A DNA stretch of 64,000 nt. Source: Kiritimatiellia bacterium. GTDB taxonomy: Bacteria > Verrucomicrobiota > Kiritimatiellia > RFP12 > JBMNHG01. The stretch covers positions 417,167-481,166 of the forward strand of contig JBMNHG010000006.1 of assembly GCA_050950285.1 (NCBI GenBank). The letters run 5' to 3'. Below the pieces are notes generated by a model, which saw only the letters and a list, made by a program, of their open reading frames with translations, was not told the origin of the DNA and made no database searches. Of the stretch, positions 1 to 64,000 are shown piece after piece (position 1 is the stretch's first letter; every line of letters begins with the position of its first letter). The translations under genes were made by a program, and so were the position numbers.

Positions 1-248
1 AGGCGACGCTTGCCGGAGAGGGTCAGTTCATCGCCTTCCACGGTCACGTCCAGATCTTCGGGCGCCACGCCCGGAAGTTCCGCATCCAAGGTAAGCCCCT
101 TGTCGGTTTCACGGATCCAGATGCGCGGAAACGCGCTCAATCCCACCGTCGGACGGACTTCGTTCGAAGAACGGTCCGCGCGATACGGGAAATCAAACAG
201 GTTCCAGAGCCGTAGAGGGTCCATCGTGAAGTGTGCAAGTTCGTTCAT
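1..248 (-). CDS. Hsp20/alpha-crystallin small heat-shock protein (3' end runs off the window)
   Basis: Own translation from ATG at 248: MNELAHFTMDPLRLWNLFDF...IRETDKGLTLDAELPGVAPEDLDVTVEGDELTLSGKR, the typical Hsp20 core; GGAGA RBS upstream. Confidence 0.85.
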   Translation of the reverse strand, partial: MNELAHFTMDPLRLWNLFDFPYRADRSSNEVRPTVGLSAFPRIWIRETDKGLTLDAELPGVAPEDLDVTVEGDELTLSGKRR

Positions 249-297
249 AGTGTTTTCTCCTTTCCATTCGGACGGAATCGCCCAACGCCATTAGGAA

Positions 298-314
298 AGC
301 ACCTTCCGTGCCAA
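298..314 (-). promoter_or_regulatory. sigma54 (-24/-12) promoter of hsp20
   Basis: Minus strand TTGGCACGGAAGGTGCT, GG-N10-GC spacing, ~50 nt upstream of the start codon. Confidence 0.65.
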
Positions 315-421
315 GTACGAAAAACGAAAAAAAGCTCGCCGAACAAGAGTTGTTATGTCCTTGACGACAACAAGTAAGAACGAAAAAAGAAATTTTGTCA
401 CAGCAGGCTATTGTGTCTTTT

Positions 422-440
422 TGTCGCTTATACTGCGACA
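422..440. promoter_or_regulatory. palindrome, candidate enhancer (UAS) for a sigma54 activator
   Basis: TGTCGC-TTATACT-GCGACA, ~110 bp upstream of the sigma54 element, with an A-tract-rich spacer in between. Confidence 0.4.
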
Positions 441-518
441 CGCGGGACGCCCGCAGGGCGTCATAATGTCCCGTTTTTTTTGCGGGGCCCCTCGGCTTGG
501 GAGGGGGTTGCGGGCGTC

Positions 519-1388
519 CTAGATGCGGACGAGGGTGCCGACTTCCTCTTTCACGGGGAAGAAGCGGGGGCGCTCCTGGAGGGGGCTGTTGGGGCTGTGG
601 AGGGTGAGGAGGAGGCGCTGGTCGAAGGTTCGGAAGACCATGCCGTGGCCGCCGTCTTGGGTAAAGAGCGGGGGGAGCTGGCGGAAGTTGCCGTCGATAT
701 CGTCAGTCGAGCTGACGGCGATGCCTTGGGCGTAGGCGCCGCCATCGGCCATGCTGGCCCAGAGCAGGAGGAGGGTTCCGTCGGCGGTACGCCAGAGGAA
801 GGGGCCGTCGGTGACGAAGCCGCGGGCGGGATCCCCCTGGAATCCGATGGGGCGGGACCACGGGGCGTCGCTGGCATGAAAGAGGAGGCGCGGGGCGCCG
901 ATGGAGGTGCGGAGGTCGTCGGCGAGGGGCATGGAGCACATTTCGCCGTCGCCGACCTGGACCCATTCGTGGCAGAAGACGATGTGCGGGCGGCCGTTGC
1001 GGTCTACGTGGAAGGTGCCGTCGAGGCACTCCCATCCGGCGGGGGTCACGGGCCCGTCGGACCAGGGCTGATACGGCCCCATGGGCGACTCGGCGCGGAG
1101 GATGGCGGTGCCGCGGCAGACGCCCTCGCGCTTGAAGCTGGCGAACATGTAGTAGGCGCCGCGCCAGCGGTGGACTTCGGGCGCCCAGTAGTTGTGGGTG
1201 GCCCAGAACGAGCCGTCGTTTTGGAAGCAGGCGTGGGGACCGGACCAGTTCTCGAGGTCGTCGCCCACGTAGACATCGAAGCCGTCCGCCGCACCCCAGC
1301 AGGTGGGGCCGCGGGTGCCGAAGAGGTAGTACCGGCCGTTTTCGGCGAGGACGAAGGGGTCGCGGATGTTGATTTCGGAGTTTTTCAT
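519..1388 (-). CDS. glycoside hydrolase family 43
   Basis: IRDPFVL, WAPEVH, CLDGT, TDGPFL and GGHGMVF motifs. Confidence 0.9.
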   Translation of the reverse strand: MKNSEINIRDPFVLAENGRYYLFGTRGPTCWGAADGFDVYVGDDLENWSGPHACFQNDGSFWATHNYWAPEVHRWRGAYYMFASFKREGVCRGTAILRAESPMGPYQPWSDGPVTPAGWECLDGTFHVDRNGRPHIVFCHEWVQVGDGEMCSMPLADDLRTSIGAPRLLFHASDAPWSRPIGFQGDPARGFVTDGPFLWRTADGTLLLLWASMADGGAYAQGIAVSSTDDIDGNFRQLPPLFTQDGGHGMVFRTFDQRLLLTLHSPNSPLQERPRFFPVKEEVGTLVRI

Positions 1389-1395
1389 GGGAGGT

Positions 1396-1893
1396 TCAAT
1401 CGCCGGGGTCGATGGTCAGCCGCACGGAGCGGACGGCCTTCCCGGCCTTGGCGCGGACGCGGGAATCGATGGCCTGGAGGTGGTGGCGCTTCAATTCGGC
1501 GAGACGCACGCTTCCTTTGACGTAGACGTAGAGCGTGCCGTTCGCGAACTTGCCGGGGCGCGACGAGGCGGCGACATCGGCGCCGACCCAGTCGGCCCAG
1601 TGTTCGACGGCATCGGAGAGCCAGGCGGGCCCGCGGGGGGCGAGGCGCTCCATCAGCGAATCGATGAGCGTGGAGAGTTCCGTGGCGGGCCGCCGGTTTT
1701 CCGGGGCGTCGGCGTCCACGGGAAGGCGTGTGGCGACGCGGGCGCTGATCGTGGCCTCGGGCGGCTCGTAGACGAACGTGAAGGGAGGATCGTCCGTTTC
1801 GCCGCGATCAGCGGGACGCCTCCGGGTCCTGGCGTCCTCGCCGTCCCCGGGGGACACGCACGGGAATCCGTCGGCGTCGTCAGGACATTTCAT
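1396..1893 (-). CDS. DUF721/DciA-family protein with an N-terminal extension
   Basis: C-terminal part of ORF 1396..3255: HWADWVGADVAASSRPGKFANGTLYVYVKGSVRLAELK...VRLTI; ATG at 1893 overlaps the kinase stop (ATGA). Confidence 0.75.
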   Translation of the reverse strand: MKCPDDADGFPCVSPGDGEDARTRRRPADRGETDDPPFTFVYEPPEATISARVATRLPVDADAPENRRPATELSTLIDSLMERLAPRGPAWLSDAVEHWADWVGADVAASSRPGKFANGTLYVYVKGSVRLAELKRHHLQAIDSRVRAKAGKAVRSVRLTIDPGD

Positions 1894-4517
1894 TGGAAGT
1901 CGAGTTCGGGGAAGAGGCGGATGGCGTCCTCGCGGTAGTTCGGGTTGATCTTCAGGATGTCGTCGATGAGACCCTGGGCCATCTGCTTCGCGCCTTCGGG
2001 GCTGGTCTGGACGCCGATGGCGAGGCAGTAGGCCGCCGCGCCGAACGTTGCGGAACGCCGTTCGCGGAGGGGGATGTCGCGGGCGCGCTTGTCGTCCTGC
2101 AGGTAGAACTGGATCATCGGGACGATGCGCGTGGCGTCGAGCTTGGGGTCGCTCCAGCGGAGGGTGGCCTGGCCGTTGACGACGATCGCGCGGGCGTCGG
2201 CTGCGGTGACCGTCCATCCCTGGGGCGCGCGGAACTCGCCCTCGGCGAGGCGTGCGACGAGGAAGTCCTTGAAGTCCGAGAAGTATTGGATGCGCTCGAT
2301 GTTCCGCTGGAGGACCGCCTTGGCTTCGGGGGTGTCCAAACGGGCATCGTAGAGCTTCAGCACGCGGAGGGGCCTCCGGAAGTCGAACCTCGCGACGTCT
2401 CCCATCTGGCCGGCCACCTGGGCTTCGACGGCTTCGATCTCGTCCTCGATCTTCTGCCGGGCGGCGGCGGCGGCGCGGGCGAGTGCGGCCTGTTCGGCGG
2501 CCTCCAGGCGCTCCTGTTCGGCGGCGGCGGCCTCGCGCTCGCGGGCGTCCCGCCCGACCTTCACCGCGGCGCGGAGATCCTCGAGCTTGGCCTCCATCCG
2601 CGCGAGGGCGGCGTCGCACTCCTTGGCGGCGCGATCGAGTTCGTCGGCATGATCGCCCATCTGCTTCGCCTGGGCGGTGATGCCTTCGACATCGTTTACG
2701 GCGGGAAGGTCCGGCTCGACGGCGGCGAGGAGGGCGGCGGCCTCGATGGGACGGCCGGCCTCGAAGACCTCGCGGGCCATGAGGACGAGCGTGGGGATGA
2801 CCTCCGGGACAACCTCCTCGGCGAACTCGTCGTCGACGGACTCGTCGATGGGGGCATCTTCGTCGGACGGGGCTTCCGCGAGAGCCTCCCCGTCGGCGGA
2901 CTCGTCGGTTCCGGCGTCGTCCGCCAACTCCCCGGAAGCGGGCTCGCCGGCTTCGGCGGGCTCGTCGGCTTCGGCGGGCTCGTCGGCTTCGGTCGCCAGG
3001 GGGGGCGGGGCGATGCGGCCGCGCCATGCGCCGGCGACGTCTTCGTTCCCGGATGCGGCGAGCTCGTCGAGCGCGAGTTGTTCGGCCTCGCTGGTGATGA
3101 GCCTGGCCTTTTCGACGGCGTCGTGGATGGCGTCGTGTGCGCCGACAAAGCGCTTTTGCTGGGCCAGATGATTCTTGCGGGCCTGCTGGAGCTCCTGCTC
3201 CGCCTGTTCCTTCGCGGCCCGTTCCTGCGAGGCCTTGCGATGGAAGTAGTACCACGTTCCTCCGCCGCCGACGAGCAGGAGGCCGAGCAGCGAGAAGAAG
3301 ACCGCGAGCACGATGACGAGCGTATAGTGCTTCTCCTCGTCGTGGGGCTCTTCCTCTCCCCCGGCCTGGAATCCGCCGCTGGAGACGGCATCGCCCAGGT
3401 TCGAGGAGAGGCGCGTGGAGGAGCCGCGGGAGACCATGATCTTGCTGCGGCCGGTTGCGGGGATGTTCGAAGAATCGGATGCCTGCGACACCGGGGCGGT
3501 GGAAGCGGGTGCCGCCTGCCGCTTGCCTTTGAGCACGATCATCTTCTTGCCGGATCCGGAGGTGGCGGCGGGGGCGGAGGTGTCCAGGTAGCGGCGCATG
3601 TCGCCCAGAAGCGAGTCGTAGGTGGGATGGCGGCGGCCCGGTTCAAGCTGGAGCATGCGGTCGATGATGTCCGCGACCTCCCGCGGGATGTCGGGCCGGA
3701 TTTTGCGCAAGGGGGTTGGCGGGCCTGCGAAGCGCGCTTTCACCACGGCCACGGCGTCCTCGCCGTCGAAGGGGGGACGGCCCGCAAGCGCATGGTAAAG
3801 CGTGCCGCCGAGGCAGTAGATGTCGCTGCGGTGGTCGGTACGCTGGCGGCGGACCTTCTCGGGGGAGATGTAGTAGGGCGTGCCCCAGATTTCGTCGTTG
3901 CTCTGGTTGATGCTGCTGGCGAGCCCGAAGTCGAGGAGCTTGGCTTCGCCGCGCTCGTCGAAGAGGATGTTCTCGGGCTTGATGTCGCCATGCACGAGAT
4001 TCTCGGCGGCGGCCATCTTCAGTCCGTCGGCGATGTCCGCGCCCACGCGCATCACGAACGCGGGATCCAGCGGGCTCTCTTCGACGATCATCTTGTCGAA
4101 ATGTTTTCCGCCCACGAGCTCCATCACGATGTAGGGCTGGCCCTTCTCGGTTCCGAAGGCATAGATCTGCGCGATGTGCGGATGGTTCAACCGGGCCGCG
4201 GCCTGCGCCTCGCGGCGGAAGTTCTGCACGAACTCCGGGTTGTCGCCGAGCGACTTCAGCATCACCTTGATGGCCACGTCGCGGCCAAGGGATTCGTCGT
4301 GCGCACGGAAGACGACTCCCATGCCGCCCTTCCCGAGCAGATCCAACAACCGGAAGGAACCCAGGCGGGCCGGGACGACGAGCGTGCGGCCGCAAAACGG
4401 GCATTCCACGTTGGTGAAAGCGGGTGTGGACGATGTGTCGACTTGCCCGTTGCAAAAGGGGCACGCCATTTTCCGGATGGAATCGTAGAGGATGTTGATT
4501 TCGTTCGCCCCACTCAT
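1890..4517 (-). CDS. membrane Ser/Thr protein kinase (N-terminal zinc ribbon, TM helix, coiled extracytoplasmic domain)
   Basis: CPFC..CPFC, LGKGGMGVV, VAIK, HGDIKPEN, DFGLA, GTPYYISPE; hydrophobic helix LVIVLAVFFSLLGLLLV. Confidence 0.93.
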   Translation of the reverse strand: MSGANEINILYDSIRKMACPFCNGQVDTSSTPAFTNVECPFCGRTLVVPARLGSFRLLDLLGKGGMGVVFRAHDESLGRDVAIKVMLKSLGDNPEFVQNFRREAQAAARLNHPHIAQIYAFGTEKGQPYIVMELVGGKHFDKMIVEESPLDPAFVMRVGADIADGLKMAAAENLVHGDIKPENILFDERGEAKLLDFGLASSINQSNDEIWGTPYYISPEKVRRQRTDHRSDIYCLGGTLYHALAGRPPFDGEDAVAVVKARFAGPPTPLRKIRPDIPREVADIIDRMLQLEPGRRHPTYDSLLGDMRRYLDTSAPAATSGSGKKMIVLKGKRQAAPASTAPVSQASDSSNIPATGRSKIMVSRGSSTRLSSNLGDAVSSGGFQAGGEEEPHDEEKHYTLVIVLAVFFSLLGLLLVGGGGTWYYFHRKASQERAAKEQAEQELQQARKNHLAQQKRFVGAHDAIHDAVEKARLITSEAEQLALDELAASGNEDVAGAWRGRIAPPPLATEADEPAEADEPAEAGEPASGELADDAGTDESADGEALAEAPSDEDAPIDESVDDEFAEEVVPEVIPTLVLMAREVFEAGRPIEAAALLAAVEPDLPAVNDVEGITAQAKQMGDHADELDRAAKECDAALARMEAKLEDLRAAVKVGRDAREREAAAAEQERLEAAEQAALARAAAAARQKIEDEIEAVEAQVAGQMGDVARFDFRRPLRVLKLYDARLDTPEAKAVLQRNIERIQYFSDFKDFLVARLAEGEFRAPQGWTVTAADARAIVVNGQATLRWSDPKLDATRIVPMIQFYLQDDKRARDIPLRERRSATFGAAAYCLAIGVQTSPEGAKQMAQGLIDDILKINPNYREDAIRLFPELDFQ
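2940..2993. repeat. 18-nt tandem repeat x3 encoding (EADEPA)n in the kinase linker
   Basis: gggctcg(t/c)cggcttcgg(c/t) repeated three times. Confidence 0.7.
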
Positions 4518-4648
4518 GGGAGGTACTCCTTGCGGGGCGGCGATGGCTTGCCGGAACCCCAGATTCGAGGTATATCTTACGGCACGTTCCGTGGAATGTC
4601 AGCAAGAATCCCACGCACGCGTTTTCTTCCCCTCCGCAGGAACCCGCC

Positions 4649-5455
4649 ATGCACCCCGAACTCTTCACCATCGGCCCCTTCACTCTTCGCTCCTTTGGAC
4701 TGATGCTCGCCCTGGGCTTTCTCGCCGCCTTCCTTGCCCTGCGCGTCCTGCTGCGCGGCACCGGCCGCAACAGCGACTACGCCTCGACGCTGCTGGTGTG
4801 GTGCATGGCAGCGGGCGTGGCGGGCGCGCGCATCGCCTACGTGATGGAGCATTGGTCGACCCAGTTCCGCGACGACCCCGGCACGATCTTCCGCATCGAC
4901 CAAGGCGGCCTCATGTACTACGGCGGAATGATTGGCGCGCTCCTCGCCCTGTTCCTCTTCGCCCGGATCCATCGCGAGCATGTGCTGGACGTCTTGGACC
5001 AGACGGCCGGGGTCCTTCCCCTCGGACAGGCCTTCGGACGGATCGGGTGCTTCCTGAACGGCTGCTGCTACGGGCGGCTGTGCGACTCCTTCGGCGTGGC
5101 CTTCCCGCGCGGCTCCGCACCCTGGTACGAACAGGTGCGCACCCTGGCGATCGGCCCCGACACCCTGCAAAGCCTCCCGGTAGTCCCCGTGCAGCTTCTC
5201 GAGTCCGCAGGATGTGCACTCCTCTTCCTCTTCCTTTGGGGACTTCACCGGAAGAAGCGGCGCGGGCTCGTCACGGGCGCCTATCTCGTCGGCTACGGGC
5301 CGCTCCGCTTCGCGCTGGAATTCCTGCGCGGAGACGAGCGCCTCATGCTCGGCGCGTTCTCCATCGGCCAGACGATCAGCCTCGCCGCGATCCTCGCCGG
5401 CATCGTGCTTCTCGCCGTCTCCCTCGCCGCGACACGGGACGAAGCCAAACCGTGA
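4649..5455 (+). CDS. lgt: prolipoprotein diacylglyceryl transferase
   Basis: GARIAYV, GGLMYYGG, GRIGCFLNGCCYG, PVQLLE, RFALEFLRGD. Confidence 0.93.
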   Translation: MHPELFTIGPFTLRSFGLMLALGFLAAFLALRVLLRGTGRNSDYASTLLVWCMAAGVAGARIAYVMEHWSTQFRDDPGTIFRIDQGGLMYYGGMIGALLALFLFARIHREHVLDVLDQTAGVLPLGQAFGRIGCFLNGCCYGRLCDSFGVAFPRGSAPWYEQVRTLAIGPDTLQSLPVVPVQLLESAGCALLFLFLWGLHRKKRRGLVTGAYLVGYGPLRFALEFLRGDERLMLGAFSIGQTISLAAILAGIVLLAVSLAATRDEAKP

Positions 5456-5548
5456 ACCCTCTGCCCGCCGCCCGTCCTCCCCACATGGCCCCTGCGGCGA
5501 AGTAGGCCGCAGCCCCATTGCCCTTCCACGCCGGGCCGGGCCTTCCGG

Positions 5549-5679
5549 GAGCCCTCTTCGAAAAAACGCGCTTGCAAAACCCCTTGCCTGGGGACCGCCG
5601 TCCCCGGCGGGCGGACTGGAGGAACGACCTCCGTGTCGTCCAACCGGGTTTTGCAAGAGCCCTCTTCCCAAAAAACGCG
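5549..5679. repeat. MITE/REP-like element: 12-bp terminal inverted repeats inside imperfect ~22-bp direct repeats
   Basis: CTTGCAAAACCC (5571-5582) and GGGTTTTGCAAG (5646-5657); GAGCCCTCTTC(G/CC)AAAAAACGCG at 5549-5570 and 5657-5679; core 5589-5641 recurs inverted at 30012-30064. Confidence 0.65.
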
Positions 5680-5705
5680 GGCGGACGGGTGCGGACGGGA
5701 CGGGT

Positions 5706-5721
5706 TGGCACTTCTTTTGCT
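5706..5721 (+). promoter_or_regulatory. sigma54 promoter of the pilin-like cassette
   Basis: TGGCACTTCTTTTGCT matches TGGCAC-N5-TTGC and ends 14 nt before the ATG at 5736. Confidence 0.75.
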
Positions 5722-5735
5722 TGAAATCCAAGTAC

Positions 5736-6413
5736 ATGCAAAAGGATTCCCCTTTTCCCCTCCGGCATCGGTCCCGGGCGGCCTTCACGCTCATCGAGCT
5801 CGCACTCGCGGTGTTTGTGACGGGCGTGGCGGTATTGGGGGTCTTCGGCCTTCTCCGGCTGGGCGTCGGAGCCTCGACGGAAGCCGAGGACGAACTGCGC
5901 GCCGCCCTCTTCGCGGAGGATGTCTTCACCACGCTCCGCGTCTACTCGGACGCCATGCTGGACGTGCGGGACACCAACCGCTGGCAGAAGCTTTGCGCCG
6001 AGTCCGGACTCGAGCTCGACCCGGAAAGCCCGACCCTGTTCTCCGACTTCTGGGCGGCACTGGCCGAATGGGAGGGACAAAACGGGATGCCTTGTCTCCC
6101 GGATTTCTGGGAGGCGCCGGATTCGGGGCCTGGCGAAAGCACGACTCCGTATCCCATCCGCATCCATGTGGTGGGACCGGACGACCCCCTTCCCGACGAG
6201 ACGAGCACGAACGTCTTCTGCGCGGTGGACATCCGGGGCACGAACCCTGGGACGATCCCGGAATACACCCTCCGCTATCTCCTCACGGTGACGACGAACG
6301 AGTCGTCTCGCTACGTTGCGGCGAACCTCAACGTCTGGCCCGGGCTCGACGTCCGGCGGCGGTCGGACTACACCTTCTACACCCATATCTACGAGCGGGG
6401 GGAACGGCCATGA
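5736..6413 (+). CDS. type IV pilin-like protein (PilV/Verru_Chthon cassette B-like)
   Basis: MQKDSPFPLRHRSRAA|FTLIELALAVFVTGVAVLGVFGLL: class III signal with E5. Confidence 0.85.
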   Translation: MQKDSPFPLRHRSRAAFTLIELALAVFVTGVAVLGVFGLLRLGVGASTEAEDELRAALFAEDVFTTLRVYSDAMLDVRDTNRWQKLCAESGLELDPESPTLFSDFWAALAEWEGQNGMPCLPDFWEAPDSGPGESTTPYPIRIHVVGPDDPLPDETSTNVFCAVDIRGTNPGTIPEYTLRYLLTVTTNESSRYVAANLNVWPGLDVRRRSDYTFYTHIYERGERP

Positions 6414-7288
6414 AAAAGCGCGGCTTCACCTTGCTCGAACTCCTGGTCTCGACGACCGTCCTGATTACGCTTTTGACCTTGCTCGGCCATGCGCTCACGC
6501 AATCCGAGTCGCTCTGGGATCGCGGACGGAGCCGGATGCGCCTGCTGGCCTCGGGGAGGGCGGCCCTGGGAGTCATCCGAGCGGATCTGGAAAGCGCTTT
6601 CGCGACGAACCTCTACGTGCTGGTGGCGGAAGAAGAGGCGTCCGTCTTCGGGGACGTGCCGCTCGTCACGGACCTGCAAAGCGGCTTCGACATCGACGAA
6701 ACCTTCGGATCCCCGAATGCCGGCCTCTTCTTCTATCGCTTCTCGGCGACGCCGCGCGAGGGATGCTATCCGGTCGAGGCCGTCTGCTACTCGGTCACGA
6801 ACAGCGCTTCGTCCGACGCCCCCGGCGTCCTTCTGCCCCGGCTCGTCCGGCACACGTGCCGCTTCTCCCTTTCCCAGGACGATCCCGGCGACCTCCCCGG
6901 AACGGAGGCCTGGGAAGAGGGGGCCGACTTCCCGGACGTGGAGGACGTCGAGCCGCTCGAGGAATCTCTCCCGAAGGAAACGGGGCTTCCCCGGCCTGCC
7001 GAAACGCGTGTTGCTTCGATGGAGCTGCTGGACGGAGTGGTCGCGCTGTACTGCCGCCCCGTTTCGATGGCGGGAAACGAAGACGGGGACGCGACCGCGG
7101 ACGCCGTGGACGTCTATCTCGAACTGCTCGCCCCCGCCCAATGCCGACGTGTGTCGCGCCTCGCCGAAGACCGCCAAAAAGACTACGTCGCCAAGAACGC
7201 CGTCCGGCTTTCCGCCCGTTTCTCCCTCCTCGCCCATCCCGCCTTCCACGTGCCCGGGGACCTCGTGCCGCGCTGGGAGAACCGCTGA
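6410..7288 (+). CDS. type IV pilin-like protein (PilW/GspJ/Verru_Chthon cassette C-like)
   Basis: MKKRG|FTLLELLVSTTVLITLLTLL...IRADLESA; ATGA overlap with the upstream gene. Confidence 0.88.
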   Translation: MKKRGFTLLELLVSTTVLITLLTLLGHALTQSESLWDRGRSRMRLLASGRAALGVIRADLESAFATNLYVLVAEEEASVFGDVPLVTDLQSGFDIDETFGSPNAGLFFYRFSATPREGCYPVEAVCYSVTNSASSDAPGVLLPRLVRHTCRFSLSQDDPGDLPGTEAWEEGADFPDVEDVEPLEESLPKETGLPRPAETRVASMELLDGVVALYCRPVSMAGNEDGDATADAVDVYLELLAPAQCRRVSRLAEDRQKDYVAKNAVRLSARFSLLAHPAFHVPGDLVPRWENR

Positions 7289-7331
7289 AGCCCCCTCCCC
7301 TCTTCCGACCCTTCCGATCCAGGCTGAACCC

Positions 7332-10052
7332 GTGAAATTCCACCCCCGCCTTCCTCCTTCCTCCTCCCCGGACGACCGAGCCGATGCCGCGCACGGTTCC
7401 CGCAGCGGAATGGCGTTGATTACGGCCCTGGGCATCCTCGCGACGCTCGTCCTGCTGGCGCTGGCCTTCACCCTGGCGGCCCGCACGGAACGAACCATCT
7501 CGCGCAACGTCCTGCAACGGGCCATGGCCCGCCACTACGCCGATGTCGCGCTGAACCACGCCGCACACCAGACGGCCCTCTTCCAGACCACCAGCCTGGG
7601 CGCCTACGACTTCGAGGAGCTCTTCGAGAACTATCTGGTGGGATTCCCCGCGGAGGCCGCCCCGGACAAACCCCTCCGCAGTCCGCATTGCTTCGGCTCG
7701 TTCAACGACGATCTTTCCGGCCTCTCCTCCGTCCGGCTCGGCCGCCCCTCCGTCACCAACTGGCTCCCGCAAGCCGTCTGGGACGAAGCCACCAACACGT
7801 GGTCCATCTGGCAGCCCATCATTTCGACAAACCGCCTCGGCGATTCCACGTCGCTCACCAACGGCCGCTTCGCCTACCTGGTCGTCGACTGCTCCGGCTT
7901 CCTCGATGTCCACGGTGCGACCAGCAACCATGCCGCCGTCCTGGCGGCGGCCGGAAGCGACTTCGACGCGGGAATCGACTTCTCGCTGCTTCGCGACGAG
8001 AACGGCACGAACCGCTACCACTTCCTGTCGCAGCCCGACTTGAACGCGCGCGGCGCGGCCTGGGGATTCCAGACGCCCGCCTCGAATCTCGTCGCCTGCC
8101 TCTTCGACCCCGGCCCGGACGTGACCGTCACGAACTGGAGCGACCTTGGCGAAAACTCCATCGGGCTGGTCGGGAAGTTCAACCTCTGTCCATGGGACGA
8201 CGCCGGGCTCGACGCCCATCCCTCGTGCCTCGACCTCTCCGCGAAAGGCACGCCCCTTGCGGACTGGCTCGACGTCGTGACCAACCGCCTCGCGATATGC
8301 GGCTACGAGGGGGACGAAGGGCTCGCCGTAGCCTGGAATCTCTTGAACTTCATCGACCGCGACCGCATTCCGCAGGCATGGGATTCGGCGGGGGAGCCCC
8401 TCGATGGCGCCTGGCGCAACGCATGGCCTGTCGAGAACGTGCCGCTCGTGAACGAGTTCGTCGTCATCGAGGAAAGAAGCGAAACGAACACCGTCGACGC
8501 CATCGGGACGTGGAACGGTCCGAGCGAAGAAACGGCGGAGAACCGGCGCGTCCTCTCGCCGGAAGGGTGGACGAACCACTTCTATCGCGTCGCGACGGAA
8601 CTTTGGTATCCCTTCGCGCCGCAGGGTGTCGAGGCGGAGGATGATGCCGGACTCACCGTAGGCATCTACACGAACGCCGGCTTCTTCCCCGCCGTTGGCG
8701 ATTTCGACGACGAAACCCTCCTCGCGCCGCCCGATGTGGGAGGGGGAAGTGCCGGACTGCTCTTCGGAGGCGAAACCGATCCCGGCAAAGACGCCCTGCG
8801 GAGCCTCGAATTCGATCCTGCGGACGAAGCGTCCTGCTTCCAGGTCTTCACCAACCCCGTTCCAGGAAACGCGGGCATCGGCTTCCCCGTCTGGGCCGCC
8901 GTGACCAACTCGTGGGAGCACACCGTCGAAACCGCCGAAGGCCCGGTGACCCTCCCGGCCCAGGCGTACGAGCGTGTCCGGATCTTCCTTCCGCTGGGTT
9001 CCGGAACCTACCCGCGCTACATCGACGCCACCACGCCCCCCGTGGAGACGCCCTACAACAACACCCTGCGTCCGCTCGCGCGCGTGAGCTTCGGGGATTC
9101 CTCCTACACGAACTGGGTGGACGAAGCCCCCGGCTATGGGAATCTCCCTGTCTTCGACGGCGAGGCCGGCCATCGCATCCTCGCCATCGACGACCCCCGC
9201 CACAACGGCGACTCCGCGTTTTGGAAATGGGAGGACGAGGACGAGGACGGCACGTCCGACACCCTCGGCGCCACGAACCGGATCTGCACCGCCTGGACCG
9301 CGGAAACGCACTATGGGCAGGGCCTTCCCCTCATCCACTTCAACGGACGCCTCCGTTCGGCGGGGGACATCGGACACGTCGCTTCCACGGGCATCTGGCA
9401 AAGCGTCTGCCTCGCCGACACCCGCCTGGTGCAATGTCCCGAAGCCGCCGCCGCCGCCGTCTTCGTGCGGGGAAACGTACTCGACTTCTTCACCACCGCG
9501 TCCACCAACCGCCCGGTCTACGGCATGATGTCCTACGGCACGCCGTGGACCAACGTGATCCGCGCCGTGATGGCGGACATCCCCGTTTCCGAATCCCGCG
9601 GCTCCACGAACCTCGTCCCGGCCATCGGAACCGAAAACGGCGCCGACCTTGTCGACTGGATGACCGACTCCTTCCTCGACGCCCGGGAACAGGACGTGAC
9701 GATCGACGGGGAGGAGCAGACGATCTACCCCACCACCTGCGGCGAGCTCGCCTACGTCCTGGGAAAATCCGACCGCTTCCGCGAAGGTCCAAGCGGCTAT
9801 GGCGGGCTCGATGACGACGAGCTCTGGCGCCCCGCCACCAACCGGCTCGACGACCTGCTCAAAGAGGATTTCATCCGCGGCCTGTCGGAGCGCGTGTCCT
9901 TCCGCCAGCGCTTGTACGTGGTCGTGCTGGGCGCGCAGGCGCTGGCGCCGAACGGGCGGGTCGCCTCCGACCAGCGCGCGGTGGCCACCATCGCCGCCGA
10001 CCTCTTCACGGGACGGTGGCGCATCCTGAACTGGGCGTGGCTCACCGAATGA
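7332..10052 (+). CDS. large PilX/GspK-like protein (Verru_Chthon cassette A-like), ~900 aa
   Basis: RSG|MALITALGILATLVLLALAF (no E5, as in PilX/GspK); NGRFAYLVVDCSG; C-terminal YVVVLGAQAL..SDQRAVATIAAD..RWRIL. Start uncertain (GTG 7332 or ATG 7410). Confidence 0.75.
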   Translation: MKFHPRLPPSSSPDDRADAAHGSRSGMALITALGILATLVLLALAFTLAARTERTISRNVLQRAMARHYADVALNHAAHQTALFQTTSLGAYDFEELFENYLVGFPAEAAPDKPLRSPHCFGSFNDDLSGLSSVRLGRPSVTNWLPQAVWDEATNTWSIWQPIISTNRLGDSTSLTNGRFAYLVVDCSGFLDVHGATSNHAAVLAAAGSDFDAGIDFSLLRDENGTNRYHFLSQPDLNARGAAWGFQTPASNLVACLFDPGPDVTVTNWSDLGENSIGLVGKFNLCPWDDAGLDAHPSCLDLSAKGTPLADWLDVVTNRLAICGYEGDEGLAVAWNLLNFIDRDRIPQAWDSAGEPLDGAWRNAWPVENVPLVNEFVVIEERSETNTVDAIGTWNGPSEETAENRRVLSPEGWTNHFYRVATELWYPFAPQGVEAEDDAGLTVGIYTNAGFFPAVGDFDDETLLAPPDVGGGSAGLLFGGETDPGKDALRSLEFDPADEASCFQVFTNPVPGNAGIGFPVWAAVTNSWEHTVETAEGPVTLPAQAYERVRIFLPLGSGTYPRYIDATTPPVETPYNNTLRPLARVSFGDSSYTNWVDEAPGYGNLPVFDGEAGHRILAIDDPRHNGDSAFWKWEDEDEDGTSDTLGATNRICTAWTAETHYGQGLPLIHFNGRLRSAGDIGHVASTGIWQSVCLADTRLVQCPEAAAAAVFVRGNVLDFFTTASTNRPVYGMMSYGTPWTNVIRAVMADIPVSESRGSTNLVPAIGTENGADLVDWMTDSFLDAREQDVTIDGEEQTIYPTTCGELAYVLGKSDRFREGPSGYGGLDDDELWRPATNRLDDLLKEDFIRGLSERVSFRQRLYVVVLGAQALAPNGRVASDQRAVATIAADLFTGRWRILNWAWLTE

Positions 10053-10191
10053 TCCGGCGTCCGCCCGTCCCGCGAACCCTCTGCCCCGCCCTGCCGCCCT
10101 GCCGGAAGCCGTGCTCTTCCCGGCCGATCCGTGCTATCATCGGGTTTTCCCGCACCCTGCCTTTCCCCTCCCCCGCCCGCAGCACGCCGCC

Positions 10192-12655
10192 ATGAACCGC
10201 ATCGAAAAAGTGTCCGCAGCGCGCCTCGCCGCAACCAGCGGCATGGTACTCCTCAAGAACGACGGCCATGCCCTCCCGCTCGCCGCCCCGGCCTCCGGCG
10301 TAACGGTCGCGCTGCTTGGCGCAACCTCGTACGCCTGCCACCGCATGGGCTTCGGCTCGGGCGACATGCTTTCACAGCACGTCGTGCAAATCGACCGCGG
10401 CCTCGCGGACGCGGGCGTACGCCTTGCGCCGGCTTTCGCGGAGCGATACCGGCGCCACCTCCACGACCAGGCGCAGGCCTTCGCCCGCGTGAACCGCGAC
10501 TGGGGCCGCTGGACCTTCCGCTTCCCCGAACCCGACTGGTCCGACGACGACTTCGCGCGCCTCGCGGCAGGCCTGCGTCCCCTTCCGGCGATCGTGACTC
10601 TCGGCCGCTCTTCCGGGGAATCGGTCGACCTCGAAGACGCCCCGGGCTCCTTCCGCCTCCACGCCGAAGAGGAGACGCTCCTGCGGCAGGCCTGTGCGAA
10701 TTTCGACACCGTCATCGTGGTGCTCAACGTCTACGGGGCGATGGACCCCTCGTTCCTCGACCGCCATCCCGTGAAGGCCGTGCTTCTCGCGGGCCTCGCG
10801 GGCGAAACCACCGGCTCCGCCGTGGCGGACGTGCTCACGGGCGCCGCCACCCCCCTCCGGGAAACTCGCCGCGACGTGGGCGAAGAGCTACGCCGACCAC
10901 CCCTCCGCGGACGGCTTCGGCACCTCGGAGGTCGCCTACCGCGAAGGCATCTACGTAGGCTATCGCTACTTCGATTCCTTCGGCGTGGAGCCGCGCTTCC
11001 CCTTTGGATTCGGCCTTTCGTACACGACATTCGCCGTCGCCGCGGGCGCGCCGTCCGCGGAGGGTTCGCGCATCTCGCTCCGTGCGACGGTCGAAAACAC
11101 GGGCGACCGCCCCGGCGCCGAGGTGGTGCAAGTCTACCTCTCGGCGCCGGACGGCAAGCTCGAAAAGGCCCACCAGGAGCTCTGCGCCTTCGCGAAGACG
11201 CCCGTCCTCGCCCCCGGCGGAAGCGTCGCCCTCGACCTCTCCTTCGATATCGAGGACTTCGCCTCCTATTGCGAGGAGTGCGCCTCGTACCTTCTGGAGC
11301 CGGGCGACTACACGATCCGCGTGGGCGTCTCCTCGCGGGACACCCGCGTGGCGGGACGCCTTCGCCTTCCGCGCCGCGTCGTCACCTTGCGGACGCAGAA
11401 CCGGCTGGTTGCGCCCGATTCCCTGCGCGTCCTCTCCCGGCGCGACGCCGCAGGCCGCGCCAGCGCATGCGAAACCCGCGACGCATGCGATGCGCCGGTG
11501 GTCGAACTCGACCCGGAGGCCTTCGCCGCGCGCGACGTCGCCGACCCTGCGGCGACGCCGCCGGAGCCCTTCCGCCGCAGGCCGGGCGACACGCTCGCCA
11601 CCCTGCGCGACGTCGCGGACGGCCTCGCCACGATGGAAGAGTTCGTGGCCCAGTTCTCGAACCTCGAGCTCGCCAGCTGCGTGAACGGGATCCTTCTCGA
11701 CGAAGCCGCCCCGGCAGAGGGCGCGTTCGCCGGCGGAGGAGGCGTGGGCGGCGTGGGCGACTTCCATGGGAAGCTCCGCGGAGAAGGCTCGGAGTTCTGG
11801 CACAGCGGGCGCTACGGCATCCCCGCGAACAACTGCCAGGACGGCCCCTCCGGCATCCGGCTCGCCATCTTCGGCGAAGATCCGGGGCTCGATACCGAGG
11901 CCGCATGCCTGATGGTCTCCTATCCCTCCGCCACCCTGCTCGCCCAAACGTGGGATCCGGCGCTCGCCGAAGCGCTCGGCCGATGCTACGCCTCCGACAT
12001 GGAGGTGGCGGGGCTCGACGGCTGGCTCGGCGGCGGCGTGAACATCCAGCGGAATCCGCTTTGCGGACGAAACTTCGAATACCCCTCCGAAGATCCCTTC
12101 CTCGGCGGAACCATCGTCGGAAGCCTCTGCCGCGGCGTCCAGACGCGAAAAAACGGCGCGCCGTCGGGCCGCTACGCCACGATGAAGCACTTCGCCGCGA
12201 ACAACCAGGAATTCGAGCGCGTCGGCGGGAACAGCCTCGTCCGCGAACGCGCCTTGCGCGAAATCTACCTCAAGGCCTTCCAATGGTGCTTCCGCGTGGG
12301 CTCGCCCCTCGCGGTGATGACCTCGTACAACCGCATCAACGGCGAGTTCGCGGCGACCTCGTACGACCTGCTCGCCGCGATCCTCCGCGCCGAATGGGGA
12401 TTTGACGGCGTCGTGATGACCGACTGGTGGAACGGGGCCGATCCGCTCCGCCACTGCGACGCCGGCGGCGACGTGCAGATGCCCGGCGTCCGCGAGCGCC
12501 GCGACGCCGTCCTCGCGGCGCTCGACGCCGGCGCCATCGATCTCGCGCCGGTGCAAGTCTCCGCCGCCCGCGTGATGCGACTCATCCTCCGGACCTCCTT
12601 CGTGCAACAGGCCGCGCCGGCCGTCCCGGCCGCAGCCGGGCCTTCCACCCGATGA
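10192..12655 (+). CDS. GH3 beta-glucosidase with reversed domain order; +1 frameshift at C6 run 10850-10855
   Basis: GMVLLKND...TPSGKLAATW..YREGIYVGYRYFD..FPFGFGLSYT; then DGPSGIR, QRNPLCGRNFEY, KHFAANNQE, GVVMTDW. Removing one C joins the two ORFs. Confidence 0.85.
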
Positions 12656-14121
12656 ACGACGCCCTGCGAGAACAGCTCTCCCAGCTGCCCGACAAACCCG
12701 GCTGCTACATCTTCCGCGACCGGCATGGGGCCATCATCTACGTGGGCAAGGCCGTCTCCCTCCGCCGGCGCGTGCAAAGCTACTTCCGCGCCTCCACGAT
12801 GGCGCATGGCGCGCCCAAGGTGCGGAGCATGGTCAAGAGCGTCGAAAGCCTCGAATGGATCGTCGTGCGCACGGAGGCGGACGCCCTCCTCACCGAGAGC
12901 GACCTCATCAAGCGCTACAAGCCCTACTACAACATCCTCATGCGCGACGACAAGCGCTACCTCGCGCTGCGCATCGACCCGCACGACCCCTGGCCACGCC
13001 TCGCGGCATGCCGCATCGTGCGCGAGGACAACGCCGAATACTTCGGCCCCTTCCCCTCCGCCGCCGTCGTCCGCACCGTGCTCGACTTCACCGAACGCCG
13101 CTTCGGATTGCGCAAGTGCACGCCCATCGTGCCCGATGCGGAGACCTACCGCCACTGCAACGACGACGTCATCCGCTTCTGTACCGCGCCCTGCGCCGGC
13201 CGCATCTCCAGCGAAGACTACCACGCCCGCGTGCGGGAGGCCTGCGAATTCCTTCGCGGGCGCCGCCCGCAGATCATCGACGAAGTTCGCGCCGCGATGG
13301 AGGCCGCCGCCGCCGGCCTGGACTTCGAGAAGGCCGCCTCCCTGCGCGACTCCCTCTTCGCCCTCAAGGAGATGGTCCGCCGGGGCGGGCGCCCCTCCCC
13401 CAATCCCCGGATCCACCGCATGGACGCCCTGAACGGCATCGCCGAACTGGGGCGCATCCTCCAGCTCCCCGGCCCCGCGAAGGTCATCGAAGGCTTCGAC
13501 ATCTCCAACACCTTCGGCACGCTTTCCGTGGCCGGCATGGTGTGCGCCGTGGACGGGATGCCCGCGCCGAACCGCTACCGCCGCTTCAACATCCGGACCG
13601 TCGAAGGCGCCGACGACCCGCGCTCCATCGCGGAGGCCGTCTCCCGCCGCTACCGCCGCCTGCGCGACGAGGCGCAGCCCTTCCCCGACCTCGTCCTGGT
13701 CGACGGCGGAATCACCCAGCTCCGTTCGGCCCGCGCCGCGCTCGCGTCGCTGGGGCTGTCCATCCCGTCGGTGGGCTTGGCCGAGCGCTTCGAAACGCTC
13801 GTCACCGACGGCATGCCGCCCGGACCCGATCCCGTGCTGGACCCCGGCTCCCCGCCGATGCTGGTGTTGCGCCAGCTGCGCGACGAAGCGCACCGTTTCG
13901 CCGTCACGAGCCACCGGCGCCTGCGCAACAAGCGCATCCGCGAATCGGCCCTCGACGACATCCCCGGCATCGGGCCGCAGAAGAAGAAGCTGCTGCTCCG
14001 CACTTTCGGCTCCGTCTACCGGCTGGCGAAGGCCTCCGCCGAGGACATCGCGGCCGTCCCGGGCATCGGCGGCGAACTCGCCGCCGCCATCCTTCGCGCC
14101 ATCCGCGCCGACGCCCCGTGA
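12652..14121 (+). CDS. uvrC: excinuclease ABC subunit C
   Basis: LPDKPGCYIF..IIYVGKA, GFDISN, PDLVLVDGG, RDEAHRFA, C-terminal HhH (IPGIG x2). Confidence 0.95.
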   Translation: MNDALREQLSQLPDKPGCYIFRDRHGAIIYVGKAVSLRRRVQSYFRASTMAHGAPKVRSMVKSVESLEWIVVRTEADALLTESDLIKRYKPYYNILMRDDKRYLALRIDPHDPWPRLAACRIVREDNAEYFGPFPSAAVVRTVLDFTERRFGLRKCTPIVPDAETYRHCNDDVIRFCTAPCAGRISSEDYHARVREACEFLRGRRPQIIDEVRAAMEAAAAGLDFEKAASLRDSLFALKEMVRRGGRPSPNPRIHRMDALNGIAELGRILQLPGPAKVIEGFDISNTFGTLSVAGMVCAVDGMPAPNRYRRFNIRTVEGADDPRSIAEAVSRRYRRLRDEAQPFPDLVLVDGGITQLRSARAALASLGLSIPSVGLAERFETLVTDGMPPGPDPVLDPGSPPMLVLRQLRDEAHRFAVTSHRRLRNKRIRESALDDIPGIGPQKKKLLLRTFGSVYRLAKASAEDIAAVPGIGGELAAAILRAIRADAP

Positions 14122-14190
14122 CCCGCGGCGCGCCGCGGAAAGGGCCGCGAAAAAACGGCGCGCCGCGATTTGCGCCCGCTGCCGGGCGCG

Positions 14191-16122
14191 TCAGGCGTAG
14201 ATGTCCCCGCGGCGATAGGCGGCCCAGGCCGTCTCGAACCAGGCGTCGGAAGGGGGGATGGGACGGCACTCCACCCAGCGGTGGGACACGCGGCCGGAGG
14301 GTGTCGCCAGCGTTTCCTGCACGCGGGCGCGGAAAGCGGGATCCTCGGGCAGGGCGCGCCAGCCGGGAAGGAGCGGGTGCACGGCCTCGCCCCGTTCGTC
14401 GAGGGCGAGAGCCGATCCGCGGCTTCCCACGCCGCTTTGGAGGGCGAAGCGGATGGCTTCCAGATAGACCGCATGGGCGAAGCACAACTGCAGGTCGCGC
14501 AAGGCCTCGGGGACGTGGCCGGAGCATCCGGCCTTCCTCAGGCGCCGCCATTGCGCCCACGCGGCGGCGACCGCCCCGTCCATCTCGGCGACCGGGCGGA
14601 TGTGCGCGCCGTAGCGCGTCATTCGCTCCCGCAGCTCCGCGCGTTCGTGCTGCCAGGTCGTAGGCGCGGAGGCGGCGCACGCCACCCAGTCACGCAGCTC
14701 CGCGACGGCGGCGCGGGCCTCCTTGCGGGCGGCGGCGCGATCGAGCGTCCACCCGGAACGGCGCGCCGCGATCCATTCGGCCACCCGGAAGCCGCCCACC
14801 TGCCCCGAGTTCAGCGCGGAGCCGCCAGGACGGTAGAGGCCGTGCGACCCGTTCACTTCGCCCACGGGGAAGAGTCCGCGCACGCTGGTCGATTCCCACC
14901 AGGCGTTCGCGGCGAGACCGCCGTTGTTGTGCTGCGCGCAAACCGCGACCTCGAGCGGCTCCTCCGCGAGGTCGATGCCATGGTCGCGGTAGAGTTCCAC
15001 GGCGCCGGGGTTCATGTGGAGCAGGCGCCCGAAAGGGGTGGACTGCGTGGCGCCGGACTTGCGGAGATAGTCCGCGGCCTCGGAAGGGAGTTTCGCGAGG
15101 TCGTAGCCTGCGGGATCGGCGCGGTAGTCGAGGAAGACGCGACGCCCGCGCAGGCGGGTCTCGCGGTAGACGAGAAGATCCACCAGGGACGACCCGCCGA
15201 AGACCTTCCGGACGTCGAAGGGCCACTGGTAGCCTTTGAGGAAGACCATCCCGTGCATGTCGGCAGGCGTTTCAAAGGCTTCCTGCAGGAACTCCTGCGG
15301 CGCGCCCTTCCCGTCCGCAGGCAGGCTCACCACGCGCGGCACCACCTGCATGTAGGTGCCCGAGACGTTCCACCGGAACCCCACGGAGGCGAGCCCGTAC
15401 TGCGATTCGGGAAGCCCCTGCGCACGGGCCCCCGCCTGGAGCGCGAGGCCGATGGCGCCGGTATGGACGGCCGGGTAGACGCTGTCGCGGTAGAGGCCGC
15501 CGGGTCCGCCGACGGCGAAGACGAGGTTCTCGCACAGCCAGGTTTCAAAGCCCCTGCCGCCCGGCGCGGTGGCAATCAGCCCCGCAATGCGGCGGGAACG
15601 CCCTTTCCCCAAGGCGAGCAGACGCACCGCCACGCGTTTTTCGTACACGGGAATCCCCAGCTCGCGCACGCGGCGGAGGAGCGCCTCGCACATCGCTTTC
15701 GACGTGTAGGGCCCGATGGACGTGGCGCGCTGGCGGGGATCGTGGTCCGTCTTGTAGCCGACGAACTGCCCGTATGCATCGCGCGGGAACGGCACGCCGA
15801 GGCCGACGAGATGGTAGAAGGCGCGGGCGGACAGCGCGGCTTCCGCAAGGGCGAGGTCGCCATGCATCCCGCCGCCGGCGGAGAGTTCGGAGGCCATCAG
15901 CGCCGGAGCGTCCGCATCCGTGCCGTAGAGCGAGAGCTTGTAGTAGGTCTGCTTGTCGCTTCCGGTGTTGATCGACGTGCCGCACCGGAGGCCTTCCGAA
16001 AGAATCGCCACGTCCCGCACGCCGCAGGCATGCAACTGGACGGCGGCGTTGAGGCCGGCGGCGCCGCTTCCAAGGACCAGCGTGTGGACAACGTTCGGTT
16101 TCAAAACATCCATGGCGGGCAT
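14191..16122 (-). CDS. FAD-binding oxidoreductase (SdhA/NadB-like flavoprotein family)
   Basis: VLGSGAAG dinucleotide fold, AQHNNGGL, GLFPVGEVNGSHG..RPGGSALNSGQVGG. Start 16122 or 16113. Confidence 0.85.
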   Translation of the reverse strand: MPAMDVLKPNVVHTLVLGSGAAGLNAAVQLHACGVRDVAILSEGLRCGTSINTGSDKQTYYKLSLYGTDADAPALMASELSAGGGMHGDLALAEAALSARAFYHLVGLGVPFPRDAYGQFVGYKTDHDPRQRATSIGPYTSKAMCEALLRRVRELGIPVYEKRVAVRLLALGKGRSRRIAGLIATAPGGRGFETWLCENLVFAVGGPGGLYRDSVYPAVHTGAIGLALQAGARAQGLPESQYGLASVGFRWNVSGTYMQVVPRVVSLPADGKGAPQEFLQEAFETPADMHGMVFLKGYQWPFDVRKVFGGSSLVDLLVYRETRLRGRRVFLDYRADPAGYDLAKLPSEAADYLRKSGATQSTPFGRLLHMNPGAVELYRDHGIDLAEEPLEVAVCAQHNNGGLAANAWWESTSVRGLFPVGEVNGSHGLYRPGGSALNSGQVGGFRVAEWIAARRSGWTLDRAAARKEARAAVAELRDWVACAASAPTTWQHERAELRERMTRYGAHIRPVAEMDGAVAAAWAQWRRLRKAGCSGHVPEALRDLQLCFAHAVYLEAIRFALQSGVGSRGSALALDERGEAVHPLLPGWRALPEDPAFRARVQETLATPSGRVSHRWVECRPIPPSDAWFETAWAAYRRGDIYA

Positions 16123-16676
16123 CAATCCAAATCGATTTCCCCGAAGGCGACGTTGTCGGGCGGCTTCTCTTCGGGCTTCTCGGGCGGCGCGTCCACGACT
16201 TCGTGGAGGCCGGGGACCTTGAATTCCTGGGTCCAGAGCGTCTTGCCGCCCTGGACGCCGGAAAGCCGGATACGGTCGATGACGACATCTTCCTTGGGGC
16301 CGAAGACGCCCTTGCCATAGGTCTCCACCAGCTTCTCCAGCGCAATGGGCACGCGGAAACTGCAATGGAAGTCGAGTTCGTGCACCAGCCGAACGTCCGG
16401 GCGGCGGTATGTGAAGGTCACCGGCTCCACGATCTTCACGGACTGTTTGCCGTCGGAGTCTTTCCAGGGAACTTCCTGGTGGTAGACGCACTCGAAGCGC
16501 AACTGGTCGTAGCCGACCGTGCGGCTCGGTGCCAGGCGGGCATTCACGATCTGGATGCCATCCGCACCGGGCGGATCGAGGGTGAACTCGGCCTCGTCCA
16601 GCCATTCGCCTGCATACACAGGGGCGAACGCGAGGAAGAGACCAGCCCAAAGAGAGGCGCGAAGCAGTGTCTTCAT
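16122..16676 (-). CDS. exported hypothetical protein
   Basis: MKTLLRASLWAGLFLAFAPVYA signal peptide; beta-rich body. Confidence 0.7.
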   Translation of the reverse strand: MKTLLRASLWAGLFLAFAPVYAGEWLDEAEFTLDPPGADGIQIVNARLAPSRTVGYDQLRFECVYHQEVPWKDSDGKQSVKIVEPVTFTYRRPDVRLVHELDFHCSFRVPIALEKLVETYGKGVFGPKEDVVIDRIRLSGVQGGKTLWTQEFKVPGLHEVVDAPPEKPEEKPPDNVAFGEIDLD

Positions 16677-16783
16677 GGGGCGGAGTATAGCAGATGGGAT
16701 TCCGGGGCGCACCCTGCAATTGGACCCGCTTCGCGGCACGGAATCCCATGGCGCGGCACGCCGCGAAGGAACGGCCGCGGGAT

Positions 16784-17425
16784 TCAGGCGGACGCCCGCT
16801 TGGCGGCACGGAAGGAGCGGATCGCGAGGTCGAGCTCGCTCCAGCCATGGCAGCGCCGCACACGCGAGGCGGTGCCGGCGGGAGGAGTCCAGGCGCGGTT
16901 CCACGGACGGTCGAAGACGATCGTGTGGCAGTCGGGACGGCTGGCGAGCACGTCCAGCATGGCGGGGGCATCATCCACCGCGACGTCGTAGCGGACGCGA
17001 TCGAACTCCGCAAGCGTCCAGGACCTTCCCTCTGGCCCGGCGGAAGAGCGGGGTTCGCGACCGTATTTGTCCACGTGGTAGAGCGGCACGTCGGCGAGCC
17101 CGCGGCGGTCGAGCCAGGCACGGGAGAGGGCATGGCTGGCCCAGGGGCGCCCGGTCACGACATCCACGCCCAGGCCTTCGCGAAGCCAGTGGTGGACGAC
17201 GCGCGACATGCCGTCCGCCGCACGGGAGATGCCCAGGATGCCCTCGCCGTGGGCGTGGGCCATCAGGCGTTCGTACTGGGGGATGTCAAGGTCGAAGGAG
17301 GTGCGCAGGTCGAAGGCGCGGATCTCCGAGTAGGGCACGTCGCGGCCGAAGAGCTCGCCTGCCAGGCGTGCGAGCTGGCGCGCCGTCTCGCAGAGGACGT
17401 CGTCGAAGTCGAGGTAGATGCGCAT
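16784..17425 (-). CDS. HAD-superfamily 5'(3')-nucleotidase-like protein
   Basis: IYLDFDDVLC (motif I), VVTGRP, AVDDA, FDRPWN. Confidence 0.8.
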   Translation of the reverse strand: MRIYLDFDDVLCETARQLARLAGELFGRDVPYSEIRAFDLRTSFDLDIPQYERLMAHAHGEGILGISRAADGMSRVVHHWLREGLGVDVVTGRPWASHALSRAWLDRRGLADVPLYHVDKYGREPRSSAGPEGRSWTLAEFDRVRYDVAVDDAPAMLDVLASRPDCHTIVFDRPWNRAWTPPAGTASRVRRCHGWSELDLAIRSFRAAKRASA

Positions 17426-17440
17426 GCCGCACGGGATCCG

Positions 17441-18091
17441 CTAGAGAAAGTGGAACGTCCCGAAGTTCCGGAAATCGTGGAAGTTCGCGCTGGTCGCCGT
17501 GTTCCAGGCCCAGTGCGAGGGCTCGCCGGAATCGTAGTCGATACGGTAGACGTTGGCGCGCCAGGTCGTGCCGGGGAGGGCCCGCTCGTTGCCGAGTCCC
17601 TGGAAGAGGGCGAAGGGGATGAAAAACTCCGCGCTCCAGCCGGAGATCGCGGCGCCGGAGGCCTTGGGGCCGCCGCGGACGGATGTCGCGTGGCGCGTGG
17701 CGCGCGGGCCTTCCCCATGCCAGGGAAGCCAGCCATGGAAGCGTCCCTTGTGGTTCGGCACGACGATGGGAAGTTCGTGGTCGAGGGGCGAGATCTCGTA
17801 CTCGAAATAGATGGTCTGGGCTTCGTCGGTCCAGAGAAAGACTTCGAAAACGTCCTCCGTGAAGAGGTCCAGGTTGTCGCCGTCGAGGGTGGCGGTGAGC
17901 CGCCGGTCCTCGCCGTCGCAAAGGAAATAGATGCCGCTGGGGGAATAGAGGGCCTTGAAGCGGGTGGGATAAGCGGCGGGCCCCTGGCCAACGCGGGAGA
18001 GAGGCTGCCATTCTACGGAGGACCAGGCGGAGGCGGAGCCGTCTCCGGTCACCTCGAAGTCATCCGCAAAGCTCACGTCGAGTTTTTTCAT
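17441..18091 (-). CDS. carbohydrate-binding family 9-like (DOMON-type) protein
   Basis: TRFKALYS, EDVFEVF, YFEYEISP, WSAEFFIPF, WRANVYRIDY, NFHDFRNFG. Confidence 0.8.
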   Translation of the reverse strand: MKKLDVSFADDFEVTGDGSASAWSSVEWQPLSRVGQGPAAYPTRFKALYSPSGIYFLCDGEDRRLTATLDGDNLDLFTEDVFEVFLWTDEAQTIYFEYEISPLDHELPIVVPNHKGRFHGWLPWHGEGPRATRHATSVRGGPKASGAAISGWSAEFFIPFALFQGLGNERALPGTTWRANVYRIDYDSGEPSHWAWNTATSANFHDFRNFGTFHFL

Positions 18092-18193
18092 AACAAGTCC
18101 TTGCCCAAGAGGGATGGCATGAGGATAGCGCATTTGCGGCGCGGACGCAACGGCGACGGGAAGGTGGCAAACAAATGACACAACAAATAATCC

Positions 18194-18240
18194 CCCGCCA
18201 GTCAGTAGCCAGTGCGTTGCGCTGGCTACTGACTGGCGGG
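18194..18240. terminator. perfect 19-bp-stem hairpin at the distal end of the RHS locus
   Basis: CCCGCCAGTCAGTAGCCAG-tgcgttgcg-CTGGCTACTGACTGGCGGG, ~30 nt after the last stop; followed by GGATTATTTGTTG on the minus strand. Confidence 0.65.
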
Positions 18241-18271
18241 ACATATAAGGCAAGCGATTCCAAACATAACA

Positions 18272-19210
18272 CTATCGTGTCCACGTCCGCAACACAGCAT
18301 TCGTCGTCATTAGGATCCGTTCGTTCCGGGGGGAGAACTGGAGTCGCAGCCTAACTTGCTCTTCCGCCCCATCACCATCTACGACTACAGGCACGGCAAA
18401 GTAAAATGACTGCAAAGGATCATTGGACCATCCAGGCCATTCGACGGTTCGATGCTTTTTGGCGGTATTTCTAAGAGAGCCCGTCTGAACGTCTTCGATT
18501 GCCACTTGAATAAATCCTGGCTCGCCAAGATTCAAATAACCGCTCATTTCATATTCATGTTCATCGGAACCAACTTGTTTTACGGTTACGCCATGCACAG
18601 GAAAAGACGCGACAGCGGATGCCTGCGTAATGATGGAGCCGTCGTCAATCAATTGCTTTTCCGCCATCTTCCTTCCGTTTGCGACCAACGCGAACATGTC
18701 GGCGAGAACATTTAGAGCATGGGCGGTTGCATCACGTTGCTCCTTGCGAGACACCTCAAAGACCTCGACCCAAAGATCATCTCCGAGCGAGAGAAGAAGC
18801 CGCGAGGAATAGAGGCCAATGTTGTCGCGAACTTGATCGCGGTTGACACTGACAGTGATGCTCTCGTCTTTGGCTTGCACGAGGGTGACGTTACCGGACT
18901 TCAACCAAGCCGGACTTCCTCGAGTATATGCTGAAAAACGAACCCTGACGATGCAGTGCAGATAGGGATCTGCGCCCATTGAATGAGGAAGAATAGTGTT
19001 CTGATCACGAGGGGTCGCGACGATCGCACCGACGTCATCCAACACACGCCAAGCTCGGGATGAACAGAAGAACCAAAAGAGATCATCGCGGGACTGCGGC
19101 GACATTCTGTGAGCAGACAAGATGGCCTTCGGCACAGTGACTGGAGTCTCGCCACCAAAAGCGGTGGGCGCAAGGAGAGACAGCAACAAACCAAGAACGG
19201 CGATGCGCAT
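18272..19210 (-). CDS. exported protein, putative immunity protein for the orphan RHS toxin
   Basis: MRIAVLGLLLSLLAPTAFG signal peptide, GGAGG RBS, starts 3 nt after the toxin stop, low GC. Confidence 0.7.
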   Translation of the reverse strand: MRIAVLGLLLSLLAPTAFGGETPVTVPKAILSAHRMSPQSRDDLFWFFCSSRAWRVLDDVGAIVATPRDQNTILPHSMGADPYLHCIVRVRFSAYTRGSPAWLKSGNVTLVQAKDESITVSVNRDQVRDNIGLYSSRLLLSLGDDLWVEVFEVSRKEQRDATAHALNVLADMFALVANGRKMAEKQLIDDGSIITQASAVASFPVHGVTVKQVGSDEHEYEMSGYLNLGEPGFIQVAIEDVQTGSLRNTAKKHRTVEWPGWSNDPLQSFYFAVPVVVDGDGAEEQVRLRLQFSPRNERILMTTNAVLRTWTR

Positions 19211-19212
19211 TA

Positions 19213-21359
19213 TTATCTTCCTCCAGAAGAAGATCTTGTATTGCAAGGACAGTTGACTTTGACAAACCCGTGCCAATTGCCGTTCTCCTCAAACGGTTTT
19301 GCTCCATGATACCCCTCGACAAGGAGTGCCCATGCATCGGGTATCGTTGTGCCTGCGACTGTGGCAACCAGACCATCGTGCCAATCGTACGTGTCGTGGA
19401 ACTCCCAGTTTCCCATGAACTTGCAGTGTGCCTTTCGATTGCAGTTATAGGTGCCCGTGAAGGTGATCTTGAACCCGCCGAAAGCGTGATAGTAAACACC
19501 TTGAGTTGCCCGAAGGTTCAATGCCGAACCGCTTAACGATCCGGAGGCTCCGGCTGTCGGATTCGGCACAAGCGCACAAAGCTGTGACTCCAACTGATCC
19601 TTGGGCGATGAGCCCGCCGGCTCATCGTAGAGCATTGCTCCATTGACATGACGAGACGGGATCGTAAACGGGTCTTCCGGGGCACCTTCGAGCCAGTTTT
19701 GCATAAGGCTGGCAGCCAACGGTTCTAAGAACTCACCGCCCCAAGCAATGTTGCGGTAAAGAAGTAAAGCCTCGTCAGCCGCCACTTCTTCGGCACCAGC
19801 TTCCAAATATGCCCGAATCCGTGCGGCACGAACATCGAGGGGCGTATCGCCAAATGTGTCGAAGTACTTGACGGAATTGTTCCAGCAAAATCCGTATAGG
19901 TTGTCGCCCCCTCGTTCCCCAATCGGATCCCGGTTCAGCCACCGCATCAACTCGGGGGCGTAGAACCGGTAGCCGTAGTAGTAGAGACCGGTTTCGGCAT
20001 CGTAATATTTCGTGCTGAAGCGGTGGCGGAAGGCGTCGGCTAGAGATCCGGTTGCCGCGATGGTGCGGCCGAAGGCGTCGTAGGTATATTCCGCCACGAT
20101 TGCGCCCTGTTCGTTCACATAGGCCGTGATATTCCCGGTGTTATCGTAGAACGGGAAGTACCACGCGCCGTTGATCGAGACGGCCAACAGTCCGCCGATG
20201 CCGCCCGCGCCCTGGAGCGTGCCGGATAGGTCTTTGCCCCAGACGTAGTGGTTGGTGGTCACTCCCGCGGCGGTAGCGACGATTTCGAGAACCGGCAGCC
20301 AGCCGTCATAAACAAATCCCCGTGTCTCCGCGCCTCCGCGTGAGATTTTCAACACGCGGCGGCTAAGATGATCGTAGGCGTTGGAGACGACGCACAGGCC
20401 GTTGGAATAGGCGGCGACAAGGCGGTTTTCCGCATCATACGTGTAGTTGAAACGCCCGTCCCACGTCATATTGCCGTCTAAATCGTATACGGGAGAAATT
20501 TGGACAGGATTGACATGATTGACATGATTGGAAATCAGAAAATATTGGTTCAGTTCGTTGGCGGTGTAGATGTTCGTGACGGAGTTAAGCGAGGCCCACA
20601 GCGCGTTGCCTATGTTGTCGAAGGCGTAGCGGTTGGTGTGGGCGGGCTGGATGATGGCGGATGTGACTTCGGAACGGGCGTTGTAATCGAAGGTGTCCGT
20701 GTTGCGTGCAGTGACACGGTTAAGCAGGTCGTAGGTGTAGGCCAGCGGATTGTACGGCACGCCGCTGGCGCTGTTGGTGATGGCTTTTACCAGACTGCGG
20801 CGGCAGGGGTCGCGGGTCAGGTTGCGGGCAAGCACGACGCCATTCGTCAAGTTCACCGAATACCCCGCATCCCAGCCGTCGGAGGTGTAGGCGTAGGTGG
20901 CGCGGAAGGCGGTGTTGGAGACGGCGGAGTGCCGGTTCTCGGCATCGTAGCCGTATTGAACGGTGGCGCATCCTCGACGCGCAGTTCCGCCAGGCGGTGG
21001 CGGTGGTCCAGGGTGCGGGCCAGGGTCGCGGTGTCGCCGCCAACCATGGCCGTCTCGTTGGTGGCGGTGCCGAGGTGGCTGTTCTGGTAGGCGTATCGCG
21101 CGACGGCGTTGGAGGCGGAAGCAGGGCGCTGGAAGAGGTCGTATCCAAGCGAGACGGCAGGAGTGGCGTCGGAGTACGAGACGCCTGTCAACAGCCCGTC
21201 GGGGTTGTAGGCGTAGGCGGTGGCGAGGCCGCGCGCCCAGGTACGGGCGGCAAGCCTGCCGTCGGGGTTGTACGCGTAGGAGACGGCGGAGCCGTCGACG
21301 TAGACCTTGTTGGCAACAAATCCGGCGGCAGGATTGCAGACCCAGAGAATGACGCTCAT
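19213..21359 (-). CDS. orphan RHS module (partial core plus alternative C-terminal toxin); frameshift near 20970
   Basis: ~1.4 kb near-copy of the 3' core of the main rhs gene; FSTKYYDAETGLYYYGYRFYAPELMRWLNRDPIGE..NLYGF..DTFG, then a unique ~210-aa tip. Confidence 0.85.
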
Positions 21360-21419
21360 CGCAGAACTGTTGCGTAAGATTTCAAGGCAAATTTTGTAAG
21401 TCTCGGTGAAAAGGTCATG

Positions 21420-21830
21420 TCAATTTTTACGCATGTATTCCAGGAACGGTTGAACGTCCTCATGAAATGTTTTCATGACAACCGGTTCGGTGAATTCCTG
21501 AAGCTTCAGGTGAATCGACGTTCCACATATCATGGCGCCTTCGCCAGCTTCATTGCCATCGAAGATGATGCGGGAACCCTCAATGGCGTACCGATAGAGC
21601 TTTGTCTTTTTGTATTCGAATTCACCGAACGATGAAATTATGCAAACTGCCGTTCCATCGGAAACCAAGGTTAGCCAAACGCGAACCGGATGCCCGTCCA
21701 GCAAGGTTTCGTTGCTTGAAATCCACTGCCTTGGACGAGGATCGTAAGTAACTTCAGGAGCGCTTTGACATCCGGCAAATGCAATTAGAAACGCCCCCAT
21801 AATTGCTGCCGATAGGAATCGAATGTTCAT
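21420..21830 (-). CDS. lipoprotein, putative immunity protein
   Basis: MNIRFLSAAIMGAFLIAFAG|C lipobox; GGAGG RBS; low GC. Confidence 0.72.
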   Translation of the reverse strand: MNIRFLSAAIMGAFLIAFAGCQSAPEVTYDPRPRQWISSNETLLDGHPVRVWLTLVSDGTAVCIISSFGEFEYKKTKLYRYAIEGSRIIFDGNEAGEGAMICGTSIHLKLQEFTEPVVMKTFHEDVQPFLEYMRKN

Positions 21831-21859
21831 ACCCATTGCCTCCATGAAACATTTGTGAT

Positions 21860-22261
21860 TTAGTAATCCTCAGACCATCCCCAATAAAGAGCCGTGTAAA
21901 CAATCTCAGGTCGTAAGTATATAAATTCCACACGGGCATCTGGTTTTTCTTCCGTAGGGACATGATAAACGAGTGCGTTTTCCTTATTTTCGTATCGCAT
22001 TCCCTTCCCAAGCAACGCCTGAACTCCACCAAAGGTTAAATCTTTCTCTCGAGTCTTAAACAGGTAGGTGTTGATCATGTCCCCACATTGAACGGCAGCC
22101 TCTTGGCGTTCAACCCAATTGGTCGTCGTGCGGAAGACAAGACAGGATTGCAAAAACGTGTCGTTCGCAACCAGCTCACACGGCGGGTTGTTGTTTGTCT
22201 GCTGGAGCGAACAGCATCCAGCCAAGAAAATCGCAGCAAGCATCATCTGAAACAGTTTCAT
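21860..22261 (-). CDS. lipoprotein, putative cognate immunity protein of the main RHS toxin
   Basis: MKLFQMMLAAIFLAG|C lipobox; AAGGAG RBS just after the toxin stop; low GC. Confidence 0.75.
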   Translation of the reverse strand: MKLFQMMLAAIFLAGCCSLQQTNNNPPCELVANDTFLQSCLVFRTTTNWVERQEAAVQCGDMINTYLFKTREKDLTFGGVQALLGKGMRYENKENALVYHVPTEEKPDARVEFIYLRPEIVYTALYWGWSEDY

Positions 22262-22277
22262 CAAACTCTCCTTTTCA

Positions 22278-25200
22278 TCATGGTAGAATGAACTCATAAG
22301 CTCCGGACATCGTTTGGGCAGGCGTCCTCATGCGATATCCGTTGGCTTTGTACCAATTGATTGTCCCATTGTTTGAATACTCCACATTCTTGTCTTGTGT
22401 TTGCCTGCGGCATTCCTTCAGCAGCCGGTTGACCTCGCGTCTGTCCGAATCTTTGAGCTTGCCGGGGAACTTCTCGGCTATCGCCTTGTCGAAACAGGGC
22501 TTGGTGTACTCCCAAAATGCTTTGGCATGCCCTATTTCGTGAGCAATGACTTCGCCTTCCGGCGGAGGAGAACGGTCCAAAGAGCCGGATCCCCCGCCAG
22601 CTAATGCCCCGTTTAAGTTGTAATGTGGTTGATAACTATAAACAACGCCACGTCTTCCTGTCTTTGGAAGTCCCTTTGAAATGATAATGCTTATCCACAT
22701 TCGTATTTCGCACTCGCCTTCGATCACAGGCACTCGGTCAAGCGGGTAGTCAAAAACACCCCATGCGCCACGTGTGTCACCATATTCTATAGGGATATCG
22801 CTGACATTTTTGATCTCGGCTTGGACAAAAGAGCCCGCTCCCTTCATTTTCTGCCATATAGTTGTATTTCCTCGTTTGAAATATTTGACGTATGCGTGAC
22901 CCAAGGCATCCCGCCCATTTATCCCATCGTTGCCGCAGAAACCGTATAAATTCACCCCGCCGTCTTCCTCAATAGGATCCCTGTTCAGCCAGCGCATCAG
23001 TTCCGGCGCGTAGAAGCGGTAGCCGTAGTAGTAGAGGCCGATCTCGGCATCGTAGTACTTCGTGCTGAAGCGATGGCGGAAGGTGTCGGCCAGTTGGCCG
23101 GACTTGGCGATGGTGCGGCCGAAGGCATCGTAGGTATATTCCGCCACGATTGCGCCCTGTTCGTTCACATAGGCCGTGATGTTGCCGTTGTTGTCGTAGA
23201 ACGGGAAGTACCATGCGCCGCCTTGTCTGACGGCCAACAGTCCGCCGATGCCGCCCGCGCCTTGCATGCTTCCAGACAAATCGCGTCCCCAGACGTAGTG
23301 GTTGGTGGTCACTCCCGCGGCGGTAGCGACGATTTCGAGAACCGGCAGCCAGCCGTCATAAACAAATCCCCGTGTCTCCGCGCCTCCGCGTGAGATTTTC
23401 AACACGCGGCGGCTAAGATGATCGTAGGCGTTGGAGACGACGCACAGGCCGTTGGAATAGGCGGCGACAAGGCGGTTTTCCGCATCATACGTGTAGTTGA
23501 AACGCCCGTCCCACGTCATATTGCCGTCTAAATCGTATACGGGAGAAATTTGGACAGGATTGACATGATTGACATGATTGGAAATCAGGAAATACTGGTT
23601 CAGTTCGTTGGCGGTGTAGATGTTCGTGACGGAGTTAAGCGAGGTCCACAGCGCGTTGCCTATGTTGTCGAAGGCGTAGCGGTTGGTGTGGGCGGGCTGG
23701 ATGATGGCCGCCGTGACCTCGCAGCGGGCGTTGTAGTCGAAGGTGTCGGCGTTTCGTGACGTGACGCGGTTAAGCAGGTCGTAGGTGTAGGCCAGCGGAT
23801 TGTACGGCACGCCGCTGACGCTGTTGGTGATGGCTTTTACCAGACTGCGGCGGTAGGGGTCGCGGGTCAGGTTGCGGGCAAGTACGACGCCATTCGTCAA
23901 GGCCACCGAATAGCCCGCATCCCAACCGTCGGAGGTGTAGGCGTAGGTGGCGCGGAAGGCGGTGTTGGAGACGGCGGAGTGCCGGTTCTCGGTGTCGTAG
24001 CCGTGGTGGACGGGGGCGGCATCGCTCGACGCGCAGTGCCGCCAGGCGGTGGCGGTGGTCCAGGGTGCGGGCCAGGGTCGCGGTGTCGCCGCCGACCGTG
24101 GCCGTCTCGTTGGTGGCGGTGCCGAGGTGGCTGTTCTGGTAGGCGTATCGCGCGACGGCGTTGGAGGCAAAGGCGGGGCGCTGGAAGGCATCGTACCCGA
24201 GCGCGGCGGCAGGAGTGGCGTCGGAGTACGAGACGCCTGTCAACAGGCCGTCGGGGTTGTAGGCATTCTCCTTCCACGCTCCGCGAGCCCATGCCGTGCG
24301 GAGCGGTTTGCCGTCGGGGGTGTAGGCGTAGGAAACGGCTGATCCGTCGGCGTAGACCTTGTTGGTGGCAAGCCCCGTGGCGTGGTCGTAGTTCCAGGCG
24401 GTGAGATCGAGGGACGCAGGGGACGCAAGGGATGCGAGGGACGCGCCTCCGGCAAGCTGGACGGCGAGGGCGGCGAAGCCGGCGGCGTTGCCTCGGGCGG
24501 TGGCGAGGGCGGCCATGCGGCCGGCGGCGTCGTACCCGTAGGCCACGGGATAGGTCGCGCCGGTGGCGGCAACCGGACGCCCGAGGGCGTCGTAGGTGTT
24601 GGTGACGGTGTTGCCGAGGGCGTCGGTGCGGGACGTTTCGCGGCCGAAGGCGTCGAAGGTTCTCGATCCTGTGACGTGCAGATCGTCGTCGTAATAATAA
24701 ATGCCGTAGTGGGTCTCGTTGTCGGACTCGTCGAGTCCCGACCAGCGGAAATGGGAATAGACGCCCGTTTCAGGGTCGCGCATTTCCGAGTATGCAACGC
24801 GCCCGAGCGGATCGAAATAGTTGTAAACGGTTTCGCGCAGCGTCTCGCGGCGAATTGGACGCCCGAACTTCGAGACGGTGGTGGATGGCGTCGCCGCATC
24901 GGTGGCGCGAACCATCGTCAGTTCGCAAGTCTGCGGGTTGTAGCTGCCCGATTCCGTCGTCGTCGAGCCGTTCGGGCCGGTGTTCACCGTGCGGCTCCGC
25001 AGGGCGTTGGAAAGCCCCGTCAACTGGCGGCGGGTCGTCGCGACGGCGTTGGTGACGCCCTCGCGCGACGTGCTGCGGACGTCCACCCGCCACCATGCCC
25101 CGGCGATGTTCTCGTAGCGGGTCTCAGACGCGGTCTTGACGCCGCTTTGGACGGTCGCCGCCATCTCGCCGCGCTCGTCGTAGAGGTAGGTCGTGGCGGG

Positions 25201-28200
25201 CTGACCGGTCGTTTCCGAGCGAACCAGGCGCGAGGTCGCGCCGTCGTAGGCGTTCGAGGTGACGAGCCAGGCGCCCGCAGTGCCGGGCCTCAGCGTCGCG
25301 ACCGTGCGCCCGAGGAAGTCGCTGTACGAAATTTGATTCGTGACCGCGTTCGGCGAATCGGACGCCTCGGTGACGGAGAAGGCGCGCCGCGTCCCGTCGG
25401 CGGCGTAGTCAATCCAGGAGGTTTCGCGCGTCCAGCCGCCGTCCCAGCTTCGGATGGCGATGGAACGCCCGTTCCGGTAGGCGATGTTCGTGCTCGCCAC
25501 GACGCAAACGTCGGGGTTCGCCGGCGAGAACGTCAGGCTGACGCTCTCCTCGCGGTCGGCGAACGACCGGCTCGTCGAGACCATGCGCACCCCGCGCCGG
25601 TCGACGTGGACGGCGTGGTCGCCGATGCCGTCGGGGTACGTCGTCGTTTCGGAAGCCGTGAAGCCAAGCGTCCCGCAATCGGGGGTGACGGCGTCCCCGG
25701 GCTCGCCGACCGCCGTCACGACGGTGTTGGTCTCCCTGCCGAGGGCGTCCATGAAATGCATGGTCGTGCGATGGCCGTATCCGTATCCGGGCAACTGGGC
25801 AAGCGACTCCTCTTCGGTGGCGTAATAGAGGTGGTCTTTGCCGGTCTCGGCGGAGCGGAGGGTCTTGAAGCCGTCGCGATCCTGCGTCCAGAGCAGGCGG
25901 CAGCAGGAGTAGGCGTTGGTGGAGGTGGAGCCGTCGGAGTAGAGCGTGGAACGGAGGCGGTTCTTGTCGTCGTAGAGGTGCGCCTGCCAGTCGAGCGTCT
26001 CACCGGTGGCGTGCAGGAGGGTGGCGGAGTAGAGCGTCGTGCCGTGCGCGGCGTCCTGGATGGTCAGGTCGGACGTATCGGACGGATTGGACCGATAGGA
26101 ACGCCGGGCGATGGTGCGGAGCGCGGTTCCAGAACCGCCGGGGGCGAAGGTGCGGGTGGCGGGGTCGTAGTCGCCGAGGGCGTAGTCGCAGGCGGTGGTC
26201 ACGCCGTCTTCGTCGGTGGATTCGAGCGGGCGGCCGCGCAGGAGCAGCGGGATGCCGGGGGCGTCGGCGTCGAAGCGGGTGGCGGTCGAGACGGCGTTGC
26301 CGGGGTCGTCGAAGGCGGCGGTCGGGGAGCAGGCGCGGATCGTCTTCACGGTCGCGAAGGCGCGGCCCACCGTGTCCGTGCCGACGGTATGGACGTGCCA
26401 GGTGCGTCCGATGCACGTCGCCGCGCCGTCGCGGACGAGGTGGCGCGACTCGGTGCGGACGGAATCGAGGGCGGCGGGCGGATTGGAATCGCCCGCCAGC
26501 GGCGCGTAGTCGGAGACGGTGGCGATGGCGGTGATGGTGGGGAAATCAGACAGATCGGTCAGATCGGTCGGATCGGACTGATCGACAAAATCCAGGGGTG
26601 CCGCCGAGCCGTCGAGCGGGTCGAGGCGGAGGATTTCGCGGCCCTCGGCGTCCCAGGCCTGGTAGCTCCACGGGCGCGACTCGCCCCAAACGAGGCGGGG
26701 GCGTCCGTTGCGGCGGGGGTGGGCGTCGTCCGTCCAGTAGGAGGCATGGTCTTCGACCAGGCCGGGCGCGCCGTCGGGCTCGAGGCCGAGCGTGGCGTGG
26801 TAGGTCTGGCGGAGCGTCGCGTCCTGCCCGCAGCCGAAGCGCCGGGACTCGGCGACGTCCCGCGAGAGGATCGCGCCGGCGGCGTCGCGCACGATGCGTT
26901 CTTCGCGGAGGACGCCGTGGGGGCCGTCGTCGAGCGTGTCGGTGCGGATCACCTGCTCGGAGGTCTGCGCGATGTTGTCGAAGCACGCCCACTCCCCATC
27001 CCCACGATATGAGTAGACGACGTCGCGCATGACGTTGTCCCGGCGGCTGATCTTCTTGAACGCGACTTGGCGCGGGCTCCCGCCGACGTTGGCGATCTCC
27101 CAGACGTGCTCCAGTTCGTCGCCGGCGGTCTTGCGGACGGCGATCCGGACGCCATGGGCGATCGGTTCGACGACGACGGTGCGGCCTCGGGCGTCGGAGC
27201 AGGCGATGGTGCGGGTTCCGCCGGCGGCGCTTTCGGCGACGGCGGCGTCGTCGCGGGCGAGCAGGTTGAAGGTGGCGGGCGCGACGAGCAGCGGCTCCGT
27301 CGCCCGGAACCAGAGGAAGCCGGAGACCTGGCCGTCGCGGGGGATGCCGAGGGGGATGCGGAAGGCGAGCGAGCCGAGGCCGTCGCCTTCGAGGCCGTCG
27401 CAGTCGCCGTCGGCGCATCCGGACGCGCAGTCGCCGCATTCGTCGTAGAAGGGGTCGTGGCATCTTTCGCCGACGCGGTGGATGGCCTCCCCGCTCCAGA
27501 CCGGCCTGCCGTCGAAGAAGATGGTGCCGGTGGCGCGAAGGCCGTCGTCTTCGACGGTTTCGTCGAAGTACGCGGCCAGCGCCGGGTCGCCGTAGCCGAT
27601 TTCGGCCCTGCAGTCGCACGGGTGGCCGCCCGTGGCATCCTGCCGCCAGCCCTCCCGGAGGCACCGGCTGTCGAGGGGGTAGTCGGAAGCGGGCTCGTAG
27701 TCGCCCGTCGCGGCGTCGAAGAAGAGCGTGGTCCCGCATCCGCCGTGGCGGCCGTCGCCGTAGGCGATGCGGGGATCGAAGAAGAGGAGGCGTTCGACCG
27801 GGCCTTCCCCGGGGTCGCCCCTGGCCGCCTGCGCCCCGGGCGCCCCGCCGCGCCGGGGGCGGCGCGGGGGCGATCGTGCATCCGGGCACGTCGTAGATGC
27901 CGGGCGCCTTCGCCGCGAGCGAGCCGCCCGTGAAGGCGTCGTTCGGCGTGAAGACGAGGCGGGCTTCGCCGGGGAACGGGTCGAGGAGCGCGGCCTGCTC
28001 CATCTCGGAGGGCGCGGCGCGGCAGGGGCGGTTGGAGAAGTCGTACCGGACGCCGACCGACGTCCCGCCGCCCGTCCATTCGACGGCCTGGCAGCGCGCG
28101 CCGTTGATTTCCGCCGCCGCCCCGGCGCCGCCCACGAGGACGCCCGGCGCCCAGGCCAGCAGGTACAGCGGCCTGGCGCAGGTCGAATTCGTCGAGGTGG

Positions 28201-29821
28201 CGCGGAGCCGCAGGGTGAGTTCCGCGGGGCCGTTCGTCGAGACGGGCAGCCAGAGGCTGTCGTCGGGCGGCGAGGCGGTCGCGGTGCCGCTTCCGCCTTC
28301 GGAGTCGGCCCACTCGAGCGCCATGCCGTCGAGCGACCAGCCTGCGGGCGCATTCGAGGAGGCGGAGAGGAAGTACTGCTGCCAGCCGCCGTCGCGGTCG
28401 ATCGTGAAGGTGCGCTCGTACACCCGGTTCGTGCCGCCGGCGGGGAGGTCGCACCGGAAGGCGTCGAAGAGCTTGAGGGAGGCGAGGTTCCAGGCGAGGT
28501 TCGTCGGAGCGGAAGCCTCCGCGAAGGGGTCCATGCCCGCGGCGATCTTCGTCGAGAGCGGGAAGCCGGTTCCGCCGGGGTCGAAGGCGAGGCTGTCCAC
28601 CGCGTTGGTGCCGCCGAACTTCGCCGTCTCGTAGGCGTCGGGGATGCCGTCGCCGTCGAGGTCGTCGGGCGGCGTCGGGGACAGCGGGTCGGGGTCGGAG
28701 CCGTCGACGAGCCCGTCGCCGTCGGTGTCGCGGAGCAGCGGACTCGTTCCGGCGGCGACTTCGGCGCCGTCCAAAACGCCGTCGAGGTCGGTGTCGGGCA
28801 GGCGGGGGTCGGTGCCGTGGACCATCACCTCGTCGCAGGTGGAGAGCCCGTCGCCGTCGTGGTCGGCGACGTCCGGGTCGAGCATGCCGAAGGCGCGCCA
28901 GTGGAGTTCGAGGCCGTGGACGAGGACGCCCGTGCCGCCGAAGGCGAAGGTCTCGCCGCCGCCGCCGTGCTGGGCGCCGACGACCCAGTTGGTGGCCGGC
29001 AGCGCGTTGGTGGCGGACAGCCGGGACAGGTCGTAGCGGTAGACGAAGTCGCCGGAGGGGAAGAGTTCGGCCTGGAAGGTGACAGGGAGGCCGGCGTCGC
29101 GGCCGGCGAAGACGTCCTGCCAGGCGAGCAGCAGGCTGTTGGAGGCGGTCGGGGCGTGCCAGAAGCGTCCGGCCGGCGGGACGATGCCGAGGGAGGTCTG
29201 CAGGGGGGCGAGGAAGTCGAGGCCCGAGCCGTCGGGCATCCGGCGGGCGCGGGGCGAGCCCTTGGGCCAACCGAAGGAGAGCGTTCCGCTGCTGGAGACG
29301 TGCAGCCCCCCGACGCGGTTGGTGCCGAGGGTGAAGGACCAGTTGGTGGCGGGGAGCCAGAAGGTGTCCTCGGCCACCCCGTAGCGGGTCCAGGGGGCGT
29401 GGACGACGGCGTTCGACGGGACGGAGGCCAGCGCGGGAGACGGGTTGGTGGCGACGCGCGCGAGCGCGAAGCCGGCCCGGTACTGGCCGGCGGTCAGGCG
29501 GGGGCCGGAGGAGGGGCCGCGCGCGGGCCGCGCCGGGAGGCCGCCGGAGACCATGCCCGCCGGGGGAGGGCCGTGAAACAGGGCGTTGCCGCCGGGCGGC
29601 ACCTTCGGGACGCCGTGCAGGGTGGCGACCACCAGGAGGGCGGAGAGCACCGCCCTGACGGAGGGCGAAAGCGAGCGGAACCGGTCGCCGAGAGCGCGGA
29701 AGAGGCGGCGCAGGCCGGGCGACGTCCCGGCCCAGGCGCCGAGGCAGAAGAGCAGCGGCACGCCGGCCAGCAGGCAGGCGCCCGCGAACATCCAATGGCG
29801 TATCGACTGCAGGAGTCCCAT
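22278..29821 (-). CDS. giant RHS/YD-repeat polymorphic toxin (~2500 aa): N-terminal TM segments, TSP3-like repeats, HEXXH tip; frameshifts near 27860 and 24025
   Basis: Three overlapping ORFs (26546..29821, 23770..28353, 22278..24191) join into one protein; DHDGDGL/DTDLDG/DTDGDGL/DLDGDGI repeats; YD repeats; RHS core RWLNRDPIEEDGGVNLYGF..DALG; tip VIAHEIGHA. Confidence 0.85.
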
Positions 29822-29943
29822 GGCTCTACCTCGGAAGGATCACGGCGCCGCGGCGGCACAGGCGGCGACGGCCCGGAGAAAAACGGCGCGCCGCCGGAAC
29901 CGCGGCCCAAGGGAGGAAATGCAACCTGCATCCATGGTGGGGA

Positions 29944-29971
29944 GCGTAGCACGGGCCAACGCCGGCGGCAA
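29944..29971 (-). promoter_or_regulatory. sigma70-type promoter for rhs
   Basis: TTGCCG-N17-TACGCT with extended -10 TG on the minus strand; coordinates approximate. Confidence 0.45.
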
Positions 29972-29989
29972 CCCTTGATTTCCTTTCCC

Positions 29990-30064
29990 GAGGCCCTTGC
30001 GAAACCGAGCCGGACGACACGGAGGTCGTCCCTCCATCCAGCCCGCCGGGGACGGCGGTCCCCA
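29990..30064 (-). repeat. second copy of the REP/MITE-like element
   Basis: Reverse complement of 30012-30064 matches 5589-5641 at 49/53 positions; the adjacent GGTTTCGCAAGGGCCTC resembles the right end of copy 1. Confidence 0.7.
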
Positions 30065-30348
30065 TCCAGCCCGCCCGCCACGTCGTTGCCCGAGGCAAGC
30101 CGGTCGGCGAAATGTCCGGCAAGGGCCGCGCGCCGCCCTGGGCGCGGAGTCTGGAGACGGGGGGGTGCGCCGACACCGCCAGCGGGATGATGGACGACGC
30201 GAAGACCAGGAGACCAAGCGAACGGGGGTTTCCAACCATCCCTCTCTCCTCTTTGCCATGCACGGGCACGTGCGTCCCGCCGACCGGCGATGCGGGGACC
30301 CCGGGCGGCAGACGGACGCGCACTTCGCCTTCATGCTGGAACACGGGG

Positions 30349-31266
30349 CTAGCCGCCCCAGGCCTTCCGCACAAGGGCGAGACCTGCCGCGAGAGGTTCG
30401 GGGTCGACGACCGGACCCGGCTCGAAGACCTTCAGGATGGACGGAGCCGCGAGAGCGCGCAGGGAATCGAAGTCAACGCCCATCCCCTGTCCTGGCGCCA
30501 GATGGTCGGCATCCAGCCCGAAGACGTCGTGGATGTGGCAGCCGACAATCGAAGGCAAGATGCCCTCCACCCACTCCACATGGTTGCCGATGCCGAGGTT
30601 CTCGCGAACCTGCCCATGGCCGATGTCATGCCAATAGCGCAACGACGGCGTCGGGAATTCCTGCAAGAGGGACGCCGTCTCCGTCTCGTCCGGAATCCCC
30701 TCCCAGTACGGAAGGTTTTCGATGGCGAGAATCACGCCCGCACGATCGAACAGGGGAAGCAACTCCGAGAGGGAACGGCGAAGCGGGTCGAGATGGCGCG
30801 CCGCCCGATCGCGGCGCTGGCGCAGCAGGCGGTCGAGGAAAAAGCGCTGGAACCTGCCGGGTTCGTTTCCGGAACGCCGGAGCTCCCCCATGCGGCTGGT
30901 CAGATTCCCCATCGTGACGTGCCCCGCATGGCAGATGACAACCGAGGCGCCCAGTTCCACCGCCGCATTCAAGGTCGAAGCCGCCGCCGAACAGGCCTTC
31001 TGTCGATTCTCCTCGTCCGGAGACGTCATGGAAAAGGGTTCGGGCGACGGCACAATCCCCTCGAAGGGGAAGGGGCATGGCGAATGGAGGCTGCACACGC
31101 GGACGCGGCCGGCCGACACAAGCCGATGGATGTCCCGATACTGCGCTTCCGTGAGGCGATAGCTCAACTCCAGCGCGGTGAAGCCCAGCGAAAGGGCCTC
31201 CTCCGCAATCGCATCGCCTGCGTCGTGCCGTGCGGAATTCCAGTTGGTGGAAAGTGCAAATTCCAT
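30349..31266 (-). CDS. sugar phosphate isomerase/epimerase (xylose isomerase-like TIM barrel)
   Basis: SLHSP, VICHAG, LAIEN, YWHDIGH, HIHD, DHLAPGQG, VFE. Confidence 0.85.
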   Translation of the reverse strand: MEFALSTNWNSARHDAGDAIAEEALSLGFTALELSYRLTEAQYRDIHRLVSAGRVRVCSLHSPCPFPFEGIVPSPEPFSMTSPDEENRQKACSAAASTLNAAVELGASVVICHAGHVTMGNLTSRMGELRRSGNEPGRFQRFFLDRLLRQRRDRAARHLDPLRRSLSELLPLFDRAGVILAIENLPYWEGIPDETETASLLQEFPTPSLRYWHDIGHGQVRENLGIGNHVEWVEGILPSIVGCHIHDVFGLDADHLAPGQGMGVDFDSLRALAAPSILKVFEPGPVVDPEPLAAGLALVRKAWGG

Positions 31267-31336
31267 GGGGAGAAAACAAAGTGCGTGCAGGCGCGGTCCG
31301 CGCCAGCACGCACAGGCGGGGGGAAGTCACGTTCCG

Positions 31337-31522
31337 CTAGTAGGAACGATGCATGTTGCGGGCGCGCGCGCGGGCGGACTTGCGGCGCTTCTTCTCGCTC
31401 GGCTTTTCGAAATAGCGGTTGGCACGGAGCTGCTTCAGCAGGCCCTCCTTGTCGAGGACCTTCTTCAGGCGCTTGAGCGCACGTTCAACGGTCTCGCCTC
31501 TCTTCAAACGAATCTGGATCAC
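31337..31522 (-). CDS. rpsU: 30S ribosomal protein S21
   Basis: GETVERALKRLKK...RYFEKPSEKKRRK. Confidence 0.95.
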   Translation of the reverse strand: MIQIRLKRGETVERALKRLKKVLDKEGLLKQLRANRYFEKPSEKKRRKSARARARNMHRSY

Positions 31523-31583
31523 GCGGAATCACCCCCTTCGTGAGTCTGGATCGAACGATCCTGCGACTGCAAAAAGTCCGTGC

Positions 31584-31612
31584 AGTATGGCATACCACAC
31601 AGCCCCTGTCAA
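31584..31612 (-). promoter_or_regulatory. sigma70 promoter of rpsU
   Basis: TTGACA-N17-CATACT. Confidence 0.6.
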
Positions 31613-31663
31613 ACGCATTGCGTCCGTCGCGCGCGGCGCGCGGTTGCCTTCGTTTTGCCGTCC

Positions 31664-34600
31664 CTACCTCAGCAGGAAGAGGGTTCCGACATCCATCGGC
31701 ACGCCCCAGAAGCGGAGGAAGTAGTTGCCGTAGTGGCCGCCATCGACCTTCAGGTGATAGCCGACGGTCGGAGTGCCGACGAGCTGTTGCCAGCCGTCGT
31801 ATGGCGTAGCGGTGGATGCCGTGGCGAAGGTCGTCCACGCGGATTCCTGCGTCCAGTCCGCCGCTTCCTTTTCGGGGGCGATGTAGACGGTCGCGCCGTT
31901 CGAGCGCTGCATGATCCAAAATGCTCCCTCGATGCGGGAGTAGAGTTCGGCGCGGGTGATCTTGTAGCGCTTGCGGAGCGCGGCCGCAGTGGGCATTCGC
32001 GTGTCGGAGGTGGTCAGGAAATTGCCGTCGCCGAAGAAGGTGTGGTGCCATGCCATGGGTCCGCAATGCGCCGGGTTCTCGGCGTACCAGCTGTTGACGC
32101 CCGGCGTCATCGCCTCGACCTGCGCAACGGTGATCGGGATGAGGATTTCGTTGTTCGGGGTGAAGAAGTGCGGTGCGCCGAGGAATGCGCCGGCAGGCGT
32201 CTCGACCAGCAGTCGCGCCACATTCAGTCCGGCAGCAGCGGCGGGCGGGATGGTCGTGGAGAACGAGGTGCCGGCCGCGCGGTCGCCGAGGTCGATGGAG
32301 ACAATGCCCTGCGCATTGGTCCAGTCCGCTGGAGAAGCTCCGAGATTGGATGTGGCGCAGAGTGCGCGGACGCGCGCGGTGCCGCTGAACGAGCCGTTCG
32401 CGGCGAGCGTCGCGGAGAGCCGGATGCCCGCGGGCGAGCGCGAGGCTTCGACTTCGTTCGCGATCGCGGGATGGGCCTGTCCGGAAGCGATCGTGTAGAA
32501 ACGCAGGTCGCGGATGCGCGATGCGAGCAGGGTGCCGCTTGTGAGGTTGAAGAAGCGGACATAGCGTGCGGCGCGCGGTTCGGCGAGATCGAAGAGCGCC
32601 TGCTCGCTTTGCGGGACATCGGCGAACGTGGCGAGCGTTTCCCAGTTGAATCCGTCGTTCGAGCCCTGGAGGATGAGGCCGCCGAGATTGCCGAGGTTTT
32701 CGGGATCGACGCGCATCGTGATACGGTCGATGCGCACGGGGCGGCCGAGATCAAGCGCCGCATAGGAGATGGTCGTGAGCGTGGAGGCGTCGTTGTCGAA
32801 GGCGAGCCATGCGTTCGAGCGCTGGTCGCCGGTATAGGTTGTCGGATAGAATCCGAGGATGGAATCGGCGTTTTCGACGAGCGGGCGGATTTCGACACAG
32901 TCGCGGATCATGAGGGTCTTCACCGCGGAGGCGGCGGTCTTGCCCTCGACAGACGCGAAGACGCGGATGTATATCTTTCCTCCGCTGGCGCCATCCAGGG
33001 CAACGCTTCCGGTAAATGTCTCGCCCGCGAGGGCGGCACCAACCGCAGCGACGGTTCCGTTCGTCTGCCATGCGGCGAGGTCTTCGCCGAGATCCGACGC
33101 GGCATAGGCGGCGTAGAAGGTCACGTTCGAGGTGGCGAAGGAACCTTCGAGCGATGCGCTGCCGGAAAGCTGGAGGGCGGAGGACGTGGCGGAGTCGATC
33201 GAGAAATCATTGACGATCACGACCGACACGGGGCCGGCGTAGACCTGGAATTCCGAGATGCTGCCCCACTGGACGCCGTTCCACTTGACGTAGCGGAAGA
33301 GGTTGTCGCCGGTGCAGACGCCATCGCCCGATGGCCAGGGGATCCATGCCCCGGCGGGCTGTGTCCCATTGTAGTCGTTCGGGACCGTGTAGAGGAGGGT
33401 CCAGTCCACATTGTCCTTCGAGGCGGAGAACGTCGCGCCGCGCATGCGGTCGGCGAGGCCCGTGCGGTCGTAGAACTTGAGGCGGGCGATGGGGTAGAGC
33501 GCCTTCAAGTCCAGCGTGAGGCGCGACGCGGAGTCGCCGCCGGTTTCGTTCGTCTGGTCGAGGATGCCGTCGAAGGCGCGCATGTACTGCGCCTGGGTGG
33601 TGTCGGCATCGACCACGTTCGCCGCGGCGACGGGGAAGAGCGTGTAGTCGTTCGGGATGACGACCTTTGCGGGGGTTGCCTTGGAGAGATCGCCAGCGGT
33701 CGCGAAGAGACGCACCACAGCGGGCATGCCGGCGCCGAGGTGGTTCGCGATCGCGGTGACGGGGACGCCCGACGTGGCGGTACCGAGGGCCGTGACGACG
33801 CCGCCGGAACGCCAGTCGTCAAGATCCGTGCCGAGGTCGGACGATGCCGCCGCGCAGGAGAGCGCGCATCCCGATCCGGCGATTGGGCCGTACATCCGGA
33901 CGAGGCCCGTAACGGTGAGGTTTGTCGAGGAATAGTCGTCGATCGCGAGCGCGACGGATGAAAGCGACGAGGAGTCCACATGGATTTCAACCTCGTCCAT
34001 GCTGCCCCATTGGATGTTCTCCCAGCGGACGTAGCGGTATGTTTCGTCCGGCGGCGGGAACCAGTACGTCGGGTTGCAGGCATTGGGGTCGTAGGCGTAC
34101 TCGAGAGGCACGGTGTATGCCACGGTCCAGTTTTCGTTGTCGTTCGAGACCTTGAAGCTGCGGCCGATGAGGCGGTCGTCAAGGCCGGGGCGGCCGTGGA
34201 AGAGGAGGCGGGTGATGTGGAAGGGTTCTCCGAGATCGATCGTCGCGTAGGACACGGTGTCGTTGTTGTTGAAGATCCCGTCGAAGCACAGGAGCGCCGC
34301 GTTGATTGAGGGCGTGTCGATAATATTGCCTGCCTCGACGTTGAAGAGGCGTTCGTGGGTCTTATAGTCGTATGGCGTGATTTCCTTCACGGAATCGGAT
34401 GCGTTGGTGATGCCGGCGGCCGTGGCGAAAAGGCGGACGAAGTACTTCTGGTTCGCGGCGGGAACGGGTATGTCGCCGGAGACGGCGATGCCGTCGGAAG
34501 CGGTGCCGAGCGTGGCGACAGTGCCGTTCGCGACCCAATCGGCAAGGTCGTCGCCAAGGTCCGATGCGGCCATTGCGACCTTGAATGCGATCGTTTGTCC

Positions 34601-35152
34601 GGCGGCATCGCCGAAGGTCTGGCCCGATGCGGAGACGGCAATCGTGGAGGCGGAGTAATCGGTGAGTTTGAACGACTCGACTTGCACGGACGTGCTATCG
34701 ACCCACACTTGGAATTCATCCATGCTGCCCGCGCCGACATTGGTCCAGCGGACATAGCGGTATGTTTCGCCGGGATCGAACGCGCACGGAATCTGCGCGA
34801 AGTTTTCGTCGGCCGTGAAGTCGTCCGGCACCTGGTAGACAAGCGTCCAGTTCTGGGCGTCGTTCGAGACATGGAACTGTGCGCCGCGCATGCGGGTGCT
34901 CACGACATCGTTGTCGCTGCGGCCATGGAAGAACATCTTCGTGATGTGCATCGGCTCGCGAAGGTCGACGACGGCGTAGCTGGAGGAGTCGTTGTCATCG
35001 AAGACGCCGTTGAACGCGCGCATCACGGTGGCCATTTGGTATACGGCGATGTTGTTCGCCACGACCGGGTAGAGGCGTTCGGCGGCGTGTGCTGCGCCGA
35101 TTCCCCCAAATACCGTTGCGATTGCCAGTGCGATAGCCGGTGTCTTGCGCAT
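31664..35152 (-). CDS. large secreted/surface protein with ~5 repeated discoidin (F5/8-type C)-like modules and a C-terminal GTLFLLR tail
   Basis: Signal peptide MRKTPAIALAIATVFGGIGAAHA; repeated AFDG..DL..SND..NWT..YRYVRW units alternating with beta-sandwich spacers. Confidence 0.8.
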   Translation of the reverse strand: MRKTPAIALAIATVFGGIGAAHAAERLYPVVANNIAVYQMATVMRAFNGVFDDNDSSSYAVVDLREPMHITKMFFHGRSDNDVVSTRMRGAQFHVSNDAQNWTLVYQVPDDFTADENFAQIPCAFDPGETYRYVRWTNVGAGSMDEFQVWVDSTSVQVESFKLTDYSASTIAVSASGQTFGDAAGQTIAFKVAMAASDLGDDLADWVANGTVATLGTASDGIAVSGDIPVPAANQKYFVRLFATAAGITNASDSVKEITPYDYKTHERLFNVEAGNIIDTPSINAALLCFDGIFNNNDTVSYATIDLGEPFHITRLLFHGRPGLDDRLIGRSFKVSNDNENWTVAYTVPLEYAYDPNACNPTYWFPPPDETYRYVRWENIQWGSMDEVEIHVDSSSLSSVALAIDDYSSTNLTVTGLVRMYGPIAGSGCALSCAAASSDLGTDLDDWRSGGVVTALGTATSGVPVTAIANHLGAGMPAVVRLFATAGDLSKATPAKVVIPNDYTLFPVAAANVVDADTTQAQYMRAFDGILDQTNETGGDSASRLTLDLKALYPIARLKFYDRTGLADRMRGATFSASKDNVDWTLLYTVPNDYNGTQPAGAWIPWPSGDGVCTGDNLFRYVKWNGVQWGSISEFQVYAGPVSVVIVNDFSIDSATSSALQLSGSASLEGSFATSNVTFYAAYAASDLGEDLAAWQTNGTVAAVGAALAGETFTGSVALDGASGGKIYIRVFASVEGKTAASAVKTLMIRDCVEIRPLVENADSILGFYPTTYTGDQRSNAWLAFDNDASTLTTISYAALDLGRPVRIDRITMRVDPENLGNLGGLILQGSNDGFNWETLATFADVPQSEQALFDLAEPRAARYVRFFNLTSGTLLASRIRDLRFYTIASGQAHPAIANEVEASRSPAGIRLSATLAANGSFSGTARVRALCATSNLGASPADWTNAQGIVSIDLGDRAAGTSFSTTIPPAAAAGLNVARLLVETPAGAFLGAPHFFTPNNEILIPITVAQVEAMTPGVNSWYAENPAHCGPMAWHHTFFGDGNFLTTSDTRMPTAAALRKRYKITRAELYSRIEGAFWIMQRSNGATVYIAPEKEAADWTQESAWTTFATASTATPYDGWQQLVGTPTVGYHLKVDGGHYGNYFLRFWGVPMDVGTLFLLR

Positions 35153-35275
35153 GATGTACTCCGCAGGGTGATCAACCATTGCCGGGGGGATAGTACCCAA
35201 TGCGATGGGGCAGGTCCAGCCAAAAGCCGCTTGCCGTGCCCGCGCTGTTCGTGTATGGTCTCGCAATTCCTCCAC

Positions 35276-35352
35276 GGGCCGATAGCTCAGTCCGGTAGAG
35301 CAGCGGACTTTTAATCCGTTGGTCGCGGGTTCGAGTCCCGCTCGGCCTACCA
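35276..35352 (+). tRNA. tRNA-Lys(TTT)
   Basis: GGGCCGATAGCTCAGTCCGGTAGAGC-GCGGACTTTTAATCCGT-GGTTCGAGTCC-CTCGGCCTACCA; upstream TTGCCG-N17-TATGGT promoter. Confidence 0.97.
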
Positions 35353-35357
35353 GTTTG

Positions 35358-35399
35358 AAAGGCGCAAGGCTTTGATTTGGACAAGCCTGGCGCCTTTTT
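35358..35399. terminator. intrinsic terminator between tRNA-Lys and the convergent gene
   Basis: AAAGGCGCAAGGCTT...AAGCCTGGCGCCTTTTT. Confidence 0.7.
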
Positions 35400-35438
35400 A
35401 TCGCCGTGACTCCTTGGAAAACCGGGCAAACGCGGCAT

Positions 35439-35939
35439 TCAGCGACGCAAATCCAGCGCCATCGCGATTTCGGGGCAGGTGAAGGGATTCGAGTGTCTCA
35501 TGCAGTTCACGCAACCCGTGTAGATCTTGTGCATGAGCTGGGTTTTCGGCACCTCGGCAAAGCCGAGTTTGCGGAAGAACTCCGGCGTCATGGTAAGCAC
35601 GATCACCTGGGCAGGCTGGAAGGGGCGGATCCGCTCCAGTACGGCCTTGACGAGCCTTCCGCCGATGCCGGTGTTGCAATGGTCGCGATGGACGGCCAAG
35701 GACTGCAGCTCCACGGAGGTGTTGTGGGGATCGCCCATTTCGGGGAGGATGCTCCATGCGGCGCAGCCGACGAGGGCGCCATCCCGCTCGCAGACGACGA
35801 AGCGGTCGATGTTCTGGACGATGTTCGCCACCGACCGCACGATCAGTTCGTTCGGATAGGAGCGGATCAGGTGGTAGATGGTGACGGCGTCCCCCAGCAC
35901 GGCGGGGCGGACGTGCAGTTTGGATTCGGCTTCGGACAT
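35439..35939 (-). CDS. GNAT N-acetyltransferase, short ArgA-type amino-acid acetyltransferase
   Basis: ELQSLAV..GIGGRLV, VLTMTPEFFRKLGF..LMHKIYTGCVNC..CPEIAM. Confidence 0.8.
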   Translation of the reverse strand: MSEAESKLHVRPAVLGDAVTIYHLIRSYPNELIVRSVANIVQNIDRFVVCERDGALVGCAAWSILPEMGDPHNTSVELQSLAVHRDHCNTGIGGRLVKAVLERIRPFQPAQVIVLTMTPEFFRKLGFAEVPKTQLMHKIYTGCVNCMRHSNPFTCPEIAMALDLRR

Positions 35940-36003
35940 GGCGGTTTTCCTGGGAGTGGGGAAATGTGGACGGGATGGCGGGGCGGCCCGGCGTCCGTCG
36001 CGC

Positions 36004-36705
36004 CTAGGCCTTGAAACGCGTGAACTTCGCGTAATCGGAGCAAAGCAGGTGCAGCGGCGCGACGTCCTCCTCCACGGCGGGGAAGCGGCCCACGGGATCG
36101 AGGAAGTAGTTGTCGGTGGCGTCGTCGTTCACGCGGCTCACCTCGCCCACGAGGAGGCGGCCCTTGCCTTCCTCGCCCCAGAAGGTGTGATAGAGCCTCG
36201 GGGTGAGGCACACGGAGGAGCCTGGTTCGAGGCGGATCGTGGAGCCGGCGGGAAGGCGATGGAGGATGCTGTCCACGTACACCTCGACCTCCGTGCCGGC
36301 CAGCTTGCCGCAATCCGACGCGTTCCAAAGCCGGACGCAAAGCACGCCTCCGCCGCGGTTGATGATGTCTTCGGACTTGAAGGCGTGGTAGTGGGTGGGG
36401 GTGACCTGCCCTTCGTCCACGATCATGATCTTCTCGGCGTAGACCTTCCCGTTGTCCTTGGCGAGAGTCGTGTCGAGCGTGCCGTTGCGGAGGGTGAAGA
36501 GGAAGAGGCCCGTCTTGCGGAAGTCGCCGCTGCCGAAGTCGGTGATGTCCCAGCCGAGGGATTCCGCGACGATGGCGGAGCATTCGGGACCGGCCTGGAG
36601 CCACTGCCCGGGCGTCCAGAAGGCGAAGGGGGGAAGCGGGAAGTGGCGGGAGCGGAGGAAATCCAGGCTTTCCTGGATGATCTGGTTGATTTCGGAGCGG
36701 CGCAT
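36004..36705 (-). CDS. D-lyxose/D-mannose family sugar isomerase
   Basis: MRRSEIN, LPPFAFWTP, GWDITDFG, YAEKIM, HYHAFKSEDIINRGGG, GEVSRVNDD. Confidence 0.9.
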   Translation of the reverse strand: MRRSEINQIIQESLDFLRSRHFPLPPFAFWTPGQWLQAGPECSAIVAESLGWDITDFGSGDFRKTGLFLFTLRNGTLDTTLAKDNGKVYAEKIMIVDEGQVTPTHYHAFKSEDIINRGGGVLCVRLWNASDCGKLAGTEVEVYVDSILHRLPAGSTIRLEPGSSVCLTPRLYHTFWGEEGKGRLLVGEVSRVNDDATDNYFLDPVGRFPAVEEDVAPLHLLCSDYAKFTRFKA

Positions 36706-36794
36706 GGACGAATCCTCGGATCGGGGTGGATAGTCGGAAAGACAAAAAAAGCGGGCCGCGCAAGCGCGACCCGCTACGCGGCGTCGAAAAGAAC

Positions 36795-36871
<77 letters not shown>

Positions 36872-37013
36872 GCGTAGGAAAGTGGCGGCAATGTATCATT
36901 TGCGCGGCCGCAATGCAAGTGAAATTCCGGGGGATTTTTGGCGTGGGAAGCGAACAAGCGGCGCAGATGCCCGTCGGGGGCCACGCAAAGCGTCTCTCAC
37001 CGGTCGGATGCGC

Positions 37014-38522
37014 TTACGAATCGCCCGCAGGACGGCTGGATACGGGATCCGGCGGCCACGAAGCCAGGGGAGGAAGTCCGGAAGAGCGACGGAGTTCGAG
37101 AAAACTTGCAACGACTTCGAAGGCGACGGCGAGTTTTCGGCGGGTGGCGTTGGTGAGGTCCTTTTGGGCGTCCAGGACGTTGCGGCTGGAGCCGTCGCCG
37201 ATGGAGAAGCGGGCGTTCTCGGCCTCCAGGGCGAAGCGGGCCTGGGTCACGGAATCCTCGGCCATCGCCAACCGGGAGCAGGCGTTCGTGAACGACGACA
37301 CGGCCTGGGCGTGTCGGACGCGGGCGGAGAATTCCGCGGCGTCGGCGTCGGCGCGAGCGGCATCGGCACGAGCTTCGGCGGCCTCGATTTTGGCCTGGAC
37401 GCCATCGCGGGAGAGCGGCGTGGAGAAGACAACGGCGGCGCCGTAGCCGACGTCCCTGTCCACGTCCTCGTCCGGCCGGCTCCCCCACCCCATCCCGAGC
37501 AGGACGTCCAGGGAGGGCTTGTCCCGCTCATGCACGGACAACGCGGCGCTTCGCTTCGAGCGGGCCGATTCCCGGGCGGCGAAGACTTCGGGGATGTTTT
37601 CGACGGCCGCGGCGGAAAGCATTCCCGCCGCTTCGGACACGGCGGCGTCCTGCGCCCAGGCGTCGAGGACGGCGCCCGCAGCGGTCAAATCGTCCGAGAG
37701 CGCCTCCCGGGGAAGGAAGCGGCCGACGGCACCGGAAAGGTCGTCCAGTGCGGTCGTGATCCGTCCTTTGGATCCCGCGAGTTCCTCGCGGCGGACGGCG
37801 ACCTCGTATCGGGCGGGGAAGAGGTGGTATTCGGCGACATCCTGCAGTTCCGCCCGATCGGCGGTTTCCTTTGCGAGTGCCTCCGCGCGTTCGAGGGCGC
37901 GGGCGACCTCCATGGCGTCCGCCGCCTGGAAGAGGAGCTGCGCGTACGCCAACGCGACGCCGGACAATTCATCCAGCACCGAGGCATGCGCGGCGGCGGC
38001 TTGGGCCCGTGATTCGGCGGAGAGGGAATCCACCTCGAGACGGTTCTCGTGGAATCCGCGGTCGCGCCAGAGCGGAATGCGCAGGCGGGCGCCGGCGGTG
38101 GCGAGGTCGTCGCCATCGGCTTCGCCCGCGGTGCGATGGGTCATCTGGCGCGCGCCGGCGGCACCGTAGACGCCCGCCGCCAGCGGCGCCTCCACGCCGA
38201 GCTGCGCGGAAAGGGCGTTTTGGGGGACAAAAAAGCCCATCGAGCCGAAGGGGGTTTCAATGGGTTCCTCGACTTGGCCGGCGGAAGCGGAAAGCGTCGG
38301 GGCGCGGAAGGAAAGGCGTGCGGCGTCGGCATCGCGCAAGGCGGCGAGGGCCTCGGACTGCGCGGCCACGATTCGCGGGTTCGAGCGCATCGCCTCGTCG
38401 AGGCATGCCGTTAATCCGGGAAGCTCCGCGGCGGATGCGGAGGCCGCGAGGACGCCCCATGCCAGGATGCATGCCAGGGCCATTGGAAAGGTGCGGGCAA
38501 CAGTGGGGAAATCGCGTTCCAT
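37014..38522 (-). CDS. TolC-family outer membrane protein
   Basis: Signal peptide; CLDEAMRSNPRI, LRIPLWRD, AENARFSIGDGSSRNVLDAQKDL. Confidence 0.85.
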   Translation of the reverse strand: MERDFPTVARTFPMALACILAWGVLAASASAAELPGLTACLDEAMRSNPRIVAAQSEALAALRDADAARLSFRAPTLSASAGQVEEPIETPFGSMGFFVPQNALSAQLGVEAPLAAGVYGAAGARQMTHRTAGEADGDDLATAGARLRIPLWRDRGFHENRLEVDSLSAESRAQAAAAHASVLDELSGVALAYAQLLFQAADAMEVARALERAEALAKETADRAELQDVAEYHLFPARYEVAVRREELAGSKGRITTALDDLSGAVGRFLPREALSDDLTAAGAVLDAWAQDAAVSEAAGMLSAAAVENIPEVFAARESARSKRSAALSVHERDKPSLDVLLGMGWGSRPDEDVDRDVGYGAAVVFSTPLSRDGVQAKIEAAEARADAARADADAAEFSARVRHAQAVSSFTNACSRLAMAEDSVTQARFALEAENARFSIGDGSSRNVLDAQKDLTNATRRKLAVAFEVVASFLELRRSSGLPPLASWPPDPVSSRPAGDS

Positions 38523-38638
38523 GATAAAAAAGCCAAGTGCCGGGGGATGTCGGAAGCGGATCATGCGCCTCCTCCGGAGGGAAAGCAATCCCTGTTCCGT
38601 TTCGTTCGGATGGGTTGAGCGAGATGGGAGGCGGGCGT

Positions 38639-39766
38639 TCAGACGGAGGATTCTCCTTCGCGGGGGGGCGAGGCCAGCGCATCGTGCAGCCATTTCCGCG
38701 ATTTCGCCCGAACGAGTTCGATTCGATCCGGGAGGTCGCCCGGGAGGGGGGTGGAAAGCGCGGCGAGGGCCGGCCCAAGGGGATGTCCGGCGGGAAGCAA
38801 ACGATTGTCCAGCCCCAGCACGCGCAGCAACGAGCGGATGCGGCCTGCCCCGGTTCCATTGTCGAGAGACGCGAAGGGTTTGCCGAAGAGGATGGCGAAG
38901 ACCGTTCCGTGAAAGGAATCCGTAAGCATGCATTGAGCCGAAACGAGGGTTCCGAGCCATTGTTCAACCGACGGCATGGCGGGGGGAACGAGGCGGTTCA
39001 CGAAATCGCCGGCGGAGGGAAGCGCGTGTTCCTCCATCCCCAATGAGGCGGCCGCGGAATGCGCGAGATCCCGGAACGCCGTCTGCCCGGCGAGAAAATA
39101 GGTCGTGATCCCGCCGGCCTCCGTTGCGGAGGCGATTTCGCGGTAGCGTTCGTCCGGCAGGAGCAAGGTGGGGTCTGCGACGCAGTCGGCATGGATTCCG
39201 AAGAGTTCGCGGCAGACGGACAGGGAAGCCTCCTCGCGGACGGAGACGGCGTCGAAGCGTTTGGCGAGTCCGGCGAAGCGGGCCGTGTCCGCGCCGAACT
39301 CCACGTGGTCCGCGCCGAACGAGGCGGCGTAGGCGATTCGTCTCACGCCGGGCGCCCCTTCCAGGAAATCGAGGAAGTAGGCGGGGGATGTGATGCCCGG
39401 ACGCCAGATCTGGTCGCTTCCGGCAAGGACGGCGCGGAGGCCTGCGCCTCGGACGAAGCGCGCGCGTTCCTCAGGCGTGGCCAGGATTGGGCTTTGCCGG
39501 ATCCGGGTCTGGACGAAGCGCGCGATTTGTCGTTCGAGGCGCGCGTCGTGGAAGCGCGCCAGCAACGGGATCTTTTCCCCGCGCCAACGCCGGAAGGCGC
39601 GGAGGAGGACAACCGCCGGCTGGAGCGCCCAGGCGGCGTGGAAGCCGGGTTGACGGAGCAGGATGGGGTCGTGTCCCATTTCCCGGAGCGTCTCCTGCAA
39701 GGCCCATGCCTGAAGGATTCCGCCGTAGTTGGAATGGAACGGAAGCGTGAAGAGGCCGATGTTCAT
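38639..39766 (-). CDS. polysaccharide pyruvyl transferase family protein
   Basis: NYGGILQAWAL, GSDQIW, IAYAASFG, SVRE, DPTLLL, TDSFHGTVFAILF. Confidence 0.9.
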   Translation of the reverse strand: MNIGLFTLPFHSNYGGILQAWALQETLREMGHDPILLRQPGFHAAWALQPAVVLLRAFRRWRGEKIPLLARFHDARLERQIARFVQTRIRQSPILATPEERARFVRGAGLRAVLAGSDQIWRPGITSPAYFLDFLEGAPGVRRIAYAASFGADHVEFGADTARFAGLAKRFDAVSVREEASLSVCRELFGIHADCVADPTLLLPDERYREIASATEAGGITTYFLAGQTAFRDLAHSAAASLGMEEHALPSAGDFVNRLVPPAMPSVEQWLGTLVSAQCMLTDSFHGTVFAILFGKPFASLDNGTGAGRIRSLLRVLGLDNRLLPAGHPLGPALAALSTPLPGDLPDRIELVRAKSRKWLHDALASPPREGESSV

Positions 39767-40929
39767 GCCAAGAGCCGTTTCCATCGTTCGCGCAGCGCAG
39801 AGGGACGCAGGTGTCGGGGGAGCGAGAGGAAACCGTCGATTCCCAATGCAAGACGCACGGCTCGCGAGAAGCGCATGTGCTTGCGAAGCCGGAAAAACAA
39901 GGCGCGGGCGCGATTGGGGGGGAAGTCGCGGACGAGGGCGGAGTTGGCGGCGAGGATGTCTTTACGCCGGGAGGGGCGCACGTCCAGGCCGAGCGACGAG
40001 GCGGCGTCGAGGAGCGCCTTCCCGCGCGGACTCCGGACGACGACTGCGGAGATGCCGGTTTCATCGTCCCAGTCCGGATGGAAAACCTCTCCTTCCCAGA
40101 AGTCGCCGAGGGTCAAATCGCTTCCGGAGGCGCCATCGCGGAAGCGGCATCGGTGGCAGGAGGGGCGCGAGACGAGGTCGAGACTGAAGGCGCGGAGGAA
40201 GAGATCGGACGAGGCCTGCAGATCCGGAGCGCCGTCCCGGAATTGCCAGCAGGTTCCGGATTTCGCCCAGCCTACACGCTTGTCGCGAAAGAGGAAGCCG
40301 GAGACGCCGTCCCGTTTCCCGGGGGGGATGACGTCGTTGCGATAGTCGAGGAAAAGCTCGTGGGACGGGACTCCGTGGCAGATGACTTCGGCGGCGACGA
40401 GATCGTCGGGGCGGCGGCCGAGGAAAGAGAAGAGCGCGGCAACCTGGCAAGGGGTTCCGGAAAACAGCGCCTTGCGCCCTTCGTCGACGTCGCGCGCCAG
40501 CATGGGGAGCGCCTCGTCCATCCGGCTCTGGAGGTACTTGGACCCCCAAAGCCTGGGGAGGCGGTCTTCGCGATCGACGCGGACATGCCGCACCTGGCCG
40601 CTGGGGAACTCCTGTCGGGCGCCGTACACGACGCCGCCGGAAAGCAGCATGGCGCGGGCGAGGAGCGGGAAGACGCCGCCGGAAGACGACCCGCGCCGGA
40701 CCGGCTCCGACATCGCCCGGGCGGCCAGATACGCGGCATCGGGCTGGCGTCGGCGCGGAGCGAGCACGGGGCAGGCGGATTCGCATGTGCCGCAGTGGAT
40801 GCACCGCGCCGGATCGATGGCGGGCTGGAGAAACCCTTCGGCGTCGGGCGTCATCGAAATCGCCTGCTTCGGGCAAGCGACCTGGCAGGCGGAGCACCCG
40901 CAGCAATCCGATCGGGAAGGAAGAGGCAT
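39763..40929 (-). CDS. 4Fe-4S ferredoxin / F420H2-dehydrogenase beta-subunit-like protein
   Basis: CCGCSACQVACP, CIHCGTCESACP, SSSGGVF, GSKYLQS, SGTPCQV, ICHGVPS, RPSCHRC, SDLTLGDFW. Confidence 0.9.
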   Translation of the reverse strand: MPLPSRSDCCGCSACQVACPKQAISMTPDAEGFLQPAIDPARCIHCGTCESACPVLAPRRRQPDAAYLAARAMSEPVRRGSSSGGVFPLLARAMLLSGGVVYGARQEFPSGQVRHVRVDREDRLPRLWGSKYLQSRMDEALPMLARDVDEGRKALFSGTPCQVAALFSFLGRRPDDLVAAEVICHGVPSHELFLDYRNDVIPPGKRDGVSGFLFRDKRVGWAKSGTCWQFRDGAPDLQASSDLFLRAFSLDLVSRPSCHRCRFRDGASGSDLTLGDFWEGEVFHPDWDDETGISAVVVRSPRGKALLDAASSLGLDVRPSRRKDILAANSALVRDFPPNRARALFFRLRKHMRFSRAVRLALGIDGFLSLPRHLRPSALRERWKRLLA

Positions 40930-41053
40930 GGCGTGGGAAAGGGGAAGGGTGCCGCCGCGCCGAGCCGGCGCCGTCCAACTCGCGTCCCCTCCGCCGGGGA
41001 GGAATCCGCTTCCGTCCGCATGCGGTTCCGGAGGGGCGGAGCCGGGGTTCGGA

Positions 41054-42709
41054 CTACGGATGCGTGTCGCGGAGGGCGTTGCGTCGGATCTTGCCCGAAT
41101 GGGTCTTGGGAAGTTCCTTCATGAACTCGACGATGCGCGGGTACTTGTAGGGGGCGGTCACGCGCTTCACGTGGTCCTGGATCTCCTTGGCGAGTTCGGG
41201 GCTGGCGGTGAAGCCGGGAGCGAGCACGATGGAGGCCTTCACCACCTGTCCGCGAGTGGGGTCGGGGGCGCCGGTGACGGCGCATTCCATCACGGCGGGG
41301 TGTTCCATGAGGGCGCTTTCGACCTCGAAGGGGCCGATGCGGTACCCGGAGCACTTGATGATGTCGTCCGAGCGTCCCACGAACCAGATGTAGCCGTCGG
41401 CGTCTCTCCAGACGATGTCGCCGGTGTCGTAATGGCCGCCCTCCCAGCGTTGGGCCATGGCGACGGGGTCGTTCAAGTAGCAGCGGAAGAGCCCGACGGG
41501 GCGGTCGCGGACGGCGTTGCGGACCACGAGGCGGCCTTCGACGCCGTCCTCGCAGGGCTTGCCTTCGTCGTCGAGGATGGCGAGGTCGTACACGGGCGCG
41601 AGCTTGCCGGTCGAGCCGGGCTTGACGGGGTCGCCGAAGCCGAAATTGGCGATGAGGACGGTGGATTCGGTCTGGCCGAAGCCCTCCACGATGGGCTTCC
41701 CGGTGAGTTCGATCCACTTGTTGTAGACCTCCGGGTTGAGCGGTTCGCCGGCCATGGAGAATTGCTGGACGGACGAGAGGTCGTACTGCGAAAGGCCGCA
41801 GTGGATGAGGAACCGATAGACGGTGCAAGGGCCACAGAAGGTGGTCGGGCGCATGGTCTGGATGGCGCCGAGCATGCCTTCGGGGGTGAATTTTTCGGTG
41901 TCGTAGGCGGCGATGGCGGAGCCGCAGATCCATTGTCCGTAGATCTTCCCCCAGCCGAACTTCGCCCAGCCGGAGTCCACGGCGGTGAGATGGAGGCCGC
42001 CATCGGCGACGCGCTGCCAGTACTTGGCGGTGACGATGTGCCCGAGGGGGTGGAGGTGGTCCTGGACGATGGGCTTCGGCCAGCCGGTGGTGCCGGAGGT
42101 GAAGTAGTAGAGCATCGTATCCGTGCCGCAGGCGGCGTCCGCGGGGCGTTCGAAGCGATCCGGATGCGCGGCGTAGACGGCGCGGAAGTCGCGCCAGCCA
42201 TCGGGGATGTCCGATCCCACGCAGTAAGGGGGCTCGATTCCGGGCAGGTCGGCGAGGGCGTCCTTCACGTGGCCCACGACGTCCGGTGAATCCACCGTGA
42301 TGATGCGGCGGGCGCCGACGGTCCTGCAGCGGTACGAGATGTCTTTGCCGGTGAGCAGGAACGAGGCGGGAATGGCGATGGCGCCGAGTTTCGCGAGGGC
42401 CACGAGGGTGAACCACACCTCCGGGCGCTGCTTGAGAAGCAGGAGGACCACGTCGCCCTTCTTCACGCCGTCGGCGGCGAGGGCGTTGGCGATCTGGTTC
42501 GAACGGCGTTTGATGTCGCCGAAGCTGAAGCGGAGGATTTCGCCGGCGTCGTCCATCCAGACGAGCGCCGGCTTCGCGTCGTCGATTTCGGCCCAGGCGT
42601 CCACGACGTCGAAGGCGTAGTTGAAATCGGGGGGTGCGGAAACGCGGTAGTTCGCCTTGAAGTCGTCGTACGATTCGAATTCGGTCCGTGGCAGGTACTT
42701 CTCTAACAT
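41054..42709 (-). CDS. AMP-binding acyl-CoA synthetase
   Basis: YFTSGTTGWPK, GFGQTE, YDTGD, GRSDDIIKCSGYRIGPFEVE, PKTHSGKI. Confidence 0.92.
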   Translation of the reverse strand: MLEKYLPRTEFESYDDFKANYRVSAPPDFNYAFDVVDAWAEIDDAKPALVWMDDAGEILRFSFGDIKRRSNQIANALAADGVKKGDVVLLLLKQRPEVWFTLVALAKLGAIAIPASFLLTGKDISYRCRTVGARRIITVDSPDVVGHVKDALADLPGIEPPYCVGSDIPDGWRDFRAVYAAHPDRFERPADAACGTDTMLYYFTSGTTGWPKPIVQDHLHPLGHIVTAKYWQRVADGGLHLTAVDSGWAKFGWGKIYGQWICGSAIAAYDTEKFTPEGMLGAIQTMRPTTFCGPCTVYRFLIHCGLSQYDLSSVQQFSMAGEPLNPEVYNKWIELTGKPIVEGFGQTESTVLIANFGFGDPVKPGSTGKLAPVYDLAILDDEGKPCEDGVEGRLVVRNAVRDRPVGLFRCYLNDPVAMAQRWEGGHYDTGDIVWRDADGYIWFVGRSDDIIKCSGYRIGPFEVESALMEHPAVMECAVTGAPDPTRGQVVKASIVLAPGFTASPELAKEIQDHVKRVTAPYKYPRIVEFMKELPKTHSGKIRRNALRDTHP

Positions 42710-42777
42710 GGCAGGCTTCGGGTCGGGAGGAATGGGGTCCGTGGGGAACGGTGCGGGGAGCGCGGCACGGGGCGGGC

Positions 42778-43353
42778 CTAGTCGTCGCGGGGCGCTTCGT
42801 TCTGGATGATGGTGAGGAACACGGCGGGGCCGCCGATGGCGCGCTGGCCATGGCTCTGGCGGGCGTCGAAGTAAACGGAGTCGCCTGGGTAGAGAACGAA
42901 GCTGCGGGCGCCGATGATGACCTTGACGACGCCTTCGAGCACGTAGTTGAACTCCTGTCCGTGGTGGGAGACGAGCGCCGGCTCTTTCGATTCGTCCTCG
43001 TGCGGCTCCATGCGGACGAGCATGGGTTCGAGCGACCGGTTGATGTAGTTCCAGGCGAGGGACTCGAAGGAGTAGCCCTGGATGCGGTCGACCTTCGTGC
43101 CGTGGCCGGCGCGGGTCACCGTGTAGCCATCCATGCGCGGGGAGCCGCCGGTGAGGAGCACGGTCACGTCCACGCCGAAGATGCCGGCGAGGGTGTAGAG
43201 CGTGTTGATGGGGATGGAGACCCTACCGCTCTCGTAGTCGAGATAGTCCTGCTCGGAAATCCCCAGTTTTCCGGCGATGTCCGCGGCGTCGAGGCCGAGG
43301 ATGTCGCGAAGTTCGCAGATGCGCTCGATGATTTGTTCGGGTTTGTTGACCAT
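42778..43353 (-). CDS. XRE-family HTH plus cupin transcriptional regulator
   Basis: IAGKLGISEQDYLDYESG HTH; HHGQEFNYVLEG..PGDSVYFDA..HG cupin. Confidence 0.88.
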   Translation of the reverse strand: MVNKPEQIIERICELRDILGLDAADIAGKLGISEQDYLDYESGRVSIPINTLYTLAGIFGVDVTVLLTGGSPRMDGYTVTRAGHGTKVDRIQGYSFESLAWNYINRSLEPMLVRMEPHEDESKEPALVSHHGQEFNYVLEGVVKVIIGARSFVLYPGDSVYFDARQSHGQRAIGGPAVFLTIIQNEAPRDD

Positions 43354-43441
43354 GATGCGAAGTGTACCACACGGTTCGGAGGGGCGTCCAGCGGCCAGAC
43401 GGAGCGCGGTGCGCGCAGGGCGTCCGGCGCCGCGCGGGGCG

Positions 43442-44248
43442 TCAGCACGGCAGGCCGGGGAAGAGGCGCACGGCATTCTTCCAGAGGATGGCCTCGCGCT
43501 CGTCGTCGGCGAGAGGGATGCGCAGGAATCGCTCGAATTCGCCGGCATGGTCCCACATGGGGAAATCGCTTCCGAAAAGGAACTTTTCGACACCGGCGGC
43601 GCGGATCATGTCGGCGGCATGCTGCGGTTCGAACGCGAAGAGCGAGCTCGATGTGTCGAAATACATCGCCCGCGGATGGAGGAAGCGCCGGGCGTCCTCC
43701 CATTCGGAATACCCGCCGAAGTGGGCGGCGATGATGGTCAGGCGGGGGAAGCGGTCCGCGACGGCGGCGATGCGGGCGGGGTTGGTGAAGGCGTAGCGGC
43801 GGTCGCCCGCATGGAAGAGGATGGGGAGCCGTCCCTCGCAGGCGGCGTACAGGGGATCCGCCTTCGGGTCGTCGATGGCGAAGCGCTGGAAGTCGGGATG
43901 GAGCTTCACGCCGAGAAGTCCTTGCGACAGGATGTACGCGACCTCCGTTCCGGGATCGGCCATGTCGGGGTGGAGGGTTCCAAAGCCGGAAAAGAGGTCG
44001 GGACGGGCGCGGCACTCCCGGACGATGCTGTCGTTGATGGCGCGGACCTGCTCCGGCGTGGTGGCGGCGGAATGGATGAGATAGCGCGTGACGCCGATGG
44101 CAGACCCGGAGGCGATCAGATTCTTGGATGTTCCGGGCTGGGCCATTGGAAGGTCATAGAAGCGTCCAATGGCAACCACGGCCTTCGTGGCGATCTTGGC
44201 GGGGTAGACGTGCGCGTGGACGTCGACGATGTGCGGGAATGGGTTCAT
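43442..44248 (-). CDS. amidohydrolase family 2 protein
   Basis: DVHAH, GVKLHPDFQ, LFHAGD, AAHFGG, DTSSS, LFGSDFP. Confidence 0.9.
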   Translation of the reverse strand: MNPFPHIVDVHAHVYPAKIATKAVVAIGRFYDLPMAQPGTSKNLIASGSAIGVTRYLIHSAATTPEQVRAINDSIVRECRARPDLFSGFGTLHPDMADPGTEVAYILSQGLLGVKLHPDFQRFAIDDPKADPLYAACEGRLPILFHAGDRRYAFTNPARIAAVADRFPRLTIIAAHFGGYSEWEDARRFLHPRAMYFDTSSSLFAFEPQHAADMIRAAGVEKFLFGSDFPMWDHAGEFERFLRIPLADDEREAILWKNAVRLFPGLPC

Positions 44249-44500
44249 GAGCGACAAGGACACCCTCATCCGTCGCCCGGCATCCGGAAAATACCACGGG
44301 ATTCCGTAAAGGCTGGCGGGATGGGGAACGGGGAATTAGTACGACAAAATGGATTGGATCGTCAATCTGGAACCGTTCGCCCCTGCCGCCGGGAAAACAC
44401 GCGGATCGGTTGATATGCCATTCTGATTATGGTATGGTAACCGACAATTCCAACGGACGCCTTCCGTCTTCCGTCGCCGTTGGGAAGGGAATCAACCTTG

Positions 44501-45898
44501 ATGTCCGTCCAGAAGAAATCTGCCGGGGAAACCGTCGTCGGGCGCATCGATCCTGACGTGCTTGCCTTCACTGTCGGCCAGGATCCAGTCTTGGATTTGC
44601 GCCTTGCCGAGTGGGATTGCTACGGCACGGCCGCGCATGTCGCGATGCTGTCGCGCATGCCGTACGAGCCGCGCCTTTTTTCGAAGCAGGAATGCGCCGC
44701 CGTACTTGCGGAACTCGCCGCGATCCGCGACCGTGCCCGTTCCGGCGACTTCGCCATCACCGCCGAGGACCAGGACTGCCATCTCGCCATCGAGCGCAAT
44801 CTCACCGGGAAGCTCGGAGACCTGGGCAAACGCGTCCACACCGGCCGCAGCCGCAACGATCAATCCGCCACCGCGATCCGCCTCTACGCACGGGATGCGT
44901 TGCTGGGCGTGATGGAGGAAACGCTGGATCTCTGCAAGGCGCTCGTTGCCTTCGGGCGGAAGAACCGCAAGATTCCGATGGTGGGCCGCACCCACCTCCA
45001 GCCCGCCATGCCCAGTTCGGTCGGCGTATGGGCCACGGCCTATGCCGAGGAATTGCTGGACACGGTCTTCACGGTCCTCCGGGGCGCCTTCGACTTCGTG
45101 AACCGCTGCCCCCTCGGCTCCGCGGCCAGCTACGGCGTGCCGCTGCCCATCGACCGGCAGATGACCTCCGACCTGCTGGGGTTTTCCGATCCGATCCACA
45201 ACGTGCTTGCCGCCGGCAACTCGCGGGGCAAGACCGAAAGCGTAGTCGTCGCCGCGTTGGCGCAAGCGATGGTGACGGTCTCCCGTCTGGCTCAAGACCT
45301 GATTCTCTTCTCGATGCCCGAGTTCGGCTACTTCTCGATGCCGCGGGAATTCTGCACGGGCTCGTCCATCATGCCCCAGAAATACAATCCGGACGTCTGC
45401 GAGCTGGTCCGCTCCAAGGCCGCTCAGGTGGTGGCTCTTTCGACCGCCGCGAACGGCATCCTCGTGGGGATGCCGGGCGGCTACAACCGCGACCTGCAGG
45501 ACACGAAGGCGATCCTGATGGAGGCCTTCGACACGACGCGGGCGACCCTCCGCATCCTGGGGCGCCTCGTCGGCGGATTGGAGGCCCATCCGGAAAAACT
45601 GCGCGCCGCCTTTGCCGATCCGGGCGTCTTTGCGACCGACCGCGCGCTCGAACTCGTCGCCTCCGGAGTGCCCTTCCGCGACGCCTACCACCAGGTGCGC
45701 GACCATCTGCACGATCTCCGCGGCATGGATCCGGACGTCGCCCTGGCCCGGAAAACGCACCTCGGCGCCCCTGCGGGCCTGGATTTCACGATCTACACCG
45801 ACGCCATCTCCAATGCCCGCGACGCCCTGCGGAAGAACCGCCGCACCATCGACTCCGCACTCGCCAAGCTTCTGCCTTCCCGTCCCCTCCCCCAGTGA
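44501..45898 (+). CDS. argH: argininosuccinate lyase
   Basis: HTGRSRNDQ, GRTHLQPAMP, PLGSAA, TGSSIMPQKYNPD, GYNRDLQ. Confidence 0.95.
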   Translation: MSVQKKSAGETVVGRIDPDVLAFTVGQDPVLDLRLAEWDCYGTAAHVAMLSRMPYEPRLFSKQECAAVLAELAAIRDRARSGDFAITAEDQDCHLAIERNLTGKLGDLGKRVHTGRSRNDQSATAIRLYARDALLGVMEETLDLCKALVAFGRKNRKIPMVGRTHLQPAMPSSVGVWATAYAEELLDTVFTVLRGAFDFVNRCPLGSAASYGVPLPIDRQMTSDLLGFSDPIHNVLAAGNSRGKTESVVVAALAQAMVTVSRLAQDLILFSMPEFGYFSMPREFCTGSSIMPQKYNPDVCELVRSKAAQVVALSTAANGILVGMPGGYNRDLQDTKAILMEAFDTTRATLRILGRLVGGLEAHPEKLRAAFADPGVFATDRALELVASGVPFRDAYHQVRDHLHDLRGMDPDVALARKTHLGAPAGLDFTIYTDAISNARDALRKNRRTIDSALAKLLPSRPLPQ

Positions 45899-45914
45899 AC
45901 CCACGACACACGAC

Positions 45915-46757
45915 ATGAACACTTCCTCCCTCGTCCCCGCCATCGTTGCAGCGGCGCTGATTCTCGCGGCCCCCGTCTTCGGCCAAGGCATGGCGGCGCC
46001 TCCAGCCGCCCCGGCTGCGCCCACCGGCGCGTCCCTCGCCGCACCTTTCCCCCCGGAAGCCCCCGCCGCGCCCCCTGCAAATGTTCCAGCCACGACGCAG
46101 GCCTCGACCGAAGACGTCTATGGGATGTCCTTCCGCGAGGCCTGGCGCTATGGCGGCAGCATCATGTACGTGCTGGCCGTGCTCTCCGTGATCGGCCTGG
46201 CGCTCGTGGTCTACCTGCTCGTGCTCCTGCGGCCCTCCGTCATCACGCCCCGGGCGTTGCGTTTGGAGCTCTCCGACAAGCTTCGTGCGGGCGATGACGC
46301 CGCGGCGCGCCGCGCCTGCGAATCCCGCCCCTGTCCGCTCGCCGCCGTCGCCATGGCCGGACTCAACGCCCTGCGCAATTCCTCCCGTCTCGACCGCGAC
46401 CTGCTGAAGGACGCCATGGAAACGGAGGGCGCACGCCAGGCGCAATCCCTGGAAGGCACGGTGCACTGGCTGCTCGACATCTCGGTGGTCGCCCCCATGC
46501 TGGGGCTTCTCGGCACCGTGCTCGGCATGCTCAAGGCCTTCGGATCGATCGCCCACGACGTCGCCGCCGCCAAGCCCGTGATTCTCGCGGAGGGTGTTTC
46601 GCAGGCGATTGTCACCACCGTCTTCGGTCTTATCGTGGCGATTCCCGCGCTCTGCTTCCACTCCTGGCTCCGCCGCCGGGCGGCCCGGCAGATCTCCATC
46701 CTCGAAGCCGCCGCCGCCGAGCTTCTCTCCGACCTTCTTGCCCGCGAAGAACCATGA
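45915..46757 (+). CDS. MotA/TolQ/ExbB proton-channel protein
   Basis: APMLGLLGTVLGMLKAF..GVSQAIVTTVFGLIVAIP. Confidence 0.92.
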   Translation: MNTSSLVPAIVAAALILAAPVFGQGMAAPPAAPAAPTGASLAAPFPPEAPAAPPANVPATTQASTEDVYGMSFREAWRYGGSIMYVLAVLSVIGLALVVYLLVLLRPSVITPRALRLELSDKLRAGDDAAARRACESRPCPLAAVAMAGLNALRNSSRLDRDLLKDAMETEGARQAQSLEGTVHWLLDISVVAPMLGLLGTVLGMLKAFGSIAHDVAAAKPVILAEGVSQAIVTTVFGLIVAIPALCFHSWLRRRAARQISILEAAAAELLSDLLAREEP

Positions 46758-47188
46758 ACTTCCGCAAACGAACCCCCGAACTCCCGCAGTTCCAGACCAC
46801 GCCGATGGTCGACATGGTGTTCCTGCTGCTCTGCTTCTTCATGACCTCCTCGGTCTTCTCGCAATGGGAATACGAGGTGGACATCGTGCTGCCGAGCGCA
46901 CAGTCCGCGAAGATGCCCGACCGCCTCCCCGGCGAAATCATCATCAACGTGGGACTCGACGGCCGCATCAGCGTGAACCAGCAGACGCTTTCGCGCGAGC
47001 AGCTCCGCTCGCGCCTCGATCGGCTCGTGCGCAATTTCCCCGGCCAACCCGTCGTGATCCGCGCGGACCGCGCCACGGCGTACGAGCACGTGATGGCGGT
47101 TGTGGATGCCTGCCGGCTGGCCGACATCTGGAACATCTCCTTTGCAACCGATACCGTCGACGCCCCTCCCGCGCCGGCGCAACCATGA
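46754..47188 (+). CDS. ExbD/TolR biopolymer transporter
   Basis: TPMVDMVFLLLCFFM, VVIRADR. Confidence 0.92.
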   Translation: MNFRKRTPELPQFQTTPMVDMVFLLLCFFMTSSVFSQWEYEVDIVLPSAQSAKMPDRLPGEIIINVGLDGRISVNQQTLSREQLRSRLDRLVRNFPGQPVVIRADRATAYEHVMAVVDACRLADIWNISFATDTVDAPPAPAQP

Positions 47189-47192
47189 CGCC

Positions 47193-49598
47193 ATGAAGCA
47201 GACGAAACGGATGGCCCGCCTTGCGGGCACGGCGCTGGCGATCGCGCTTGCGGGAACCGCCCGCGCCGCCGATGCAGGGCCCGTCCAGCCGCCGGTCGAG
47301 GCGGCGGCACCGGTCCACGAACCCGTCATGGACGAATCCTCTGCGCTGGCGAACGGGCTTTTCAGCCGGGGCCTCTTCGACCTGGCCGCCGCGGAATACG
47401 CCGCGCTGCTGGCGCGAGATCCCGCGCCTGCGGATAGCGACACCCTCGCCTTCCGGCTGGGCGAATGCCACCGTCGAAGCGAACGGACTGCCGAAGCCAA
47501 CGAAGCCTATCGGAAGGCGGCCGCGATCGCCCCCCGTTCCGCCAGCGGGCTCCGCGCGCGCCTCCAGCTGGGGCTTTCCGACCTCGAGTCCGGAAAGCCC
47601 GCCGAAGCCGCGCCCGGATTGCAGGCGCTCGCCGCCGATGCCGCCAGCGACCCCTCCCTGCGCATCGCCGCGCTCTTCTATGCCGCCGAGGCCTATGCCG
47701 CCTCGGGCGACACCGCTCTCGCGACCACCGACTACGCCATTGTCCGCGAAATCGCGCCGGACTCCGAAACCGCCGACTACGCCACCCTCCGCCTTGCCGC
47801 AATCCAGGCCGCCGGGGATGACGCCTCCGTCGCGACGGCGCGAGCCGCCTGCCGCGAATTGGTCGATCGCCCCGCCGCGCCGCGCATCGCCGCCGAAGCA
47901 CTCTACCAGCTCGCGCAAATCGCCGAAGCCCGCAACGAACCCGACGAAGCGGCGGCGCGCTTTCTCGAGCTGATGGCCTCCTATCCCGAAGACGCCCGGG
48001 CCAAAGCCGCCCGCCTGCGCGCCGCATGGGCGTGCTTCGATGCCGGACGCTTCTCAGACGCCCGCCGCCTTGCCGACGAAGCGCTCGCCGCTTCCGCCGC
48101 CGACGCCCAAGCCGCCGCCGACGCCCTCTACCTCCGCGCGAATGCGGAACGCCAGCTCGAACTCCGCGCCGAGGCGCTCGCGGACTACGCGGAACTCCTC
48201 GAAAAGCACCCCGACAGCCGCTTCGCCACCTCCGCCCGCTACGAACGCATCCTCACCCTCCATCGCGACAGCCGCCACGCCGACGCGCTCGCCGAGGGGG
48301 ACCGCTTCGAAAACCCGCCCGACGAGCTGCTGGACGACCTGCTCTGGATCCTCGCCGAATCCGCCGCCGCAATCCCCGATCCCGCCGAAGCCGTGCAGCG
48401 CTACCGCATGCTTCTCCGGCGCACGCCCGATTCGCCCTTTGCGCCGCAGGCCTTCTACCGCCTCGCCCGCCTGCTCCAAGACCAGGAATCCTGGGCGGAG
48501 GCCTCCGCGACCTATTTGGAACTGTGCGCGGCATTCCCCGACCACGCGCTCGTTCCGCGCGCCCTCTTCGCCTCCGGAATCTGCCTCTCCCGTGCCGGGC
48601 AGGGCGACGCCGCCATCCGCGACTGGCAGACCCTCGTCCAGCGCTTCCCAGACGACGAAACCGTTCCGGAAGCCCTCTACCAGCGCGCCATGGAAGACCT
48701 GCGCGCCCAGCGTTCGGCCGACGCCGCCGACGCCCTCGACGAGTTGCTGCGACGCTTCCCGGACCACATCCGCCGCCCCGACGCCCTCTTCTGGCGCGGC
48801 GTGATCCACCATCAAGGCGAAGACAACGCCGAAGCCACGCGCCTCCTGCGCGATGCGCTCGCCGCAAACCCCTCGCGCGACATCGAGCTGGAGGCCACCT
48901 ATCTCCTGGGCGCCATCGCCCAGAGCCAGGGCAGAACCGATGAAGCCGCCGCCCTCTTCCAGCCCCTGCTCGATTCGACCGCGCGCGAAAAATTCCCGCC
49001 GGAACGGCTCGCATGGCTCTCCGAATTCCAGTTCGACCGAGGCGAACATGCCGCCGCGGCATCCGCCGCCCAGACCCTCCGCGACACCTCCGACGATCCC
49101 GTCTGGAAACAAACGGCATGGGTGCTCCTCGCACGCGCCAGCCGCGCTTCCGGCGACACGGCCGCCGCCATCGACGCCCTCGAGCAGGCGCTCGCCCTGG
49201 GCGTGAACGGGCGTTTCGCCCCCGAAGCCGCGCTGCGCCTGGGCGAATCGCTGCTCGAACAGGGCAAGACCGACGAGGCCGAAGCCCGCTTGCGAAACGC
49301 CGTCGAACGCGCCGCCACCCCGGAATTCCTCGATGTCCGGGCCCGCGCCACGGCCGCGCTCGGCAGAACCGCCGAAGCGCGCGGCGACAAAGAAACCGCC
49401 ATCCGCTACCACTTCGCCGTGGCGATCCTCTACGACGACGCGCAACTCGTCCCCGCCGCCCTCGACCGCGCCGCCGCCCTTCTCGCGGAACTCGGCCGCG
49501 CCGGGGAATCGGCCGCCGCCGCGAACGAACTCGTCGAACGCTATCCGGAAGCCCCCCAGGCCAAAGCCTGGAAGGAACGCCTTGCCGGGAAGCCGTAA
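47193..49598 (+). CDS. exported multi-TPR protein
   Basis: Signal peptide; many ALY/ALF...YP(D/E)/FPD TPR units. Confidence 0.88.
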   Translation: MKQTKRMARLAGTALAIALAGTARAADAGPVQPPVEAAAPVHEPVMDESSALANGLFSRGLFDLAAAEYAALLARDPAPADSDTLAFRLGECHRRSERTAEANEAYRKAAAIAPRSASGLRARLQLGLSDLESGKPAEAAPGLQALAADAASDPSLRIAALFYAAEAYAASGDTALATTDYAIVREIAPDSETADYATLRLAAIQAAGDDASVATARAACRELVDRPAAPRIAAEALYQLAQIAEARNEPDEAAARFLELMASYPEDARAKAARLRAAWACFDAGRFSDARRLADEALAASAADAQAAADALYLRANAERQLELRAEALADYAELLEKHPDSRFATSARYERILTLHRDSRHADALAEGDRFENPPDELLDDLLWILAESAAAIPDPAEAVQRYRMLLRRTPDSPFAPQAFYRLARLLQDQESWAEASATYLELCAAFPDHALVPRALFASGICLSRAGQGDAAIRDWQTLVQRFPDDETVPEALYQRAMEDLRAQRSADAADALDELLRRFPDHIRRPDALFWRGVIHHQGEDNAEATRLLRDALAANPSRDIELEATYLLGAIAQSQGRTDEAAALFQPLLDSTAREKFPPERLAWLSEFQFDRGEHAAAASAAQTLRDTSDDPVWKQTAWVLLARASRASGDTAAAIDALEQALALGVNGRFAPEAALRLGESLLEQGKTDEAEARLRNAVERAATPEFLDVRARATAALGRTAEARGDKETAIRYHFAVAILYDDAQLVPAALDRAAALLAELGRAGESAAAANELVERYPEAPQAKAWKERLAGKP

Positions 49599-49609
49599 GG
49601 AAGGAGCCC

Positions 49610-50920
49610 ATGATTCCCCAGTGGCTGATCGAACAAAAACGCGACGGATTCGCCCTGTCCCCCGAGGACATCCGCGCATTCGTCGAAGGCTTCACCGCCG
49701 GCGACATCCCCGACTATCAGGTTTCCGCCCTCGCCATGGCCATCCTCTGGCGCGGCATGGACGAAACCGAAACCGCCGCCCTCACCGACGCCATGATCCA
49801 TTCGGGCGACACGCTGTCGTTCGACGACCTCCCGCGCCCGACCGCCGACAAACATTCCACCGGCGGCATCGGCGACAAGATTTCCCTTCCCCTCGCGCCC
49901 CTCGTCGCGGCGGCAGGCGTTGCCGTGCCCATGATCTCCGGCCGCGGACTCGGCATCACCGGCGGCACGCTGGACAAGCTGGAGTCGATCCCCGGCTTCG
50001 ACGCCCGCCTCTCCGTGGACGCCTTCCAGCGCATTGTCGCCGATGTCGGTTGCGCCATCATCGGCCAGACCGACCGCCTCGCGCCGGCAGACCGGAAGCT
50101 CTATGCCCTGCGCGACGTCACGGGCACCGTGCCCAGCATCCCGCTCATCACCGCCAGCATCCTCTCCAAGAAGATTGCCGGGGGAGCCGGCACGCTGGTC
50201 TTCGACGTGAAGTGCGGTTCCGGCGCCTTCATGAAAGACCTGGAATCCGCCCGCGCCCTGGCCCGGAGCCTCCTGTCCTCCACGGTCCGCCTCGGGCGGC
50301 GTGCCGCGGCGTTGGTCACCGACATGTCGCAACCCCTTGGCCGCACCGTCGGGAACGCCCTCGAAGTGCGCGAGTCGATTGAAATCCTCCACGGACGAGG
50401 CCCCGCCGACGTGCGCGAACTCGTGCTCCGCCTCGGCGCGCTCATGCTTGCCGCAACGGATCCGGCGCCAGGCGCGAACGCCGCCAGGGCGCGCCTGGAA
50501 CAGCTTCTGGACGACGGATCGGCCCTCGACGTCTTCCGGAGGATGGTCGCCGCCCAGGGAGGCGATGCCGCCATTTGCGAATCGCCCGACACCCCGGTCC
50601 TTCCCCGCGCGCCCGTGCAGTTCCCCGTTCCCGCTCCCCGGTCCGGATTCGTCGCGAAGGTCGATGCGGACGCCATCGGGCGCGTCGCCCTCCAGCTCGG
50701 CGCCGGGCGCACCCGCGCCTCCGATTCGATCGATCCGGCCGTTGGCATCTCCGGCCTCGTGCAACAAGGCGACCCCGTCGATGCGGGCGCGCCGCTTCTC
50801 GTCCTGCACGCCGCGACGGATTCCGACGCCCGGGCCCTCGCCCCCGCCGCGCTGGCCGCCGTGTCGCTGGCCGGAACCCCGCCCGGACCCCGCCAACTCG
50901 TCCTGGAAGAACACCGCTAG
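49610..50920 (+). CDS. pdp: thymidine/pyrimidine-nucleoside phosphorylase
   Basis: DKHSTGGIGDK, SGRGLGITGGTLDKLESIPG, LYALRDVTGTV, SILSKK, DVKCGSGAFMK. Confidence 0.93.
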   Translation: MIPQWLIEQKRDGFALSPEDIRAFVEGFTAGDIPDYQVSALAMAILWRGMDETETAALTDAMIHSGDTLSFDDLPRPTADKHSTGGIGDKISLPLAPLVAAAGVAVPMISGRGLGITGGTLDKLESIPGFDARLSVDAFQRIVADVGCAIIGQTDRLAPADRKLYALRDVTGTVPSIPLITASILSKKIAGGAGTLVFDVKCGSGAFMKDLESARALARSLLSSTVRLGRRAAALVTDMSQPLGRTVGNALEVRESIEILHGRGPADVRELVLRLGALMLAATDPAPGANAARARLEQLLDDGSALDVFRRMVAAQGGDAAICESPDTPVLPRAPVQFPVPAPRSGFVAKVDADAIGRVALQLGAGRTRASDSIDPAVGISGLVQQGDPVDAGAPLLVLHAATDSDARALAPAALAAVSLAGTPPGPRQLVLEEHR

Positions 50921-51038
50921 CCCATCCCCGCCCTGCCGCCAAAAAGCGGCGCGCCGTTTTTGCAGCGGCAGGCCGTGCGCGCGAGGGCGCGGGAAAGGCG
51001 TCGGCGTCCGGCCGGGGAACGCCGCCTCGTCGCCCGTG

Positions 51039-52961
51039 TCAACGGGACTCTTTGGAACGCTCTTTCGACGGGGGCCGAAGATCGTCGATCGCGGCGTCGT
51101 AGCGGGCGAGCGTGATCCGGATTTCGGAGGGACGGTTCCGCGCGTTCCACAGGGTGATGAACCGGCGGCGGAGGGAGCGCAGTTCCGCGAGGATTTCCTC
51201 GCGGGTCCCGGGGGTGTCCTCCCCTCCGGCGCCGAAGGCCATGAGTTTGTGCGCGGCGCAATCGGTGGCATCCACCGCGAAGATCCAGTAGGGCAGGACG
51301 CCGAACGGATCGGCGTTCTTCTGTGCCGCGAGGGATTCGAACACCGGGCGGATCGAGGCGAGGCGTCGGCGCGTTTCCGCTCCGCAGGCGGCATCGAAGG
51401 AAAAGGGCCCGGTGACGATTTCCCCGTCACGCACGAAGTTGGAGGGGACGGGTTGCGGGGCGGTGAAGACGGGCGAGTCGTGTGGCGCGAAGAGCGCGTG
51501 CTGCCAGATGCTCTGGTAGTAAGGCCCGAGATGGAGTTGCGAGATGTCGCCCAAATCGCGCAGCGCGCGCGCCACGGCGGGATCGCGCGCCTGGAGGAAG
51601 AGTTCGCAGAAGCGGGCGTCGAAACCCAGGAGATCGGCCCCGGTGTTCCACGACTGCTCGGCGCCGAAGAGATAGCCGTAGGTGGAGTACTCGAGGAAGT
51701 TGTAGTGGCCGCCGTCGCCCCAGTCCGTATTCAACAGGCCGCGTGCTCCGTTGGCCTTCCCGGCGCGGGCGAAGCCGACGATGGATGCGCGGGATTCGGG
51801 GATGCGCGGGAAGAGCGAGACGTAGGCCGACGTGGAGGGGCACACGAGGAAGGGGACGCCGGCTTCGCGGAAATCCCGGACCCGGTCGAAGGGATGGTCG
51901 TGGGCATAGCCCCAGTCCAGCACCGTCACGTCTTTCGGAATCTGCGGGATGAGGTCGGGATACTTCCGGATGATGTCGCCCCAGAACATGATCGACTTGC
52001 CGTGTTTGGCGGCGAGTTCGCGCAATTTGAGGATGTGCCCGAGGTAGACGGCGCCCTTCCCCTTTTGCCTGCACAACTCATAGCTCTGGCCGAGGCCGAG
52101 ATCCCATGTCTCGTCGCAGCAGACGTTGAACCGTTTCGAGGAGAAACAGGGCAGGAACTCGTCGAAGAGCGATTCGAGGAAGGGGTAGATGGCGGGATTC
52201 GCCGGGGAGAGCGTCCAGCCGCGATGGAGCATCCAGGCGGGCATGTCCTTCGCTTCGGGCGAGCGGTATTCGCCACGGCAGAAATCCTCGGCGAGGTCGG
52301 CGTAGCGCGGACTGGAGAGGAGGACGGAGGAGAGGTGTCCGAAAGAGGCGAGCGACGGGACGAGTTCGATGTGGAAGGCGCGGCACTCGGCGTCGATCGC
52401 GCGGATGTCGTCCGGCGAAAGGGGCGAGGCGTCGCGCCCGATATCGGGATGCCCCCGGAAGACGAAGGTATGCTCGATGTAGAGCTGGAGCTGGTTCACC
52501 TTGTACGAAGCGAGGAGGCGCACAAGGGCCAAGAGGGATTCCAGGGTGGGCACGCGGCCGCGGGCCACGTCGTAGTAGACGCCGCGTTCGGGGAAATCCG
52601 GCTCGTCGGTGATGGTCAGGCACGGCACGCCGCCGCCCGGGGTCTGCCGCACGAGCTGGGCGAGCGTCTGCACGCCGTAGAAGACTCCTGCCGGGGAGCC
52701 GCCGATGAGCGTGATCGAGCGGGGCGTGGCCATCAGCGCGTAGCCTTCGGGCGGAAGGGACGGATCCAGCGCGAGGGAGAGTTCGTCGCCGGGGCGCGGG
52801 CTGCCTGCGACGGCGCCGGGGAAGAGGCTCGCGAGGCGCGCGGCCTCGGCGGCGAGCGAAGGGTCGCCGATGCCGATCGCCGGCGTGGCGGAGGGGCAGA
52901 ACCGCCCTTCCGAGAGCGTGAGGGATTTGGGTTGCGGCAGGAGGGAGGGCATGCGGGACAT
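51039..52961 (-). CDS. glycoside hydrolase family 20 (hexosaminidase-like)
   Basis: LLPQPK, EGYAL, FYGVQTLAQL, DEPDFPERG, YIEHTF, CCDET, NTDWGDGGH. Confidence 0.88.
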   Translation of the reverse strand: MSRMPSLLPQPKSLTLSEGRFCPSATPAIGIGDPSLAAEAARLASLFPGAVAGSPRPGDELSLALDPSLPPEGYALMATPRSITLIGGSPAGVFYGVQTLAQLVRQTPGGGVPCLTITDEPDFPERGVYYDVARGRVPTLESLLALVRLLASYKVNQLQLYIEHTFVFRGHPDIGRDASPLSPDDIRAIDAECRAFHIELVPSLASFGHLSSVLLSSPRYADLAEDFCRGEYRSPEAKDMPAWMLHRGWTLSPANPAIYPFLESLFDEFLPCFSSKRFNVCCDETWDLGLGQSYELCRQKGKGAVYLGHILKLRELAAKHGKSIMFWGDIIRKYPDLIPQIPKDVTVLDWGYAHDHPFDRVRDFREAGVPFLVCPSTSAYVSLFPRIPESRASIVGFARAGKANGARGLLNTDWGDGGHYNFLEYSTYGYLFGAEQSWNTGADLLGFDARFCELFLQARDPAVARALRDLGDISQLHLGPYYQSIWQHALFAPHDSPVFTAPQPVPSNFVRDGEIVTGPFSFDAACGAETRRRLASIRPVFESLAAQKNADPFGVLPYWIFAVDATDCAAHKLMAFGAGGEDTPGTREEILAELRSLRRRFITLWNARNRPSEIRITLARYDAAIDDLRPPSKERSKESR

Positions 52962-52972
52962 GGGGGTTTCTC

Positions 52973-55015
52973 CTATTTCGTTTGGAACGGGAAGACGGGC
53001 AAGCCGTCGCCTTTGCGGCTCAGGTTCGCCTCGGGCGGACAGGCGGTATACGCATATTGCATCCGGACGGGCTCCCTCACGGCATCGCTCCAGACGAGCA
53101 CGGTGTTGTCCGGCTCGAGGGAGGCCTCGGCCCACGCGAACGCTCCGTCCTCGCCCGCGACGGCGAAGAGATGGGGGCCGAACACGCCGCCGCGCACTTC
53201 GAGGCCGTCGCCCACGTTGTCGAGCACCAGACGCAGTTTCGCGCCTTCGCGGCGCACTTCGCGGAAGCGGGGGCCGGGAATGGCGGAGGCGTCGCCATAG
53301 CACACGCGCATGGCCTCGTGGGCGAGGCGCCGGCCGACCTCCTTCTTGTTCGGGGGGTGGATGTCGGAGTGGTCGCCGATGTCGATGGTGCAGGCGACAC
53401 CCACGCCCGGATAGTCGAGGAAACCCTCCTGCATCTGCCGGAAGGGGGCGTAGCCGGGGTTGCTGTCCGGCGCCTCGGCCTCCCAGAAGCGATCGGGAAG
53501 GCGAAACTCGGGGCGGTGTTCCTGGAAGGCGGAGAGCTGGGTGATGAGGAAGGGCATCGCGGGATCGCGCCAGGCGCGGCGCCACGCTTCGATCTGCAGG
53601 GCTTGGAGCGCCTTGTAGCCTTCGGGGTCGCCGGCGTTGGAGCATCCCTGATACCAGATCACGCCGCAGAGGTTCGCGGAGGTGAAGGGGTGGACCATGG
53701 CGTTGTAGAGCGCGGTGGGGGTCTGGCAGCTGCCCCATCCGTTGTCGTCGCTCCCCGGCGCGGGCGGGCGGATGCCGGCCCATTGCGGATCGACGTGGAA
53801 CTCGACGCACTCCTTCCAGGGGAGTCCCGCGAGGTCGAAGGCCGGGCCACTGCCGGGGCAGGAGAGCGAGATCCGGCCCGCCACCGCGCCCCAGCCGTAA
53901 TGGTTCTGGACGCGCAAGGCGAGCACGTGCCGCCCTGGACCAGGGACGCCGGCAGGGTAGTCGCGGGGTTGCATCCAATACTGCGGAACGTCGATGCCGG
54001 TGGCGCCGATCTTCACGCCATCGAGGAAGACCTCGTCGCAATCGTTGATGGAATCCGCATGGAAGCGGAGTTCCCTGCCGGCATATTCGGCGGGAAGATC
54101 GAAGGCGATGCGGTACCAGACAACCCCCACCTGATGAAGGCCGGACAGGCGTTCTCGCGGATTGGAGACCCACGCGGAGTCGTCGAAGTCCGGCCGGGCC
54201 CAGTCGCGGAGCGCCTCGGCGGTACGGCCCGGATTCGTGGAGAAGTACTTGTCGCGAAGCCACGCCTCGAGGGCGGCGCGCCGGTCGGCATCGATCCGCT
54301 TCTGGAAGTCGAGGACGGCTTCGCCTTCGGCACACCCGATTTCTTCGGCGGGGTTCGAAAGGGCCGCGACCTGTTCCAGCTCGCGCGTCCGCCCGGCGCT
54401 GGCATAGGCGGAAGCGGGAATCCACGGCTCGATCAGCGTGCCGCCCCAGCTGCCGTTGATCATGCCGATCGGCACCTTGCCGCCAAGTTTTTCGCGCAGG
54501 AACGCACCAAACCAGTAGGCCACCGCGCTGAAGTCGCCCACGGCATCCGCCGACGTGGCGGGCTTCCACGAACCGCCCATAGGCGCGAGGTCGCAGGGGG
54601 CAACCGGATCGACGCCGTGCGGAACCTGATACAGGCGCAGGCCGTCGTCGTTGGCGGCGGCGGCCACCTCGCGTCCATCGCGAAGCGAATAGAAGAAATC
54701 GGCGCACACCACGAAGAACTCCATGTTCGACTGGCCGGAGGCGTACCAGACATCGCCCACGAGCACATCCTGGAAGACGACCGGCGCGCTGTTCTGGCAA
54801 GTGACGGAAAGCGTGAACGGACCGCCTTCCGGACCGGCGGGGAATTCAAGCGTCCAGCGGCCGTCGGTCCCGGCCATCGCGCGGAGGCGCACGCCTCGGA
54901 ATTCGCCGTCGATGAAAAACCCGGGCGTCGCTTCGCCGACGATGCGAACGGGCTTGTTTCGCTGGAGAACCATATGGTCGCCGTAGGCGTTGCCGATCGT
55001 GAAGGATGACCTCAT
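52973..55015 (-). CDS. sialate O-acetylesterase family protein
   Basis: HMVLQR, GDVWYASGQSNM, WGGTLIEPW, GVIWYQGCSN, DIHPPNKKEVGRRL. Confidence 0.9.
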   Translation of the reverse strand: MRSSFTIGNAYGDHMVLQRNKPVRIVGEATPGFFIDGEFRGVRLRAMAGTDGRWTLEFPAGPEGGPFTLSVTCQNSAPVVFQDVLVGDVWYASGQSNMEFFVVCADFFYSLRDGREVAAAANDDGLRLYQVPHGVDPVAPCDLAPMGGSWKPATSADAVGDFSAVAYWFGAFLREKLGGKVPIGMINGSWGGTLIEPWIPASAYASAGRTRELEQVAALSNPAEEIGCAEGEAVLDFQKRIDADRRAALEAWLRDKYFSTNPGRTAEALRDWARPDFDDSAWVSNPRERLSGLHQVGVVWYRIAFDLPAEYAGRELRFHADSINDCDEVFLDGVKIGATGIDVPQYWMQPRDYPAGVPGPGRHVLALRVQNHYGWGAVAGRISLSCPGSGPAFDLAGLPWKECVEFHVDPQWAGIRPPAPGSDDNGWGSCQTPTALYNAMVHPFTSANLCGVIWYQGCSNAGDPEGYKALQALQIEAWRRAWRDPAMPFLITQLSAFQEHRPEFRLPDRFWEAEAPDSNPGYAPFRQMQEGFLDYPGVGVACTIDIGDHSDIHPPNKKEVGRRLAHEAMRVCYGDASAIPGPRFREVRREGAKLRLVLDNVGDGLEVRGGVFGPHLFAVAGEDGAFAWAEASLEPDNTVLVWSDAVREPVRMQYAYTACPPEANLSRKGDGLPVFPFQTK

Positions 55016-55195
55016 GCTCGAAATCCTTTCCGGATGCCCCTTGCCGACATGTGGCAATTGGGGTGGAGCATACACCCATGTCGCTACCCAATGAAAGAGA
55101 AAACAGCGCCCCAGGGATCATGCGACAGGCGGGCGCGCCCTCCTGGAGGGCCGGAGAGGAGGGTGCGGCACCCTCCGCGCCGCCGCGCCATCGGA

Positions 55196-55474
55196 TTATT
55201 CCACAACGAAGACGATCTCGTTGGGGACGACGCGTCCGCTTTCACGGGCGACGCGCTCGACGTAGGCGGCATCCGTCTCGAAGCGGTCCTGCCGGTGCTG
55301 GTAGTCGGCGAGTTCCATGCGGATTCGTGCGACCGACTTCGCAAGCTCGTCGCGTTCCGCGGCCTGTTTCTGGACACGGTAATAGAGCGGCGTGCCCATG
55401 AAGCCCAGGTAAACGACCAACGCCACGAGACACGCAATCAGGACCGAAGTGAAGAAAGGTTCGAGAAACTTCAC
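55196..55474 (-). CDS. FtsB/DivIC septum formation initiator family protein
   Basis: Single TM, coiled coil, YVERVARESGRVVPNEIVF; start uncertain (55474-55492). Confidence 0.8.
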   Translation of the reverse strand: MKFLEPFFTSVLIACLVALVVYLGFMGTPLYYRVQKQAAERDELAKSVARIRMELADYQHRQDRFETDAAYVERVARESGRVVPNEIVFVVE

Positions 55475-55542
55475 CAGATGCTCCACAAACAACGAACATT
55501 GAATTTGCTTGCATCATAATGGATTATCCCAAGACGTCAAGC

Positions 55543-55586
55543 GGATTCCATATGGATTCCATGTGGATTCCATGTGGATTCCGTGG
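55543..55586. repeat. four tandem 11-bp repeats (GGATTCCATGT) between divergent promoters
   Basis: ggattccatat ggattccatgt ggattccatgt ggattccgtgg. Confidence 0.85.
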
Positions 55587-55697
55587 GGGGTGAACCGTTC
55601 GGGTTGCATCTTGGGGAGGTCCGGCGTATCATGCTTCCATTCCTTTGTGCGTACTGCACACACGACGACCCTCCCACCCGATGCAAGGATTGTTCCC

Positions 55698-56942
55698 ATG
55701 CGCTTCGTCTTTCCACTCCTCGCCGCCCTCGTTTTCAGCGCCTCCCTCGCTTCCGCCCAGACGCCCTCGTTTGCCGAATTCGACCGCAAGGCCAAGGCTG
55801 GCGAGCGCCTCACCGTCTCGTTCTTCGGCGCCTCCCTCACGTGGGGATCGAATGCCTCCGACCAGGGCACGACCTCGTACCGCGCCCGCATCGCCCAGCG
55901 CCTCGAAGCCAAATACCCCGACGCCCATTTCACCTTCCGCGACGGCGCCATCGGCGGCACGGGCTCGCAGATCGCGGTCTTCCGCCTCGAGCGCGACGCC
56001 CTCCGCTACAAGCCCGACCTGCTCTTCCTCGACTTCACCGCGAACGACGACATCTACTCCGACCATCCCGAATCGCTCGCCTCGTACGAGTCGCTCATCC
56101 GTCGCACCCTCCAGCAGGGGGTGCCCGTCGTGCAGGTGATCTTCCCCTTCCAATGGAATGTCCAGAACGTCACCCAGGAGCAGATCGATTCCTACAAGCG
56201 CCTGGTCGCCCACAAGGAGCTCTCGGCGTACTACAACACGGCCGTCGGCGATGCCGTCTCCCTCATCTTCCAGAAGATCGAGTCCGGTGAAACCACGGTG
56301 AAGGACGTCTGGCCGATCGACGGCGTCCATCCGCACGACGTGGGCTACGCCTACTTCGCCGACGCCGCGTGGGATGCCCTCGAAGGCGCCATCGCCGAAG
56401 GCCGCGAATGCACCATCCCTGCCGAAATGAAATACGCCGGCACCTACATGGCCTGGAAGCGCCAATTGGTCTCCGAGCTCGGCCTCCCCGAGGCGTGGAA
56501 GACCGGCCTCGCCAATGTGAACGGACGCTTCTACGACTTCCAGCCCTCGCGCTGGCTCGACGAAATCACGGTCGCCACGAACGGCGCCCCCGCCCTCGAG
56601 TTCGTCTTCCGGGGCTCCACCATCATCCTCTGGGGCGAGACGTCCCTGGATTGCGCCCGGCTTCTCGTGGTTGTCGATGGCCACCTCATGGACAACCCGC
56701 ACTACAACCCGAAGCGCGACACCCTTTCCTCGTATGTCTACGACTGCGGGAGGCAGGGCCGCACCATCGGCGGACCCGGCTACTTGAACCTCCCGCTCTT
56801 CTCGAACCTCGAAAATCCGGACGACGAGCACACGCTCCTTCTCATCCCGCTGTTCGACGCGTCGAACCCGAAGTCCGAGATCCGCATCGAGTCCCTCTGC
56901 GTGGCAGGCGGCAAGGATCCCGCCATCTGGGCCGCAAAGTAA
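55698..56942 (+). CDS. exported SGNH/GDSL hydrolase
   Basis: Signal peptide; FFGASLTWG, AIGGTGS, DFTAND, DGVHP. Confidence 0.87.
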   Translation: MRFVFPLLAALVFSASLASAQTPSFAEFDRKAKAGERLTVSFFGASLTWGSNASDQGTTSYRARIAQRLEAKYPDAHFTFRDGAIGGTGSQIAVFRLERDALRYKPDLLFLDFTANDDIYSDHPESLASYESLIRRTLQQGVPVVQVIFPFQWNVQNVTQEQIDSYKRLVAHKELSAYYNTAVGDAVSLIFQKIESGETTVKDVWPIDGVHPHDVGYAYFADAAWDALEGAIAEGRECTIPAEMKYAGTYMAWKRQLVSELGLPEAWKTGLANVNGRFYDFQPSRWLDEITVATNGAPALEFVFRGSTIILWGETSLDCARLLVVVDGHLMDNPHYNPKRDTLSSYVYDCGRQGRTIGGPGYLNLPLFSNLENPDDEHTLLLIPLFDASNPKSEIRIESLCVAGGKDPAIWAAK

Positions 56943-57027
56943 GCGAAACCCGTCGGCGTCGGCACCGCGACTTCAGCGGTCCGACGTCCCTTTGACGCAC
57001 CCCATCGCCCGGGCGTCGGCGACCTCC

Positions 57028-58314
57028 TCAGGCTCGGACGGTCGTGGCCGTGAGCCCTTGCGGCGCGAGGTTGACCTCCGCACGGCGCACGCCATCCACT
57101 TCGACTGCGAGCGGGACGGGCGCATCCGTGCGATTGGCCGCGACCACCACAACCCCGCCGTCCGGATTTTGGAAGGCCAGGGCGTCGTCGAAGCCGGAGA
57201 CCATCCAACGCTTCGCCCCGCGCCTCACGTTGGCGGAGAGGGTTGCGAGGAAGGTGTATTCCGGATTGAAGCGGAAGGTGCGCGCGACGGGATCGACCGT
57301 CACCAGCGAGTTCTGCTTCCAGCCCCAGCTCGAAATGGCGTCGTCCACAAGGGCGATGTTCCAATACTCGTACACGGAGACGCCGTTGCCGAGGTAGTGG
57401 CGCATCAGATCCCAGGTGTGCCAGGCATGGGCAAGGTCGTTCCGTCCATCGCCGCATTCCTGCTCGCTCTGTATCAAAAGCAGGTCCGGATGGGCGGCGC
57501 GGACGCCGGGCAGCGCATCCTTTCCGGCCCACTGGAAGCCGACGCCGCGCACGTATCGGGCGCATTCGGGGTCGCGCAGGATCGTCTCGGCATAATCGAG
57601 CGACGGACGTTCGATCGTGCCGAGGAAGAGCTGGACGCCGGTGCCTTCGAGGGCGGGACCAAGGTATTTCCCGATGAACTCCGCAAGGGTTTCCGCTTTC
57701 CATGTGCAACTGGGGAAACACTGGTCGCTGTTGGGTTCGTTCTGTGGCATCACGGCCCAGACGGGAATGCCTGCCGCACGCATGGATTCGACATAGCGGC
57801 GGAAATAGAGCGCATAGGCGGCGAAATGCGCGGGATCGGCAAGGAAGCCGTCTTCGCCTTCGCGTACACGGTCGGCGGGACCCGAGAAGTCGTTCGATCC
57901 CGCATCGCCGCCCATCGGGGCACTGCTGTACTTGCCCGTGCGCTTGAGCCAGCGGGGCGGACACCACGGCGACGCCCACACGAGCAATTCGTCCTCCGGA
58001 ACGCGCGCCTTCACCGCGCGGAGGAGCGGGAGAAGCCCCGTCTCGTCGCGTTCGAGAGAAAAGTGCTCCATGGCGAAGTCTCCGGGGACCTCGTTGTAGG
58101 AGTAGAAGTCGCGCGCGAAGTCACTGGCGCCGACGGGCGTTCGGACGACGGTGAAGTTCGCGCCTCTGCCGGGCGTGAAAAGCGTGTCCAGCACGGTGGC
58201 GCGGTCGGCGGGCGAGAGCAACGCCAAGGCATCGTGGCCCAGCTCGCTCATGCAGCAACCAAAGCCGAGGATTGTCTGGTCGGTACGGGTGGAATCAAGG
58301 ACGAGGGTGTTCAT
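57028..58314 (-). CDS. glycoside hydrolase family 30
   Basis: QTILGFG, RTPVGASDF, ASPWCPPRWLK, PQNEP, SEQECG, FQNPDG. Confidence 0.9.
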   Translation of the reverse strand: MNTLVLDSTRTDQTILGFGCCMSELGHDALALLSPADRATVLDTLFTPGRGANFTVVRTPVGASDFARDFYSYNEVPGDFAMEHFSLERDETGLLPLLRAVKARVPEDELLVWASPWCPPRWLKRTGKYSSAPMGGDAGSNDFSGPADRVREGEDGFLADPAHFAAYALYFRRYVESMRAAGIPVWAVMPQNEPNSDQCFPSCTWKAETLAEFIGKYLGPALEGTGVQLFLGTIERPSLDYAETILRDPECARYVRGVGFQWAGKDALPGVRAAHPDLLLIQSEQECGDGRNDLAHAWHTWDLMRHYLGNGVSVYEYWNIALVDDAISSWGWKQNSLVTVDPVARTFRFNPEYTFLATLSANVRRGAKRWMVSGFDDALAFQNPDGGVVVVAANRTDAPVPLAVEVDGVRRAEVNLAPQGLTATTVRA

Positions 58315-58337
58315 GCGAGGAGTCGATGGAAGGGTGA

Positions 58338-59408
58338 TCAGGCGTAGGAGCCGAGGGTCTTCGCGAGTTCGATGATGCCGCGGAAATCCTCGAGGCTCAC
58401 GCTGGAGGGGACGGAGTGGTCGGAGGAAAAGATGTAGCCGCCACCCTCCTTGAGCACGGGGACGACGCGCTCCATCTCCTCGCGGATGGCGTCGGGCTTG
58501 TCCCAGAGCACGGCGTTGATGCCGCCGTGGAGGACAAGCCTGTCGCCAAATTCGCGTTTGATGAGAAAACTGTCCATGCCGGCCTTCACTTCGAGAGGGT
58601 TGAGCGCATCGATGCCGATTTCCACGAGATCGGGGAGAAACGGCATGATGTTTCCGCAGGAATGAAGGTGGGTCTTGACCCCCTTCGCATGGGCCCAGTC
58701 GCAGGCGCGCTTCTGGAAGGGTTTGAGAACGTCGCGGTAGGTCTGGAGGGAAAAGAAGGGCGTCCCCTTGTATCCCATGTCATCCGGCCACGTCACGCAG
58801 TCGAAGCGATAGCCGGCATCCCAGATCATGTCGAGGTGGGCGATGCTCATCTCCAGATAATGGGAGAACATGTCCATGCACCATCCGGGATCTTCGACCA
58901 TCGCGACAAGGATGCGTTCGGTTCCGGAGGACCAGGAGTGGGTCACGTCGAAGCCGAACCAAAGGTGGCCTTCGATCCAGGCGTGGTCCTTGCGCCACCG
59001 GGGGTAGTTGTCTTTCAGGAACGCCCAGTTCACACGGTCGGGCGACGGCGTCATGCGGGCTTTGGCGGCAGCCCAGCTCTCGCGGTCTTTGATGGTGAAA
59101 TCGAGAAACTCGGGGGTGGATGCGGCGTGCTTCCAATTCCGAAGGGTGGCTCCCCACCCCGTGGTTTGGATGATGTATTCGTCGGTCTCTTCGACAACCT
59201 TCGCCGGGAACATCGGGGACGTGTCGGCACCGACGCCGAAGACCTTGTCCAAGCCGAAGAAATCGACAAAGCTCATGCCCTTCGGCATCCCTTCGCGTTC
59301 CCAGCGTTCGATGGTGGCGCCCCAGGGGATGTCGGTCATGGGCACGCGGTCCGCCTCCTGATGGTCGTACATGCGGCGGAAGCGCTCGTGGGAGGTCATC
59401 GGGGTCAT
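58338..59408 (-). CDS. uroporphyrinogen decarboxylase-family (URO-D/CIMS-like) protein
   Basis: TSHERF..DRVP, DDMGYK, HLHSCGN, LNPLE, GGYIFSSDHSVP. Confidence 0.88.
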   Translation of the reverse strand: MTPMTSHERFRRMYDHQEADRVPMTDIPWGATIERWEREGMPKGMSFVDFFGLDKVFGVGADTSPMFPAKVVEETDEYIIQTTGWGATLRNWKHAASTPEFLDFTIKDRESWAAAKARMTPSPDRVNWAFLKDNYPRWRKDHAWIEGHLWFGFDVTHSWSSGTERILVAMVEDPGWCMDMFSHYLEMSIAHLDMIWDAGYRFDCVTWPDDMGYKGTPFFSLQTYRDVLKPFQKRACDWAHAKGVKTHLHSCGNIMPFLPDLVEIGIDALNPLEVKAGMDSFLIKREFGDRLVLHGGINAVLWDKPDAIREEMERVVPVLKEGGGYIFSSDHSVPSSVSLEDFRGIIELAKTLGSYA

Positions 59409-59475
59409 AGGGAAGATCCTTTCGTCGAAACTTGTCTGTCCGGCCATGGCGCAGGGTCGGCGGTCCCCGGCCTCG

Positions 59476-62400
59476 TCATGCGGTCGGCGTGAAGGGGATC
59501 GTCGTCTTTTCGGCCTCGGGATAGACGGCGTCGACCTCCTCCTGCAACGCGATGGTCCGGCCCAGCGCGGTCGCGATGCGGCAGTAGGTGCGGATATCGT
59601 CGAGTTCAAGACGGCGCTCCCGCCGATCCTTCAGCCACTTGTCGCAGACCTGGTATCCGCCGATCGGATAGGTCCAGACCGCTTCCGGTACGGGAGCAAA
59701 GTACTGCGTGGCGTTGATGTAGACCCGCTCCTTGTCGGCGGCGTATCGCAGTCCGGTCGTGCGCTCCTTCTCGACACGGTTGTCGCCTTTCCCCTCGAAA
59801 CGGCAGGCGGGCGGATCAAGATCGGGCGACTTCAGCAGGTGCAGGCCGACGAGCTTCCCGCCCAGCGCGGAAAGTTGCTTGAAGAGCTTGGCATCCGACG
59901 TGAACGGTATGCGCGGGTAGTCCATCTTCAGGAATTCGGCGTACTTCGTGCGGTAGGCGGGCGCATGGAGCACGGCGTAGACGTAATGGAAGATGGCTTC
60001 CGGCGTCGGCGCCTGGCCATGGGCTTCCGCGAGCGCGTCGACAAGGGCCGCGTCCAGATTCGGCTGCCGCGCACCATAGAATTCCTTCGGCTCGAACAGC
60101 ATCATCGGCACATGGCGCACGACCCCGGTCTTGCTCTTCGCCGGTTGCTTGGGCTCCGGATACAGATAAAGCGGGAAATAATAGTTAATGTCATACGCGG
60201 CCACTGATTTATGCGTCCCGATGTTTGTGGTGACAAACACGCCAAACTCATCCTTGTGCTGCCGAGGTGCAATGAGCGCCAGATTCTCTCCGGCCAGCAT
60301 ATGTTGCATGACCTCCTGGCGCGGCATGCACAGGAAGCCGCGCGAGCGTCCGGTGTAGTAGGTGTGGCGCACGTCGAAGGGGCGGTAGAGGATGGGAACC
60401 ACCTTGTCGCGGTCAGGCCCGGAATCCCGGATGTCTTCCTGCGCAAGCGTGACTTTCCAGTCTCTCGCGTCCTTGCCCAGCCGATAGCTGCGGCGCGCAA
60501 GCTCGGGCTCCGATCGGGCGAACAGGTTGACCGTGCGCCAGACATCCTCTGCGGTCCACTGGATGGTCAGGTTGTCGCGGGCGGTGACGATTCCGACGCT
60601 GCTGACCGGAAAGATGCCGGGGATGGACGGGAAGCGTTCGTACATGCGAAGCGACGATTCGTCCCGCGGAATGAAAAGGTAGCTTCCGGCACGCGGCGTC
60701 ACTTTGCGCCAGCGGGTTGTCCTGGCGTCATGCTTTTCCAGCCAGGCGTATTTCGACCCGCGCGATCCATACAGGTCGGCATGCCTTACTGTACCGTGGG
60801 CTTTGGTCTTCTCGCCACGCTTGATAAAGAAGGCGATGGCCACGCCCTGGCGGATGTCGAAGACGTTCGTGTCCGGCGAGCCGTCCGGACAGGTCTCCTT
60901 CTTGAGCGCATTTCCGTGGAGATCGAGAACGCGGATGTCGTCGAAGGTCTGCATGAGGCTCTGGCGCATTCCCCGGAAGGTGGGGTTGTCCAGATAGCTG
61001 TGGTTGGTGATCATGCCGACCACGCCGCACCCGGCCTGTTCGATCTTCCACTGTGCGAAGCGGAGGAACTTGACGTAATCGTCCTGGAGCCATTTGGGGT
61101 TCTTTTCGCCGAGCGGCTTGCCGTCCACCTGCTTGTACGTCTCGATCAGCCCGCGTATCCATTCGCCGGTGTTGGTCGAGTGTCCGGAATAGGGAGGATT
61201 CCCGAGGATGACGAGGATCGGGGTTTGTTTCTTGACCTCTCCGGCCAGGCGGGATTCCTCCGCCAAGGCGGAGAAGCCCGGCAGGAGGCTCTTCTCCAGT
61301 TCCTCGGTGTCGAGGGTGTTGGTGAGGTAGAACGGCATGCGCTCGTCGTCGCCGAGGCGGTGGCCGAGCTCCTCGAGGAAGAAGCTCATCTTGAGGTGGC
61401 CCACGGCGTAGGGGGCCATCATCAGCTCGAAGGCGTAGAAGTTCTTGAGGATGTGCTGGCGGATGAAGTCGGCGCGGCCGCCTTGTCCGTACTTGGCTTC
61501 GAACTCGGCTACCGCAAGCGCGGCGGCGCGGGCGATGAAGGTCATGGTGCCGGCGGCGGGATCGAGCAGCGTCACGCCTTCGGAGGCGAGGCCGTCGCGC
61601 CTGCCGAAGTCGGCCTTGAGGATGTGGTGGAGCGAGCGGACGATGTACCCCACGACGGGTTCGGGGGTGTAGTAGACGCCGCGCCGCTCGCGCTCGGCGG
61701 GGTCGTACTGGGCGAGGAAGGTCTCGTAGAAGTGGACGATGGGGTCGCTTCCCTTGCCCTCGTGGTAGTAGCGGTCGAGGATGCCGGGGGCGTCGGCCAC
61801 GGCGAGCACTTCGGCGATGTCGTCCACGCACCACGCCAGCTGCCCGGGCAGATCGCCCAGCGAGATGAAGCGGAACATGTCGCGCAAGACGCCGATCATG
61901 TGCGGGATGCTGTCGAAGGCGGAACGGCGGTTGAAGGCGTCGCCGGAACGGATGCGGGCGGCGAAAAGCCCGTAGGTGATCGTCTGCGCGAAGAGGTCGG
62001 CGAACTCCTCGCGCTCCAGCGTGCCGATCAGATAGGTCCGGAACGCCTCGAAGAAGCCGGCAAGGACGCCGGGCGCCTCCTTCTCCTGCGCGAGCTGCCG
62101 GGCGACCACGTCGCGCAGGAAGCGCGTGCGCTTGGCGAGCTCGACGGCCAGCGATTCCGCCGTGAACACCTTCGGAAGCGAGAAACCGAGAAAGCGGTCG
62201 AGCAGTTCCCGGAGTTCGTCCGGCCTTTCCATGGGCGGAACCGTGTACAGGCGGGTCAGGACGAACGGCCGCGCCGCGAGGACGGCCTGCACCCGTTCCC
62301 CGTTGCGATAGAGGCGGAACTCGAAGAAGTTGGTCAGGATCAGGTTCGGGAACGTTTCGCGGTAGCGGGCGAGTTGCTCCGAATCCTCGATGGCGTCCAG

Positions 62401-62658
62401 ATTGGTGACGGCCGGATGTTTTGCCTCGACATAGCCGATGATCTTGTCGGTGCCGTTCCACAGGCGGAAATCCGGGTTCCCGGCGTCGGTGGCCTTCGGC
62501 AGCATGGTGACGCGGACGGGTTTGCGCCCCGTCTCTTCCGCCACCGCCGCCAGCATGCCGGAGAGCGCGGGATAGAAGCTTTCCTCGCGCGCATCGCCCT
62601 GCTGCGCGACGGCGTGCAGCTCGTTGAGGTATGCGGTGAAACGCGCGTCGTCGGTCAT
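59476..62658 (-). CDS. single-chain restriction-modification enzyme (PD-(D/E)xK nuclease, N6-adenine MTase, type ISP-like specificity domain)
   Basis: GNPDF..IGYVEAK; GVYYTPEPVV; LDPAAGT; ILGNPPY; DDYVKF; YRPFD; IGGYQVCDKWLKDR. No helicase motifs seen. Confidence 0.88.
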   Translation of the reverse strand: MTDDARFTAYLNELHAVAQQGDAREESFYPALSGMLAAVAEETGRKPVRVTMLPKATDAGNPDFRLWNGTDKIIGYVEAKHPAVTNLDAIEDSEQLARYRETFPNLILTNFFEFRLYRNGERVQAVLAARPFVLTRLYTVPPMERPDELRELLDRFLGFSLPKVFTAESLAVELAKRTRFLRDVVARQLAQEKEAPGVLAGFFEAFRTYLIGTLEREEFADLFAQTITYGLFAARIRSGDAFNRRSAFDSIPHMIGVLRDMFRFISLGDLPGQLAWCVDDIAEVLAVADAPGILDRYYHEGKGSDPIVHFYETFLAQYDPAERERRGVYYTPEPVVGYIVRSLHHILKADFGRRDGLASEGVTLLDPAAGTMTFIARAAALAVAEFEAKYGQGGRADFIRQHILKNFYAFELMMAPYAVGHLKMSFFLEELGHRLGDDERMPFYLTNTLDTEELEKSLLPGFSALAEESRLAGEVKKQTPILVILGNPPYSGHSTNTGEWIRGLIETYKQVDGKPLGEKNPKWLQDDYVKFLRFAQWKIEQAGCGVVGMITNHSYLDNPTFRGMRQSLMQTFDDIRVLDLHGNALKKETCPDGSPDTNVFDIRQGVAIAFFIKRGEKTKAHGTVRHADLYGSRGSKYAWLEKHDARTTRWRKVTPRAGSYLFIPRDESSLRMYERFPSIPGIFPVSSVGIVTARDNLTIQWTAEDVWRTVNLFARSEPELARRSYRLGKDARDWKVTLAQEDIRDSGPDRDKVVPILYRPFDVRHTYYTGRSRGFLCMPRQEVMQHMLAGENLALIAPRQHKDEFGVFVTTNIGTHKSVAAYDINYYFPLYLYPEPKQPAKSKTGVVRHVPMMLFEPKEFYGARQPNLDAALVDALAEAHGQAPTPEAIFHYVYAVLHAPAYRTKYAEFLKMDYPRIPFTSDAKLFKQLSALGGKLVGLHLLKSPDLDPPACRFEGKGDNRVEKERTTGLRYAADKERVYINATQYFAPVPEAVWTYPIGGYQVCDKWLKDRRERRLELDDIRTYCRIATALGRTIALQEEVDAVYPEAEKTTIPFTPTA

Positions 62659-62858
62659 CACGGCACATCCTTTCGCGGAGCCTCGCCGGATTTCGGAGTG
62701 GCCAGGGCAGTCCCGACGAGGGAGGCCACCCCGTTTGGGATGCTGGCATCCTCTTCCGCCACCCTCGCGCGCAGACGCTTGTGCGTCCCGGGCTTGAGGC
62801 GGATATGGATCGGCCTGGTCTCTTTCTGCGAATCCGGTCGCGTTTGTTTCGCGGTCAT
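62658..62858 (-). CDS. small ribbon-helix-helix-like DNA-binding protein
   Basis: RPIHIRLKPGTHKRLRARVAEEDASI..VASLV; AGGAG RBS; stop overlaps the RM start. Confidence 0.65.
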   Translation of the reverse strand: MTAKQTRPDSQKETRPIHIRLKPGTHKRLRARVAEEDASIPNGVASLVGTALATPKSGEAPRKDVP

Positions 62859-62887
62859 GCGGCTCTCCTGACGATAGCGCAGGTCGA

Positions 62888-62916
62888 ATCGTAGCCTCGC
62901 CAAAGCCCGGCGTCAA
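62888..62916 (-). promoter_or_regulatory. sigma70 promoter of the RHH-RM pair
   Basis: TTGACG-N17-TACGAT. Confidence 0.6.
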
Positions 62917-63012
62917 GCGCCGCGCCGTTTCGCCAATCGCCGTGTATAAGCCTCGCAGGGGACAGGCATGCTTCGCCGCCACACGAGCCCCACGGGAGGG
63001 GCGGAGATGGCG

Positions 63013-64000
63013 CTACTCGGCCTCGATGCGGGGATTGGCCCAGTCCGCCGCGTCGAAACGATTGCCGTCGCCGCCGTCGGTGACGGTCAGGCGCAGGCGT
63101 TTCGCACCGGCGGGGATGGCGAGATCGACGCTCTTTGGCGCATCAAGTCCGGAGACAGGGCCGGAGTCCCAGGCCTTGTCGCCGTCGATCGCGATCTCGA
63201 AGGTGACACTCCCCTTCCCTTCCGTGGCGGCGTCGATGCCGACCTCCGCGCGAAAACGGCGTGCCGCTCCATCCAACGCGTATTCGAGCAAGGAAGGCGC
63301 GAAGACGCCGATGCCGGTATCGTAGTGCGTCGTGTCGATTTGCAACGGGCCTCCGATGACGTTGCGGTCCAGGCGGGGCGCCTCGACCGGCTGGTCGGCG
63401 TGGACCGGGGCCAGCGCGGCCAGCGGGAGGGGCTCGTCGGCGCTCCAGGCGCAAGCCGTCCAGCGCACGCGGTTCCCTCCTTCGGGATAAGCCATGCGGA
63501 TGCGGACGGTTTCCTTGCCTGGAACCGGGTCCGGGGGGATTGCGATCCAAGCACCGCGGAGACCGCCGGAAAGGACAGGGTCGGTGCGGTGGAGGTCCAG
63601 AACGCCCACGGGCGTATCGTCCGCGAAGAGTTCGATGGTTTGCCCGTCGAAGAACTCGCCGGCCGTGGATTCGGGATTGGGGCCGTCCAGCCACCAGTCG
63701 GCACGCAACAGGAGGCCTTGACCCGCCGGGACGGGCACATCGAAATGTTCGGAGCCGCCCGGCGCGAAGGCGACGCCATCGGCCTGGACGGGGTCGCCCA
63801 GGAAGTCGAGCCCCTGGAATCGCGCGGGGACAGCCCCCTTCGTCGCGACCCGCGCGTCGTCCGCACCTTCCCAGACACCGAGGATCCGCTGGGCCCAGGA
63901 TTGCGATCCGTCCATCTCGGAGAGGCGGGCGAGACGCAACGCTGCAACCAGGTCCTCCGCCGCCGCACCCTCCGCGGCGAAGTGGAACAACAGGGGCATG
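63013..64000 (-). CDS. NPCBM/NEW2-domain protein (5' end outside the window)
   Basis: GIGVFAPSLLEY..FRAEVGID..GSVTFEI..DG..WDSG..LRLTVTDGGDGNRFDAADWANP. Confidence 0.85.
   Translation of the reverse strand, partial: MPLLFHFAAEGAAAEDLVAALRLARLSEMDGSQSWAQRILGVWEGADDARVATKGAVPARFQGLDFLGDPVQADGVAFAPGGSEHFDVPVPAGQGLLLRADWWLDGPNPESTAGEFFDGQTIELFADDTPVGVLDLHRTDPVLSGGLRGAWIAIPPDPVPGKETVRIRMAYPEGGNRVRWTACAWSADEPLPLAALAPVHADQPVEAPRLDRNVIGGPLQIDTTHYDTGIGVFAPSLLEYALDGAARRFRAEVGIDAATEGKGSVTFEIAIDGDKAWDSGPVSGLDAPKSVDLAIPAGAKRLRLTVTDGGDGNRFDAADWANPRIEAE

Follow-up and report, generated by a model that had tools for sequence, protein, structure and literature searches.

Polymorphic toxins carrying RHS/YD shells, such as the T6SS Rhs proteins, WapA, and Tc-C, are described as combining YD repeats, a TIGR03696 core with a DPxG motif, a variable tip, downstream immunity genes, and orphan modules (PMC3482391), all of which recur in the locus reported here. 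This locus differs from them, however, in that it is without a PAAR, VgrG, WXG/LXG, SpvB/TcdB, or TPS leader, in that its leader is also found on non-RHS toxins, in that no nuclease tip was found, and in the presence of an upstream tagged partner gene, designated U. The trafficking table of Zhang et al. (2012) lists no hairpin leader of the kind described below (PMC3482391).

The TANFOR toxins of Bacteroidetes present a second likeness, since the source describes a lineage-restricted N-terminal marker on large Sec-exported toxins that have no C-terminal signal of their own, and neighboring genes that carry a C-terminal secretion signal, from which two-step export was hypothesized (PMC7073777). 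Most TANFOR tips are nucleases, and T9SS has been proposed as their route (same source), whereas the tips identified here are envelope enzymes, the putative immunity proteins are exported, and the tag is borne by one fixed partner family; the TANFOR domain gave no match in our NCBIfam and Pfam scans, libraries that may not contain the model. An analogy may also be drawn with the LXG toxins and their partners Lap1 and Lap2 (T7SSb), in which small co-encoded partners bind the toxin N-terminal domain and supply an export motif (PMC9600955). Those partners are helical, WXG-like, assembled in the cytoplasm, and found in Firmicutes, whereas the present partner is a Sec-exported beta-sandwich protein of a diderm, for which a comparable role is suggested by gene linkage and tag distribution.

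Bacterial teneurin-like proteins also have a Sec-targeted surface YD shell, a toxin tip, an immunity gene, and no obvious delivery machine, but are anchored as a lipoprotein or through the S-layer, and not by a two-helix hairpin (PMC13018210). The hairpin-leader class goes unmentioned in the passages on these proteins, in which the way an RHS shell lacking an injection device arrives at its target is named as an open question (PMC13018210). Teneurin-like proteins have an FN-plug, an NHL propeller, and a TIP superfold ahead of the YD shell; sequence searches with the protein studied here did not match an NHL propeller, and the teneurin match was marginal (E 0.014). Literature searches returned no description of the leader family, members of which could be listed in the supplements of the cited papers, and the one paper found to mention both Kiritimatiell and Rhs concerns another PVC lineage (PMC12057145). 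By its architecture, the locus is an RHS/polymorphic toxin system distinct from T6SS Rhs, and a real, recurrent, and apparently undescribed one.

Results

Leader and body of the main RHS protein

The window, i.e., the whole stretch of 64,000 nucleotides that was analyzed, corresponds to G000:C6:417167-481166 within a 4.05-Mb genome that is 99.35% complete. The stretch was present in runs from digester, bioreactor, and landfill metagenomes, with no RNA run among the runs listed as holding it, and the relatives of window genes were from Kiritimatiellia, Kiritimatiellae, or Lentisphaerae MAGs. All features of the window described below lie on the minus strand. The main RHS gene runs from 29821 to 22278 in three frames (2513 codons plus stop), in agreement with the RHS protein of approximately 2500 aa in the initial annotation, and four paralogous ORFs are intact (2460-2541 aa). 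The G+C content changes from approximately 0.7 in the body to approximately 0.5 over the tips and partners.

The two hydrophobic segments, Pro/Gly linker, beta domain, and Cys-rich segment that had been noticed from the sequence were all recovered, either in the sequence or in a model of a 97%-identical paralogue (pLDDT 74.8). The leader (29600..29821) is a hairpin of hydrophobic helix 1, a basic amphipathic loop, and hydrophobic helix 2, followed by HGVPK; the model places the two helices at residues 2-33 and 53-69 with a further helix at 35-49 between them, a disordered Pro/Gly linker at 70-104, and the beta domain at approximately 118-310. This conserved beta domain, termed NB (28877..29500, aa ~108-315), has a weak supersandwich-like fold and belongs to no Pfam or NCBIfam family, and a PDB sequence search with its profile yielded nothing useful. 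Four Ca-binding repeats of the TSP3 type follow (28628..28864; aa 320, 343, 365, and 387; Pfam TSP3_bac, 27.3 bits); the initial annotation was correct in their number, but only three are strict DxDGDG repeats and one is DxDLDG. The Cys-rich segment (27400..27740), with nine Cys among the 141 aa that open the second frame, lies just past the first frameshift and precedes the YD/RHS shell and RHS core (22899..27400, shell start approximate), which holds the second. The RHS repeats (PF05593, TIGR01643) and core (TIGR03696, 78 bits) scored above the cut-off, both core aspartates and the DPxG self-cleavage motif (RDPIEEDGG...DALG) are present, and the best PDB matches were restricted to the core region (7q97, E 5e-15).

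Pfam and NCBIfam searches with the protein pieces gave no match to PAAR, VgrG, WXG, or a T9SS C-terminal domain, as had been proposed, and the leader matched no delivery domain in either library; among the leader-family members, Pfam recognized TSP3_bac alone (36/40). With the N-terminal 440 aa, Foldseek returned no match at E<=0.001, and the best fold match (Z 6.3, rmsd 4.0 over 154 residues) is within the common range and neither names the fold nor shows novelty.

The start motif suggested earlier for the family, ATLxGxxK, turned out to be strain-specific, and the family form is [YVA]G[GS][ST]K. Among the 38 leaders examined, three with a single peak and one that was miscalled were dropped, and 33 of the 34 with two clean hydrophobic peaks had more K+R than D+E in the loop. 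By the positive-inside rule, a basic loop is cytoplasmic and the bulk of such a protein is periplasmic; the leader would therefore enter the inner membrane with its loop in the cytoplasm and the bulk of the protein in the periplasm. Small residues and then G[GS][ST]K stand directly after helix 2, which looks like a peptidase site, and the leader is probably cut at this point.

The genome contains 17 close paralogues of the leader (high identity, 40-50% for one) and one divergent locus. Twelve of the 17 are RHS proteins and four are not, while a contig end truncates the remaining one; of the four non-RHS proteins, three are intact (1192-1438 aa). Since RHS and non-RHS paralogues have aa 1-381 in common (92-94% for three non-RHS copies) and diverge within the TSP3 repeats, the leader, NB, and TSP3 repeats constitute an exchangeable module. 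In relatives, the leader heads both RHS proteins of ~2300-2550 aa and non-RHS proteins of ~900-1700 aa, and an NB profile built without the repeats matched 89 of 151 genomes of the order. The leader is thus not RHS-specific, and it is apparently undescribed; its wider use, together with the coupling to U and the frameshifted state of the window copy, goes beyond the initial annotation. A search of all proteins with a profile from an alignment that included the repeats was dominated by TSP3-repeat proteins for that reason.

Copy state of the window locus

The main gene contains two single-base frameshifts, near 27822 and near 24024, which are both private to the window copy, being absent from all 12 further long blastn matches within the genome. 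The window copy may thus be a decayed pseudogene that serves as a store of tips and immunity genes, and not the product of assembly errors, which we consider somewhat less than an even chance and which would leave the reading of the family unaffected. The two frameshifts and the collapsed U gene of this copy speak for decay, as does the frequency of frameshifts in the first 4 kb of the family copies (7/17), which is above that in IS and retroelement repeat copies of the same assembly (5/37). However, the indels are private single bases of a kind also seen in some IS copies, and there are four intact paralogues, three of which are likewise preceded by this U remnant. The contigs of other runs also lack the extra bases in part (near 27823 in three of four runs, near 24026 in one of four), although paralogues collapse there, so that this observation is not copy-specific.

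The unique parts of the locus (17500-19945 and 21309-23004) were found in two other runs with 0-3 differences, and read depth over tip 1 and its partners was twice that of the single-copy flank, which fits an identical copy on contig C5. An empty insertion site was sought in the congener G001, in which both flanking genes were on different contigs with other neighbors and no toxin locus.

Tips and putative immunity proteins

Tip 1 (22278..22898, 206 aa) is followed by two lipoproteins, after which the array continues with an orphan RHS module that carries tip 2 and with a protein bearing a Sec signal. The first putative immunity lipoprotein (21860..22261, 133 aa, lipobox LAGC), of which an identical copy exists on C5, overlaps the toxin stop, and the second (21420..21830) has 136 aa and the lipobox FAGC. 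The orphan C-terminal module (19849..21359) is without a leader and has a frameshift near 20961; tip 2 (19213..19848, 211 aa) and putative immunity protein 3 (18272..19210, 312 aa, Sec-type signal) complete the array. The three exported downstream partners of the initial annotation are thus present with the signals ascribed to them, but the third follows the orphan module (21359-19213).

Genome-wide, 49 tips of at least 100 aa formed 29 clusters, and the family arrays, defined as reaching up to 35 kb downstream of a family start, contained 35 RHS modules with 21 tip clusters; the homologues carry many different C-termini instead of one invariant end, as expected for the polymorphic toxin locus with a lineage-specific leader proposed in the initial annotation. 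When 30 tip queries from the genome were compared with Pfam, Tle1 (131 bits), GDSL (49), and Tlde1 (38) scored above the cut-off, and AMOP was found on a module outside the family arrays. Among 31 C-terminal fragments (28 from relatives and three non-RHS ones from this genome), colicin M (66 bits), PAD (three times), and alpha/beta hydrolase (twice, one under the cut-off) were found. No nuclease, deaminase-toxin, or ADP-ribosyltransferase family scored in either set, in which most tips received no name.

The two window tips had no Pfam match, and tip 1 also had no NCBIfam match. HExxH, GxSxG, and caspase-like motifs on tips were read by pattern. The HEIGH motif of tip 1 (at 22541) is retained as HExGH in all seven non-identical homologues, all of them at protein C-termini, and tip 1 is a putative zinc metallopeptidase. 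Tip 2 is colicin M-like: in the Atlas, it had 214 features in common with a cluster that is 47% Colicin_M (score 0.95), its PDB profile match was weak (E 0.039), the profile having been built with a true ColM tip among its sequences, and no distant homologue was found in a word-indexed search. The catalytic motif of colicin M is given as DXYDX5HR (PMC5821083); tip 2 does not have it in full, as DTYD (DTYDWH at 19395) is followed by WHDGL-VA without the HR, while the tip of a relative (L117) has the full motif.

Tips and partners travel together. Four Tle1 loci have the same partner family, and tip 2 (47%) and partner 3 (27%) adjoin again in G204, in another family; weaker homologues of partner 3 also occur without tip 2, and some of the tip-specific small downstream genes are duplicated. 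The next gene was N-terminally hydrophobic for 27 of 30 family modules (two of the three misses have a lipobox, and five further modules had no usable next gene), against 618 of 2166 genes of the genome (29%) and 17% of shuffles, export signals being judged by a hydrophobicity window and lipoboxes by eye. The same was true of 29 of 30 full-length cargos, while the partner of one family tip (C5:1756) has no signal. Exported partners are not unique to the hairpin leader, because seven of eight modules of other RHS families in the genome have them (counted without the three C12 duplicates of family modules); one other RHS family had three modules with non-hydrophobic partners, so that the measure can come out negative.

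The tips that could be identified are probably envelope enzymes (Tle1, GDSL, Tlde1, colicin M-like, and HExxH), and the downstream genes are putative cognate immunity genes by their position and tip-partner pairing. The enzyme families among the tips and the high proportion of hydrophobic next genes agree with the earlier suggestion of an attack on the cell envelope accompanied by exported immunity. Read differently, the proteins would not be weapons but surface-tethered enzymes or adhesins (lipases, proteases, and deiminases) that serve nutrition, the matrix, or the cohesion of cells and are accompanied by exported accessory proteins. C-termini of the PAD, GDSL, and alpha/beta hydrolase types do not in themselves identify a toxin, and the TSP3 stretch weakly matches the cohesion proteins CglD and MtsD, far below the cut-off; however, hypervariable tips on an RHS core, orphan cassettes of tips, domains of the Tle1, Tlde1, and colicin M families, and downstream genes specific to a tip make up a toxin-immunity signature, and we regard a non-weapon function as very improbable. 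In our judgment, it is highly probable that the loci form a polymorphic system of antibacterial toxins and that its leader is new.

Partner gene U

An exported-type gene, U, stands upstream of the cargo and is intact at five paralogous loci, at which it encodes 211-217 aa and ends just before the cargo start. At the 17 loci of the genome, five copies are intact, one is partial, and eleven, including that of the window, are remnants of 30-36 codons that originated from an internal deletion of ~544 bp, the ATG-to-ATG distance being 114 nt instead of 658 nt. The window remnant (29826..29935, a 31-codon ORF), when compared by blastn with the intact copy at C2:213 kb, retains the start and part of the signal peptide fused to the last codons at a CGGCGC microhomology. 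Three of the remnants remain in frame and still encode the tail. Independent collapses occurred elsewhere, as an in-frame signal-plus-tail remnant in G016 and a truncated one in G004. Because U was deleted in cis at 11 of 17 loci and in these two genomes, its presence in cis is not required, and U may be dispensable.

A conserved promoter-like element, TTGCCG-17-TACGCT (29943..29971), lies 7 nt upstream of the ATG at which the U remnant starts and has 16 near-identical copies in the genome, each before a family locus. A scan with the sigma-70 consensus does not call it; we infer that it acts as a promoter, from which the transcript is possibly leaderless.

U has a signal peptide, and 885 of the 8000 candidates that were scored are related to it; it was matched by neither Pfam nor NCBIfam, and a PDB sequence search with its profile was not useful. 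Its predicted fold (pLDDT 77) is galectin/ConA-like (Z 9.5, rmsd 3.5, 138 aligned residues), with a last strand of low confidence, and the Foldseek match of the model was SPRY (E 2.4e-4). Of 80 U loci from GTDB, U was truncated in nine, and the downstream flank reached at least 900 nt in 54; NB came next in 38 of these 54, three more had a broken or cut leader, and ~12 had no cargo. Across families, U lies directly upstream of the cargo start, mostly at -3 to +20 nt. Apparent fusions of U in long frames of G004 and G218 were rejected as overlapping non-coding frames. Among the 151 genomes of the order, 83 had both U and NB, five U only, six NB only, and 57 neither, a co-occurrence that is inflated by physical linkage and kinship. 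Sampling across the class gave U in 8 of 151 genomes, which all belong to this order or to one other family.

C-terminal tag and secretion route

U ends in a tag of ~7 residues of the form GT-hydrophobic-R, like many large exported proteins of the genome. A relaxed pattern was found in 88 of 2328 called proteins against 9 expected, and the strict DNA pattern G-T-x4-R-stop gave 47 matches against one for the control. A tag-like tail was present in 68 of 71 U proteins and in one of 20 complete cargos. The T9SS type B C-terminal domain, found on Sec-exported proteins, also has a C-terminal strand ending in hydrophobic residues and Arg, but the present tag has only ~7 residues. The genus g11 is without the tag, U, and NB (0/23), and in g108 the strict GT-xxxx-R tag was found in 17 of 43 genomes and U in 32 of 43, with U and NB often occurring without the strict tag. 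The strict pattern did not follow U across the order, and the tag consensus drifts.

TssC, VgrG/Phage_GPD, and PAAR were not found in the genome, 99.35% complete as noted above, with positive controls; delivery by T6SS, one of the usual routes and the one on which the initial annotation had suggested a check, was rejected because there is neither a PAAR/VgrG leader nor a T6SS marker. PorP/SprF (PF11751) and SprA (PF14349) also gave no match in the genome, but their controls were blank as well. The genome has six secretins, 27 N-methyl pilin motifs, and three Omp85 genes.

On these data, U may tentatively be regarded as a tag donor for the toxin, at somewhat less than even odds. The same toxins may instead be accompanied by U as an accessory surface lectin for target recognition or adhesion, with a cargo that is periplasmic or stays tethered and gets out through vesicles, through lysis, or through a type II-like secretin recognizing the folded NB domain. 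The galectin/ConA-like fold of U, its presence alone at some loci, and the secretins and pilin motifs listed above fit this role, and release by vesicles or lysis would also explain why the targets would be confined to the periplasm; the repeated loss of U in cis fits an adaptor and a lectin alike. On the other hand, U is kept directly upstream of the cargo across families, five near-complete copies persist in the genome, and the tag stands at the end of U but hardly ever on a cargo, so that we consider the lectin role unlikely.

Discussion

A common architecture can be recognized by comparing the loci, in which an exported U precedes a protein consisting of the hairpin leader, NB, TSP3 repeats, an optional RHS shell, and a variable tip, followed by exported putative immunity proteins and orphan tip/immunity cassettes. 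Tip exchange, tip-immunity pairing, and the coupling of U with the leader are demonstrated at the level of gene and sequence comparisons. Our preferred reading, to which we assign a probability of roughly 60%, is that these are polymorphic toxins of one Kiritimatiellia order that would be delivered to the envelopes of rivals, with U possibly lending its tag in trans.

In the mechanism that we propose, once the bulk of the toxin is in the periplasm, U, a lectin-like jellyroll bearing the tag, would bind the NB/TSP3 module and supply the tag for export, which a toxin cannot have at its own variable C-terminus, doing so in trans for loci such as that of the window. An outer-membrane machine would then export the complex of U and the toxin, the RHS core would cut off the tip, and the tip would reach only the surface or periplasm of the rival, which would account for the combination of envelope enzymes with exported immunity. 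In its strongest form, this mechanism implies an undescribed outer-membrane export pathway of Kiritimatiellia that is addressed by a seven-residue C-terminal tag and used by the toxins by proxy, via a U shared in trans, to reach only the envelope of the rival; we consider a pathway of this kind to be doubtful.

The leader and U provide a marker for a toxin class present in ~60% of the genomes sampled from an order of uncultured digester and gut bacteria, and this marker yields a catalogue of uncharacterized tips that are likely to act on the envelope, with matched putative immunity genes. Interbacterial conflict in this order may thereby be tied to an undescribed C-terminal tag, and U, NB, and the tag would offer a handle on the export machine.

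Other RHS and TSP3-rich families, tagged proteins and U-like genes

The source genome (G000; contigs numbered C) encodes a second family of three exported proteins of approximately 1900-2000 aa that are rich in TSP3 repeats (C3:219657-225566, C3:668293-674190, and C11:258315-263930), the N-termini of which are 98% identical, and low-GC cassettes resembling tips and partners lie behind these genes. RHS proteins of further families, each starting with a signal peptide unlike the hairpin leader, are located at C2:49-55 kb, C6:134-145 kb, and C2:936-950 kb; by motif these are probably transglutaminase-like, and the partners at the first two loci carry no export signals.

The tag that ends U, the exported lectin-fold partner encoded upstream of the toxin, was also found 2 kb upstream of the RHS toxin locus, on an exported protein of 1132 aa (window 31664-35062, minus strand) that contains three F5/8 type C domains and terminates in GTLFLLR. 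A divergent U-like gene with the tail HSILMIK is followed by that of a 927-aa protein with the conserved beta domain NB and no two-helix leader (C11:369211-372728, minus strand). Members of a divergent U subfamily are solitary, without cargo, at L099, L105, L108, L111, and similar loci, and in several cases the same unrelated gene stands behind them.

Genomic surroundings and mobile elements

At L005, one of the six secretin genes of G000 (C6:58795-61527) is separated by 3 kb from a downstream locus with an intact U and non-RHS cargo, a proximity that may be due to chance. The window also encodes a type ISP restriction-modification enzyme (59476-62982, minus strand). In another genome (G002, L138:395-2994), a homologue of the putative immunity protein partner 3 is arranged tail to tail with a sugar-isomerase gene, the same gene that flanks the window locus (30349-31266), and no tip adjoins this homologue.

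The orphan-tip arrays of G000 (L002, L008, L013, and L016) are interrupted by a 412-aa ORF, presumably reverse-transcriptase-like and present in nine copies, and by several types of IS. The first gene of an operon whose last gene is a different RHS gene lies at C3:383 kb; fragments of its 5' end are present at window 30065-30261 (minus strand, 92-95% identity) and at two paralogous loci. Directly upstream of the promoter-like element, at the window locus and several paralogous loci, is a 75-bp REP/MITE-like repeat (window 29989-30064, minus strand) with dozens of partial copies across the genome, which could aid the mobility of toxin cassettes.
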